A DNA stretch of 64,000 nucleotides. Origin: Yuukianura sp. NJ FZ-2021 (lineage: Eukaryota). Below the pieces are notes generated by a model. The model ran no database searches. It saw nothing but the letters and a program-made list of their open reading frames with translations, and was not told where the DNA came from. The stretch spans positions 12,400,001-12,464,000 of the forward strand of contig CM102290.1 in assembly GCA_046563655.1 (NCBI GenBank). The letters are read 5' to 3'. Positions 1 to 64,000 of the stretch are shown here, one piece after another. The position numbers and the translations under genes were made by a program. How positions within the stretch are numbered: the first letter of the stretch is position 1; each line of letters begins with the position of its first letter.

Positions 1-1621
1 GGTTTAACGCGCGTGCTAAACGAAGGTGATACTAAAACTGACAGGTTACGTTAATCATTAATCAATTAATACAAAATGTTAGCTAAACCAGATTTTAGTT
101 GTAACTGACTTGGCTTAACGCTGCTGGTTCCAGTTCCCTTGTAGTTTCTAAGTTTTCAAAATCCCTGGAAAAATTTAAACTGCATTGCGAGATTAGAACA
201 TCGCGTGATTGGAGTCTAGTATTTATGCAGCTGATGCTGAGCATATCTATTAACTTTACTCCGATTATTAATCATGTTGTACCGTATTGTGTTTTAGTTG
301 TTCAAACCTGTTATTCAAAACAAATAACGCTGAAAGCGGAAATGCTTTCTATTAGTAACGGGAGATACTTTACCCTCAGTCGTTCACTTACGCTTTTACA
401 TGTCACCCTCTTAAGTGCTTATGTTAGGGCAGTTTCCGAAATCACTCGAATTTTAACCATTTTAAATACGTTACGGACGTTACTACTTACTGTATTAACT
501 GCAATTTGCAAAATAAACGAAATTATTTAACAGAGAACGCACGACATTTATCCTGATTTTAGCGGATTTCCTTATTCAGTCGACTTTGTCAGAATTTTTT
601 AGTTGAGCCGCACATGTTTTCAGTGAAAATTTTGAGAAATACTCAGCGATGCAAAATTCAAAAAATAAAATTTTGAACTAAAAGTAGCATAAGAATGTTC
701 AGTTGAAATAAATTTCGTAAAACGACGTTCTCCGACTAACACTTTCATTTTTCTTGAACAAAGTTACATTTTTTCGTATAAGAATCGTAGTAAAATTAGT
801 CCAGCATAATGGATTTCCTTACAAAAGGAATCCTTATAGGAAACAGAAGGAACGCTAGCATAGAAATTAATAACTTTAACAAAATCAACTCTTCGCTTGT
901 ACATTTTTAAACATCAACATTTACAACGTCAAAGGTCACCAGCTAATAAAACTCAAAAAGAAAAACAGTTTCAAAGGACTGACATGGGGCCGTTCCTTGT
1001 CAATTCTAAAACTAGAAATAAAGGAATCAATTGCATTCATCTAAACTGCTCATTGAAACGTTAAAATTGGAGAGGCATCAGAAGGACGCTGCTAATCCTA
1101 AACTGGGCTTCCGGTTATCATGAATTGACTCTCGGTAAGCGCTCAACTCCCAAGGGATTACATGGGGATTATACTTTTTAAATGGACGCTGACCTAATAT
1201 CCTGACACAGCCTCAACGCTGTAAACTCTGTGGTCTGTCTTACACAGTGTACCACTTTTTGAACAACAAAGCTTGTCTCACTATTAATCGCAGTGTTTGC
1301 CTAGATGACACAAGAGTCATTCAGCTCAAACTCAAGCCAGATCAAAAGAAAGGAGCACAAGCTTTTAAAAATCAAAATAGTCATGTCTTCCTACTCTTCG
1401 TCCAAGTTCCAAAGTCCACGTCGCAGTCCGTGTGCTGTTGAAATGTGGCCTTTGTCGTATGTCCTAAAAGCTAAAAACTCTCTTGCAGTTTTATGCCTCA
1501 TCTAAACAATTAAGTTCTAGCTTTGTTCACTTCTGAATCAAAACTCAGTCCATTCTCTATTAGAAGGGTATGGAGCCCTTAAGGGCCCTCCCTCAATACT
1601 GGAACTTCTTGTCTCCTAGGT

Positions 1622-4588
1622 TCAGAACTCAAAGGTGGAGCGAGAGAAGTGGATGGGATGAGAAGGAGAGCGAGCTAGGCGCTTCTTTGGAATCTTCTCT
1701 AGGCTCTTCACGAGGCGACCAAAGTCTGGACGATCTTCGGGTTTAGATGACCAACAAACCATCATGATCTCCTACAAAATCAATCAAAATAGGTTAGATG
1801 CAAATCAAACAGTTTGATTTTAGAGAAGTTAAGTTAGGTCGGAAATTGTCGTCTCACCTTTGCGTCCCTGGAAAAGAGTGTGGGCAGCGGCTGTCGTATG
1901 CCACTTCCGACTTGCCAAATGACAGCTTCAGGCGGAAGTTCTTTGTAGGGCCACTCTCCGCACAGAAGTTCGTACCATACAGTCCCAAAGGCATAAATAT
2001 CCGAGCCCTTAGAGAAAGGCAAGTCACTCTCAAGCTGCTGAGTGGGCGTCAAGCGGAGCATGAGCTCTGGAGCCAAGTAACACAGCCAACCAGGAGGAAT
2101 GCTCAGACAGTCACCCATGCTAACGTACAAGAAAGGTGGAATTAGTTTACCAACGTAACAGAAATTAGACTAAAATTATTGACATTACCTTCCACCATGG
2201 CACAGTTTAGTGACGCTGAAAAGCCCAAAGTCCGTGATTACAACTTTCCCACTTTCGATAAAAACGTTTTTGCTCTTCAAATCTTTGTGGATGATTCCTC
2301 GGGCATGGAGGTATCCCATTCCCTAGCAACAAAACAACAATAAGTTAGTGACAAGTTGGGAGTCATTTTTTTTTAAATTGTAAATTGTAAAAAGTTACCT
2401 GTGAAATCTGTTGTGCGATGAGAACAGTTTTGTTCATGTTGAACTTGTCACGTCTTAGGTGAAGGTGTGTGTAAAGAGAGAGGCCTTTGCACAGGGATGT
2501 TACGATTGCAAGTCGAGGTGGTTTCATGCAGGCACCCATAAACAATATGAGGTTCTCGTGCCGCGTTTTCCGAAAGATTGCCACTTCTTGCTTGAAATTA
2601 TCCAGAATCTTTCCGTTGTCCAAGTACTTTTGATCCAAAACTTTGACGGCGACATCTCCATGCCAGTTTCCTCGGTAAACTGTCCCAAAGTGCCCAACAC
2701 CAATGACTTCTTCAAGTTTTAACTCGTCGAACGGAATCTCCCACTCTCGATTTGACAACTACAAAAAGTTAAACCGCAGCATTAAGTCATATCTAAATAT
2801 ATGAATCCGGATAAAACTGTACAGTATTGGCCAAGTACAAGTACTGCCAAGCATATTATTGCTACTAGCAGCAAGTTCTGGACTTACGGAATTTTGTCTG
2901 GGGGAACTCCGATCCACTGCATCCAAGTCTGATTCTGATACTTGACTGTCTTGACTATCAACACGAAGTGCAATTGTCTTTTCAGAGTCGGGGCTACCGG
3001 AGCCCGAAGTCTGGGAAACGGTTCGGTCAGAATCATTTGAAGCCTGTGTGCTAATCATATCACTACTACCAACGGAATCAACCATACTCCTACCATCCGT
3101 TTGGAAATCTCCACCCATCGGAGTAACATCTAAAACGAAAAAAATAACAAAATAATTACAACAACCAACTAATCGATTACATAATATTTAACAAAGGCGT
3201 TCAAAGTTTAAATGTGACTGGGAACTTACCTGGAAAGCTAAATAACTGTGTTTGTGCGGATGCTGAGGCTGGAGTGGGAAGAGCAGCGGCAGCGGGGGCA
3301 GCAAAGAGTGCAGGGCTGGAGCGGGTGGAACTATTACAACTCGATGTATTGGAACTGGAATCAGGGCCCTAAGAAATGTTCAAACGAAATGAGATCTCTG
3401 ATCCTTATTCAAAATGATTGAAATTAAACACAATTTGGTGACAGTGGTCGCGTCATTTTGGCTTACCGGAAATTGTATTGAGATATTCTGAGGTGGACGC
3501 GTTACTTTTCGTAGACGACCCGTATTCAATGGAGAATTGCGATTTGACATCGGTGACTCCACGCCACCTGAAACCACATACATAGTATCAGTTAATTGAA
3601 TGCTTTGACTGTTTTCAAATGTTGCAGCGATTCAAAATCCTTACCTTCCTGCAAGGATTTAACAAAGACGTCGATCAATGCGGCTGGAAGACCACAACTG
3701 GGTGGGACTTTAGGTTCGCAGTCTCGATGGCACTTGAATTTGCATTCTTTGCACTTGACGCCGTAGATCATTTGCTTGAAGCAGTAGTCACAGGTAGCAA
3801 CTTTGAATATCTTGGAGAAACGGTGAGATATCATGTGACCCATGGATCGAGCCACGGTGGGGGTTCTAGGTGACCGTGGAACCTGCAGAGTCGTACCTGG
3901 AAAACGATTAAGGTTCGAAATCAACCAATCAGTATTCCTGTAAACTGTTGAACGAATTCTTAAAAAATGTAAAGTTAACTCACCTCTATGAGACGCATCA
4001 ACATCGTCAATTTCAGAGTGGGCATTGGAAAGTGGTGATTTGACTGGACTTGACGATAACGAAGATCCCCCTCCAAAATCTGCAAATGACGACATACTGG
4101 CCGTTGCATCCCAGGCTGAAGTTGAGCTAACCCCAATGCCTGAATCTGGTGCTCGATGATCTCGACGTCTCATGTCGTGTCCCGCACTGGTGCCTGAATG
4201 CGTATTGACAAATGGTGACTTGACAGGACTGGAAGTGAGGGACGAACCCCCAAACTCTGCAAAGGATGACATGCTGGATGAAGTGTCCCATGTCGAAGTT
4301 CTAACTGCAACTATTGAAGCGAGTCCAGGCTCTGTTGGCAGGCGCTCCCGACGTTTCGGTGCTAGCTGCTCCAAGCTACACAACAAAACCAAATCACAGC
4401 TTAATTTAAGCTCGTTAATCTTAGTAGTCTTATTCTAAATATACTTTCTAAGCTAGTACTTAGCAGTACCTGATTGCCCGCGTCCACTTGTTTGATCTGC
4501 TGTCTTGATAATCCATTATCGAAAACTTGTTTATACAGACTGGTGGCATTTTCCCATTTCTCTTGCATAGTGGACTGTCCTTCACCAT
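1622..4588 (-). CDS. ksr: Kinase suppressor of Ras (KSR2-like) scaffold/pseudokinase, multi-exon
   Basis: C1 zinc finger ([44 protein letters not shown]), Ser-rich [12 protein letters not shown] segment, FSFP ERK-docking motif (~3230-3243), Raf-like kinase domain ([66 protein letters not shown]) and KSR-type tail [16 protein letters not shown]; stop at 1622-1624. Start at 4588 inferred from splice phase and an upstream in-frame stop; 5' end less certain than the identity. Confidence 0.92.
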
Positions 4589-7085
4589 TTGTTCCGTCTA
4601 ATACGGCTAATGAGTATCCTTGGAAGCCATGTACTACCTTAAGTACTTCTTGTCAATCGTACTTGCAAAATTGTACGCCGAAGATCTCCAAAGGTCAAGG
4701 ATGAGGTAATGGCGAAGCAGTTTGAAGGCAGAGATGTGGTAGTGCCCTATTCCAACGTTCGACTGCACTTTCTCCAAAACATACTGGCTAGTTAGGTACA
4801 ACGACAATTGAATGGTCAACAGCGAACTTCTAATTGACAAGATGATTAAAAATTGGTTGAGTAAAACCCACTTCAATTTACAAACTTCAGTCCAGTCACC
4901 AAATCCTTTGGGCTGGAACTGAATTTTAACATATGAGGAAATGGAATCCAGGAATTTAGTATGCAGCTATGGGCATCACAATAAAAAACACTCAAAAGAA
5001 TCATGTTTTGTTTTAACTTTCTTATTTCTGGGAGAGTAACGTACGTAAACGCAAGGTGATTATTCTTAACAAACTGACCATAATCAGACAGGTCGTGACC
5101 TTTACGTTAAATTTCAACTTCAAACGTTTCGTTTACGATGCCCATGTTGTTACATGGAGAACGGACATTGACTGGATGTATTTTCGTGGAATTGTCAAAG
5201 GGCAAAAGACGAAGTTGAGGAGAAAATAACCTCCCGCGCCGAGCTCCCTTTCACTGGCTTTCTAATATTCCGTTGCAAAGAGGTGTTGTTTACTCCATGT
5301 TTGTTTACATAAACGATTTTTAACACAAACCCGAACACCAATTTTAACATAAACGCGTTTTCGGACAATGGTTTTCGATGTAATGAGGTGAAGTCTTACG
5401 TTTTGTTAAACATGTTTTCCGATTCAATGAAGCTTAGTATTAAGTTTTTTTTAAAGAGGTCATCCATACTTGTAAAATACTTAAGCTTTAAGTATAAGTT
5501 GCACTACTACCTACTTGTTTATTCATTTCAAGTACGATACTGCAGGTAGTTGCTAGAAATAACTCAATTGGTTCCATTTATCGGTTTTAGTACTGACGGA
5601 TTTTATTAAAAACCAAGTAAATAAGCCATTTCCGTCTTAAGTTATCTTAGCGTCTTTGGTTTTTTTAAAAGTTTTTTTTTCAGTTTTGCATTCTGAGAGT
5701 GATAAAAAACGAAACTTTAGAAAATGGTATTTACCAGACGGAATTTCGATCCGTCCGAATGCGGAACCTAACCCTGTCAGTGTTGGCTCTTGTGTCTGTC
5801 GACTTTTGGAATTCTACGGGGAGTTGCATGGAATTTGAAGTGACTCTGCTCCGCTATGGGGCTGTTCCTGGAAGGTCGACGAGTAATTGAACTTTTCATT
5901 TGGAGAAAGGACTTTGGGAAACCGGAGAAAGTCTTACATGGAAAATGAATTACTGGGAAAGCATTAGACACAGAGGATAGGAAAACATAGCATGTACAAA
6001 GTGTACGCAGCATTCCTCGTCATATGTTGCTTCATTTGACCTCGGCGTGTCCCTTGACCTTTGGCTTTTAGTATGTTTACTTAGCCTTATGTTTACTATG
6101 CTCCTTTGTTCTGTTCTCCATCATGGCCATAATCTGACCTGTCATTTGTCATTTCTTTTGCAAATGTAATAAATCTTTGTTGGATTTGTTGAAAGATCAA
6201 TGTCAAAATGAGCCTGACGACTCAATGTCGCCGTTCAATAAAACCATGCCTTTTTTGTTACGCTGCTGAACGTCTATTTTAACATTCATGTTCCAGTTAG
6301 CCAATTAATGTCCGTCCAGAAAACATAAACAAAAGAGACGAAATTGAGAAGCTCTTGGATGAAAAGATTGTGAAAAATATTAAAGTACGTGGTGTAATGG
6401 CGGAATTTTTTTTAGACAAACAGAACGGGTTGACAAGCGTAGTAAAGCCCTTGGGTGGCCTCAGCAATAATGATTTTTATAGCATTTGTAAATGTTTACA
6501 GAGTTTTGCACAGAAAATCTTCAGTATAATTGCAACATTTGCGAATTTTGTTTTTTGAAAATGACAAATCATCATTTCCCGAATTTAAGTAGTAGACATA
6601 AACAACGCTGTGATGATATGTAGCAGTGGATTTAAATTCACGCTGGAAATGTGGTGCCTTTCAGCTTACCTCAGTTAATAATTTCAAATAAAAATAAAAC
6701 TAATAATTTTCGAAAATGTCAAACACATTCGAAAATTTTAAAATTTAAAGGTCACATAGGGCTACATGATTTTTTTCTTCTATGAAATAAATTGAAAATA
6801 ATATTTAATGTTGAGTGGAAAAAAAATAGTTTTAATGTTCGGTATCCCCATAATTTTTTTTGAGGTTTCGTATTAGGTTGAAGTGAAAAAATTTGTCAGT
6901 GGAAATTTGCTAATTAGTAATTCAGAGCGTGCGGATTCTTTTTAAAACTCATGCGAACTTTAATTACTGCGGTTTAATTTATTTTGTTCCTTGATTCGCC
7001 TCCATAATGAAATCGCGCTTAGAATCACATTAGTTTATCACATCACAAAGCGTCACTCAAAACCTTAAAACTTTGCACAATTACA

Positions 7086-9899
7086 ATGATTTCGATTTCT
7101 GTTTTTCTAAGTTTTTTTCTGATTACATTTTCGTCACGTGCCGGTGCTAAAATTCATATAAATGTAAGACAGTTAATTCTGAAATATTAAAATTTGAACG
7201 AAAAATTAAATTTTAAGTTAATTTTGAAATATTAAAATTTGTAACGAAAAATTAAATTTTAAGTTCATTTTGAAATTATTAAAATTTGAACGAAAAATTT
7301 AATGTAACATTACCTTTTTTTTTATAAAAAGGAAACAGATTTCATTCTAATTGGAAATAAAACAAACTTGGAAATTTTGAATCTAAAGCCTCAACAGCAC
7401 AGAGTCAACGGAGAATGTACTTTGATCAACGCCAAATTCGAATTTGTACAGTTGCGCAGAAGTGACATAATGGAGTTTCTGAGCAACTGTTATAATCTGA
7501 CCTCTTTGAAATTGAACAACGTGACCTGGGAGTACAGCAAAGGTCAAAAGCTTCCACGCATTCATCTTCCCGCCCTGAAAATTTTTCAATTTGAACCAAT
7601 CATTGACGGAACAGCGACATGGACAGACTCCGACATAATCTCCGCAGTTTTCTTCTATACAAACAGCACTGGAGATCAGACAGGCTTGGAACCGTTGCAA
7701 GATTTACATGTGCTGATGTCTATTAAACTTGGACGAGATGGCTACCTGAAGATTGAAGACAAAACGTTAATGGTCAACAGAGTCCGGAACCAAAAAATGT
7801 GGACCATGCTGTACAAGATTTGGACAAAATTTGACAAATTTCTATCAGAACGGAGTGTGCTGGACGTTACTATGCTAAATCTGGAATCAATGAAGCAAAT
7901 CACATCAAAATGGGACCATCTTGGAGACGGCACCATGGCACAACTAATCACGTCGGCCAAGACTGCCGAAACTATGACACTCTATTCCTGGGAAGACGAA
8001 GCCATCGACATGTCTCTTCTTCCAGCCAAGTCCCTGGTCAAACTTGAAGTGAAGGATTTGAGTTTCCGCTGGACATCACATGACCCCACAGGTCACGTAT
8101 TTCCAAATTTGGTAATACTGGACATATCCTATGGCGATATTGACGTTAAACTCTTTACGGCTCCAAAGCTCGAAGTTTTCTACATCGATAATTCATACCT
8201 ATGGAACTGCAGTATGACCGACATTTTCAAAACAATGCCAAAGATAACATCTTTCTTCTTTGGCTGCCAATTTTTTGAAGGAACTTGTCCTGTACTGGAT
8301 TTGAACATTTTTTCAAACACGTCTGTGAACTACTTCGGCACCGAAAATGTAGCATTACATGGAAATAATGTGACTAATCCTCTGAAATCTCTGGAAACGT
8401 TGGACCTACTTCAGGCTCAGGTTGACGAATCCGTTTTTCAGAGGTTTAGTGAAATCTTTCCGAATGTGTGGGACGTTGGAGTGGAAATTGAGGACGCCAT
8501 TTCTGGATCCTTTCTGCAAGACATTGTCAATACAAATATAACTTTACTGTATGTTCACATTCACCCCGCAACACGCCAGCACATTATTGCCAAGTTTATT
8601 CATTTGGTCGAAACGCACATGAGCGTCACCCTTTTGCCGAACGTATTGGAAGGCGTAAAGTACATCACTTTCAATAGATCTCGTGTTGGATCTGCATTTA
8701 GCGACTTTATCTACAAGGAAGGAAACATTGACCAGCGCTGGTCGTACAAGGAACGACGAATTGACGATTTGCTGCGAGAACATGGATTTTCCAAGCAAGA
8801 TTTAACACAGGAAGTGCTCGACAGGATATATTACACATATACTATATTCGTTTTTACCGTATGTTCTCTCGGTATTCCATGCAACTGCTTAAGCATTCTC
8901 GTGCTCATGCGCAGATCCATGCGTAGCTCAACGAGTTATCTCCTGCTGTGCTTGGCTACGAGTGACTTGCTCTACTTACTCACGTCGCTTTCAACGGCTG
9001 AAGAATTTCGTAATCTGTTCAGAATTAAACTTCAACGGTCGCTGTTCAACGGATACTTTGCATATCCACTCAACATCACAAGTAAGATCAATTTTTCAAA
9101 AAATTTGAAGTTTGCTTTCACTTTTTGAAAGAAAATTTTCAATTTTACTTTTATTTTATTTTTTCAGTGTACACCGCTTCCGTGTACATGACAGTTCTGA
9201 TCACTCTAGAAAGATTTGTTGCCATTTCGAAACCGCTGCAAGTATCGTTAATTTTCACTGTGAAAAAAACCGTGCGCTACGCCATGCTCGTTTTTGCGTT
9301 TTCCATTTTCGTCAACGTGACACGGTGGCTGGAATTTGTAAAATGGGACTATGAAGCGTCATCCCCACTTTGGAGTTCCCATTACCCGCGTCAACTACAC
9401 AGATTCCCGGAATATCAACTTTTTTACCAACAAGTTATCTGGAATGTCTTCATTTATGCAGTTCCGCTCGTTGCAATTGCAATCCTCAACCTCATGATCA
9501 TTTCAGAAGTATCTAAACAAAATAATTTTTGATTGCAATTTTTTAAAATTATTTTTCACGCTAATTTTTTTGTTCATTGTTTAGGTAAAAAAATCGGTTA
9601 AAATGAGACGTACAAACACCGCCGTTTCACAGCAGCAGCAACCGCAAGACAATTCTCTGACCAGGATGTTGCTGATGGTTGTATTCATCTTCTTTGTGTG
9701 CAACTCTTCCAGTGCAACCATCCACTGGATTTTTACTTCCAAAGAAATTGAGCCAGAGGTCACTGAAGCATTTGCTTGTTTGCCAATCCTTGTCAACTGT
9801 TCAGTCAACTTTATCCTGTACTACTTCATGGGCACGAAGTTTCGAAAAGAGTTCAAGGTCATGTGGAGGTCAACATTCAAATGTTTTAACGGAAAATAA
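7086..9899 (+). CDS. Class A GPCR, FMRFamide-receptor-like 7TM, with signal peptide and ~480-aa LRR-like ectodomain (about 827 aa)
   Basis: Exons 7086-7163, 7332-9081, 9168-9508, 9585-9899 join in frame with GT-AG sites. N-terminus MISISVFLSFFLITFSSRAGA looks like a signal peptide. 7TM motifs: GIPCNCLSILVL, LATSDLLYL, YTASVYMTVLITLERFVAI, YAVPLVAIAILN, NCSVNFILYYFMGTKFR. Confidence 0.85.
7173..7300. repeat. ~45-bp AT-rich tandem repeat, about 3 copies, in GPCR intron 1
   Basis: ttaattytgaaatattaaaatttgaacgaaaaattaaattttaag repeated with small indels. Confidence 0.8.
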
Positions 9900-10512
9900 G
9901 GATTCCACTTTGGTAATCTTTAGTAACTTTAGTGATGGATTTAATTTGTAAATCAAGATTGATAGTTCAACTGGTTCATGGAACCTAAGGTATTAATTAA
10001 ATAGCAGTTCCTATGTAATTGCACAGTGCAGCAGCACTTGGTTACAACGGATGCAACTTTGCGTTACGTCAACCTTTAAATACCACTGTTATACATTCAA
10101 AATGTTTTTTTTAACATTCAAATGTGTAAAAATGTGTAAAATGTGCAAATGTGTAAAAACATACAAAATGTTTTTTTTTTTTTGGATAATGTCCACATGT
10201 ACTACATCAGCTGTTGAGAATCCTTACTTTTTAGGGAACAATCCCAACCCAACGTTAAATCAATTGATGAACAAATCACCAGATATTTTGGTGCTGGATG
10301 TCAGATCCAAGTTCGGCATTTATAGCATTAGAACCAGCACGGGTCGTAAATCAAAGGAAGTCCGGACCGCTGTCGTGGTGGTGACACTCTGACACTGTAA
10401 CAAAAAGTAAACTCATTAATAAATTGGCTAATGTAAGATTATCGCTTAATTTCTTCAATTATTGCAATTTTTGAAAATCTTTCAGACTTGTCGTTCTTTC
10501 ACGTAATTCAAC

Positions 10513-12526
10513 ATGTCCAAGGACGGACTGGCCGCAGGATTAAATCGGAAGAAATCGAAATTACGAGATGGCATTTGTATTCTCACATCAGCCACGAAGG
10601 ATGACGAGGATTCCGTGGATTTAACTTATAGAAAGGCAAAAGTCGCTGTTATTCAATGTCAACGTAACAAAGCTGTACTTAAAAAGGTCAATCTACTGTC
10701 AACCGAAGATGCCAAGACACTGATCACAATGCAAGCGATATCTGGTACGTTCTACAGGAACAAATCAAACGAGAATGTTTGATCTGTTCCACAAGCACAG
10801 TGATGGACGTTGTTAGCTATTACGGCACACATGATAAACATTTCTTGAACTTGAAGTGTTCTTGTTTGTTTTTTAGAAGTAGAAGGCCATCTACAAATTC
10901 AGATCCTTGTGTCGACAGATATGCTGGAAAATCCCAGTCAACATTTGGTTTGCGGAGAGCCGGGCTGTGACAAGATAATTCGCAGGAACTCGTCATGGGT
11001 AAAACATTTTCAAACTCATCTGCCAGTGGAAAAGGAACAGACTCAGAGTACTCTGTTTCTGTGCGGAGTACTGAAATGCAGTGCTGCCATTAGGGGAGTT
11101 AACAAGAACAGGCTTGTCGTATCATTCCCAACTATTCAAGGATTAAGACAGGTAACTAATGTACAAGATTATTGACCCATTTACACGGTCATTGGAAGGT
11201 ATTAAGAATCGGACGTGGTTTTGCAGCATTACCGAAAGTGCCACGCGAGTAAGAAGTTGCCATGTGCCTTATGCAAGAAGACTTTCTCAACACATTCTTA
11301 CTTGAAGGATCACGAAGCTGCATGCGGAATTCGGTTTCAGTGTGACAGTTGCCCGAAGACGTTCGATTCCTTGGAGACATTAAGGACTCATGCTCGGCGA
11401 CGTTCGCATGACGTTGATATCAAGCACTACAAAGATTTAATTCAGTAACGTTGCTTACAATTTCTTTGATCATATTTTTGCATTACTCGAAGCCACAAGG
11501 TATAAGTCCCTATATTTTCAAACTTTAAACCTGTTTTGTAGGGAACGTAAAACCAAGAAGAAGACTGAGAAGGAAGTATTTAACACTTCAGAAGATGATG
11601 ACGCCACGGATAATGCCGGTAATGAGAAACCGATGCTGACATGTACATGTACATGTACAACGGACAGCACCAAGTCCAAAAGATCTCTTCCTCGATTTGT
11701 CCCGATCCTACCCCGGGCACCTCCGGCTCTTGTGGAATCTCAGAATCGACCAAAGACTTCCAAAACTCGAACTCGCTCTAAAGGCCCGATTCAAGTTCAA
11801 ATTGGGACTCAGACTGTACCGCAACTTGTTAGAAAACGTTCAGCCTCTCGTCACTGTCAAACGGAAAACAAAATTACGAAAACTACTGGTACCATTACAG
11901 TTCCAACGCACGAGCACTCTCAATCACCTAAAAAGCGCAAGACTTCTGCTCAAACACAGACTAAAAAACTGAAAATCTCCACCGAAACTCAAACTCCAGT
12001 TGTAACTAAACGTCAGATCTCAAATAGAAGACGTGAACTGTCCAGTACAACGACACAAACCAGTCCAAGCAAGGACATAAGCCAACTACACTACGCTTCT
12101 AGTCGAAAAGAAGTTCCAAGACTCTTTCCCAAAGCAATGATGTCCATGCTTGATGAAGGGCTAATGAGCGAAGTTCATATTGAGACTCAAACGGATCCGA
12201 ATCCATTCTTCGGTTATCCCGGTTCGTCATCTCAGCCGCATGATACCCAACTATCGGATGATTCCGAAGAGGAACTGGGCGAAGAAGGTGCGAAAACAAT
12301 TGAAACTCAAACGTCTCCTAGACGACGAGCACCATCCGACTGGGGTCCGAAAATGTCCCGTCCACAGTTCAGTTTCGGTTTTCCTCTGGCGGCTGAATCG
12401 AGTCAACGTGAAGATTCGGTCGTGTCTCCTACACTGCCCAACTCTCCTTTGGCCTTGGGGAGTTACTACTTTGAAACAATGGACAGCGAAACACAAACTA
12501 ACTTCCACTTCTTCGATGATGATTGA
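10513..12526 (+). CDS. ATMIN: ATM interactor / ASCIZ-like C2H2 zinc-finger transcription factor with LC8-binding TQT motifs
   Basis: Exons 10513-10744, 10877-11151, 11227-11444, 11542-12526 in frame. Zinc fingers (CGEPGC...HFQTH, CGVLKC...QHYRKCH, CALCKK...HEAAC, CDSCPK...HARRRSH) followed by a disordered tail with seven TQT motifs plus one CQT, ending DSETQTNFHFFDDD. Confidence 0.88.
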
Positions 12527-12560
12527 TCAAGTTACAATTACTCACGATTGATTAACCTAC

Positions 12561-12654
12561 TAAAGTCAGGCCGTTTTCTCAATCCGACGTTTTGTGTGGA
12601 GGAGATCCATCTCTATCATACAAAACTTCGGATTGAGAAAACGGCCCGACTATA
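12561..12654. repeat. Near-perfect ~94-bp palindrome (fold-back MITE or hairpin) between convergent ATMIN and NSD 3' ends
   Basis: agtcaggccgttttctcaatccgacgttttgt...acaaaacttcggattgagaaaacggcccgact; arms pair almost to the centre (gagat-cc-atctc). Confidence 0.85.
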
Positions 12655-12949
12655 AATTAAGGCAGCAATGGGTTAAAGTACAGGTCAATGATAAAATTAC
12701 CTTATGTTTAATGTACTAGATACACAAAATATGTGGAACAAGGTGTTTTATCTCCTTGCCAAATATTGATTTGGAATACTGCAATTATTCCTGGAACTAA
12801 TTTTCTTGAAAACCCTAACCTTCACAATTATTTTTTGTATGTAATTCACCAGTAATAGAATGAGTAGTAAATATAGGCCAAGTGCTTAATTGGTAATTAT
12901 TAGTTGTACTGAATATGTAAATGCTTCCTGTAAACACGTAGAAACTTAC

Positions 12950-15900
12950 TTATTTGTTTTGGACTTTCACTGCAGCAGTTTTCTTGGCTTTGGCCTTGGT
13001 AGCCACTTTACGTTTTTTAGAAGGCGGTCCCTTCAAGCGCAATTTGTATGGCTGCAAAGTTCCTTTGCGCTCCACCGGTTCAGCGTTTCCGTCCCCCTCA
13101 ACATGAAGTGCACAGTTCCAAGTCCCCTTCGGCGTAGCAGTGAGATCGACGCAGTGGAGGTGGTACGCTTTAGCGCAACCATCGAACTCACACATGAGCA
13201 GCTCTCCACGCATCCCGCAAGTGGCACACTCGTCTTCCCATTTAGCTTCATGTACATGGTACTCCTGACTTCCCTTCTTATTTCCAGCGGGCTAAAAGAT
13301 AAAAAAAAATAGTGTTCCAGTATCAAGTTGGAATAAGTACATTATAAGTTGGCGATGGCACTAATAAACTTACGACCAGATTCTCCTCATTTTCACGACG
13401 ACGTCCAATGACTCCCTTGCAGTTAACAGCTCGACAAAAGCAGTTGAACGAAAAAGTGGACTTGGTTCCATAATTGTAGTCGAAAGTCAGTTCCTCTCCA
13501 GCTTCGATGTCTCTCTTGGCAAAGATTCCAACGACACGTTTCCCTTGAGCACTGTCGTACTTTACAATTCGGCAGTTTGGATCACATGAGTGATTGATCA
13601 GTCTTCCTATGTTTCCATAATACTCGGCATCAATGAAAGTGGAGGAATCAATCTCCAAGAAATACAACGGATCATCATCTGCTTTTCTTTGAACCTGCAA
13701 TCAAGAAAAGTATGATCGAATTACGCTTTGAAACGAAAATACTTTTATAATTACAAATACTAAACAGTGTTCTTACTCTCCACATCACTTCGTCCTTGGA
13801 GATTACTTCCCCGATATACTCGCAGAGATAAGTCCCTTCGGTAAATGCAGCCATAGCCTTAAGTCCCCACCCCTTCGTGGACGGAGAGACGAAAGTTTCC
13901 AAGAGATGTTCCTTGTTCTGCTTCAACGTGAACATCCTATTCTCGCATTTGTCGTTTCCAGAGCAATTGGTCGCATTGCACTCCACGGCAGCGTCCCTGC
14001 ACGCAAAAAACAATCGGCATTATGAAAGTACACGGTCGAGTGGATGGAATATGGCGGTTGCAGCATATTTTTGTACTGCGCTAAGCGCTATACTTACCGG
14101 TTGAAGCAACCTGAGTTTGGAGTACATTTGGGAGCATCGTCCTCTTTATCTGTACCACAGACACATCGCTCTTCATCTTCGTCATCATTCTTACGCTTCC
14201 CCCCATTCTTCTTTGCGCCATTCCGATTAACAGCACTCATGTGAACCCGGTACAAATTTCTATCAATCTTCTTGAAGATTGGCTCCGGCTAATAAAAATT
14301 AACCACTCAATTATCACAATTATGTACAAAACTTAAACATGAATAGAAGGAAAACTGCATGATTCGTCTGCAAGTTACAAACTGCAACTTATTCAATACA
14401 AATAGTCATACCTTGGGCAATAGCTTGTTTCTATTCTCTTCCGAATACTTGAGAAGCTGGTATGCCTCCTTAGCTGCCTCCCCAACCTTGTCGTTACTGA
14501 ACAAGTTCAATTTCTAAAAACAAAAGAAAAACGATTTTTGAATGCTCAAATCCAAAGATTTGTTTTTGTATTTGAAAAATAATGATGCTACTTACCTTCA
14601 AAAAGTCTTTATTTCCAATCTCAAGCGGGAGCGAGTCTCCAGTACGGCCATTGTCGTAGAACTGGATCGGATAGCCGCAGTAGCCGACAGAAAATTGTCC
14701 ATCTTTGGTAGCTCCACGAGCAGCTCCATCTTTCGGGTACAAGATCATAGAGGGCCAGTAGCTACAAAGTCAGAAAAAAATGCAATTTAAAAAACCTTAA
14801 ATCTAGTTAACTTTAGTTAAAAAGTTTGTATATGATTACATGGATCCTGGTTGCTGAAACCACACGACTTGTCCATAACGAGGAAACATTCCCCACAAAC
14901 AGGCTTCGCACTTGAAAGTTTTCTGCAACTCTTCAAGTGAAATACCTGCCTTCAAATGAAACTCTCCATGAACACAAGTGGCGTGGAAAGAAAGTGGGCA
15001 GAGACTGCAATTCACCACGACATCGTTGGACTTGAGTTCTAAAACAGAAATAACATAAGCAACCGTATGAAAGCCAAAGTAGTTAACATTATTACAACTT
15101 ATTTACTTACTTGAGCTGCAGGTGAAGCACCCCAATCGCTTATTCTTCCTGGCCGGTGCCTTATCCCTGGCATGTCTTGGACAGATCAAAAACTGGTTCT
15201 TCATAATGTTGTTGCCGGTTCCAGCAGGAATGCAAGAGGCTAAAAACATAGACAAACAGGAATGAAAATGACGGAATAAAATAAAAAAAAATCAAAGATT
15301 AAATGAAGAACATACGCTTATGGTATGCTGAGAGGCAGTAGAGGCAGCGAATAGCTTTGGAAGGTTGAAGACGGTAATCGCGAACAATGGCGGAGTGAAG
15401 ATGCTCTGCCTTGCAGCCATGACAGAAATGAAGTGGGCAAGTGATGAGTCCATTGGATCCGATCACATCCGCCTGTGGCCAATTGAACACAAGACAGTCA
15501 CGGTGGAACCGAAGATCGCATTTCGGAATTGAGCACTTTGCGGGCACTCCAAATACTTCAGAGTCTCCCTTCTTGCAGATGAAACAGACTTGTGCAATAC
15601 AGTCGTCGCACTTGAACTTCGTGAGAACATTTTCATGTCCATCCACATCTGTAACAACACAAAATGGTGTGACGATTTAGGAAAATAAAATAACAATCCA
15701 CTAAAATACTTGTGTATTTACCTGGCGATTGAGCAATTTGGACTTCTGACAAACACGACTTGTGGAACGGATAGTCATGACAAGTTGCCACTTCGGTTTC
15801 GTCTGTCATCTCCTCCTTACATTTCGCACAACATACGTAGGGCTTCGAGTCAAACTTCATTGCCTTGTCCATCAAATCGAATTTCTCCAATGTCCAAGTT

Positions 15901-18018
15901 TGGAGAGCCTCCCCTTCCAAGCATTTTGGTCGAAGCAATCGAGACGTGGTAGCCTTCTTGGCAGGGACAGTAGTCGGCGGCTGATTGGATTCTGCATCCT
16001 GTTCCTCCGATTCCATTGGGGCAACTTGGGCTGACGGCACGCTGCTGGATGGATAGTTCCATTTCTTAGTCACCGGCGGTTTCTGACGCAGCCCGGAGGC
16101 TGTCCGAATTGTTTCGTTGAAGACCAGATTTGCAGTTGATGAACTCTGTGTAAACCAAAAACTCTTAAGCAATCGAAGAATTATTATTACAATTATAACA
16201 CTAAAGTGTAAAATTGTAAGTCGCTTCTCGTTCTGTATTTCAAGTTAAAGAATAACGATATGCCTACCCCAAAAATTCCAATACTTTTTCATACCTGAGC
16301 TGGATCACTTGCAGTTTGTTTTTCAGCTTTCTTGATGTCACGACTTTCGGATGTCGAACGCCGAACTCTGGCTACTTTCGTCTTTTGCTTCCTTTCGTTA
16401 TTGAGCTCAACAAACTTCTTTTGCATGAATTCCTGACGATTGTGATCCGACACATCAACGAGTTCTGTCATCATCTCGCAAGACTTTTCAAACGAATTGG
16501 CCAGGGAGAACTTGCGGCTTTTTTGCTTGTGCAGTAGTTTGTTGAGGTCGTTCACAAGTCCTTTCTGCAGCTCCATACGATCGAAGTCCACTTCAATTAT
16601 GTTCGCCCACTTTATCATACCAAGCCTGAATTTTGGCTCAATGAACATCACAAAAGCAAATTCCTTCGCCAGTTCCGCGTCAGGCACTCCCTCCTCCTCT
16701 CCATCTCCTAAATATGTAACAAACAAAACAATGAGAAAATCCATAACACTAAACCGTGATAGCGATCCTACTTGCAGATAATCAGGACAAGAAATATGAC
16801 TCCATAGTCGTTAGTTACAAATAACAAGTAAACGAAACGATGTTACCTGCAGGAGGAATGGGCACGACACAGGCAGGCCAATATACAGAGCCTTGATCTT
16901 GTGCCCATACAAGCGCACCGTCATCCAGGATCCTTATGCATCTGAGAAGAAGTGGATCTTCCTGGAGCTAAGAAAGAGAAAGGATTACAAATATCAAGTG
17001 TTGGTTCATAACTGAATTATTTTTACAGAATGCTTACATTTTTCAACTGCGCAGTTATAGTAGCTTTTTTAGAAGATTTGCTGGAAATAGCACGCTTCGG
17101 AATTGGACCAGCAGGAGTATTTTTCGATGCTGATTGGAATTCAGATTCATCTACAACTTCTTCGTCTGGTTCTGGCTTACTGGGAAGAGTAGCCTCTGCA
17201 ACAGCAGGAGTACTTTCCTCTGTCGATTGAACTTCGGATTCAGCCACGATCATTGCTTTCTCTTCGTCAAGAAGAGTCGGCTCTGCAACAGCAGTAGTAC
17301 TTTCCTCTGTCGATTGAACTTCAGATTCAGCCACGATCATTGCGTTCTCTTCGTCGGGAAGAGTCGGCTCTGCAGCAGCAGTATTACTTTCCTCTGTCGA
17401 TTGAACTTCAGATTCAGCCACGATCATTGCGTTCTCTTCGTCGGGAAGAGTCGGCTCTGCAGCAGCAGTAGTACTTTCCTCTGTCGATTGAACTTCATAT
17501 TCAGCCACGATCATTGCGTTCTCTTCGTCAGGAAGAGTCGGCTCTGCAACAGCAGTAGTACTTTCCTCTACCAGTTGGACTTCAGGTTCAGCTACAATCA
17601 TTTCCTCTTCGTCTGGTAGGATAGGTTCTTGAAGCGTACTTTCCGCTACCGGCCGGAATTCAGATATAGTGACCACCATCTCGTCGGGTGGGACATCCTC
17701 CGGAGCAGAAAGAGTACTTTCCTCGAATGACTGCGTTTGATATGCAGCTGCTACAACGATTTCGCCACCTTCGTCCGAATCCATAGACTCCGGAGTAGCA
17801 AGACCACTTCCCTCGGCTGTCTCGAACTCCGATGCAGTTACCATCATTTCGTCCTCTTCCTCGGGAACAGCATACTCCGCAACAGCAAGAGCGCTCACGG
17901 CCGAGCCGAATTCAGCTTCAGTTCTTTGCGTTTCTTCTTCGCCGGGGAGCTCCGGCTTCGGAACAGCAGCGGCACCTTCCTCGCCCGGCACTTCAGATTC
18001 GGATTCAGTTACCGGCAT
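12950..18018 (-). CDS. NSD: NSD/Mes-4-family histone H3K36 methyltransferase, multi-exon
   Basis: PWWP1 (GALVWAQDQGSVYWPACVV, ~16850-16920), several PHD fingers (CFICKK...CSIPKCDLRFHRDC, CPLHFCHGC, CSLCPLSFHATC), PWWP2 (PRYGQVVWFQ...YWPSMIL), AWS, SET (KGWGLKA, EYIGEVIS, GNIGRLINHSCDPNC, GEELTFDYN), post-SET (CFCRAVNCKGVIG) and a C-terminal PHD (EDECATCG...CAKAYHLHC...WNC). In-frame stop upstream of ATG 18018. Confidence 0.9.
17182..17613 (-). repeat. Coding tandem repeat, 87-bp (29-aa) acidic unit, ~5 copies, in NSD N-terminus
   Basis: DEENAMIVAESEVQSTEESTTAAAEPTLP x4 near-identical plus one divergent copy; more degenerate copies extend towards ~17860. Confidence 0.9.
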
Positions 18019-19711
18019 TTCGTATGCTCCTTTTCTTATACAATGATTCGAAATTCGTGGTCCGATTCAGCACTCGGACACAACAGTCTGGAAAAAATGT
18101 TGGGGATCAGTATAGCTTTCCGTCTTTATAAATTATACCTAACTTCTTATGTTCTGCATGTCCTTATTCGGTAAGGCGTTACAGGCTTAGTTAAAAAACT
18201 ACCAGTCAGTTGAATGTCTATGTGTTAAACGATAGATTTTACGTTAATCCTCAGAATCAGAAGCTAGCTTTACTTTTACAACTTAACTCACCAGACGCAA
18301 TGGCCAAGAAACTGGTTTTTTTTTTTCTCCCAATGTATCTAGTATTTTTAACTTTACCGTTCTTTCAACGTCCGGTCCACAGTAGCAGCAAATGATACAG
18401 AATCAGAAATCGATGCCAAGGATACAATATGTCCACTGGAGACTACTGGAGAGCACTTTGCTTCCTTGACCTTTCAACAGGAGATCCAAACACCAAATGA
18501 CAACAACCTGTAGATAATCGCTCCTTTCTGTTTTGTAAAGGAAGCTTAAAAACCCCTTTGAAAAAAGCAAAGGAGGGAAACCTTCGCCTCTATTTGAAGC
18601 AGAGTTATGCGCCACTTCAAAATCTAAACCTTCCCAAAGTAGGCCTCAATCATAACAGTGAAGTTAGACTTCCATTATTAAGTGCAAGAATGATTTATCA
18701 TTAATTAACTTACCCTAATTAGTAAACAATTAATGCTGGTTAACAATGAATACCAATGTGAAGTACTGCAGTTGCCTGGTAAAGCGAACTACGCAGCGCA
18801 TACCTCCCGATTTCTCTCCCTCAGTTTTTGAGGACCCCGGCTTTTTTCCCGCTAAGAATTGGTACCAGAGATGGACATCCGTCAGAAGTTGTAATCGTGA
18901 ACTTTGACCTTCTTTTAACGTAAACTTTCATGGAAAATTATCCTTGTATTCTGCCTTTTAGAGAAACGGTTTTCAGGCTATAAAGAGATTTTTGTTTATG
19001 AATTGTGGTTAGTTCTACATATTCTCGCCCAGCAGTATGTTCCCTTTCTTATTTAGCCTCCGACGTTGGGTTGGCGTAAGGACAACCGAATCAAATGTAA
19101 CCAGCGCTGCCATACATGTAAGCCCAAAGCCGCTGCAATGACTGGTAACCAGCGTTTAAATCTTTTCTTTCTCCCATTTCACGTTTTACCAAGTTCGTAA
19201 AGCGAGCCCCCTTCCAAAAAAAATTTATTTTAAAAATTGCAATTTGTTTTTCTAATTTTGTTTCCTCTTCCATTTCACTTTTTCCGTTGATTGAAACCAA
19301 TTCTAAACGTTTCATGCAAACAAAAAATTTCTTGGTGGGAAGGGTACCCCCTTTGCGTGTTTTTAAACTTCCGGTTTTTCAGCTTTTCGCAAATCTTAAG
19401 GGGAGGGAGAGTACCCTTATCATAAAGAAAACCCTTTTTTCTTTAGAAATACATTTTATATTATCGAACACTATCCTATCAATGTCCCGAGCCTAGAATC
19501 ATGTTTCCTTTTGTTTTGTTTGTATTTTGGCGGTTGTCATGGACACCGTTCAGGTTCCTAATCCAATGCTTTTAGCGAGTTTAGCACTGCAGGTATTGCA
19601 ACCTGCAGAGGTTCTGCTTCTGCTCCTTGTTTATCCAGGACTTTGCACAATTTGACTCCGCTTGGTCCAGTTTAGTTTCGATTTAGTCACCTCAGAGCTG
19701 TGGAGCCGGAA

Positions 19712-22700
19712 ATGATCTCAGATTCTGGAGATCTAGCCACCACCACCCAGAGGTCAACGGGCAAAACAGGAAGACCAAAAAGTGCTACCGTCCCACCAAC
19801 CCACGAGGCCCACCACACACATCCATCGACCCATGTAAAATTTAACTGTTGTTTTAATTAATCAAACACTTTTAAATAGAAACTCAGTACACTCACAACC
19901 TAGAAATTTAAAAAACCGCTGTAAAGGCAATACTGAAGTAGCGACGGTGAACTTTAATACTGTAACCTCTCAATTTGTTCCAAAATTAGCACCTTAGCTT
20001 ACCACACAGATTCTCCTTTCAATTGTCCTACATTAATTTTAATTAAAGTTATCTTAATTAATGCTAAATATTGAATTAAACATTATTTTTGTATTTAATA
20101 ACTAATATGCTTATTAGCAGGTCCAGCCGAGAAAGGTAGCAAAAGTGAAGCCGAATCCTAGAAACGTGGAACACTCCGTTCCCAATCCAGGTTCAGAAGG
20201 TCAAGAACAGTCAGTAGATGGAGGGTCAGCCTCACTTCAACCGAATGTTACCGAACGCACAACCGCTCCTCCCAGCCGAACTTCAACCAATCCCGTGTCC
20301 CCATTTTCCGAGTCAGCTACCAACACCGAATGTAACCAGCTCATCCGACAACTATGGAACCTCAGAGACGAACTGGTGGAATTCCATCTCAAGGCTTCAA
20401 CCGTCTTGACCTTGGCTAGAAAACAGCTCAGATTGGTGCAAAAGCAAAACGAGGTCAAAAGGTCACAGGTTATCTCCAGCTCCAAGCTACTTCCTCAGAG
20501 TCCTGTTGAACTAACTCCGCTTGATCCATCACTTTCGGACAAAGTGGAATCTAGTCTCGCGTTTCTGATTGGTTTAGACCAGACGCCCAATCAAGAATTT
20601 CCCGCGTCGCTGAATTTCTTCATTCTTGGTCTTCAGAATCTCATGGACGCTTTTGTTCGAAACGACGAGCAGTTTCATGGTCTCCCGGCTGCTGCTGTAC
20701 AGTGCAGACCTGTGTTATACACAAAGGTTAACACAATTCAAAGGTCAATGACCTTTGACCTTTAGAGGAAGAAAACTAACAATTTATTACAACTTGTATT
20801 AATTTTAGGTACTACATGCTCGAAAGTACGTCGTTCATGACTATTTCTCAATTCTTCACTGTATTCATCAACTCATCGCTACAATCGTTCACCTTCTGGC
20901 CACATCTATGGCCATCACTGGTCCAATTTTAAATGACAATTTTTTGGCGGTCTGTCATTTCACGGAAGTCTATAACATTTCACTCGAGGCTGCTCTGTGG
21001 CGACCTCGCGACGAGGTCAAAGGTCAGGCAGAGCAAGGTCAACAAGGATCCTTGACCTCCAACAAAGATAAGGGAAAAATTCAGATTTTGCAGAGATTAT
21101 TTGGAGCCATGCAGAACGACGCGCCGTGGTTGCGCATGAGTCTAAAGCCTTTATCAGCAACAAAGTTGCTCACTTTCTACCTCCAGAAACGAATTCAGCC
21201 AGTGTCTACAGCATTTATTGAAGCTCTGCAGCTCAGTTTTCAGAAACAAGGCGTAACTAGTGACCAGCCAATCACAGCAGAGTTCCGATCGGATCTTCTG
21301 GAAACTTGTTTACAAGCAGAGGAGACGCGGCTACTTCAATTCCTGGCTGGGCTGTTGGAGACGCCTTCTCTACTGGGAAAACCCGCTGTGCAGAACAAGT
21401 CCATCAAGCGTCTGCGCAGAACGCTTGTGCACTACTTCTACGATAGGCTTTTGGCATGCGTCGGAGAAGCGGCAAAGGAAATGCTTCTTTGGGGCCGACC
21501 GAATCCGCTTGCACTCGAATCCACGTCGAGCGGAACGCAGCAGAAGTATATGCTGGGTCTAGCCATTGCCGCACAAATCACAGGTCGAAATTTTAACAAT
21601 TTTTGGTTGACTTTTTTTTTTTTTTCAAAATTTTGAATTCTTTTTGTTTCAGGTGGCAGCAAGGTGTCAGAATTCCTACCTGTCATGGCGTCAGTGAGCA
21701 AAGCACTTCGTTCTTTTACGCTTTTCTTTACGTGGGACCAGCAAATCCAAGGTGCCTTTGAAATTGCAACGAAACTCAAGCGTCCGGAACAAACGCAGCT
21801 CCTGCCGAGCATTGACCCTGCACAGTGGGCGACCACTATTGGTCAGCACTTTGCACACATTCTTACCACTGTGCTGTTACTCATGGACGGCCAGTCTCCG
21901 TCGAATCCTGATCAGGCTCAGTCAGAAATCATAGCCCCTCACTCCAACCAATTCAACTTGAGTGACGAAGAATTGCTGGCAGAGGAAGCACAAATGCTGT
22001 TTCGGTTTGACGCAACTTTCTTCTACTTTGTGGCTTGGGTCACGAAAAGAAGCAAGTCGTGGCTCAATAGCTGGGCACTGCCGCAGTTCCTCGCAGCGTC
22101 ACAGAGGGACACACACCATCTCTGGCTACTCATCAACTCACGTCAGGTTAGGGTTAACTTGTACTCGGTCACCTAATGAGTAGGGATGTCAAACATATTT
22201 ATAGTCTCCATGCCCGTAATGTTAACAAAAGATATTTTGTCTGACCACTGAAGGTCCATGTGACCTTGACCTAACGTGACCCCAAGATGATCACTGATCC
22301 AAAATCTAAATATTTTCAGACAATACTCATCACACGTGACATTCTACTCAACAGCAAAAGCACTTCGGTTTGCTTAGCTGCTAAACAGCGACAACTTTGT
22401 GCCGACGATTTACGCAGTACCGTAGATCTCCTGCACGTAAGTTGTGCAATTTTTTCAATTTGAAAAAAAAATCGCCGACTTAAACAAAATTTGAGCTTTT
22501 TATAGAGTAAAAATTTTATAGAGTAGATTTGAATTTTTTTAAACAGGGGTTGCCAAAAGAGGCTCTGGAAGACGTTGGTCCGATTTGTCTGACTTTGAGT
22601 CTAGCCACTTTGAGGTCATGCATGCCACAGCCCAAGCACTGGGAGGGCGTTGGCCCAGGATGTGGCCTTGACCCGGACAATCCGTCACCTTATGTTCAGA

Positions 22701-23946
22701 CCTTCATCGGTAAGACTTGTAACCTGCTCCTTGACCTTTGACCTTCAATTTGACCTTGACCTCTTGTAGGCCGTGTCATTGAACCCGCAATAGAAGCATC
22801 AGTCCAGTATGTGAGTGCCACAGTCCAGGAGGCCATTGGAAAAGAAGTTGTTCACGCAGCCTCAGATGCTTGGCTCCAGTACATTCTCCAGCGAAAAATC
22901 AGATTCAGGCAAGGTTGCTATACCAACGAAATAGTTTTCCCTTAACAGGTTCGGCAATAAGTCCTGTTTTCGAAAAATCTTGAGTATAGATATTTTTCTA
23001 CCTTATTTCTACGTTTTTTGTTTTTTTTTCTACCTTTTACTCCTTTTCTACTTTGAATTTGCCAATTCAAAAGCCATCTCTCCGAATTTTTTAATTCCGT
23101 TTACAATACCAACCGCGATTGAAACTAGGTGAATTCAGTTTTGAAAATTTTTCGCAAAAAACTTAAACTCGAGTTATTGTCTAACCTGTTAAAGAAAAAG
23201 TATTTCTTTGTTTATCCACCTTGGATTCTGGTATAACCTACATAAAAAACTTCAAAAAACTTCTCACAAAACAAAAAAGAATTTTAAGAACTTTCAAAAC
23301 AAAGTTTTATGAAAAAACTTTGTGGGTGATTTATTATTAAAAAAAACTTTCTATTTTACTGCCAACAGTGAGTGGGGTGCTGTTCAGCTTCTGCGTGACT
23401 TTACGGCTCTACGTGAATGGATACGAGATCAAAATTCGTTAGCTCCGGAGGCGCGAAAAGCCATTTTGGAACTGGAAATTTTAAAGTGCTGTGAAGGCGT
23501 CGGATTCTTGCTTCTGCGTAGTCCCGGGGACATTCTGGGTGTTGGGAAAGCAGTGGAGCGGCGTCGACGCCACTCCCCATCTCCCGGTAGTAAGTTTTCA
23601 AAATTTTGAAAAGAAACAATTTTCGCGCGGAAGACGCGAGTTCCCTAATACCACTCTTAAGATTGATCGATGCTACCACTTCATTCTGGCCTCTTGACAC
23701 AGAAAATGGCCTTTGATTGATGACAGTTGTCATGACACAAAGCAGAAATGATTTGAAATTAGTTTCTCTTTGTACAAAAAGATCAACGGCCATGTTTTGT
23801 TTCCAGCGTCGTCACAAGAAGCATCTCCATCACTGTCAGCCTCTGTGACCCAGGACGACATTCCACCAGAAATGTACGTCTCTAACCAGCAAATGTGGCT
23901 CCAGCTCCGTCTTCGACCAAGGACACTCCCATTCTACTGCTGCTGA
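19712..23946 (+). CDS. CCDC142: Coiled-coil domain-containing protein 142-like, multi-exon
   Basis: Spliced C-terminal region reads PSPYVQTFIGRVIEPAI...DAWLQYILQRKIRFSEWGAVQLLRDFTALREWI...CEGVGFLLLRSPGD...IPPEMYVSNQQMWLQLR, resembling CCDC142 as recalled. Exons include 19712-19834, 20121-20726, 22770-22908, 23369-23586 and a last exon ending at stop 23944-23946. Start codon uncertain. Confidence 0.75.
22910..23223. mobile_element. CAAGGTT-terminal MITE, subfamily C, inserted on a CCDC142 splice donor
   Basis: Termini caaggttg...caccttg, subterminal ttaacaggtt/aacctgttaa, 8-bp TSD gattcagg (22902-22909) / gattctgg (23224-23231). Confidence 0.85.
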
Positions 23947-24255
23947 ACTCTGCGCCGGCGCAGAGGAACCTCCCAGAGTGTCAGGCTTCAACTTCTGGGC
24001 GTTTTGTTGAAAATGAAGTTTTCGATAAAAACTGAAGTTTAAAAAAACAACAACTCAACTTTGAAGTGTTGAATAATTGAAACTGTAGGCTTAAGGGATA
24101 AAGTTGGCCTTGGTTTTGAGCTGTCCTTGAGACGTTGTTGAATTTGACCAAAATTTGTTTGAATAAAAGTTGTCAAGTGGCACTTTAAAGCGATTTTGAA
24201 GAGCCCCTTTATCTCTACCACCGTCCTGGAACAATTCTGGGACTCTTGCGAACGG

Positions 24256-24477
24256 CAAAGTTCTTAGACAAAAAAAAAGCTTTTTCTACACCAGGTTGTC
24301 TAGTAACTGGATGTTTTAAAACTTGTTTTAAAAAAATCTATTTTTCTGTGGTAATTTTTTGCATGTATTGTAAATGGGATTGGTGCATGAATTTGTTTGA
24401 AGTAAAATTATTGGAGGTATTGGACAACCTGTTGTGGGAACTACAATTTGTTGTATTTCGGTTGTCAAAGAACCTTG
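24256..24477. mobile_element. CAAGGTT-terminal MITE, subfamily A
   Basis: caaagttc...tttctacaccaggttgtc...ttggacaacctgttg...gaaccttg; 8-bp TSD gcgaacgg/gcggacgg. Confidence 0.85.
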
Positions 24478-25866
24478 GCGGACGGCAACTTCTGGACAGA
24501 TATTTCTGTGGATGGTCATTTTCTGATATTTTTAGGCCAGAATAGGCCAAGTTGTACAAATCTTTCAGAAAATTATCCACAAATCAGTGCGTACAAAGAT
24601 GCTGGTCCACAAGTTACCGTCCACGAGTGTCATGTAATGTCAATGAACTGAAAAAAAAACTTTTCACTCCCAAATCCGTGCTGTCTAAAACTAAGTTGTA
24701 AGCCCACTTCAAAAGTTTGTTACTCAAAGCCTTTTTGTTTATGTTTTGGGAAGATCAGAAGGTAAATGGGGAATGAAACATCTTTCTCAAAACCAAAGTT
24801 ACAAGGTTGTTCTCATCCCGTGGAATCTTGGATTCTACGAAATTAATTAATTTAAAAGTAATTAAACAAAACCAATCTTGGCTTAAGAGGAAACCTTTGA
24901 CGTAAGTCTTTGTTGTTGCGTTGTTTTTTAGGCGCATGCTGACTTTTATCAAAAACATTTTAATTTTTTTTTAAAAAAACACGAGCTATTCTCTACCACG
25001 TTTTTTTTCAGAAACCGTTTTTACCAAAAAATCTATCACAGCAGTTTTTTTTAAAGAAAAATTCAATTTCCTTCTTTTTGTGTAAAATTCTTGAAAAAAA
25101 TTGCTTTCTTTTAATTTGCTGCCATGTTCGCAAATTCCAGGAGTTTCTAGACTAAAAACAGAGTAAAAAAAACAGAACGAAAAAATTCTTTGAAATCGAC
25201 GTTTCTTACATTGTCTGGTTTTCTATGCATTTGAAACGCTGTACGACTATTTATTTTGGTTAACTACCTAATCATGTGTCTTTCTATTTCCGTTTTAGTG
25301 TTGGTAGGTTGCAAACCAAATGGAAAGGTAATGAACATGCAATGCTTTGTTTTTCTTAAATTTTATTATTGAAAAACATATGCTACTGTTTAGTTTAAAC
25401 TGAATTTTCTTGTGAAATTTTTGGTTTTTACGTGATGCTTGTCATAAAACCGACAGAACGGCACACAGTTTGTTCTGGCAGTTTAAAAATAATTCAGTCC
25501 ATTTGGAATAGTTATTCCGCCAATACCTTTTCCAATGACTGCTGTTCCAAAACAGTTACGGACGGATACCTGCGCAATACTAATGCTTCTGAGGTTACTT
25601 TTGTACACCGGACGCTTCTGGACGTCCATAACCTAACCAATTCTAAGAATGTCCGTAAGTGTCCGTCCATAAGTGTCCAGTCACGATTCCAAATCACAGT
25701 GCCAAATGATTCCAACTTTGGATCAATTGAACCGTAAATTCGAAACGTGTCTCTTTCTAACGTTGTAAATTGGAGAGACTCGAAGTTCGCAGCAGGACTC
25801 AATTGAATACCAATAGCCTTATTTTGCGAAAAAAAAGAAGCAACAACATAGTTTATTGATGAAAAT

Positions 25867-26089
25867 CAAGGTTCGTAAACAAAAAAAAAACTTTTCTACA
25901 TCAGGTTGTCCAACAACTGAAAGTTTTAAAACTCCTTTGAAAAAAACTGCCTTTCTATGGTAATTTTTTGCGGGTAATGTAGATATAGGATTATTGGTGC
26001 AGAAATTTGTTTGAAGTAAGATTCTTGGAAACCCTGAGGTATTGGACAACCTGTTGTAGGAAATACAATTTTTGTTGTCAGCAACCTTG
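25867..26089. mobile_element. CAAGGTT-terminal MITE, subfamily A
   Basis: Same ends as the other A copies; perfect 9-bp TSD gatgaaaat. Confidence 0.9.
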
Positions 26090-26141
26090 GATGAAAATGC
26101 AGGAACTATTTTTAGTTGTACATTCCAATCCAACTGTGCAG

Positions 26142-26382
26142 AGGTCAGAGGTCAGCCAAAACTTTCGAAATATTACTGCTGCTTTGGAGCGAAAGTTCGA
26201 TAGTAGAGTCCATTAATCATCATAAACGCCTCCAATCGCACTTTATTACAAAACACTTTGAACATTTTCTGCTTTCTCTTCTAGCGTCCGAACCAATCAA
26301 ATTTCGACAAGTAGAGGTCAATGATCTGCAGAAAGGTCAATGACCTCCGGCGTCTACCTTCAGGCTATAAGGTCATAGGTCA
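26142..26382. promoter_or_regulatory. Cluster of nuclear-receptor elements (two DR1, two IR1/EcRE-like); candidate enhancer
   Basis: aggtcagaggtca 26142-26154; aggtcaatgatct 26315-26327; aggtcaatgacct 26334-26346; aggtcataggtca 26370-26382. Function is inferred. Confidence 0.45.
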
Positions 26383-27790
26383 CTTAACACGCCAAAATCA
26401 ATTCTGATTGACATACGATACCATTGCTTAATGAACCGGTACATCTTAAATGTAAAACAATGATATTCTATGAAATTTAGTAAGTTTGGGAGTTCCAATT
26501 CCGCGTGTCAAGATAACTTTGGGCTGGTCTTAAAAGTTGTAAAACGAAAACAAACAATGGGTCGTTTACGTTATCTGAATGGACTAGACTCTGTGCTGGA
26601 ATACATAAGTTCATACCATGAATCATTGGACATCTCCTGTCTACGTACTCTACGGGAGGTACTTAACTGTAAGAGGGACTCCCACCGACACACTCTCAAT
26701 GATAAAATACATTTTACACACATTCCGAAATACTACATCAATACCAGAGTCAAGTGAAACCGATCATACAGAATCCATTCTCTCCCGAAAGCGACCAGGT
26801 TCAATTCTTGGACAGTAGAAAACTAAATTACAATTGCATAATTTTTGAAAAAAAAAAATTGGGAATTTGGTAAAAACTTACTTTTCATTTCGTGCTTGTG
26901 AAAATTCACGGTGATTCTCCATTTTCACTAAGTTGATTCAAAGTGTTTCAAAATTAACGGTTTCATAGTTTTTTAAAAAATTTAAATTTGGCGCGTTTCA
27001 TAAGTTCCGTTTTCCTTTGGTTTAGAGTGTGAAGTGACAATGTTTCGGCTCTGCCTTACTTTTTTTTTCTTTAAGCAGTCAATAGCAAGCGGTGAATAAA
27101 TTCACAACGGTTTGATAATTTGCAACGGTTTCATAAGTTTACAAAATTTCGACGCCTAAATTTTTTTTGCTCCATTTTTAAATTGAATGCTTCCTTAGCT
27201 TTATCAAGTTTTCTGGTGACTCAAATTCTTCGGCGTTTTACTTTCGTGACCTTTCACGTGACCTCCATAGCTAAAAGTGACCATAATTGACATTACGGTG
27301 ACCTCTTGTATTGCCTAAGTTACATTTCACATGAAATGATAAAAAGTAAAACGAACAAAAACTTTTGCTTTATAGTTTCTATTGAACTTTTTTCTTCTAA
27401 AAAAACTGAAAGCATTTACTTTCATTGTCAACATTCGTCCAATCAACAAAACTTTCACCACTTTTCATCGTTTTAGAACTTGGACTCCCGGATGGATACC
27501 GAAGGTAAGAGTTGTTATAGAACTTACCTGAATTATTTATTTGTAACCTACGATGAACGTGCATAACCAATAGATTCTGTGCAAATACACTTTAGAATTC
27601 CAATTTTGGATTATTCAGAAAACTCGAAACATGCCATTTTTAGAGTAAAAGTGGCCAATCTCTTTGGAAATTCTATTCCTTACAAAAACGATTTCCAGGT
27701 ATACACTCATACAAAACTTTTCATGTGGCAGGATTGACAAGTTCAAAAGCACCAGGGTCATTGACCTTCCGCCCAGATACTCTGTGTTCC

Positions 27791-28041
27791 CAAGGTTCGT
27801 AAAGAAAGAGAAACATTTCCAACACCAGGTTGTCCAATAACTAGGGTTTTTTAAATTTTTTGCCGAAATTTTCAAAAATGAAACCGGTTAAACTTTACCT
27901 CCATTTGTATATCAATTTTTGACTACTGTCCATTTTTTTTCTCTTATTCTATGCGATTTCGTCTGAAAAAATTGGGGGGAAAATCGTGAGTTATTGGACA
28001 ACCTGTTGTAGGAAATACAATTTGGTTGTCGAGGAACCTTG
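27791..28041. mobile_element. CAAGGTT-terminal MITE, subfamily A
   Basis: Family ends; 8-bp TSD tgtgttcc/tgtgctcc. Confidence 0.88.
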
Positions 28042-28646
28042 TGTGCTCCATTCTTCCAGAAACTTGGTTTTCCTTTGATTTGGACTAAAAAATAAGTTGA
28101 AATGGAAGCCGTTGGATACGACTCCTCGTGTCAACTGTTTCTCAGAAGATGAATGACTACAATTTATTTGAATCTGGCTTCTAGGAGTCGAGGAATCTAA
28201 AAAGTCTGGGAGAAAGTGCATGGAGAAAGTGAATTTCTAAGACAAGAGAGCCCCGACCTCTTGACCTTCTCTTTTTGCTCTATTTCTTATTAAGTCTCTA
28301 CTCATTACTCATTTCCATTGTTTTTGTCAACCTTATGCTTAAGGTTAGGTTGAATCTCTCACACTTCAGAGAGATTTATGGTTTTCATTTGAATTTCGGA
28401 CCTACAACTTGAACCATTTCAAACAATTACGCATGCTCCTGGTCGTACGTAATTCATTTCTGAAGTGGCCTACGATTAACTCAGAATTCACTTTATTGCT
28501 CCATTTTCTTAGTTGCATTTGTCATTTTGTTCAAATAATTTTTTGAATTTGGAGGGAATGCGAGTAACCCCAAAATATGAATTTCTGAGAACTCGGTCAG
28601 GTTCAGCTTCCGTCTGTCATGATTTGCATCATTTTAGTTGTCATTT

Positions 28647-28958
28647 TAGTGATTCAAGTTCGGACTCTAGAGTTCGAACCCCCAAACTCGAATTTGACTA
28701 TTTTTCTCGGTTCGAAGTTCGAACTTGAGGTAAAAGAGTTTGTATTTACATGTCAATATTTTTGTTTTAAGTTAGTTTATGAAAATAAAAGAATTCAATT
28801 ATAAAGGAAAGTGCATTTCTGATGTCAATCGCTAAACTGATCGGTTCAATTTTTCTTTCTCTGGCCATTGATTTTTGTATTTTATAAAAAGTTCGAAAGT
28901 TGGAACTTGCTTTTCGGAAGTTCGAACTTTTCGTGTCCGAAGTTAACTTGAAGCACGA
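28647..28958. mobile_element. Degenerate hAT-like MITE rich in GTTCGAA motifs
   Basis: Imperfect TIR tagtgattcaagtt / aacttgaagcacga; gttcgaa motifs clustered near both ends; TSD not clean. Confidence 0.5.
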
Positions 28959-30986
28959 GTTGTTATCTTGAAGCTGAACTTTGCGTAGAGCTTTTGCGTA
29001 TCTTGAGATACGGATACTCAAGAGTTGGCCAAAAACCTGGCAAAATTTGTTTTAGTGTGCAAAAACAGAATGTTTGCTCAGAGTAGTATTTGATAACGGT
29101 ATTGAGTACTTCCAGAACAAAGATGTCCTGAGGCCATTCAATTACAAAGCGAAAAAACAACAAGGACTTTCCTTGTCCAAATCCAAGAGCAGTAATACGC
29201 ACATGACGTCATCAAATACACACAATGGGTTTCATCCAATTGAAACTATTAAGACAATACTACATATTTATATTTATATACATATTTTTTTTTACATATT
29301 TTTACACTTTTGTCTTGATATCATATTCTCAGCAAAAAAAAAATGACCAGAATTTATCCGAAAAAAAAAGACAAATTTTGTTCAATTTTTTTTATCTTTT
29401 GATTTGTTTGACCAAACAAAATTTGAACAAATTTTTGCGTTATTTTAAGTTCAAAAACTTATCTCAATTAAAATGTCTGAAATTTCTGTTTCAAATGTTA
29501 AACTAAACAAAGAAATTTGATGCTTCAAATTTTGTGACCAACTTGTACGGATAATAGACCAATTTTTTTTATTGTAGTTTTGAAAACTTTGGTTAAAGGG
29601 AAAGCAATTAATGGAGTCTGATTATTAATTCAAACCGAAATGCCTCCACTTTCACCGCTTCCGTTTTTAAATAAACGCTTTTCAAAAGACTTTTCAGCTA
29701 GGCATGTTTAAAACGATTCCCAATAGGTCTGTTTAGAAAAACATACTAAATACTGTGCGTGTTTTTGAAAAAACCAATAGTTTAGGTCGGTCACCTTCAT
29801 GTTAAACGCTTTGAAAATGTTTAACTACGTAGAAGAAAAAACAGGTTGGAGTGGACGCTCACGCTACAAGTTGCACTTTGGGGAATTACAGGAGAAATTT
29901 ACTAAAGGCGGCGAGAGTCTAAAACAGTGGGGTTAAACAGGCTTGACGAAGCGACACATTTGAAAACAAAAGTTTGACCTTTCACCTTTCACTGGTTTTT
30001 TGGCTTTACATTAATTTAAAACTGCTGAAAAAGATTTTTGTGAACATTGAAGTAATATTAATGGTATTTACAAACAATTTTTTTTTAAATTGTTTTTAAA
30101 GCAGGCGAATGTTTTATTTTTTTTAGAAAGAAATAACTACCAGTCTCGTGCTAAACATAAACCTTATTAGGTTCCGTATTTCGCAGAACAAAAATTGGCA
30201 TCTTTTTTGAAGTAGTAATTCAAAAAGGCTGCTGCGGATGGAAACTCATCAGAAATATCCGAAATGAGTTTTTTGTTCGTTGCAGACGGACGAATAAGAA
30301 GAAAGGCGGAGGAGTGGTTGGCTAAATTCAATTTCACTTTCACTTCCAGAATAAAGTGAAAGTTGCCCATTCCCCAGCTCGCTTCCAGCCCAACATACTT
30401 CCAGCCTTCCAGCCCAACTTAGCTCCAGCCCCAGTTAAACACACCTTAGTCTCCTTGTGACTCTGAACTAAGGGGACTTCCAGCCTCTCCTAATTCCAAA
30501 CTACTAAATATTTGGTTTGCATTTGGACCTCTGAGCTCACTTTCACTCGCCCTGTCTCCTGTCCACTCTCTTCAACGGACTTTCTCCTTCCTATTCCACC
30601 TAAACCAAAGTGTTCCGGACAGGATTTGGCGCAGACGTGCTAAGGGCATGGAGAAACTCAAAAGGAGAAACCATGTGCCTTCCCTTGCCCAGTTGTGCAG
30701 CTAACAGCGAGCAGAAATCATCTGCCCCACCTTACTAGTACGTCCCACCAACATTTCAAATTTTGAACCTTCCCTGCGCCAAAAAACTTAGATTTTTGGA
30801 TTTCAAAATTACCTCAATTCAAGTACATTTGTGAATTTTTGTGTTTTGTTTAAGAAAGAAGGTGAAAGTGCTGATTCGTAGAAAGTGAAAGTGAGAGTGG
30901 CAGCAGAACTCGAGACTCTCCAGACATTACATAGTAAGGTCAATTCTGATCTTTCTGATATTTTAGGTTATGTTCTTTGGTAGAGC

Positions 30987-31209
30987 CAAGGTTCCTAAAC
31001 AAGAAGGAAACCTTTTCTACACCAGGTTGTCCAATAACTCGGAGTTTTAAATTTTGTTTGGAAGTAGCAAATCTGCCTTTTTATGGTAATTTTCTTGCAA
31101 GTAATTTAAATGGGATTGCGGTGCTAAAAGTTGTTTGAAAGTATCTGAAAACCCTGAGTTATTAGACAACCTGTTGTAGGAAATACAATTCGGTTGTTAG
31201 GGAACCTTG
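30987..31209. mobile_element. CAAGGTT-terminal MITE, subfamily A
   Basis: Family ends; perfect 8-bp TSD ggtagagc. Confidence 0.92.
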
Positions 31210-32375
31210 GGTAGAGCGTCCCAAAAAACGCGTCCCATAAGAATTTTTTTTTTCGTGCCAAAGTGAAAGTAGGTTAACAAAGAACCCTGAATTTGAAAAA
31301 CTCTTGATTCGCAATGGAGCACTCTAATTTGAGTTAACTTTTTGGTTAAGAAACATTTTTATGTTGTTTTTTTTTTGAAAAAGTTTTTTTTTTTGAAAAC
31401 GTAATGACTACTATTTCGTAGTTTTCTTGGTTGTGTACAAAGGGATTTATTTCTTGTTCCAAGAAAAGGCATAACACGAGAGTCAAAGTTTGAATCTCCA
31501 TGAACACAATGCTTTCACTTCTTGCTCCATCCAATTCAATTACTCCGACAAACTTTTAATAAGGTCTCACAAATAACTTTTTGGTTTAAGTTCAAAAGTA
31601 AGTTGCGAATGAAAAGTCAAAATGGAACATAAGAAAAGTAGTTACACAAAATGCTGCCAAGAAAACACAGAAAAACTTTAAAGACATTTTAACTCGTGTT
31701 TTTCAAACTGTTTCTTTGACGTCACGGGGCAAGCGGGGTTAAAGCGCCTTGCGATTCAAAAGTTTTTGTTAGTCCAAAAGTACTAATTGGAATGCTGGAT
31801 ACGCTCCTATGCTTAGTAAGTTAAGCAATTTGAAGTAATTGTCAATTGATTTGGAATTGGTCAAACCTTGATCATTATTCCAAAGTGGCATTTGACAACT
31901 ACTTGGAAGATACTTAGAAAAACCATGGCATCACTGTGCCACTGGAATGCAGTTTGAACGATCTATCGAACTTTGCAAGCAATTGACGCTGCAAGATCTT
32001 CATTGTCCTGACGGAACTCTCATGCACGGATACTTGTGGACGATACTGTCCAAGAACGTTGGTTTTATAAAGAACCAATCTCATTTACGTACAATACCTA
32101 AACTAACGAAAGTGATTTTTGGAATAAGCTTAGATTTGGGTTGTAAGTCTACTAGAAACTGATCCATGGACTCTACCGTCCACAAACGTCCGTTCAAAAA
32201 CGTCCAGAAATGGTCCATTCTTTGGAATATCTTTGTCCTCCAGCAGGCTCCTTTTCTTGGCACCACTTCAAAAAAGACTTCAGTTCCAGCAGAAGTGAAC
32301 CAAAGTCAATATGACTTCCAATCCAGTTAAGATCCCTATAACGTAACCTTAGCCTAACTTGCAACGAGCACGGTA

Positions 32376-32640
32376 CAAGGTTCTTTGACAACAAAAAGTG
32401 AATTTTCTTTAACAGGTTGGGTACTACCTCGCTTGTTGACAAAAAAACAAAAACAAAAAAATTAGTGCCAAGTGGTACCAATCCAAAAACTTAGTACCAA
32501 TTCGTATGCACAATTTAAAAAATTCGGCTTTATTGTTATCACTACAATGCCTTGAAAGGAAAATACACTTTTTCTTATAAAATCGGAAAGCATGAAATAT
32601 TACCTAGCTTGTTAAAGAAAATCGAACTCAACAAACCTTG
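32376..32640. mobile_element. CAAGGTT-terminal MITE, subfamily B
   Basis: caaggttctttgacaac...aacaggttgggtactacctcgcttgttgac...caacaaaccttg; degenerate 9-bp TSD agcacggta/ggcactgta. Confidence 0.88.
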
Positions 32641-33124
32641 GGCACTGTACTATGTCAAATTCAAATTCTGTTTGTGGCGGGCTCTTCATCCGGAAGTTAG
32701 GCTAGGTTTAACCTAATCTTGGTTTGAAGCGAAAGTGTGGAGTGTAGGTGAAGGTGAAAGGTCAATTGGAGAAGTGGTGATGGGGGAAGTGACAGAGTGA
32801 AAGGTGGTGAAAGTTAAGACTGGGCGGATGCCGAGGTTGGATGAGTCATGTTTGGACTGGGATTAGGCAAAGTTACGTTTATCACCTCTAAATAGGTTTG
32901 TGTTGTGGAGATGATGGGAGAGGGAGAGGAAAGCAAATGATGCAGATAATAGAACTTGAGGTCAAAGGTCACCCTGAGGACCAATTAAGTCCAATTAACT
33001 TGTCACTACTTTTCCCAATACCCATTTTTCCTCTGGAACAGGACACTTCCCAAGTATACTTGTGTCACCTCTCCAATAGATAGTCAAGTTTTCAGCTAGC
33101 ATTGCATTTGTCCAATCTCAATCT

Positions 33125-33340
33125 TTCACTTGAAAACTCGAAAGCTCATGAAAACTTGAAAACTGAAAACTTGAAAACCAATGTAAACTCGAACGTTAGT
33201 GAAAACTGAAAAATTAAAAGCCAGGGAAAACTTGCAAATCCATACAGAGTTGAAAACAAGTGAAAATTGAAAACTTGAAAACAAGTGAAAATTGAAAACT
33301 TGAAAACAAGTGAAAACTAAAACTTGAAAGCACTGATAAC
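33125..33340. repeat. Degenerate short tandem array of TGAAAAC-type units
   Basis: Repeated ttgaaaac / aagtgaaaa / ctgaaaac units. Confidence 0.8.
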
Positions 33341-34123
33341 CAAAAAATTCAAAAAAAAACTTTAAACTGCGGTAAACTTTTGAAACCCGTGTAACTTTTC
33401 CACCCATGTAAAAAAGTTCTACTAAAATTCGTCTGTACGTCTGTCAAAAGCTTCTGTCCACAAGTCGCCGTCCATTGTCGCTAACCCTAACCTAAAGCTT
33501 ACGAGTTAGGCTAGCAGCATTAAACTAACCTTAAGACGAAAATCCAAAATGGAAGAATGGGATTAAAAGAAACATGAGAAGCGCGGCAAAAGAACAAAAA
33601 CTGTTCATTTGAAATGTGACGTTGTTTCTTTTTTTTCATTGTTTCTGCGACCAGGATTTCTTGGGATCGTACAAGACTTTCGGCTTAGCTTTTAGCACTA
33701 GATAGAGCTACAGCTAGTGCTAAGAGCTGATGACGTACTAGTACTTCTGTTGAAACCTAACGAACATTCGTACTAACCTAACAAGGCGAAGATTGGAGTG
33801 GAAGAGAGACTTTGATCTAATCTCCCTTAACAATCCCCCGCCCCCTCATCCCCCCTTCAATTATTCCCATTAAAACACTCAGCTTCAGCCTCAGAACTTC
33901 ACTCTCGTAACAAACGGCTCCGCTTTCACCGCTTTCTTTCACTTCCTACAACGCTCGGATTAATTTCCAGCCTCAGACAACGTCATTCCAAGGGCTTTCC
34001 AACTCATCAGGTTGTTGGTTGTCCAATAGCATAAACTAGGCTAAACATTGGTTTAGGTTAGGGAGAAAATGAACAATAAAGTACAGGAGGACCACAAAAG
34101 TTAAATTGGATCCTAGGCCCGGT

Positions 34124-34375
34124 CAAGGTTCCTTGACAACGAAAAGTTAATTTTTTTACACAGGTTGGGTACTACTTCGCTTGTTGACAAAAGAGCGAAA
34201 AAAAAAATTAGTACCAATCCAAAAAAAAAAGAAGGTACCAATTCGTATGCAAAATCTAAAAAATGGCTGTGTTGTTATGACTACGATGCCTGAAATGAAA
34301 ATGGGATTTTTTTTAATCAAGAAAACATGAGGTATTACCCAACCTGTTAAAAAATATCAAAATCAACAAACCTTG
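34124..34375. mobile_element. CAAGGTT-terminal MITE, subfamily B
   Basis: Aligns end to end with the other B copies; TSD decayed. Confidence 0.85.
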
Positions 34376-35782
34376 GGCATGATTCATCTGCGTGACCTCT
34401 GACCTTCCAGAAAATCCGCTTAAAGCTCAAAGCCATTCTGATGTTTGAACTGATCAAACAGCATATAATGCTGGAATCTCCGTTCATGTCGGAATTCCAA
34501 ATGGGTGATGAACCATAAGCAAAGATGTAGTATGATAATCAGCTTGGCTTTTCTGGCGGTTGATTTGAAGCTTTTCGCTTTTGCCACTCTCGGAGTGCCA
34601 AATTTTGAAATGAAATTTGGTGTCTGTCGTCGTCACAAAAGCTTTTCGGCTCTCTGTTGGCATCAACGAAGGCTCGGAAGTTTGAATTTGGAATTATGTT
34701 TCCAGGGGCTTCTGCTCTCTTTGGATGTTGCGAGATTATAAAGTTGGTTGGTGGCGGAGAAAGTCGTTGGCTGTATAGATAGGTTCTAATCCCCTCTGTG
34801 GCATTTTCCCTGTTTCCTTTTCAAGGTAGAATTAAAGCATACTAATGCGCTAAGGACGAGTAATTAGGTCTTGCAAAGGAACCTCAATAAGAACACCGTG
34901 GTTTTACCGTACATTGGAAGAGTATGAGGTTGGTGGTGCACAGTAAAGGTTCTTAAGTTCCTAAAACTAAGAAGAAATAAGTGCCAAGATACGGCTACTC
35001 ATTTTAAAAATGTGTTTTGCAAACGTTGTAAAAAAAAATGATAAGGAATTGGAGCGAAGGGAAAGTAAAGTAATTTTTTTTCGAATAAATTCAAAGCTGA
35101 ACAACTTCTAAACTCGCCTTCCGTCAGAACCTCTTTAGTTCCGTACTCTCCGCTTCACAAGCAGAAAATTAGGTTGCGACAATTTCGTAATTTCAGATGC
35201 AAAAAGGAAGTTTTCATTTCATTAACACTTATTTACTTAAGAGTCTTGGGATGTGTCAAGTTTTTAACAAACGTAACTAATGTTGACAAATGCAGAAAAA
35301 AAAGAGCCATTTTTGAAGTTTTTTAAAGCATGTTGGATATTTTAATGGAGAAAAAAAATTGCAAGAGTTTCCTTTGTAGAAGCTACACTTTTTGTAAGAT
35401 TGTTTTCCAGAAATAAAATTCAATTTTGCTTGTTCCTTTTACTTTCCTAAAATAGATATAGGAACGAGTTTTTCGGCGGGAAATTAAATTGAATTGGTTC
35501 AGATGAGGATCTTATCGGTTCAAATTCATGACCGAATGGAACACGCTAGACAAACGCACAACGTACTTCCAGTACACGACATTTGATCAACAGAGCCTAA
35601 CAACTTATTTGAACTATCCAAATTAATGTAAAAATTTTTAATTTTTCATTTTTTAACTTTTTTTAAAAATTATTTTTAAAAAAAAGAGTAATTGAGTCGG
35701 GTAGCGTAGTGCCAAATTCTTATTCCAAGAATAGAATTCGATATTTACTGGCGGAAATGTACAGGATGTTCCAAACCAGTTC

Positions 35783-35985
35783 AAGTTTTCCCGCTGTTTC
35801 CTTCAATTTGCTTTTTCCGGTCTTTCTCAACTTGAATCTCATTTGCTCGCTTTTCCTGGAATTGACAGTGGTTTCAAACCATTCCTGAAATTGAATGTAT
35901 TTTCCCGCTTTTTCTAAAGTTGAATCTGCTTTCCCGTTCTTTCTGGAGTTGAATCTGTTATTTCACTTTTTCTGAGTTTAAATTT
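35783..35985. repeat. Degenerate ~29-bp tandem repeat (ttttcccgctttttctggagttgaatctg-like)
   Basis: Recurrent tttcccgct and ttgaatct units. Confidence 0.55.
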
Positions 35986-36419
35986 GTGAAACGAAAATAC
36001 AAAATTTTGGATTGGAGGACAAGGAATTCAGTTTCAATAGTTAGTTATGATCTAATCTGTGTTTAGCCAATTGTTGTAGAGGCAGTTGTGCCCTCCAACG
36101 CGTCAACCCTGTTTCTAGACTGAAGCATTTGTGTCCATTGTGCAGAGGAGGATGTGAAGTTGTTCTTAAATTCCTTCCTGCCGTGGGAATTAAATTAACA
36201 TTTCCCGGAAGAAAGCAGAGCCATTCCAGCCTTTCACTTTAACGCTATACGTTCCTCGCCCCACGGCTCGCAGCCACATAACGAACAAAACCCACCAAAA
36301 ATCATGAGCTCCACCAAGGCCTTAGGTTAGACTAAGTTTTCGGCTGCACGAGGTTTGAAAAATTCCGCGGAATTTAAACTGAACAAGCACATGCCCCGGG
36401 CTCTCTTCACCGCAATAAG

Positions 36420-36725
36420 CAAGGTTTCTCGACAACGGAATTGTATTTCCTACAACAGGTTGTCCAATAACTCAGGGTTTTCAAAAATCTAGCTTCAAAC
36501 AACTTTTCGCACCATTTTAGCACCAATTTTGTTTATACATTTTCCCCATTTTTTCAAACTTTGAACGCTTGAAATCGCGTAGAAATAAAATAAAGGTCTA
36601 AAAGAATTCAAAAAATGCCATACAAATGGAAATGTCACAGAAAACTTTGGCAAAGCATTGAAAAAAAAACCAAGCTATTGGACAACCTGGTGTAGAAAAA
36701 GCATTTTCTTTGTTTACGAACCTTG
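36420..36725. mobile_element. CAAGGTT-terminal MITE, subfamily A, opposite orientation
   Basis: Reverse-complement arrangement of the A ends; TSD gcaataag/gctataac. Confidence 0.87.
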
Positions 36726-37465
36726 GCTATAACGTTTCATAATCCCATTTCATCCTATACACTTTTACTGCTGAAACCAAAAAATAGTATTGGATTCGGT
36801 CCCACCATCGAATTTGGTCCCACCATAACCACCAACACCAAATATTTGATTTCTTCACCCAATTTCTCCCCTTCCTTTTCAATTTCCGTCCTGTTGGATT
36901 CAATTTTGGTTTAAATTGGTTGGGATTCAAATGAAGCAGGAGTGGGTAGAGTGTAGAATCAAATTAAAGCACCAAATTCAAAAACTCCCGCTTTCTATCC
37001 AATTGGAAACTACAGCCAATATGTCAGCAGCATGCAGCACTTGGGTGACGCCGGGTGATGGATTCGACGCCACAGCCGGAAGAAACTGACTTTCGGTTTG
37101 ACCGAGCTTTCGTTCCCGTAGCGGGTTCGAGAGCCTTACAACAAACACTCTGGGGAATTGTGCGCCACTTTTTTTTGAAAATAGTTTTTTCGAAAAATGG
37201 TTGCGACAACATCCTTTGCTCTTTTTTTTATCTTGCTTGTTCTGACTTGGAAGACGGACACCGTCCTTGATTGAATCCTGGGAAGATGGAAGGCACTTTC
37301 TCTTCCGCTTTCTATTTTTCTTTGATTTATCCACTGCATCTGTTCTTGTTCACCCAGGAAATATTGAATGTCTTTTGTGTAACATAACATAACAAGCAAT
37401 AGCCTAACCTCTAGCACCTAAAGGGCACTGTCCGCGTCTTTCTGCACCAAGAGATACCGTTTCGA

Positions 37466-37583
37466 TATCCTCAACTCGATACTTTTTATCCCGAGATAGT
37501 TTTCTAAGCGGATTCACCTATAGCTCCTCGGTATTCTCAACTGGATACATTTTATCCCGAGATAGTTTTCTAAGCGGATTTAC
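37466..37583. repeat. Local direct duplication, ~66-bp period, 2 copies
   Basis: ctcaactngatacnttttatcccgagatagttttctaagcggatt present twice. Confidence 0.8.
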
Positions 37584-38684
37584 ATCTAACCTCAACTTTC
37601 CTTTTTCAAAGTCTCTGAGCTTAAAAAAAATTGCGCTTCACGGTTACACAAATCGATCAAAACTCGTAAAAATCAAACAAATGCCAAACCCAAAGGTAGC
37701 AAAATTTCGAAATCAATGGAAAATCATGACGTAAAAAAATTTAATGACAACATCGTGCGATATCCAATCGATATTTCAATTTTATGGTGCGATATTTTCC
37801 AAAAACAAAGCCGATAGCTTTCAATTTAAAATTTTGAAAATAAATCAACGACAACTTAGTAAAATCAGCATTGAAAGTTGAATTTAAAAAAATAATTTGA
37901 AATGTAAATTTTGATAATTGATACACTGTTAGTTTTAAACATTAGTAAACGGTTTACTTTTTTTTGTCGTAAATGATTCCAATGAGTAGGATGAGGAATA
38001 GCGACTAATACTGTGTGATGTTGATTTGAGAGTGCAAAACGTCTTTAAAAGTTTGAAAACTTATGAAATCCAAGCTCCTTCTAACTATTACACTGAAATG
38101 AAGTAGGTTTGGAAGTGTCAACATCGTAATGAGTCGTATAGGAGGAAGGCTGAAATGGATTCCAAAAGAAAGTCGCTGATTGAGGCAACTCTCGTTGTCG
38201 CTCTCCTAATATTTCCCTCTGACAAAGACATAATTCTTTCCACAAACAAGAGTTAGGACTCTAGATTCTACAAGCTTTTATAAGGACAATGGGGAATTTC
38301 TACATGAAAAAAAATAGAAGTTTCTTTTGAAAAGACTTGTTATGATTCCTACCCATCAGTCATAGTCCCACCGCACGAACCCACGAACGCTGTTCCCACC
38401 ACCACACAATCCCACTTTCCCAAGGAAAGTCCTTAGGGAATCAATCCTTTCCAACTTTATTTACAACAGACATCATCCACCATTCTTCCCAAAGTGACAT
38501 TAAGCGCACCCAGCCACTCTCACTCTGCCACCCACAAAGAAATAGTAACCAGTCACTCTTGCACGGTCACTTGTGGACGACCCATGGACAGTCGTGTGGT
38601 TTATGAGCCGTTGATAAACACATAAATGAACGGTCATAAACTTTCTTACGTTATGTTATGTTTCTTTATGTGCATAGGTACGTA

Positions 38685-38973
38685 CAAGGTTACTATAGCG
38701 CCTATTTATCCAATTGCACTAACAGGTTATGCCATAACTCCGGTTTAAAAAAAAACACGAAAAAACAACTTTTGGACCAATTTTGTTTATTTTCACAATA
38801 ATCTTTTGAAATTTTTTAATTTTCACGTTGCTGAGCCATAGTTTTGATTTCGAATTGCTAACGCAACAGAGCCGTGTCAGATGTACGTTTCAAAAAATTT
38901 GAAAATTTAGAAAAGGATTTATGGTATAACCTATAAGAAAAAAACAAGCAAAATTTCGACTTAAACAACCTTG
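38685..38973. mobile_element. CAAGGTT-terminal MITE, subfamily D
   Basis: caaggtta...aacaggttatgccataa...ttatggtataacct...caaccttg; perfect 8-bp TSD ggtacgta. Confidence 0.88.
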
Positions 38974-39581
38974 GGTACGTAGGTGACCGTGCAAGAGCGT
39001 CTGGGAATGAAAGAAAGAAGAAAGTGTCAGACACTTTTGTCTGTTCCCAAAGAAATACGAACAACTTTATGTCAAAGGGTAAAAAGGACACACGCAAACC
39101 CACAACAACATACGGACGCTATTTCCGAATATCGCTCAGACAAACTTTTTTCTTCTCGCGCCAAGTCCTGTCAACATCCTTTTGTAACCTTCTTTTAGTC
39201 TGTTTTTCTTTATTCTGCTCTGTATGCCGTATTTGATAAAAATTTGACAAAGGAGAGTCGGAAAAGAGGCCAATGAGGACGGAACTTGACGTGGGACGTG
39301 GAGCGGCATTTTCAAAATCTCCATCTTTGTTGTTCTTAATTGAATTTGTGGGAATGTTGAAGCTGACGTGGAAAGGCGTGTTCCCCAAGGCTACTATGAT
39401 TACATTAACTGACTAATTGACTTCCTTGTTTTCTGTTTTATTCCAATTAAGGGCATGCGGTATACAGCAGAGTTAAAAGTTACCCAACCTTCCGAAAAAA
39501 AAACCTGACAAAAACCGGGAGAATTTCAAAATTTTTATGTTAAAGTACAAATTTATGCCTTATGGTAAGTTGCCAAAGGGA

Positions 39582-39851
39582 AAAGGTTCCTTCACAACGA
39601 AAAGTTAATTTTCTTTAACAGGTTGGGTACTACCTCGCTTGTTGACAAAAAAAAACGAAAAAGAAATTGCTACCAATTTTTGGTATCCAAAAGTAGCAAA
39701 AAATTGTTACCGATTCGTATGCAAAAATTTAAAAATTCGACTGTATTGTTATGACAACGATGCCCTGAAATGAAAAGACACCATTTTGCAAAATAAAAAA
39801 ACATGAGGTATTACCCAACCTCTTAAACAAAATCACAGTCAACAAACCTTG
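39582..39851. mobile_element. CAAGGTT-terminal MITE, subfamily B
   Basis: B internal sequence; perfect 9-bp TSD ccaaaggga; first base of TIR mutated. Confidence 0.88.
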
Positions 39852-41269
39852 CCAAAGGGAATGTTCGAATCAATTTTGCACCTGTAAATTTACTCACTTT
39901 GAATTGGTTTACAGTAACTCCAGGTTTAAAGCACTTTGAAATATGATATGCACCCGCCATTTTATACCTGGCTAAAGGTCAAAGGTCACTATTTGTTTGG
40001 CTGAAAAGAATATATTGACTCTGGCTCTTTCAGCCTTCAGAATTTGTTTGCGTGGTGGCTAATTAGCGGAAGATCTGTCTTCTGGCTGCGTTTGTCTCTA
40101 TGTTTTCTATAATTTACCTTTCCCCTGACTTCATTTTGCGCTCGAGTAGAGTGGAGCATGAGACTTTGGTTGCGGTGCAACAGAGGCAGAGTGAGTCTAA
40201 AGTGCGACAAGTCATTTTCAAAATCCCAGCCACATCCAATGTCGCTGAAACCGCATTTCCAACACTCCTTTAACTCTAGTTGTTCCATTCAATTTGAGAC
40301 AAAGCAGCTTTAATTTATGTTTTTGAAACAACCCGCATTTCATCCCAACTAATTCAAAACCAAAAAGCCGCTTCCATTTCCTGGTGCTTAGCGGTGAAAA
40401 GGCTGCTACTTTGCTAAGGAAAACGGGGAGTGATCATATGGGCGCCAAATTTGAAATTGAAAGTGGTGTGTTAATCAAACGCCAACAACGGAAGCACGTC
40501 CGCGTGGTTTTCCCAACCGACTTCACCTGTCGCCTTCCATTTGGAAATGACTGATGATGGTGCGCAGACGCAAGAAAACAAAAATCAAGAACTCATCTTA
40601 AGCAAAACGCGCTCGACTTTATTTCCCTGTCGACCCATTTCCGCACAAATGAACAATTATAGCCTCAATTTCCATGTAAATGGTTCCTCCTACCATCCAA
40701 AGTCCGTCTCTCGAGGCTTAAATTTCAAAAGTCCCGCTCCCGCTCCACTCCGCTGGAGTCATACAGTGCTTTACTTAGGCTAGGTTGGGCATGGACTTAA
40801 TTAACTGGCACGGCCCAAACGACCTCTCACTCCTCGCCTCATTATTCCCAAATTAAACACAACTTTAGACTCCAAAACAAGTTCTGGTTAAGTTGAAGCA
40901 TCAAAGCGACGAAGCGTGAAACACCAAAACAATTAAAGGCGAAAGCGCTTCAGAGCGCTGATTGGTCCAAAATCACTTCAAAGTCACCCGACGGCGTTTT
41001 ACATAAGACCTGGAAGTGTTTTTGTGTCAAATTTTCTCAATTTATGAGTATTATAAAAAATTTGGTGATACTCAAAATTTCAAAATTAAATTTCACTTCG
41101 TACCATCGTACCTATTTGTAATTTTGTAATTTTAGTCAGCCTGACATCCAAATTCATTACATAACTAAAGCATCCCATAATACCTGCAATACAAATCTCT
41201 TGTTACAGAAACACAATATATTATTGCAAATAATATATTTAGGAGAAATGACGGCTACCTCTGCCAAAC

Positions 41270-41350
41270 GGGTCTGATAGCGACAGCTTAGTGGACAGAG
41301 CAACCTTCCTGACTGGTGTTAGCCGTGGGTTCGATTCTCACACAGACTCA
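41270..41350 (+). pseudogene. tRNA-like sequence (pseudo-tRNA or SINE head) inside an imperfect inverted repeat
   Basis: Acceptor-like stem gggtctg/cagactc, A-box-like agcttagtgg, T-arm gtggg-ttcgatt-ctcac and a downstream T-run; extra bases before the D arm and no good anticodon arm. Confidence 0.55.
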
Positions 41351-42097
41351 TATTTTTGGCATAGCAGAGGCTTATAGCTGTCTCGAGGTTTTATGTAAAT
41401 ATGCAGAAAACATTCTGACCAGACATTTGAGAACGCTCTGTGCTTAAAGTATGGCATTGTGGATTATGGATTGACGTTATATTATGGATCACGCCATAAC
41501 TTTACGTTACGTTTGTCAAAAATGACGCTAAAGTTATACTACTCTTACATGTTAGGTATGGGATAAACTTTTCAAGAATTGACACTTTACGATCGTCGTA
41601 CGGCCTTTTGGACGAAGGAAACAAAAGTTTTGGTTTACTTTTTCCAGTTGAAATCCTATTTGTGGTAACTTTTTTGAAACTGTATGCTGCGCAGTAGTAG
41701 TATAGAAAGGGAGGAAGTCAGAGTTAAGTAGGAAGTGGGAGAATTGGAACGAGGCGTGAAGATTCCATTCCTTCCAATTGAACTGATCCGAAGATCAAAA
41801 TGAAGCGTAGTGGAGAAAGTGATACTTTATTTCCTTTTATTACTTTTGCCCTCGTATCCAATATTATGTGGATAACACTTTCTAAGATACTAACTCATCA
41901 AACATTTCCCCTCTCCTCCTCTTTCCATTTCAGATACGCTTTTGTATCGCAGAATCCCATTTTTCAAGCTCCTTGACCTTCACGTGACAAGTGCTCCTCT
42001 CCTTTTATACTTTCACTTCCGTACAGTTGGAGAAAGTTAATTAAAAACTCATTTTCTGGGTTTTGTGTTCCACGGTGCTCCTAAACTCTGTTCTAAG

Positions 42098-42216
42098 TTT
42101 TCCCGCCACTCAATTTGAATTTGAGAACAGATTATGCTTGGAGAAATGCTGAGGGCTTAACGAGTCTCATTTTCTCTCACAACCTTGTTCTCAAATTTAA
42201 GTTCAGTGGCGCGAAA
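42098..42216. repeat. Imperfect palindrome / fold-back MITE
   Basis: tttcccgccactcaatttgaatttgagaaca pairs with tgttctcaaatttaagttcagtggcgcgaaa; related half at ~44771-44800. Confidence 0.7.
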
Positions 42217-42377
42217 GTTCGGTGAAAGTTGGAGATATCGGGTATCTAAGTAATAAATAAGCAGTTTACACTTTATAATTTCACTCTACTTTGTCCGTTT
42301 GTCTGTCTGTCTGCTCTGACTTTCTTTACTTGTGCCGATTTCAAAACAATGAATCCTCAAATGCTGAACCTTGAAGC

Positions 42378-42512
42378 AAGTGTTGGTTTCTGGATTTCTT
42401 TCAGCAACATCAAATTAGGTGGAAGTATCCATTTATATCCACCCATTTCTTCCGGATGAAATATATTATCCACTGGATGAAACGTCAAAAAAGTGGATAT
42501 CCACCAACACTG
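42378..42512. mobile_element. Short hAT-like MITE
   Basis: TIR (c/a)agtgttggt...accaacactg; 8-bp TSD cttgaagc/cttgaaac. Confidence 0.75.
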
Positions 42513-42871
42513 CTTGAAACCTAGATCGCTGAAATCCTAGATTTCTGAACCTTGAAATGCCGAACACTAAAATCTGGAATCCTGAAATCCTAGATTCCTG
42601 AATACTAATTCAGGATATATCCCGGGTTCATGCTGATACGTGAAAGTTTCAAATTGAAGTTCCTTACAGTGTCACGACTGTAATTAGGAAACTTTTCATC
42701 TAACTCGTACTTAAAAGTACAGTTCTTGATTAGCAGATGAATCTAAGTTCTGGGATTTTTTAATCTGTCGTTTCTTCTTTTTTAAAAAACTTTACTTCCA
42801 CTCCCAGAATTGACTACAATGTAGTCACTTACTATAATTAAACTCAGATTCATTGCAGTGTTGCATGTCTT

Positions 42872-43130
42872 CAAGGTTCCTTGATACAGAAAAGTCAATT
42901 TCCTTGAGCAGGTTAGGCATTACCTCGCTTGTTGACAAAAAAAAAAAAATTAGTACCAATTTAGAACAAATTCGAAAAGTTGGTAACAATAATTAATATG
43001 CATTTAAAAAATTAGCTGTATTGTTATGACTACGATGCCCGGAAATGAAAAAATACTTTTATTTTGCAAAATCGAAAAACATGAGGTATTACCCAACGTG
43101 TTAAAGAAAACCAAAAGTCAACAAACCTTG
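42872..43130. mobile_element. CAAGGTT-terminal MITE, subfamily B
   Basis: B internal sequence and both termini; decayed TSD catgtctt/catctcta. Confidence 0.85.
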
Positions 43131-46100
43131 CATCTCTATATGTTTAGTGTATCGTCTAAGCTACGGATACTTGAGTGTTACATGTGTGCAGCATTTACCC
43201 TGTTTGCGGGAAATTTAAGTGTTGCAGAGTAGCGAAATAGGAAAAATATGGAAGAAGTGTTGTGAAGTGTCAGTGGTGGTGAAATTGTGAAAAGTGCATT
43301 TTAAGCACATTTTTATAACCAACAGGATACTTGATACTTCATGCACATTATACTGCGAAAGTTGTAAAAAAAATTCAAAGGAGAATTTTTTACAAAAATA
43401 AAATGGCAAAGTCATTTTTTTTGAAAAGTGAAAGCAACAACGTCGAATGAGGCTACTAGGAAAAAAGACTTTTTTTTTGAAAATTGAGCAAAATCTAGAA
43501 AATTAGGTGATAAATTGAATGTTGTAGGCAGAATTATTTCGCATGACTTACTCCAATGAATAGGACCAATCCATCTGATGAGACCATAATTGACGTAAAT
43601 TTCACAATTTCGAAAACGAAAAAAACGCGGCCCATTGGTCCAAAAAATGCCACTTGCCAAAATTTTCCTCAATCACTCCTTCCACCGCTTTACTCTTTTT
43701 TTTTGTTACCGAAATTCGCCGATTTTAGATTCCTTTTGAAGTTTCTGTAACTAACCTGTGCTTCCTGTATTTTGGTAATTTTGAAAATTTCCTTCATCCT
43801 TTTCTTTTGTGGATTGTAAAATGCAATTAAGAATTGAAGCTTAATGAACTTAAAGTCTTTGTCTATTCAGTCTCCGCTCTTTGATGTTCCGTAATTGTTT
43901 CTTGTGTCAAATTTATAGTTGAGCCTTCTTTACCGCAAATTGAAGTCTAAAAATACTTTCACTCAATTAATTTAAATACAAATTATAAAAAGTGCTTCCG
44001 CAGTTCGAGGTAAAACACAATCAAAGGTTTCTGAGTTTTTATTAGGTTGTTATTTTTCAATATTGTTGCTGCGTGCTCAAAATTTTTAATTTTCATTCAC
44101 TCTCGTCGAAAGTGGTGGATTTATCCATGATGTAGTTACAGTTTCGTCCGGACGAAATTGGATTTCGTCCATGCAGAACTGGATTTCATCCGGCTGAAAC
44201 ATTTCACCCACTGGATATATCACCGGAACAAAATACCGAGAAAGTATGTGTTCAAAAATAATTTTCTTTAAAAGAATTTTTTATTTGTCGTAATGAAAAT
44301 TTATTTTAGACAAAAAAAGAGAATCGTTTTCGCTGATTTTTTTGTCCGGTTATATGTTGCAGAGGAATGTTTGGAATGTGTGCACTGAATTGCCTCTGCT
44401 CTGCATAACTTTCTGAACGAAGATGCAGAAGTGCTGCTTTTACTTTGTTAGGAATGTGCGGAATGCCCTCATTCCTGCCAACTGGGAATAGAGTTCAAGT
44501 CTAACTTTCTCCTCTGTCGACTGAACTGTACCGAGGGTTACCCTGTTGTACCCACAAGAGTGTAACAAGATGACGTGGTTACATTGGATGGTTACACATT
44601 ACTGTGGGGATGGTTATGTAATATCGTTTTGGGTTTTGCCTAAAAAACAACGTCAATAGTTCATGTTGCAGGTGTAGTGTAATGTTTAGGCTGAAATGTC
44701 ATTCAATTTCAGAGTTAAATTGTAAACAAAAAATGAAAGGTGCCTAATCTGCCTTTCTTTCGAAAGAATCTTGAATTTGAATCAAGTGGCGCGAAAAGTT
44801 GGCTAAGCTTAGGCTCCCGGTATTCCCTTAAGGATTCCACGGTTCCACATTAGCTCAACTTGGTTGAAGTACGACAGAGTTGGATCGCCTGTAACCACGT
44901 AACCATCGACGTATGGTTGCAATCCATGGTTACAATAAGCTAGAAATGATTCTAGTTTGTGACGTACGTTGTATCGTGGTTTCACGAACCTTAATCTCCT
45001 CGGTGTAAGAAATAATATCAAACATCATATGTAATAATCACACGGTTGTTACTTTATATGGTTTTTTGGTGCATTACCAAAGCATAATATAGTATCATTT
45101 TCAATGCAGCCTTTAACTTAATCTAGCCGTCTAAGTACATCAGTAGTTACAAATATTTTGGTATTGAAGTTTACCATGAATGGTTACAATGGATGCATCC
45201 GAGAGTTATGTCAACCTACTTTCTCCACACTGCGACTATGGAAAACGCTAAAGAGAACGGATCGATTCGACTTTTCTCCTTCAAATCTCCCCAACCCCAC
45301 CCCTATTCTCCCTACCAATTCTATCCACTTGCAAATTCAAAGAATTCAAAACAGGACACAAACTCCCGCCTTTATCCAGAACGACCAACGGAAAGTTTTT
45401 GTAACTAACAAAAACAAATTGTTTTGTTTGAAAACCAGCAAAAGTTGGTTGGTGGCAAGCCCCAAAGTCCTTCAAAGAAGGCGATTGCAGTTGTTTTTTG
45501 TTCAAGAAAAGTTGGAATTGATTTGAACATGTTTTTTCAAAAGTTTTTGGATTGATATTTTCTGTGTGAAATTTTTTTCTCTCTCTCTTTCTTATGCCTT
45601 AAACTTTTCCCCTTCTTTTATTCCTTGTTCCCGTGGATAAGAAAAAATGGAGACTTTTCCCTCTCTCGCTCTTATTTTCACTAGTTGTATTTGAATTTGG
45701 CTCCAAAAAGAAAGTTTTTTTTTGGCTTTTTAGCCAATTCGTTTATTTCCTCAACTTTCTTCTATCTAAGACTTTCTCTCGCTGCTTCTCTTTTTAGGTT
45801 AGGGTTTCTAAGGTAAAGCCATTGAGCAGAAGGTTTCAAACTCTGCCGCTTTTTGGGTAACGATAACTAAACTCATTTGGGAAAGAGTCAGGGGACACAA
45901 ACGGCGGGAGTTTTTGAAACGAAACTCCCACAAGAACAACTTTCTCTACTTTGCTCACTGACTCTTACATTGGGTTATCCTTTTCTGCTGGAAGTCCAAC
46001 ATTCTGGAATTGAATTGAACGGAATTGGTCTCCTGTCAAGCACTTTCTCCCACTCTACCCAGTTCTCAACAGTAACCGGACGATTATGGACGGTCACTCT

Positions 46101-46566
46101 TGAGCCGCACTCTCATAGACTATTCATTTTTGTACATTCTGGGATAGGTTTTGGTCGTGTTCTAAATTATAGTGCAACTTTGTTTATGCCTAATCTGACA
46201 GTTACGGATTGAGAAGTTTCCGTGCAAGACAGTCCGGGAATGGTTCCAACAGAGACCCCTCCTGGCGACTACTTCTGCTCAGATTCCATTTGCTTTATTC
46301 CCGGGTTCACCAAACCAAACAAATTGTCCCTCATTTCCCAAATATTGACCTCGCCACTTCACTGTCTAATGCTCTCGTTTCTTTTTCAGGTCAACTCAAT
46401 GATATCGCATCTCCCTCGTGACCTTTCAAGGGTCAACAGACGACACAAGGACTTCTCAATCCATCCGTACCACAAAATGCTACCGGCATAACCTCACAAG
46501 AGATGCCAGAGGTTTCTCCAAGGTGACATGAAAAGTATTGCGTTCCGTTCCATCCAGAAATTTACT

Positions 46567-46893
46567 CGTTCCCTTACGTTCCGGTACGAAACTAACGTCG
46601 TTCCTCTACTTGTAGTATGAAACGTGCTTCGTTCCGGTATGGAACTAATGTCGTTTCCCTACTTCTAATACGAATGTGCTTTGTTCCGTTACGTTCCGGT
46701 ATAAAACTAACGCCGTTCCCTCGTTCTAGTATGAAACGTGCTTCGTTCTCTTACGTTCCGGTATAAAACTAACGTCGTTCCTTTACGTCTAGTATGAAAG
46801 TGCTTCGTTCCTCTACGTTCCGGTATGAAACTAACGTCGTTCCCCTACTTCTAGTATGAAACGTGGTTCGTTCCCTTACGTTTCGGTGTAAAA
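46567..46893. repeat. Minisatellite, ~62-bp dimeric unit, ~5 copies, ending ~30 bp before the PDE start codon
   Basis: Alternating cgttcccttacgttccggtatgaaactaacgt and cgttcccctacttctagtatgaaacgtgctt subunits. Confidence 0.9.
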
Positions 46894-46924
46894 GCTTTCA
46901 TCCGTGGCTCCAAAATTTGAAATA

Positions 46925-49900
46925 ATGAAATCCACAATGTCAAGTGAGGAAGGACTGGAGGAGGCCGGAAGAGACGAAAAGCTCGAGGAATATCTCTCTG
47001 CCCACCCCGAATTCATTGAAAAATGGCTCCAGGAGAAAGTCAGTCCAGAAACCCGCCATAGACTCCTCAAAACGACATGGTCCAAAGGTCGTCCGGGGTC
47101 AAAGGCCGGGGTTAACAACCACCATCACACTAACAATACCTCTCACGACAACTCCAATGACCAAGACAACCAGCCTCTTCCTCCAGAAGTCGAAGACCAA
47201 GAATGTCCAGGTCAACTTCCCTCGTCAATTTTCCCAGCGTTCCATCCCCACCATGGTTTGACAGAAGAGGAGTCTCTGACTATGCAAAAGTCACAAGCCA
47301 GGTCCAAACGGAACTCAATTACGTCAGATCGGTTCCAGTCCTGGTTGTCCACTTCAGCATCAACTGCTGTGTCTCCGAAGCACAACAAGCCGGAATGTCC
47401 AGGGGACAGTAGTGGAAGTGAGCCGGACATGCGCCTGGGCGTGGTTGGGAAACGTTCGGGGTTGTCACGACTGGAGGAATTAGCGGAGAGTGAACTGTTC
47501 ATTGAGCTCGTGAAGGACATTGCCAATGAGCTGAACATTGACATCCTGTGTCACAAAATCCTGGTGAACGTTGGCTTTCTGACGCAAGGTGACCGCTGCA
47601 GCCTCTTCCTCGCTCGTGGACCAGAGGAGCAACGCTACTTGGTTGCAAAACTATTTGATGTCACAGTGGATTCGGGTGAGAATCACTTCAGAACCACTTA
47701 AGGGTCCAATCCTTAGGCGAAAGTACACAATCCAGTTCAAATTACCTAAATGGTTCCATTTTCTTGATGCTAGGACACTTCTGGTCGGGGAAAAGTGGAA
47801 CAGCCAAAGCATAGTATAGCTTGTATCTCGTAAAAGTTTGATTCAGAAGCAATAGTAGCTGTCCTAAAGCAAGGTTTCTTGACAACGAAAAGTTAATTTT
47901 CTTTAACAGGTTGGGTACTGCCTCGTTTGTTGACATAAAAACGAAAATAAAATGGTACCAATTTTAATTTTAGCACCAATCCGAAAAATTGCTACCAATT
48001 TGTATGCAAAATTTAAAAAATGCGGCTGTATTGTTATGACTACGATGCCCTGAGCCCTGAAATGAAAAGACACTTTTTTGCTAAATCAAAAGACATGAGG
48101 TATTACCCACCTGTAAAAGAAAACAAAGTCAACAAACCTTGGTCCTTAAGTGTCCGTCCAAGGGAGTTCTGGAATCCCATTCTGCGACTCCCGCTGGCCT
48201 GAAGCACCAGTGGCAGTGCACTTACTATAGAATGTGTTTGATTTAGGATTTTTATGTTGTTAGAACCAAACCCTTGAGGCCTACTTTTAATGCCCAACGT
48301 ATCTCTGTTCAGAACTTCACTTCATTTCAAATTTCGCTCCATTTTTGTCATAACTTTTTTCTTTTCATTTGCTAGATTTTTGCTTCTAATGTAACAAATT
48401 GACACGAAAGTTTGTTTAATTCATTTTCCCCCAAACAGCAGACAAAAAAAATTGGCCTCGTTTTCTTGCGTGTTGTTTCACGCACGCATCCGGCTGTAGC
48501 GGTGTACTAACAAATTTTTAGTAAGATGCGAGACAAATGCGTGCTGTTTTTGAGTTTGCAAAAGTTTTTTTTTTGCTGGACAAAGAATCCAGAGTGGATG
48601 AAGTCGACGGTAACTGATAGCGTTGCACTACCAGATTACGAGCTGGTGAAAGTAGAAAGCACAAGGAATACGAAATTTACTTGAAACTGGTTAGACTGAA
48701 ACAGATAGCAGAAAACACGATCATCTTCACCGCTTTGGAGAATTTTTTTTTACTTATTTGAAACTGGGCTAGACTTGGCGGTCGATTTTATTTCCTTCCT
48801 CACGCCTATCGTTTCAAAAAAAAATTTCGTTCCCAAAAATTTCTAGTCTTGTAAAACCGCCTATAAAAGTGGTATGACGGGAATTTGATTTGGTTTGCGC
48901 AGAAGTGGAGGAGTCATTGAGCAGAGCTCAGGCCGAAGAGATCCGAATTCCATTTGGAGTGGGTATTGCCGGTCACGTGGCTCAGCTCAAAGAAATCGTT
49001 AACATCAAAGATGCTTACAAGGTAAGCACTGCGAAAAATCTTCCAAAAATGTTCCAATGTTCGAACTTATTGTTAGTGTAAAGTTTAAAATTTAAAAAAA
49101 AATCTAGGACGAGCGGTTTAGTAAGGAAGTTGACAACCGGACTGGCTACAAAACGTGCAGTATTCTGGCCTTACCCATTTGCAATAACGAGGGCGATGTG
49201 ATTGGTGTGGCTCAAGTCATCAATAAGAAATCAGGCGACCACACCTTCACCCCTGCTGATATCGAGGTGAGAAACTTTGCAGTTCTAGGACAAATTAGTC
49301 CGCTTGAAAGCAAACCTTTACCTAGATCATCAAATTTTGTAGCAAAAACAATCTAACAACCTCCATTACTTGTTAGCAACATCGATTTTACAACTATTTC
49401 ATCGCATTGGTCCAATTAAAATTGGTTCAACTGAAAAAGTTCAAAACTAATTAGGTCGAACGTCATTTCGTTCAAAAGTAAAAACTTCAGCCGACTTAAT
49501 TAAAACTAACTTAACTTCAGCCGTTTGAACCATTTGAACCTCAATTATTTTAGATAATTTATTTCGAACCTTTTGAACTAATTTTTTCGAACCTTTTTAT
49601 TTGAGCAATTTCTTTTCGAACCATTTCCATTTCTACCATTATAATACACAATGTTATTTATTTGACACAATTGGTATGTAGACTTTTGGATCAACTTTTT
49701 CCGACGATTTTATTTGAACCTTTTTTTCGAACCATTTGATTTGAACCAATGACGTAATACATAATATTGCTTTTCCATAGGTTTTTGAGCGGTATTTGAC
49801 CTTTTGCGGAATTGGGATTCAGAATGCTCAGCTCTTTGAGACGTCAGTAGCCGAGTACAGAAAGAATCAGGTACGTCTTTTGTATTAGTAGTAAGTAGTG

Positions 49901-52900
49901 CTGGTGGTGGTTTTTTAATGCGGAGAAGTGACTTTTTGGTGGTCGTGAAGCCACCACGGTGGGGCTCACATGGTGGGGCACAAACTCTGAGCTTTGTTAT
50001 GTGGACAGAAACTAATTACTTAGCTCTCGCACTCAACAAATTACGAGAGAGAAAGGAAAGAAAGCGTGGGCTTACTTTCTTAAGTGAGAAAGCCTTTTGT
50101 TTGTTCAAAAAAAAAGACAAATCCCAGTCGCAGTGCTTTTTTCTTCTATACTGTGAGACGTTTTTTCATTTTTTTGAAATGAAACTTTTGCGAAAGTTTC
50201 ATAAATTCAAATTCCAAAAATTTCATGGTTGAGTTAAAAATTAGGTTAGGTTAAGAACAGGTTTGAATAAATTTTTTCCCATCTTGCTTGTTTAGCTTCT
50301 TCTAAACCTGGCTCGCAGCATTTTTGAGGAGCAGACGAGTTTGGAGCGCCTCGTTTCGAAAATCATGCGAGAAGCTCAGGAGCTGCTCAAGTGCGAGCGA
50401 TCCCTCGTGTACTTGCGGGATGTACCACTCTATGAAGCTGTAAGTCAGTCAAGCGATACGTAAATGTTAGACGGTGAGACGAAACAGGGCACTTCTGGAC
50501 GGCTATTTATGAGCCACTAGCTTTGTGAACACTTACCTATAGCCAAGGTTCGTAAACAAAAAGAAAACTTTTTCTACACCAGGTTGTCCAATAACTCGAA
50601 GTTTTAAAATTTGTTTGAAAGTAGCAAATCTGCCTTTCTATGATAATTTTTTGCATCTAATCTAAGTGGGATTGGTGCTAAAGTTTTTTCGTTTTTTTTG
50701 TTTAATTACAAAATTTAGTTTGAAAATAAAGTTGGGGGAAAAAGTATAAACAAAATTGGGGGGAAAATTATTTGAAACAAGATTTTTGAAATCCCTGAAT
50801 TGTTGGACAACCTGTTGTAGAAAATACAATTCGGTTGTCAAGGAACCTTGCGCATAATCATCCGATGTTCATAAATGGACGGTAAGGCAGTAGCCGTCCA
50901 ACAATGTCATGGTTCATAAAAAGCCATCCATGAGAGTCCTGGAAGCGTTTGATGCAGAAAAGCGTCTTAACCTCACCTGCTCCTGCCAATCAAATCAAAC
51001 TGAGAAATAATGGCGTTTTTGAAATTTCAAATCCTCCCGCCACATTCTATTCTTTTGTTATAGAGTCAAATCGAGAAGATATTGATGATGCCTTCGTCCC
51101 TGCCTGCCAAAGGAGATAGAAAGCCCCTCTCCAGGAGAGAGGTAAGTCACGCAAACACTTACCTAATAAAACAAAGACGCGGTGGAGCTAAGTTCTTTAG
51201 TGCCTAAAGTGGTTGGTGGTTCGATTCTCGGTGGCGGTGGGCCTAAACTTCCTTCCGTGCCATGTCATGTACATGGGAATAAATAGGCAAAATCCTTTTA
51301 CTGTAACATGAGCTACCAACCGTGTGTGATACGATCAATTCGGAAGTGAACACACAGTATAGTGTAGTCTCTGGTGACAAGGAACTCCGTTGACAAAGTG
51401 TTCTTTGGCGCCGAAATCTCTAAGATCCAAACATGACAAATCGTGTGCGACGTGAGTGGGGCACTTACGGAGTTGAATTTAAAAAAAAATACACAAAATT
51501 GCAATAAAAATTTTAAATGCTTTTAAAAACTATTTCCTGGCAGACACTTTCACTTCCTGGTGAAAGCTTAGCTTAAAACGAGTTCAGTGTTAAAGCTCTA
51601 CGTTGCGTTTAGGTTACTTTTCCATTAGGTTATGTACGTACCAGATTAGGTTAAGTTTTGTATGCTGTGCCAGATAAGGTTACGTTTAGAGTAGTTCGAT
51701 CGCAGGCCAACACTCCGTCTGCGAATTTAGTAGAAGGGAAATGCATAGCCTGAGTTATTTTTCCAAGATTTTTATGAACTCATCATTGGTAGCATGGTAT
51801 CAGCCTACGTTGTTTAAATCGAAATTTTGTTTATCTTTTTTACCAGGTTATGCCATAAATTCTTTTTTCCAAATTTTTTGAACGAAACTGTGACTAAGCA
51901 ACATGAAATTTAAAAAAATGAAAACATTATTGTGAGAATCAACAAAATTCGTCTAAAAGTTGTTTGTTTTAGTTTTTTTTAAATCAGAGTTACGGCATAA
52001 CCTGTTACGGTATTTGTACAAATGGCCACTATCAACAACCTTGGTAACAACAACATGTCGTGTCTGTTGAAAATTGAGAGTGACCTACCTGAAAATACAG
52101 TGTGCAAATCTAGTTTTCAATGTGAGAAACTATCTCTCGTTTTTTTGAAAAGAAGAAAAATCGGATTGTAATCAAAGCAGAATGGAGAGAAAGGTAAAAG
52201 GAGAAGAGAAAGTTCTTTGAGTCACTCTTGGAACGAACTTCTCTTCGTGTTTACTTTTGAATTTATGGAGTTAAAGGCTTATAGAAGAAAGTCTAAAGCC
52301 TACGCAAGTCTTTAGTCACTCTCACTGTTAAAGCTACTCGCAAAGGTGAATTGTTGGATTCACAAGGTTTTCCTTTAAACTTAAAAAAAAGGTTCTTTTT
52401 GACGGAAATTTTTTGAAAATTTATTGTTTTTGTGAACCATAACTCTTAATACGTAGCACATTCAAAGTAGCTTTCCAGCTGGAGAGCTTAAACGCTGCGA
52501 ATAAGAGAAAGTTGGAAACATCAATTTTCCTATATACTTTCTCTTTGCAAGTCTAGAAACGAGGAAAAATGGAAAATTTTGGACATGAATATTGAAAATT
52601 GAGAAAATTGGAGTGGACCTGAGAAAAAAAATGATTGAAAAGGACGTTGAAGTTGATTGCATGCGACGAGAGTGTTCGATTAGCTTTCACGGAGAAAGTA
52701 GCAAGTCATTTGAGAGAAAGAGGGATTGATTTATTATAAAAAGTGTCTATATTTGTAGAGCAAGACTGTGACGATGCGGGAAGTGCTTCGAGAGAAGGTA
52801 AATTTTGAATTTTTGAACTTTCCCGCTTCTTTAGTCATTTTGAGTCCTGTCACTTTCACGTATGGGGTTCCTCCAGGGCATTCTCTTTGAGCTTGTCTTT

Positions 52901-55900
52901 GAACTGACGTCCCAAGACACGAGCCATGAACTCAGACGTCCTTCCCCCTCGGAAATTCAAAACTCACCGCTCACACAAATTGCCAAATATGTTGCCACCA
53001 ATAGCGAGGTCAGTGCTTAAGGGACAAATCGAACCAAATAGGAGTGCTCATGCGTAGTAGATCACCATTTTCTGTTGTACTGCGCAGATTTTGAATATTG
53101 GAGATGCCATTCGGTGGTATTCGGAGTCGGCTGGAGCAGGGCTGAGCTCCACTTCGCAGGACCTGATGCGCATAGCGGACGCAAATTACGAGTACCCTGA
53201 AGCCCTGCCGAAGAGTATTCTCTGCATGCCGATATACAATGGACAACGTCAGGTTATTGGAGTGGCACAGCTCATCAACAAGGTCAGTCCAAGACACGCT
53301 AATGCAATTTTGCCAATTGTATCAACTTACATCATTGGACCAACACGTCAACCAACCCTAATAGAACACGCAAAGCTAAACAGTTAGTAATTGATACAAT
53401 TCTAGTTGTCGAAATGGCGGTTGATCCTATTCTTGTTGATGCAATGTTAGTTAACACATTTAACGGTTGATGCAATTGTAGTTGACACATTTAACAAATG
53501 ATGCAATTCTAGTTGACCAAATTCTTGTTGATGCCACACTAGTTCATAGATTTAATCATTTGTTAATCAGATTTAAATCATACTTGATATACTGATCAGT
53601 TGATGCGATTCTAGTTGATGCAATTCTAGTTGACGCATTGAAAAGTTGATACAATTCTAACCATTGACGGAATTTTAGTTGATGCAGTTCTAGTTGAAAC
53701 ATTTATCAGTTGATGGAATTGTAGTTGATTAAACGACGATTGATGCCATTAAATTGATAAATTAAATTACGTTGTCCATAAGCGGTTGGGTTTAGGTTAG
53801 TAAGGATTTCGAAGCGGCAAGTTTTAAATGAAAATCAATCGAAACTTGATTGATACAATGTTTTTGTGTCGACCAATTTCAAAAATTCATATAAATTTTT
53901 AATTTTTTGTCCTTCCCACATTTTTGGCAGACAAACAATCAACCATTCACAGACAGTGACGCCAACACGTTCGAAGCCTTTGCCATTTTCTGTGGCCTAG
54001 GAATCCACAACACGCAGTTGTACGAGGGTGCTTGTGAGTCTAAACACTTTGAACTTAATTAATTCATTGCCAATTAATGAGCCAAAGTCCATACGCTTAC
54101 AAAATCTCTGGAACAGACTCCAGAACTTTTATTTGGCTTGAGTGGCTTAAGGGCTTCACTTGGAAAACGTGAAGCGTACAGTTACTAATTAGCTTCTTCG
54201 CAAAAGTTCAAAACTCCTGGTTTTTTCCCTCCCAAACTTTGTCAAAATCCTCGTCTAACTCATTTTTGAAACTTTTTTCTTTAAAAAAAAGGCATTTTAA
54301 ATTCTGAAGTTGTTCCGGTCTAAAGTCAAATGTGTGGTGCTGTTCAGCTTAAGATTTGCTTTTACTTCTAGGAAATGAAGCCTCTTTGGCTCCAAAATCC
54401 TAAATCTTGTTTATCCATGTTCAGGCAAACTGATGGCAAAGCAGAGTGTGGCTCTGGAATGTCTGTCGTACCACGCAACGGCGTCACCGGAAGACACTGA
54501 GCGACTGCGCAAGGACGAAATTCCGTCAGCTACACACTACAATCTGTTTAGGTGAGTTCCATTTTTCCTATGTCGCTGGCTCAACTTTAACTTCTGAGGG
54601 GCAAAAAAAAGGAAGAACTGGTTTAGATTAAAAGTAATTTCGTTTTTTGAGGATTTTTTTTTGAAAATTTTTCTTCCAAAACTTTTTTTTTCAACGACAA
54701 AGGATAAACGGCTTAACGGCTTCAAAATTTTACTGAAACGTTTTTTGAGTTCATTTTGTGAGAGTTCGCAACATAAACTTGGTACGAATCTTCGATTTCA
54801 CCAATATCCTTGATGAATTGCATGCTTTTTACTATGCGGTTATTCGTAAATTTTGCTTAGAAGGAAAGTAAAAATTTTCCTAACTTTTTGAAATTTGAAT
54901 TTTGAATGCTTTCCGCGCCTTTTCTTTGACTGCCCAACCTTATCCAATTGCAGTGACAACGTCAGCTACAATTAAAATGTGTTGCGCCAGTCGCTGGTTG
55001 AAAGTGAACTGGAAGTTATTTGGGGTCGAATGTGCCTTGACTTTTAATTTCGAATTTTCCCTCTTCCTCTTCACAGCTACGTCTTTAATGATTTTCCGCT
55101 GACGGATAGCGATACGTGCAAAGCCACAATCCGAATGTTCCTGGAGCTCAACCTCGTGACCAAGTTCCACATTCCGTACAAGGTAAGGCTCACATTCAAC
55201 AGTCTCCCTTACCAAGCCTAAAGTTTTCTCAAAAATCCGAATTCCCAAGTGCCGTCACGCTTCTATCTTCGACGTGTACCTGTCTTGCCGCATTAGGCGT
55301 GCAGGTCATTTCAATTCCAGAAAATGAATTGTGCGAGGTCAATGCCCTCTGTAGACACTACGAACACAACAGTTTTCCAATGTACTTTAGTTTCTGGACA
55401 GAAAAAGCTTAGAAATGGAGTGTGACAGGTCTTCAGGGACGTTGCATCTCACAAAAGTTGACTCAAAGTGTGATGGCAACTTCGACCGTAGTCAATCAAA
55501 ATCCACTTTCTCACTGTCACACCTAATTCACTTCAAAATATGACGCTAAAAACATACTTACTGGAAAATAATTTTTTTATTATTAAAAAGTATATTTTTA
55601 TACATAATTTAATTGTTTATATTATATTAAACTGTTCTTCAGGTGCTGTGTCGATGGGTGCTCAGTGTAAAGAAAAACTACCGACCTGTAAAGTACCACA
55701 ATTGGCGTCACGCCTTCAACGTCGCCCAGACCATGTTTACTGTCCTCAAAACCGGCAGAATGGAGCAGTTTCTGGATGATCGAGACGTAATTAACAACTT
55801 GACTTTAGTGCTTAATGACTAGGAGTGTACACCCGTCACTGCTTTTCAGAAATCCGGATTTCGGATTTTGACTAAAAAATATGGATTAAGATCCGGAGTT

Positions 55901-58137
55901 CAGAATGGGATTTTTTATACGAAAATTGTTTACTTTTTCCAAATTATGAACAACTTTAATTTTAAACTTCAAGAACCATAAAAAAAGTTGATAATTGTCT
56001 TCAGAAATGCTTTTTTTCTTGTTAACTTGGATCAAGAAATATTTTTTACGTAACCTCAATTTTTCGGTTATCGATATCAATTTTCCATGCCCAAAATGGA
56101 ACGAAAAATTCGTCAAACCCGGATTCCATGTTTCTGAAATCCGGATTTGGAAGAATCCGAATCCGTAGAAAATCCGGATTTATCCGGAACAAGAATCCGC
56201 ATCACCACCCCTATTAGTGTCCTGTAAGCTAAAACTTAATTGCAGATCCTGGGTCTCATGGTGGCCTGTCTGTGTCATGACCTTGACCACCGCGGGACAA
56301 ACAACGCCTTCCAGCAACTCACTGCCTCTCCGCTGGCCGTCCTCTACTCCACGTCCACCATGGAGCACCACCACTTCGATCAGTGTGTCATGATCTTGTC
56401 CTCGGAAGGCAACAACATATTCCAGGTCAACCACAGTTTTTAAAACACGCATACACGTTTCTTGAAAAAAAAAATTCTAATTCAAACGAAATTTCTAAAA
56501 CAATTTGATTCAAAAATTTCAAAACAGCATACATATTCTTTCGTTCTTCGCATTTTTTTCAAGATTTTTGAAGTTTGACCTTGTGAACTTTGTATTTCCA
56601 GGATCTTTCTGCCGACAACTACCGACGTGTGATGAAAATTGTCGAGAGATCTATCCTGTCCACTGATCTAGCAATGTACTTTCGAAAAAAAGACAGATTC
56701 ATTGAACTGATTGAAAACGGGGAGATTGCGTGGCAGGGTGACGACAAGAAAGATCGTAAGACCAAATATTTCTCTATCACATTTCAAATTAAGTAATTGT
56801 TTTTACCTCGAATCAAATAATAATAATAGAATAAGGTTAGTGTAATAGTAAAAATTTGGCGCTTTGGTTTTGAAATTTCGAGGTCACTGAGGTCATCTGA
56901 GCAGAGAATGTTTTGTCCTTAAGCGAATCTGGTCTCCCAAGCTTATTTCTTTGTGTTTGTTTAGTACTCTGCGGAATGATGATGACTGCCTGTGATGTGG
57001 CGGCCATTTCCAAACCGTGGGAAATTCAACACAAAATTGCCAAGCTGGTGGCAGACGAGTTTTTTGACCAGGGAGACCTCGAGAAGGAGCAGCTCAACCA
57101 ACAGCCTGTGGTAAAACACATAACTTATTCATACCATATTGTGTCCGGGATACGGAATTTTTCAAAAATTCGGAATTTCTGAAATCACTTCCAAAAAAAA
57201 AGTTCAGTGAAACAAAGTATAAGGGATTCCATTTTCTGGAACTCATTTCCATTTCGAATAGCTTAAGATTTCTGTTTGAAAACAATCTTTTTGGACCTAG
57301 AAGGTCAAAGGTCAAAATGAAAATTGACTAAAACATTTCATCAACTCTTAGGCTATGATGGACCGTGAAAAGAAAGACGAACTACCCAAAATGCAGCTTA
57401 GCTTCATCGATGTCATTTGCCTTCCACTTTACAAAGTAAGTTCAAAGTTGACCTTTGACCTTTAAGCTTAACATTTCAAAAATGTACTTTTCTACAGACA
57501 CTGTCAGATACTTTTCCTTGGCTGAAACCGCTGCTTAGTGGCTGCATAGCCAATCGAAATAATTGGCAAGACTTGGCCGAGAAAGTTGACATGGGGCTAA
57601 CATGGATTGACCACGACGTTATCGAGAACCCTGTTGAAGAATTCTCTCGTAAGCATTAAAAATTTCTGAAATTTTGAAATTTCTGAACTGAAATTTCAAA
57701 AATTCAAAGTTTGGAATTTGAATTTTAACTTCGCAGGAGATTCAGAGCCACAAGACGTAAATTTCGTAGTGACGACACTGAACTGCAGTAGTAGTGATCC
57801 AGAAAAGAGCTTCGATTCGGAAATTGTGCGCCGGTCACGTTCAAAATGGAAACTGCGGAAACTTTTCCGCGAAGGAGGTGGTCACCTACACAAATCGCAA
57901 TCTGCGTCGTCGCAGTCCAAGACACCGTCAGACCCCTCTTCAACGCCCGTCCAACTCAGTCACCAAACGCCGCAGAAGAGCTATGACGAAGTTGACAAAG
58001 GGCCAGCCGACTCCCACGCATGCCCACCACCCAGCCAAAACAAATTTAACTTTGACGAAGAGAGTACCTTGAGACGAGGCAGTACTACTACTGGCAGTAG
58101 TCCAGCTTCTGCCAAACAGAAATGTACAATTTCCTAG
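46925..58137 (+). CDS. Pde6: cGMP-specific 3',5'-cyclic phosphodiesterase (invertebrate PDE6 / PDE5-like), two GAF domains, C-terminal CaaX; ~19 exons
   Basis: N-terminal [15 protein letters not shown] and [17 protein letters not shown] ([40 protein letters not shown]); GAF-B ([24 protein letters not shown]); catalytic [58 protein letters not shown]; ends KQKCTIS*. First coding exon 46925-47675, last 57737-58137. Confidence 0.93.
47870..48141. mobile_element. CAAGGTT-terminal MITE, subfamily B, intronic in PDE
   Basis: B sequence; 9-bp TSD gtcctaaag/gtccttaag. Confidence 0.88.
49405..49750. repeat. Intronic element built from GGTTCAA/TTGAACC motifs in inverted arrangement
   Basis: ggttcaa/gttcaaa motifs in the left part, many ttgaacc/tcgaacc motifs in the right part; ends not defined. 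Confidence 0.5.
50544..50850. mobile_element. CAAGGTT-terminal MITE, subfamily A, nested in an older inverted-repeat element (~50487-50940)
   Basis: A termini intact; flanks tggacggctatttatgagcca and tggttcataaaagccatcca are inverted repeats of each other. Confidence 0.85.
51805..52043. mobile_element. CAAGGTT-terminal MITE, subfamily D, opposite orientation
   Basis: Reverse-complement similarity to 38685-38973; left TIR degenerate (ctacgttg); TSD gtatcagc/gtaacaac. Confidence 0.75.
53390..53750. repeat. Degenerate ~15-bp tandem array (ctagttgatgcaatt) in a PDE intron
   Basis: Many gttgatgcaattcta-like units. Confidence 0.8.
55820..56213. mobile_element. hAT-like MITE with AATCCGGATT palindromic subterminal repeats
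   Basis: TIR taggagtg...caccccta; 8-bp TSD ttaatgac/ttagtgtc; multiple atccggat motifs at both ends. Confidence 0.75.
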
Positions 58138-58981
58138 GAGAACAGATTGAAATACATTTGAACGAATTAATCGATTAATTGATTCTATACCTTTTAACTA
58201 AATTGTTAACATTCCCGCGAGTATCCTGATCTACGATGCAACTTTATATTCAGAACGGGTCGTCCATGTTTAGAGGAGCGAAGCTGTCCGAAACAAATCT
58301 AAAAAAACTAAAATCCTTCCTAAAATATTCAGAAAACTGAAATTTTGAATTTTGAAACGTTTGGGCAGTTTGGTGATAATCTGATATCCCAAAAAGTTAA
58401 GTTTATTATTTAGAATTCATACCCATGACTTATTGTAGGTGATGCTGAGATAAATGATGCTAAACAGGGGTCACGTGACCTCAAACAGATTACGCTTAAT
58501 ACTAAAGTAGCATTGAAAAGTGTAAAGTTTAACAGTTTACGATTGATGACGATTGGTGCAATTACAAGGTTGGACACGTTCTAAAAAGTAGTTTATATTT
58601 CCAGGTCGTGTGTTCTTAAATCGTCAGGTCCTTCTGGACTCTCAATTTGAATCTATATTAAAAAGTTATTCATGTGAATAATGTTATGTAGAATTTCAAT
58701 AAACTTATTATTGTCCAGTGTTACTTTATGTTTAGGTGGTAGATTTCAAAAAAGTTATTCAAATATTTCGTAATGAAAATGTCTGTTGTTTCCCATGGCA
58801 ACAGGATAGCTTTTTGTTGTTGTTACCATGATGAGATGATGACGTTCAGTTTGAAAACGTCGGTTTACTTGTTCCATCAAAATTTCCACGAATCCGGACC
58901 TGCGCAAAGCGCTGGGTGACTTTGTAACCAGGTCCCAGGTTAGGATTGTCGTCACCCAAGTCACCTCCTCCAGAATCCAAG

Positions 58982-59302
58982 ATGTCGTTCTGGTCCAAGT
59001 TGACGAAAGTGCTGCCGATAATTAACTTTGTGATTGCCTCCACAGCCCTTGGATTTCAAATCGAAGTGCTCTACCCTTGGCATCCAGAAACAGGAACTCT
59101 CATTGAGAAATTCCAAGTGAAGCAGTCACAGGACATGGACAAGGTCGTCAAGGCTGAGAGACCACTTCATGATGCCATTCTTCGTGACATGAACAAACTC
59201 AAAAGTCGGGTCAAAGAGGTCAAGGAAGGCTACTCTCGAGTCCAACCAAACCAGCGAAATACGGGTATCCAAGTTCCTGGCAGTGGAGACCGTAGCAATT
59301 GA
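58982..59302 (+). CDS. Small intronless protein (106 aa) with one TM helix and coiled-coil-like C-terminus
   Basis: ATG 58982; hydrophobic VLPIINFVIASTALGFQIEVLYPWH followed by a charged helical segment; higher GC than flanks; AATAAA near 59420. Confidence 0.7.
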   Translation: MSFWSKLTKVLPIINFVIASTALGFQIEVLYPWHPETGTLIEKFQVKQSQDMDKVVKAERPLHDAILRDMNKLKSRVKEVKEGYSRVQPNQRNTGIQVPGSGDRSN

Positions 59303-60098
59303 GCAACTTCCAGCTTCCTCCATTGACTTCGTCGACAACATCAAAATTGTTTAAGCAGTACCGTACACGAAATTAAATACATTTTACTGAGAAAGTGACA
59401 CAAACTCATTCCAAAATTGAAATAAACTATATATTATAACTACATATAAGCGTTATCCGCTATGCATGTATTCTGTCTACTCTAATATTAGTGGTAACGA
59501 TAATAACGATTTGGTTTCATTCTTACGAATTAACTAAATAGCACTAGTGTAGCTTTCTTTTAGTTAGCGTTTCTTTCTTCAAGTTAACAACGTTAACTCG
59601 CGACGCAGTCGCAATAGGCATTGCTGATGCTGTTGTATGTTGTAATGTTGTAGAGATGTTCATCTTTATTTCTTTGTCTCTCTTGTGGCCTATCGTAAAT
59701 ACATGAGTTTTTTTAATCTCAAAGTCTATTAGGCAACATTAGGATTTTTTATCTGAAAGTCTCAAAACTCAATGCATTGAATCCATACTGATTGAAAAGG
59801 CAAGACAAGTTTTATCGATAACAGTTACCAACAGACATGACTTTGTAGCCTTAACTGCACTGTTCTTGTGGACCCAAAGGAATTGTGTGTGACAAGGCAC
59901 AAGAGTAACGATCAGTGATCGTTACACTAAATTTTGTCCGTTTTATCATTGTCCAATTTATCGCAGATCTGAAGAGCCAGAACAGCAGATTTACGTTAAC
60001 ACTGACCACGAAACATTCTTTTGTGAGGACCTCGGGACGGATTGTTTCAAGCGGTGTGCCGTCCGCTAGCTCGACGTTGTTAAGCAGCTTCGCTGCAA

Positions 60099-61614
60099 AT
60101 GGGACTCCGGGATTTGTACTACTACACTTGGTCGCCGGAATCGAGTAGAACAGCTAGCGAGGGAACGATGAACGACAGCGGCGTATCTGCTGCATTGCCG
60201 GACGGCACACACAACGAGAGCTACTGGACCTGGCCAATACCCGGACGACGAACGCTTTGCTGGCTACTGGTTCTGTTCTTTGTCGTTTTTCTGGCTCTTG
60301 TTTGCTCGATAGCTTTCACACCGTCTTCGACATCCACAGAAAAACCAAGGGCAACTCAATCAAATACTTTGACAGCAGGTAATATAATGCGTATTACAGT
60401 ACTGTATTATTGTAATTGAGAGTATAAAACTAAAAGTTCATTTGGTCATTTGGCAGGTCACGCTCTGGTCATCGATGAACCGAAAGATAAAGGTACAACG
60501 GTAAACCACCAACAGGCTTTGACGGACATAGCGAACGGCACTAACGAAGTACTTCTACCGAAGGATATTTTGGAAGAATTTAACAGAAATCCAGAACATG
60601 GTAATTATTCAATCCTGCCAATTGCGGTGTATTTGATTTGGAATATCGATTGACATACGTTTTTCCTTTCTCGAGGTTGTGGAGCCGGTGATGCGCTGTT
60701 TAATTGCCACGAACCAGGGTAAGGATTTTGGCACTCCGTTTAAATCGTGTTTACTCGTTTAATTATGTTTGAACAACTTCTTTTCATTAAATTGAAAATT
60801 TAGTATGTTTGCTTTCACGTTGCTCTTCGCCTATAAAATGTGACTTTAGTTCTCACAAATCGAAAATGTTAATTCGTTTTTCTTCTAAAATTTCAGTGAA
60901 GCTGCTCCGAAATGTATTCCTTTCTACCTCGTCTGTAATGGAAAAATCGATTGTCCGACAGCCAGAGACGAGGCAGCATGCATTACGCTCTCTACCAACG
61001 CTTCATTTTTATCAATTGGCGCTGACTCTATGTAAGTCATCAAGTGAATGCTTGATTTTCATCAATCAAGTTATCAACCTCAACCATGCGCTTAATTTAA
61101 AATTCTGATTCGGCTTAACTTACCCGCCCTCCGCCGTGGGGGAATATCTTATAAATTCCATTTCATCTTCATTGCACTGTTTCAATCAATTGTGTAACAG
61201 CCTTAGTATTTGAGCCACCATCCCCATTCAAATTTAATTGTTCCGATGCAAATAGTAATTTCATAAACTTTTTGTTATTACAGGCCCAGTATGATCAACA
61301 ACCAACGAGGCGAAGGCTACGTGTTAGTTCGTATTAACGGAGTCTGGCATCCGTACTGCAGCAATGATTGGACCACAGCCCTGTTGGAAGGAATTTGTGA
61401 CCTGCTGGGATTCTCCACAGTGGCTCATGAGATACGTCAAACTTTGACGCAATTCAATTCGGAACAGACGAATAAGGAAGTCACTGCATCTCCGCTCCTT
61501 GTTCTAAGATCTGCTGACTCTACCGAGCCGACTAAGGTGATCCACACCAATGAGCAAGCAGTAGGGAATTTTGGGTGGAGTGGCTGTGAAGTCCTGTTTT
61601 TGAAGTGTCGCTGA
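60099..61614 (+). CDS. Type II membrane protein with one LDLa repeat and an SRCR-like domain, no protease domain
   Basis: Five exons (approx. 60099-60378, 60457-60600, 60676-60718, 60897-61031, 61284-61614) in frame. TM LCWLLVLFFVVFLALVCSIAF; LDLa CGAGDALFNCHEPGEAAPKCIPFYLVCNGKIDCPTARDEAAC; SRCR-like GYVLVRINGVWHPYCSNDW...ICDLLGF...CEVLFLKC*. Confidence 0.8.
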
Positions 61615-62050
61615 TTAAGCGGCAGAACATGAATGGACATGACTTGAGCCTTGTTCCTTACATTCACATTTTCTTCTTTATTTTCTTCAGATTAATGTAT
61701 TAGGAATAGTGAGTCAAGAGGTTGGAGGTCAAAGGTGAGACCCTGCTGACGCGTCTAGAATGAGTAATTAGGTTTGTGGTTGTGTTGATTGACGCCTCCT
61801 TTGTTTTAGAGTAGGGTAAATAGTAAATGGTAAGGATGAACTCTGGATATGTCCCAATGTTTGGTTAGTTCTAGGAATGGAAGGCATAAATAAACCTAAA
61901 GGCATAGTTCCTACTTGCATGATTCTCAGAACAGACACCGTACAGATTGACAGTGATTGATAAAGTAGCGACTAACTTTCATATCTCAAGTCCATTCTAA
62001 CCAGCGAAGTTAATATTAGTAGTACAAGCTCATTTTTCCATTTTGCAGTC

Positions 62051-64000
62051 ATGACAACGGTTCTAAGGGTCAACGGCATTGTCAAGTTCCTCTTGACCTT
62101 GGCAACTTTTCAGGTACTGCTGGACTGTACGCTGGTGTGCGTGGCTGCTCGAAGACGCCGTGTGCCCAGGCAACAGAGTTTGCCTCCTGTGCTGGTCGAA
62201 ACGAGAGGCATTTGTGGGAAAGTGCCGCGAATTCAAATTCATGACGCCATCAAATCACAAGCAACAGTGACTCCATTTGGACAAGTTCCTTGGCAGGTAG
62301 GTCAGAGGTCAACTATGACATAAAAAATTAAAATTCATGTTTAGTTTTTTTTGTTTTTTGTTTTTTTTTTGGAAAATAGGTTGGTATATTTTATGGCCAG
62401 CATAACGAGTCGTTTCTCTGTGCTGGGACATTGATTAGCAGAATTCACGTTTTGACGGCCGCCATTTGTCTCGTTTCGGTTCAAAGTAGTGAGGATCTGC
62501 GTCTGCGTCTTGGTGACTGGGACATTTCGGACCATGATTCTAATTTTGAAGCCTACCAAGCTTTTCATACAACGGCGAAGAAAGTTATAATTTTGCAAGG
62601 TAAGCATATTCGTTTTTGTTTTTCAGATTTTAGAATTTGACTTTTTCGTTAAAATTATATTTCCAGACAATTTTTTTTGCAGGCGATGAACCAATGCGAC
62701 CGTCTTTGAATGCAGTGGCACTCTTGACCCTAAATGAAGCAGTTGACTTTGACCTGTATCCGCAGGTCAGGCCAATTTGTCTTCCAGAAGTCACTTCTTT
62801 GCAAAACGAAACCAAAAACAAGAAAGAAGAGGTCGTCGAAAACTGCTTTACGTCAGGATGGGGTTACCAAGATCCATCGGTGAGCAAACGAGAACAAAAT
62901 ATTGCCGGTATTTATAACCTGTCAAGCATTCCTGACTAATTTAGCATTTTGATTCACAATTATAGGTTGCCGAACCTCCCCAAAACGTGACTTTCAAATC
63001 AAAATTGGACAAACACGATGAAGCCGTGACATACCAAAGCGTGGACAGCGTCAAAAGTCAAGAACCTTTGGACAAGAACGTCACAGACGCTGTTCTTCCG
63101 AGATCGCTGAGCAGTTCCCAGGAAAAACCCACTTCGCCCATACTTATTTTAGTGCCACTGGTTCTGGATGAACAGGAAGAAAAAAACTACCGAATGGTGG
63201 ACCCTGTTCAGGAAGAGCGAATTCCCGACTACTTCACTGCCAATATGCCGGTCAGTATTGATCCAGTATTCAACGCGGATTTGGATTTACTCCCATTGAC
63301 CAACCATGACTCATGGGAACTCGCACCTTACACTGCCGTTACAAATGCAGACGGCATTCCCGAAGAGTGAGAAAATTTAAAACTGAAAAAAATAACGCTG
63401 GACAGTTTTCAAAAAAAAATATTTTTTTTCAAGTCATTTCTATTTCTATTTTCTAGGAATCATGAAACTGCGGTGGAAAATTCAACGCAGTTCCACGTTT
63501 TGCATCGAGCCATGTTTCGTCACAAGGAAAAGTACAAGAGTGGAAAAGACTTTCTGCGCAGGAAATTTAGTCTGGACGCAGCCTCAATAGAAGAATCTAA
63601 TCCTGCAATAGTAAAAGAAGACATTTTACTGGACAAACGAAACCAGGGACAAGAAAAGTCCAATGTCAATACAACATTGGCTCAAACAACATCAACAACC
63701 GGAAGCCCTCAGGCACTTTCTGCCTTCCCAATGCCAGTTCCACCGCAGAATGTGCATAAACAGAGCCTGTCGCTTCTTAAGGCAGCATCGGTGTCACTCC
63801 AGCGATCTTGTGCTGCCATCCCGGAAGTCGAGAAAGGTGAAGCTACGGTTGGAAAGGCTTGTATTGTTCCAACCAATCCGGAGTATCGCTCTCTTTGCAT
63901 GGTACTTCAACTTCAACATAGCAACAGTTCTTTTCAAAACTTAATTTCTAATTTTGTTTCTAAATAGGTCAACCTGGGGTCACCAGTGACCTGCAAGGGT
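62051..64000 (+). CDS. Secreted serine-protease homolog (trypsin fold, inactive; masquerade/PPAF-like), 3' end beyond the window
   Basis: Exons 62051-62296, 62380-62599, 62683-62879, 62966-63366, 63457-63901, 63968->64000. Hydrophobic N-terminus, ICG, FGQVPWQV, FLCAGTLIS, LTAAIC, RLGDWD, NAVALL, VRPICLP, CFTSGWG, VNLGSPVTC. Confidence 0.85.

Follow-up and report, generated by a model that had tools for sequence, protein, structure and literature searches.

Positions 7086-9899 (+ strand) of the window, by which we mean the whole 64-kb stretch of DNA that was analysed, hold an intact four-exon gene as predicted from the sequence (827 codons plus stop, spliced CDS of 2484 nt). The reading that we favour, with a probability of roughly 0.7, is that this is a functional invertebrate gene for an LRR-GPCR type whose origin is separate from that of the LGRs, and that it belongs to a small multi-gene family. 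The encoded receptor would start with a signal peptide, followed by an N-glycosylated LRR solenoid (~465 residues, ~17 turns) that would be devoid of the Cys-rich caps usual in animal extracellular LRRs, a hinge of ~30 residues and a class A 7TM core. An independently assembled LRR-GPCR is also what the original prediction had proposed for this DNA, and the proposal is supported by the solenoid fold, by 7TM search lists that name non-LGR receptors and by the negative outcome of the literature search. The gene is composed of the following features:

Exon 1, 7086..7163, + strand: start codon and 26 codons (MISISVFLSFFLITFSSRAGAKIHIN), phase 0, with the GT donor next to it.
Intron 1, 7164..7331, + strand: 168 nt, GT..AG, with a 46-nt tandem repeat at 7171-7303.
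Exon 2, 7332-9081, + strand: exactly 1750 nt, ending in phase 1, with ectodomain, TM1 and TM2 together.
Exon 2, LRR solenoid ectodomain, 7332..8723, + strand: exon 2 residues 1-464, ~17-18 predicted turns, no Cys-rich caps, N-glycosylation sequons.
Exon 2, hinge from LRR to TM1, 8724..8819, + strand: exon 2 residues 465-496, motif taken from the five-member alignment A5.
Exon 2, last part, 8820..9081, + strand: TM1, ICL1 (MRSSTS), TM2 (conserved Asp), ECL1 and the start of TM3; phase 1 after ..YPLNIT.
Exon 3, 9168-9508, + strand: TM3 (ERF instead of DRY), TM4, a strongly conserved ECL2 and TM5 with proline.
Exon 4, 9585-9899, + strand: ICL3, TM6 (FFVCNSSS, no proline), TM7 (NCSVNFILYY), helix 8, a short tail and the TAA stop.

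The intact four-exon reading frame described earlier was confirmed: the spliced CDS contains no internal stop, and all three introns (168, 86 and 76 nt) are bounded by GT..AG. The stop-free frame at 7308-9128 comprises 606 codons at a G+C content of 39.5%, which is far beyond chance expectation. The limits of exon 2 also bear out the statement that the joining of ectodomain and TM1-TM2 within a single 1750-nt exon is not an artefact of gene prediction, and the motifs quoted at that time (ERFVAI, NCSVNFILY and VCNSSS) were all found in the sequence. The number of N-glycosylation sequons had been given as nine; our recount yields ten N-x-S/T sites in the first 520 residues, one of which, N26-E-T, straddles the junction of exons 1 and 2. 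Exon 1 shows a signal-peptide-like hydrophobic core as judged by eye, and upstream of the related locus L005 there is a 26-codon exon of a like kind (hydrophobic, N at the end, then GT); with the same filter, no matching 26-codon signal-peptide-type exon was found upstream of L001. The intron 1 repeat has a period of 46, 2.9 copies and 93% matches (Tandem Repeats Finder), and its copy number differs between haplotypes, since DNA contigs from other runs skip 47, 106 or 123 nt at this site. No Rfam family was matched in the window, and no second copy of the gene was found within the 64 kb by tblastn. Among the neighbouring genes are those for a C1-domain kinase, an NSD-like SET/PHD protein, CCDC142, a phosphodiesterase and an SRCR plus trypsin protein; on account of this gene content the host is taken to be an animal.

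The gene has relatives. A library search (metagenomes) returned 14 matches, and about ten distinct sequences fuse an LRR-type ectodomain to TM1-2 in one exon. At loci L001-L004 the exons for TM3-5 and TM6-7 lie downstream in the same layout, while at L005 the layout agrees up to TM5 only. Donor and acceptor positions and phases are identical in all four loci checked. L005 has an in-frame stop and lacks the segment from ERF to TM4, and this copy is probably a pseudogene. Several paralogues were found within one sample, and the LRR part with the shared exon is kept in both clades of the family. Sequence identity to the relatives is 20-31% in the LRR part, 41-61% in TM1-2, 49-60% between the window protein and its relatives in TM3-5 (alignment A3; 42 invariant columns) and 52-61% in TM6-7 (alignment A4), and the LRR part evolves at about twice the rate of the 7TM. 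The pre-TM1 and ECL2 motifs are highly conserved, the latter being nearly invariant. The hinge consensus in the five members of alignment A5 reads TRxxxLLRxxGISxxxxTQETLDWMY; in the AlphaFold2 (AF2) model described below this region has low confidence at exon 2 residues 465-475 and a short helix at 477-483. Five further relatives (P0018, P0021 and P0023-P0025) have short N-termini and no LRR. Word-index protein searches with exon 2 or with alignment A1 gave no match, which is an effect of the method and not absence, because family members do sit in the collection searched. As judged from these sequences, the gene comes from a small family of several genes, in which the exon structure is conserved and gene turnover follows a birth-and-death pattern. 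The existence of several members had not been noticed in the original prediction.

The ectodomain had been described as LRR-like. The sequence of the window protein by itself does not carry this claim, as its best LRR match in Pfam (LRR_4) scores 18.3 bits vs a cutoff of 27; it is borne out by the predicted fold and by the Pfam scores of the relatives, of which P0010 exceeds the cutoff of 27 (LRR_At5g56370, 29.3 bits) and P0005 (LRR_4, 24.3 bits, E 3.5e-5) and P0019 (LRR_At5g56370, 22.9 bits) stay under it. With the ten-sequence alignment A1, AF2 gave a confident model of the ectodomain, based on these ten sequences only, with a pLDDT of 81.2 and a pTM of 0.74; the single-sequence prediction (pLDDT 32.7) was uninformative. 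In the model, strand starts mostly follow one another every 20-26 residues in the ectodomain, and long helices are found at exon 2 residues 493-527 and 533-564. Foldseek returned 54 PDB matches at E<=1e-3, led by TIR1 (9.4e-6), COI1, Roco-LRR, TLR2/8, internalin A and the LGR4/5 ectodomains. VIA-align was run twice, as a second look and as a Foldseek-independent search of 48,161 chains, and gave Z-scores of up to 17.8 (4q62), 17.2 (FBXL2), 17.2 (FBXL17) and 16.5 (SDS22). In each of the three structure-search lists, all 50 matches listed are LRR proteins, including TLR2/7/8/9 and plant LRR ectodomains, and the closest LRR structures among the VIA-align matches listed are of the cap-less FBXL2, FBXL17 and SDS22 types. 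ESM Atlas, queried with the ectodomain, gave a best score of 0.86, with LRR, FBXL and FNIP clusters lower down the list. Model and fold searches together confirm, at the level of predicted fold, that the ectodomain forms an LRR solenoid, a point on which the original prediction would have failed had it turned out otherwise. Its observation that Cys-rich caps and a Cys-rich hinge are not evident also holds: LRRNT, LRRCT and LDLa Pfam families were matched neither by the window protein (E<=1) nor by any of ten members (E<=0.1), and the ectodomain has only five Cys, none of them between protein residue 345 and TM1.

The 7TM is of class A (PF00001) by its sequence matches: exon 3 alone passes the Pfam 7tm_1 cutoff (34.6 bits vs 30.5, E 1.9e-8), relative P0022 scores 42.6 bits with the same family, and ESM Atlas with exon 3 returns 7tm_1 clusters of a generic kind (score 0.93), which, like its clusters for the ectodomain, single out neither a receptor subfamily nor a taxon. 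For TM1-2, Srw (PF10324) is the Pfam family with the best match, and exon 2 residues 507-554 align to Srw positions 3-51. When the exons were scanned separately, the window protein reached 18.3 bits (TM1-2) and 19.8 bits (TM6-7) at a cutoff of 22.2, the relatives P0005 (25.0) and P0017 (26.5) passed this cutoff on TM1-2 alone, and nine of ten members matched Srw at E<=0.1. Exon 4 gives weak Pfam matches to Srsx, Srw and 7tm_1. Four of the five nearest database proteins carry PF10324, two of these being from nematodes. Family profiles searched against the PDB lead to peptide receptors, with remote similarity (bit scores of 25-35): the TM1-2 profile (A5) finds the TRH receptor at 3.1e-7, the TM3-5 profile (A3) neurotensin receptor 1 at 1.6e-7, and the TM6-7 profile (A4) the delta-opioid (2.1e-5), somatostatin-1 and neuromedin-U-1 receptors; NMUR1/2 is found by all three profiles. 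A PDB search with exon 3 as a single sequence gave no match at E<=0.01. Among solved structures, the TRH, neurotensin-1, neuromedin-U and ghrelin (GHSR) receptors are the ones to which the family profiles relate best; these receptors have short N-termini, canonical CWxP and NPxxY motifs and a TM3-ECL2 disulfide. The sequence comparisons support placing the 7TM with the Srw/FMRFamide-receptor-like group of peptide receptors. The FMRFamide-receptor type named in the original prediction stands only at the level of this Srw/peptide-receptor group.

Class A receptors share a set of microswitches, namely N1.50, D2.50, (D/E)RY, CWxP, NPxxY and the TM3-ECL2 disulfide. In the family, N1.50, D2.50, the ERF arginine, P5.50 and the TM7 N....Y are invariant or nearly so, and it is because these residues are kept that G-protein signalling is proposed. 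In all five members aligned, the TM6 Trp and Pro (FFVCNSSS) and the TM7 Pro (NFILY) are replaced, and by the Cys list and the alignments, both the top of TM3 and ECL2 lack the Cys needed for the usual class A disulfide. As TM6 Trp/Pro, TM7 Pro and the TM3-ECL2 Cys pair are lacking, signalling may be atypical or absent. These replacements, together with a very short C-terminal tail, would suit a protein that serves in recognition or adhesion at the cell surface or acts as a decoy, that has lost GPCR signalling and in which the 7TM is a mere anchor or scaffold. We consider such a protein unlikely, because no other part is as well conserved across the family as the 7TM (49-61% identity vs 20-31% for the LRR), which also keeps N1.50, D2.50, the ERF arginine, P5.50 and the TM7 tyrosine. 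The missing TM6 proline, noted earlier for the window protein, takes the form of FF[VI]CN without a following Pro and is common to all five aligned members, so that it represents a family trait rather than decay. Furthermore, the TM7 NF..Y also occurs in the short-N-terminus relatives P0021, P0024 and P0025, the last of which likewise has no TM6 proline; since these relatives share them, the TM6 and TM7 changes are regarded as traits of a wider receptor group and not as signs of decay.

The family shares this TM7 variant with short-N-terminus relatives of the Srw group, which have no LRR. A further explanation views the protein as a chemoreceptor-like product of an Srw-type expansion specific to one lineage; the 7TM pocket would bind small peptides or other small ligands and the LRR would only assist, e.g., in folding, trafficking, oligomerisation or co-receptor contact. 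The Srw group is linked to the myosuppressin and FMRFamide receptors (Thomas & Robertson 2008, PMC2576165), Srw-type genes are described as fast-duplicating candidate receptors for environmental peptides that follow a birth-and-death mode of evolution, as does the present family (PMC2576165), and they occur across protostomes (PMC3963977). The several paralogues in one sample and the probable pseudogene agree with such an expansion. However, the family has kept the LRR with the same exon in both of its clades. The LRR is moreover the variable part, which is the pattern expected of a surface that determines specificity, and a near-invariant ECL2 is not easily reconciled with a pocket undergoing diversification towards various small ligands. 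We therefore regard this explanation as quite improbable.

That the protein instead stems from the LGR family (glycoprotein-hormone, bursicon, relaxin or R-spondin type), as a strongly diverged member and not through an independent fusion, is very improbable. The overall layout is the same, since in LGRs, to which GRL101 also belongs, a class A 7TM likewise follows a hinge and a large LRR solenoid at the N-terminus, and the LGR4 and LGR5 ectodomains are found among the structural matches (ranks 15, 18 and 24 in Foldseek, rank 45 in the Foldseek-independent search). However, the fold matches of an LRR are uninformative on descent, and the 7TM of the window protein belongs to another, peptide-receptor/Srw-like branch of class A. 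In the 7TM profile lists, in which peptide receptors reach 1e-7, no LGR, FSHR, TSHR, LHCGR or RXFP chain occurs among the 32 matches for TM3-5 (E<=0.01), the 34 for TM6-7 and the best 60 of 106 for TM1-2, a result that goes against the LGR membership by which the original prediction would have been refuted, although such lists are a coarse test and not a phylogeny. In contrast to the LGRs, the family features of which (caps, hinge, modules) are as given in PMC3510462, the window protein has neither LRRNT nor LRRCT caps, its hinge is not Cys-rich, LDLa modules are missing, and among LRR types its own comes nearest to the cap-less ones of FBXL and SDS22.

A pseudogene, or an artefact of assembly or prediction, is barely credible: the relative L005 with its stop and deletion speaks for it, but the 827-codon frame of the window is intact, the fusion lies inside one exon and recurs in about ten relatives, the same DNA is covered by contigs from four runs of two studies (one 25.6-kb contig spans 7277-10075), all 12 listed of 17 indels fall in UTRs or introns, and among the differences listed (40 of 233) the 34 coding substitutions comprise 21 synonymous changes and 13 mostly conservative replacements, so that synonymous changes are in excess and apparent purifying selection on the coding sequence is counted as support.

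For a functional receptor that arose independently of the LGRs, we propose that the fast-evolving LRR surface would capture a macromolecular ligand, which may be proteinaceous (protein or peptide) or may come from microbes or the environment. Ligand binding could be relayed via the conserved pre-TM1 hinge and the unusually conserved ECL2, would end in the former peptide-binding pocket of the 7TM, and the core might then signal through a G protein. By analogy, activation may be comparable to the hinge or tethered-agonist activation of LGRs, which probably work alike in that the ectodomain takes up a protein ligand and hinge and loops act as the relay. LRRs also occur in other receptors. The adhesion GPCRs ADGRA2 and ADGRA3 (GPR124/GPR125) have N-terminal LRRs, a class B2 7TM and a GAIN domain; they resemble the present family in the recruitment of LRRs to a 7TM ectodomain and differ in their class B2 core, as opposed to class A here. 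Toll-like receptors (TLRs) and plant LRR receptor kinases likewise use an LRR solenoid ectodomain as a variable recognition surface, but they have a single-pass anchor and a TIR or kinase output instead of a 7TM. We consider the odds to be against a more far-reaching version: the family might be a third invention of an LRR-GPCR, after the LGRs and ADGRA2/3, in a poorly sampled invertebrate lineage, in which a peptide-receptor core captured a cap-less LRR of a usually intracellular type and gave rise to a set of rapidly evolving receptors for recognition, which would correspond to the TLRs but be coupled to G proteins, with the hinge acting on the near-invariant ECL2 as a tethered ligand.

A non-LGR class A LRR-GPCR was not found described in the literature, and the original prediction, which an already described architecture would have contradicted, is upheld in this respect as well. 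The LRR-GPCR literature that was found deals, in the parts available, only with LGRs, with trans-acting LRR proteins or with GPCR repertoires in general. The available text of PMC3963977 on the Srw group contains no occurrence of 'LRR', 'leucine' or 'N-termin', and no Srw-LRR architecture appears in the accessible main text of de Mendoza et al. 2014 (PMC3971589), the supplementary architecture figures of which might bear on the matter. The family is thus apparently undescribed, and an LGR-like layout has seemingly been built a second time. On account of their large LRR ectodomains, PMC3510462 sets the LGRs apart as the exception within the rhodopsin-like GPCRs. A second family with the same layout, made from a different 7TM branch and a cap-less LRR, would, if true, be a clear case of convergent domain shuffling. 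The family so far is visible only in unannotated assemblies and metagenome contigs and illustrates what standard annotation misses. It offers a natural comparison for how a bulky ectodomain couples to a class A core, and the conserved hinge and ECL2 together with the family-wide loss of the TM6 proline make this coupling question testable by mutagenesis. Finally, the fast-evolving LRR surface and the turnover of genes hint at the recognition of variable partners, such as microbes, food, mates or gametes, which, if true, would give animals a new way to turn LRR-based recognition into an output.

The gene at 7086-9899 (+) was read from the sequence as four exons:
7086-7163, +, exon 1, hydrophobic and signal-peptide-like, 26 codons
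7332-9081, +, exon 2, 1750 nt
9168-9508, +, exon 3
9585-9899, +, exon 4, with TAA at its end

According to structure prediction, the ectodomain of the encoded protein is an LRR solenoid. The window sequence by itself offers weak evidence: Pfam LRR_4 stays below its cutoff (18.3 of 27 bits), AF2 run on the single sequence gives an unusable model (pLDDT 32.7) and ESM Atlas scores are ≤0.86. AF2 supplied with a 10-sequence family alignment (A1) yields an ectodomain with a pLDDT of 81.2 and a pTM of 0.74, in which short strands recur over exon 2 residues 1-464, mostly every 20-26 residues, forming ~17-18 turns. Foldseek comparison of this model with the PDB gave 54 matches at E≤1e-3, led by TIR1, COI1, D3, Roco-LRR, TLR2/8, internalin A and the LGR4/5 ectodomains, and VIA-align superimposed 314 residues on the Legionella LRR protein 4q62 (Z 17.8, rmsd 4.5), followed by FBXL2 and FBXL17 (Z 17.2 each) and SDS22 (Z 16.5). 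All 50 matches listed by a Foldseek-independent structure search of 48,161 chains are LRR-containing proteins. Two relatives carry Pfam LRR signals themselves, P0010 passing LRR_At5g56370 (29.3 bits, cutoff 27) and P0005 matching LRR_4 (E 3.5e-5). The solenoid fold expected in the original prediction is thus borne out by the family-based model and its structural matches. Neither the window protein nor the 10 members scanned show Pfam matches to LRRNT, LRRCT or LDLa, and the hinge of the window protein contains no Cys, so that the solenoid would be of a cap-less kind; the claimed lack of LGR-style Cys-rich caps and hinge is confirmed. Cap-less solenoids are unusual among animal extracellular LRRs. 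The ectodomain contains only five Cys, and ten N-x-S/T sequons were counted in the first 520 residues, correcting the nine reported initially.

Identity of the relatives to the window protein is 20-31% in the LRR part, 41-61% in TM1-2, 49-60% in TM3-5 and 52-61% in TM6-7. Outside the membrane, conservation is conspicuous in two elements, one immediately ahead of TM1 (consensus TRxxxLLRxxGISxxxxTQETLDWMY) and the other being ECL2 (KWxYEASSPxWSSxxPRQLHRYPxY as consensus), in which many columns do not vary. In the core, the TM1 Asn, TM2 Asp, ERF, TM5 Pro and TM7 N....Y are retained; the TM7 Pro, the Cys pair for the TM3-ECL2 disulfide and, in TM6, both Trp and Pro (FF[VI]CN in five of five members) are absent, the missing TM6 proline having been noticed before. 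The NF..Y motif also occurs in three short-N-terminus relatives (P0021, P0024, P0025), and P0025 likewise lacks the TM6 proline, which makes both features traits of the group. In LGRs, the hinge and tethered elements relay binding to the core. By analogy, the variable LRR surface of the window protein would capture a macromolecule as its ligand; the hinge and ECL2, both conserved, might pass this binding on to what used to be the peptide pocket, and the 7TM core would then signal via a G protein. A recognition or adhesion role without signalling is considered unlikely.

The type of core was addressed by profile comparison. Exon 3 exceeds the Pfam 7tm_1 cutoff (34.6 bits), and TM1-2 and TM6-7 of the window protein give weak matches to Srw, Srsx and Srx. 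Nine of ten family members match Srw (PF10324), P0005 and P0017 exceeding the cutoff with TM1-2 alone. In a collection of 5.8 billion proteins, the TM3-5 family profile retrieved five proteins, four with PF10324; among the five are two nematode proteins (Panagrellus, Bursaphelenchus) and one family member (P0022). Srw-like genes occur across protostome phyla according to Krishnan et al. 2014 (PMC3963977). Against all PDB chains, the TM1-2 profile matched the TRH receptor (3.1e-7) and NMUR1 (1.5e-5), the TM3-5 profile neurotensin receptor 1 (1.6e-7) followed by NMUR2, GPR139 and GHSR, and the TM6-7 profile the delta-opioid receptor (2.1e-5) followed by SSTR1 and NMUR1. LGR, glycoprotein-hormone or relaxin receptor chains are absent from the 32 (TM3-5) and 34 (TM6-7) matches and from the best 60 of 106 (TM1-2). 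Judged from these profiles, the class A core is of peptide-receptor type and not of LGR type, in line with the original proposal, and the label "FMRFamide-receptor-type" holds as far down as the Srw/peptide-receptor group, from Pfam, database and PDB profile matches. Among the rival readings, a chemoreceptor with an accessory LRR has a small chance of being correct, and a divergent LGR is very improbable.

An exhaustive HMMER search of 1.84 billion representatives gave 14 matches, which were sorted together with one further locus, L002, and P0022; P0013 was rejected as a spurious match. About ten distinct sequences, the window included, join an LRR-type ectodomain to TM1-2.

Sorting of the related proteins (P) and loci (L)
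LRR-type ectodomain with TM1-2: P0005/L001, P0006/L004, P0007, P0008/L005, L002, P0010, P0012, P0017, P0022
Fragments: P0009/L003, P0011, P0014
Ordinary class A receptors with short N-termini: P0015, P0016, P0018

All seven clusters looked up are metagenome-sourced and carry no informative name. Most family ORFs stop just beyond a shared exon boundary (..YPLNKT|G); L001-L004 all have the TM3-5 and TM6-7 exons downstream, and donor and acceptor positions and phases equal those of the window gene in the four loci checked. At L005, an upstream signal-peptide exon (2927-3004) has 26 codons like that of the window gene, and the match extends only up to TM5; this member (L005:3075-5096) is probably a pseudogene, since its LRR part holds an in-frame stop and the ERF-to-TM4 segment is deleted. 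By eye, alignment A1 appears to fall into a window-like group (P0005-P0009, P0011) and a more distant one with more regular LRRs (P0010, P0012, P0017, P0022). The receptor fragment P0018 has the ICL1 motif of the family (K-E-M-R-S-S-T-T) and resembles it in TM1-2 (E 9.3e-4); it may represent the type of receptor, devoid of LRRs, from which the core of the family was derived.

The window gene itself is intact, as first described: its introns (168, 86 and 76 nt) are all GT..AG, and the spliced CDS of 2484 nt has 827 codons plus stop and no internal stops. The open frame around exon 2 extends over 606 codons, which cannot be chance in DNA of 39.5% G+C. Ectodomain, TM1 and TM2 all lie within this single 1750-nt exon, as had been stated, so a faulty gene model does not account for the LRR-7TM fusion. 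Two studies contribute DNA contigs over the gene, from four runs in all, and a single 25.6-kb contig spans 7277-10075 with ~3% differences. The gene shows the pattern expected under purifying selection: with 40 of 233 differences listed, 21 of the 34 coding substitutions listed are synonymous and the 13 replacements are mostly conservative. All 12 indels listed (of 17) lie in the 5'/3' flanks or introns 1 and 3. An artefact or pseudogene can practically be dismissed. No second copy was found within the 64-kb window.

Over 6900-10100 the runs contain several haplotypes ~3-4% off the window (233 differing places, 40 listed), the sample being either highly heterozygous or pooled. Intron 1 carries a 46-nt tandem repeat (7171-7303, 2.9 copies, 93% matches) and differs in length between haplotypes, as 47, 106 or 123 nt are missing there from contigs of other runs. 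In the 3' flank, a 36-nt stretch (10039-10074) recurs across all four runs in several contigs that have no other relation to each other; the matches have loose ends to either side, and the stretch looks like a short dispersed repeat. Pfam identified the following neighbours:
1837-4434, -, protein kinase exons (PK_Tyr_Ser-Thr 9.2e-20) and C1 phorbol-ester/DAG-binding exon (2.1e-8), suggesting a gene for a Raf/KSR-like kinase that lies upstream of the receptor and is encoded on the other strand
13326-15676, -, NSD-like histone methyltransferase (SET 4.9e-19, PHD_NSD 1.3e-8)
21637-23606, +, CCDC142 (2e-11)
56901-57179, +, cyclic-nucleotide phosphodiesterase exon (5.7e-13)
61267-62936, +, SRCR and trypsin-like protease
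The last four are all animal-type, none with an obvious link to the receptor.

Among rhodopsin-like GPCRs, LGRs are the odd ones out with their large ectodomains, as stated in PMC3510462. In the literature listings and text passages considered, those of PMC3971589 among them, no account was found of a receptor that belongs to class A but not to the LGRs and carries LRRs in its ectodomain, and the protein libraries, whose coverage of eukaryotic gene models is uncertain, returned no annotated full-length relative. On these grounds, the LRR-GPCR layout, in itself already known, is rated as having been reached convergently by the window family.

Follow-up and report, generated by a model that had tools for sequence, protein, structure and literature searches.

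The window analysed here, a stretch of 64,000 nucleotides, carries a MITE whose left end lies directly behind the first base of an intron in a CCDC142 homolog, and the account that we consider probable is that its insertion replaced the GT donor of an old intron with a GC donor, that the major spliceosome uses the resulting GC-AG intron and that the mRNA is unchanged. The genes of the window (animal DNA) are most similar to those of springtails, with Orchesella and Allacma proteins as the best named matches; among the protein matches listed, none is an annotated protein from this DNA itself. The CCDC142 homolog was mapped in part, using tblastn with Orchesella dallaii and Allacma fusca proteins, the Pfam profile PF14923 and homology-guided junctions, and its last three coding exons frame the intron in question:

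20178 to 23946, + strand: CCDC142 homolog, the part mapped by homology, starting at about 20178 and closing with the stop codon TGA at 23944-23946
22770 to 22908, + strand: coding exon ending ...AAA ATC AGA TTC AG (homology, PF14923 and junction scan)
22909 to 23368, + strand: the present intron, GC...AG, 460 nt (sequence and junction scan)
23369 to 23586, + strand: downstream coding exon, opening T GAG TGG and encoding the best-conserved part of the protein (donor at 23586, alternatively 23589)
23807 to 23943, + strand: last coding exon, followed by the stop codon

The intron is in phase 2, the upstream exon closing with the first two bases of a split serine codon; the acceptor AG lies at 23367-23368 and the next exon opens with the T at 23369, which gives the borders CAG/GCAAGG...CAACAG/T (here and below, a slash in a donor or acceptor motif marks the splice boundary). 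Against PF14923 the upstream exon alone scores 15.5 bits (E 0.0079), less than the gathering cut-off of 25, the frame running through the acceptor reaches E 2e-11, and the downstream exon exceeds the gathering score with 42.8 and 43.8 bits; a further CCDC142 exon scores 28 bits against the same cut-off. The two exons are collinear on the profile, the upstream one covering positions 281-323 and the downstream frame positions 324-377, so that nothing is missing or added at the junction 22908^23369. In the Orchesella and Allacma orthologs (P0006, P0007) the stretch ...K-I-[KH]-F-S-E-W-G-A-V... runs ungapped across this junction, and in three protein fragments from gene predictions of other relatives (P0003-P0005) the resemblance begins exactly at S-E-W-G, which fits a common exon boundary.

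The same boundary emerged from a junction scan, in which all in-frame, stop-free GT/GC/AT...AG/AC junctions within 22772-23588 were translated and scored against the Orchesella protein. The top score over this range, 406, belongs to 22908^23369, compared with 381 for the best GT-AG alternative, 22933^23373; every in-frame GT-AG alternative loses or swaps conserved residues, and 22908^23369 is the sole junction to yield the conserved protein. As judged by homology, these results confirm 22908 as the last base of the exon and 23369 as the first base of the next, which would make GCAAGG the start of the intron. All mapped CCDC142 exons are open, and among 45 columns of the downstream exon that are invariant in six relatives 41 are kept and four are altered in the protein of the window. 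The other introns placed in the gene are GT-AG throughout (6/6). At the first of them (20726-20809) the alignment to the ortholog extends about 11 residues in frame into the intron and two tblastn segments overlap on the query; the best-scoring GT-AG junction there is 20726^20809, and the overlap looks like chance similarity.

The remainder of the window was annotated roughly, with Pfam and tblastn:

1800 to 4450, - strand: kinase with a C1 domain
9086 to 9896, + strand: rhodopsin-type GPCR
12950 to 18100, - strand: NSD-like SET/PHD histone methyltransferase
46979 to 57873, + strand: GAF-domain cGMP phosphodiesterase with at least 17 coding exons
61267 to 62936, + strand: SRCR-trypsin protease

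As a separate observation, the 13-mer TGACCTTTGACCT occurs seven times exactly and 16 times with at most one mismatch in the window, compared with 0.15 expected from shuffles (sites include 20749, 21014 on the - strand, 22732, 32959, 39976 and 57302, all three on the - strand, and 57449). Several of these occurrences are in short introns, including two in CCDC142, and one falls within a coding exon. The flanks of the sites are unrelated, so the 13-mer stands alone as a motif and does not belong to a repeat element. Read on the other strand it is a direct repeat of AGGTCA with a one-base spacer, which we take to be a putative nuclear-receptor DR1 site.

The insertion itself comprises an element with terminal inverted repeats (TIRs) and a target-site duplication (TSD) on either side:

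22902 to 22909, no strand: left TSD GATTCAGG, consisting of the last seven exon bases and the first G of the intron
22910 to 23223, no strand: MITE, 314 bp, termini CAAGG...CCTTG, no long ORF (inverted-repeat, family-profile and TSD analyses)
22910 to 22973, + strand: 5' TIR (nhmmer against the family TIR profile, E 3.6e-14)
23165 to 23223, - strand: 3' TIR (nhmmer against the family TIR profile, E 1.8e-13)
23224 to 23231, no strand: right TSD GATTCTGG, a 7/8 match to the left copy

The sequence between 22910 and 23223 is a real MITE with TIRs and a TSD. Its ends match each other as reverse complements at 78% over 60 nt, from the terminal base onward, and its internal TIR arms (22924-22969 and 23165-23210) are 80% complementary over 46 nt. 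Among 200000 random pairs of 8-mers taken 200-330 nt apart in this window, a match of at least 7/8 arose with a frequency of 0.00078. The left TSD straddles the exon/intron boundary, as can be read from the local context (22900-22916, cagattcagg/caaggtt, with the slash at the left edge of the element; 23214-23236, tccaccttg/gattctgg/tataa, with slashes on either side of the right TSD). No ORF of at least 70 aa lies inside this copy, and no transposase domain was found in the 153 ORFs scanned among the 207 ORFs of at least 70 aa in the window. An earlier note, made from the letters of this DNA, had claimed that the exon ends at 22908 and joins 23369, leaving an intron that begins GCAAGG, and that a MITE had inserted on the splice donor; the exon boundary is borne out by PF14923, the two springtail orthologs and the junction scan, and the insertion by the TIRs, the 7/8 TSD and the further copies of the family.

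Those copies were located with a family TIR profile built from 12 ends, which matches 25 sites in the window but no site in either of the two related loci described below (L001 and L002). All but one of the matches (24/25) pair into 12 elements of 222-314 bp, each beginning CAAGG (two with one changed base), the unpaired remainder being a partial TIR near 38694-38751. The family is small, non-coding and multi-copy, as befits a MITE, with 12 paired copies in 64 kb, imperfect TIRs of about 60 nt and duplications of 8-9 bp. Pairing by the TIR profile gave, besides the copy on the CCDC142 donor, two subfamilies:

24256 to 24477, 25867 to 26089, 27791 to 28041, 30987 to 31209, 36420 to 36725 and 50544 to 50850: MITE subfamily A
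32376 to 32640, 34124 to 34375, 39582 to 39851, 42872 to 43130 and 47870 to 48141: MITE subfamily B

Pairwise identity is about 70-88% and 76-82% in the two subfamilies, and the CCDC142 copy resembles the other copies in its TIRs only (73-79%). Flanking duplications are found at 11 of the 12 elements, one copy having an ill-defined right end. Their register is mixed: seven copies have an 8-bp register (one scoring 8/8, three including the CCDC142 copy 7/8, two 6/8 and one 4/8) and four a 9-bp register (two scoring 9/9, one 8/9 and one 7/9). The CAAGG terminus and the 8-bp duplications fit hAT features, namely an 8-bp TSD and a terminal motif of the YARNG type; in view of the 9-bp cases, hAT is no more than a candidate superfamily for these elements. 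Of the 12 copies, nine occupy the 23-kb intergenic gap between the CCDC142 and phosphodiesterase genes, a density of roughly one copy in 2.3 kb. Two more are found in phosphodiesterase introns, where the closest mapped exon edge is 196 nt away from one and 105 nt away from the other, and the CCDC142 copy is the only one in the window that touches a splice site. Within the window, the profile found no copy in 1-22900 or in 50851-64000.

Three donor-like sites then bear on what the insertion did to the intron, each given with a flank score from a donor weight matrix:

22909 to 22914, + strand: predicted GC 5' splice site GCAAGG, its G from the TSD and its CAAGG from the terminus of the element (6.99 bits)
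22914 to 22915, + strand: cryptic GT within the TIR, aag/GTTGCT (-1.4, above only 2 of the 22 donors placed by homology)
23231 to 23236, + strand: putative relic of the original GT donor, GTATAA (-2.07), the counterpart of GTATGA in an ortholog

That ortholog came from a scan of metagenome contigs, using an alignment without the short upstream exon, which found two loci. The first, L001, is a clear CCDC142 ortholog, sharing 81% identity with Orchesella over the downstream exon, and an intron of about 1.6 kb interrupts it at the identical phase-2 codon position. Its exon ends AAG TTC AG, its intron begins GTATGAAT and its acceptor reads tttcag/TGAATGG, and the locus gave no match to the family TIR profile. 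The sequence of the window after the right duplication begins GTATAACC, so that removal of the element and one duplication leaves the donor TTCAG/GTATAA, compared with TTCAG/GTATGA in L001, which is the single element-free genomic ortholog compared and a distant one (68% nucleotide identity over 137 exon bases). In the second locus (L002, 803-1060 of a 1490-bp metagenome contig) a distant CCDC142 homolog reads ...K-F-S-E-W-G... uninterrupted, the intron being absent, which could reflect either a gain in the springtail-like lineage or a loss elsewhere. Since L001 has an intron at the same position without the element, the intron is older than the insertion; being absent in L002, it is not universal. 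Taken together, the GT donor of L001 and the relic GTATAA in the window make conversion of a GT to a GC donor by the insertion the best reading, and on these comparisons it is well supported. The earlier note had proposed just such a conversion of a GT-AG into a GC-AG intron and had predicted TTCAG/GTATAA for an element-free relative; L001 comes within one base of that prediction, at the same phase-2 position and with no element.

The weight matrix was built from positions -3 to -1 and +3 to +6 of 22 homology-placed GT donors in the window, six from the CCDC142 homolog and 16 from the neighbouring phosphodiesterase gene; it is small, and at least two of its donors (21583 and 51145) are uncertain in placement. 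With 6.99 bits the GC site scores higher than all 22 donors under leave-one-out (range -5.3 to 5.9), and none of the other GC dinucleotides on the + strand (2426 in total) attains this value. The predicted old donor, CAG/GTATAA, has a flank score of -0.37. GC donors are described as offsetting their weakness with a stronger remaining consensus (PMC3167603), and the present intron has the sequence features of a U2-type GC-AG intron, namely GC at +1/+2, a 3' AG and an otherwise strong donor consensus. The relic GT now lies 322 nt inside the intron and is preceded by CTG instead of CAG, and splicing at the GT at 22914 would add 5 nt and shift the frame; the arithmetic of the earlier note was correct on both the displacement and the frameshift. 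If the element were retained, read-through would run into a stop 13 codons on. Use of the GC site by transcripts is likely, an inference drawn from its being the sole junction that restores the conserved protein, from its best flank score and from the conservation of the downstream exon.

Three other routes to a working transcript were considered and rejected. U12-type donors are of the RTATCCTT type, and a U12-type intron is ruled out by the donor, whether in its present form (GCAAGGTT), in the relic (GTATAACC) or in L001 (GTATGAAT). A twin-intron route, in which the element would leave first and restore GTATAA, is ruled out by the lack of GT...AG borders in 22910-23231. Skipping of the upstream exon as a rescue is also ruled out, as this exon measures 139 nt, which is not a multiple of 3, and its loss would shift the frame.

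The sequence of events that we propose would begin with a non-autonomous DNA transposon inserting into an existing, conserved phase-2 intron of a springtail-like CCDC142 gene, at a staggered cut that covered the last seven exon bases and the first G of the intron. With this 8-bp target duplicated, the exon end and the G at +1 would have survived on the left side, and the CAAGG of the element would have taken over intron positions +2 to +6. The old donor, presumably CAG/GTATAA, would thereby have become CAG/GCAAGG, and a copy of the old GT would have moved 322 nt downstream; without the element and one TSD copy, the intron 22909-23368 measures 138 nt. The C at +2 excepted, the new site matches the U1-pairing consensus better than the presumed old one. 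The major spliceosome most likely uses this GC-AG donor, so that the element would leave with the intron and the mRNA would stay unchanged, and the gene presumably remained functional after the insertion.

Readings that depart from this account have to be weighed against the same evidence. That no transposition took place, the donor having always been GC and the inverted repeat and 8-bp repeat being due to chance, could appeal to the imperfection of both the TIRs (78%) and the TSD (7/8), but we give it next to no credence: both ends match the family profile (E 3.6e-14 and 1.8e-13), 11 further paired copies belong to a family with TSDs of its own, a 7/8 TSD has a chance frequency of 0.00078, and the relative L001 has a GT at the site. 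It is extremely improbable, too, that the mRNA uses another in-frame GT-AG junction, for example the donor at 22933 (ata/GTTTTC) with the acceptor at 23372, by which an element-derived insert would replace Ser-Glu. This junction is in frame and stop-free, yet its donor has a flank score of -9.45, below all 22 homology-placed donors, its acceptor lies inside the conserved exon, two invariant residues would give way to nine encoded by the element, and its homology score falls short (381 vs 406). A weightier objection, though still an unlikely one, is that the insertion damages splicing, with the element mostly retained or the GT at 22914 used and the GC site used little or never, leaving a hypomorphic, null or polymorphic allele or a decaying gene. 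The predicted RNA fold of 22890-23250 is a long imperfect hairpin (MFE -74.4 kcal/mol, z -3.84), the stem of which is lengthened by both TSD copies and the last exon bases and has the GC donor at its base. With intron positions +2 to +7 in the base of this predicted stem, U1 binding could be hindered, and the hairpin may affect how accessible the donor is or how the pre-mRNA is processed as double-stranded RNA; on the other hand, U1 is able to bind co-transcriptionally, before the 3' TIR is made. GC donors are also intrinsically weaker and more slowly spliced, according to PMC3167603, whereas the context of this GC site is the best donor context in the window. The mapped exons are all open and 41 of the 45 invariant columns are kept in the downstream exon, which counts against this reading. 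The copy resembles the others in its TIRs only, which precludes a consensus-based insertion age and makes the case for gene intactness since the insertion a soft one; the assembled allele could be polymorphic or slightly deleterious. Even so, a TSD with one change and the 12-30% that separates the other copies speak against a very recent event.

A further reading holds that the CAAGG(T) terminus is a selected mimic of a 5' splice site and that introner-like MITEs of this kind are tolerated at donors, or spread through them, seeding GC-AG introns genome-wide. After a G the terminus does give G/CAAGG, a near-consensus GC donor, introner families with a splice site that is part TSD and part element exist (PMC9860276), and introner-derived GC-AG introns are described as prevalent in some dinoflagellates (PMC11282704). 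Nevertheless, we regard such selection as very unlikely: the intron predates the element, only one of the 12 copies in the window lies at a splice site, with nine intergenic and two at 105-196 nt from mapped exon edges, the right end of the element has no AG acceptor, and the main texts of the introner papers searched make no mention of springtails, Collembola or arthropods. The earlier note had suggested that the TIR makes insertions splice-tolerant in the manner of introners, and what the window shows does not support that suggestion, given an intron older than the element, a single splice-site copy among 12 and an element that brought no acceptor. The match between CAAGG and donor positions +2 to +6 is best explained as a chance agreement that let one insertion survive, and not as an adaptation of the family. 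A related reading, that the CAAGG terminus is a ready-made 5' splice-site core which leaves a working GC donor wherever the target ends ...AG/G, and that such insertions are recurrently tolerated on donor sites and form a measurable source of GC-AG introns in these genomes, strikes us as unlikely; if true, the family would be intermediate between ordinary intronic MITEs and introners.

Replacement of the GT donor by a GC donor can be set beside several systems in which transposons supply splice sites. In the classic Ds and Ds1 cases of the Wessler laboratory, terminal regions of the element reportedly supply a splice donor or acceptor after insertion into a gene. As in these hAT-type elements of maize, the end of a non-autonomous transposon would serve as a splice site and all or most of the element would leave the transcript. 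The Ds cases are mostly insertions into exons or exonisations with altered or mixed transcripts, whereas the present insertion lies at +2 of an existing intron, the donor is GC and not GT, the TSD preserves the exon end, and no change to the mRNA is predicted. The non-canonical introns of Fritillaria borealis are said to be of MITE origin. They have AG-AC and AG-AT borders (PMC11282704) and share with the present case a tie between non-GT introns and transposon insertion. That phenomenon is genome-wide, with an adapted spliceosome and non-GY borders, as opposed to a single locus of the standard GC-AG type.

Introners are similar in their construction, being elements with TIRs and a TSD in which the exon end and the G at +1 come from the target and the rest of the donor from the terminus (PMC9860276). 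GY donors have been described among them, and GC-AG introns are prevalent in some introner-rich dinoflagellates (PMC9860276 and PMC11282704). Unlike introners, the MITE created no new intron here, as L001 has the intron without the element, it holds no acceptor, and the copies in the window are mostly intergenic (9/12, with two in phosphodiesterase introns and one on the donor). GC donors in, or made by, transposon sequence are likewise on record: GC 5' splice sites occur in human exons derived from MIR, Alu and LTR sequences (PMC3167603), and in Arabidopsis CMT1 GC-AG splicing of the whole Evelknievel retroelement, in about 25% of events, restores the mRNA (PMC6238269). These are new exons or a low-efficiency rescue of an insertion in an exon, whereas here a conserved constitutive donor was apparently replaced outright. 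The usual explanation for a GC-AG intron is a T-to-C change at +2. The present intron shares with such ordinary cases the U2-type GC-AG borders and a strong remaining consensus (PMC3167603), but the route would differ: an insertion of 322 bp, element and TSD together, would have altered +2 to +6 at once, in place of a single-base substitution. A literature search of incomplete coverage returned no case in which a transposon insertion at +2 had replaced a conserved GT donor with a GC donor, and no account of such elements in springtails.

As a single locus the case is an anecdote, a neat variant of a known theme. One practical consequence is that gene predictors restricted to GT-AG introns will break the CCDC142 homolog at this site. 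Splice sites contributed by transposons have been described chiefly where new introns (introners) or new exons arise and where an insertion in an exon is rescued by leaky splicing; the outcome at this locus would be a further one, in which a conserved, constitutive GT donor is swapped in one step for a GC donor made of one duplicated target base and five terminal bases of a MITE, with the mRNA unchanged, and it would thus provide a natural example of a target-site duplication protecting an exon end.
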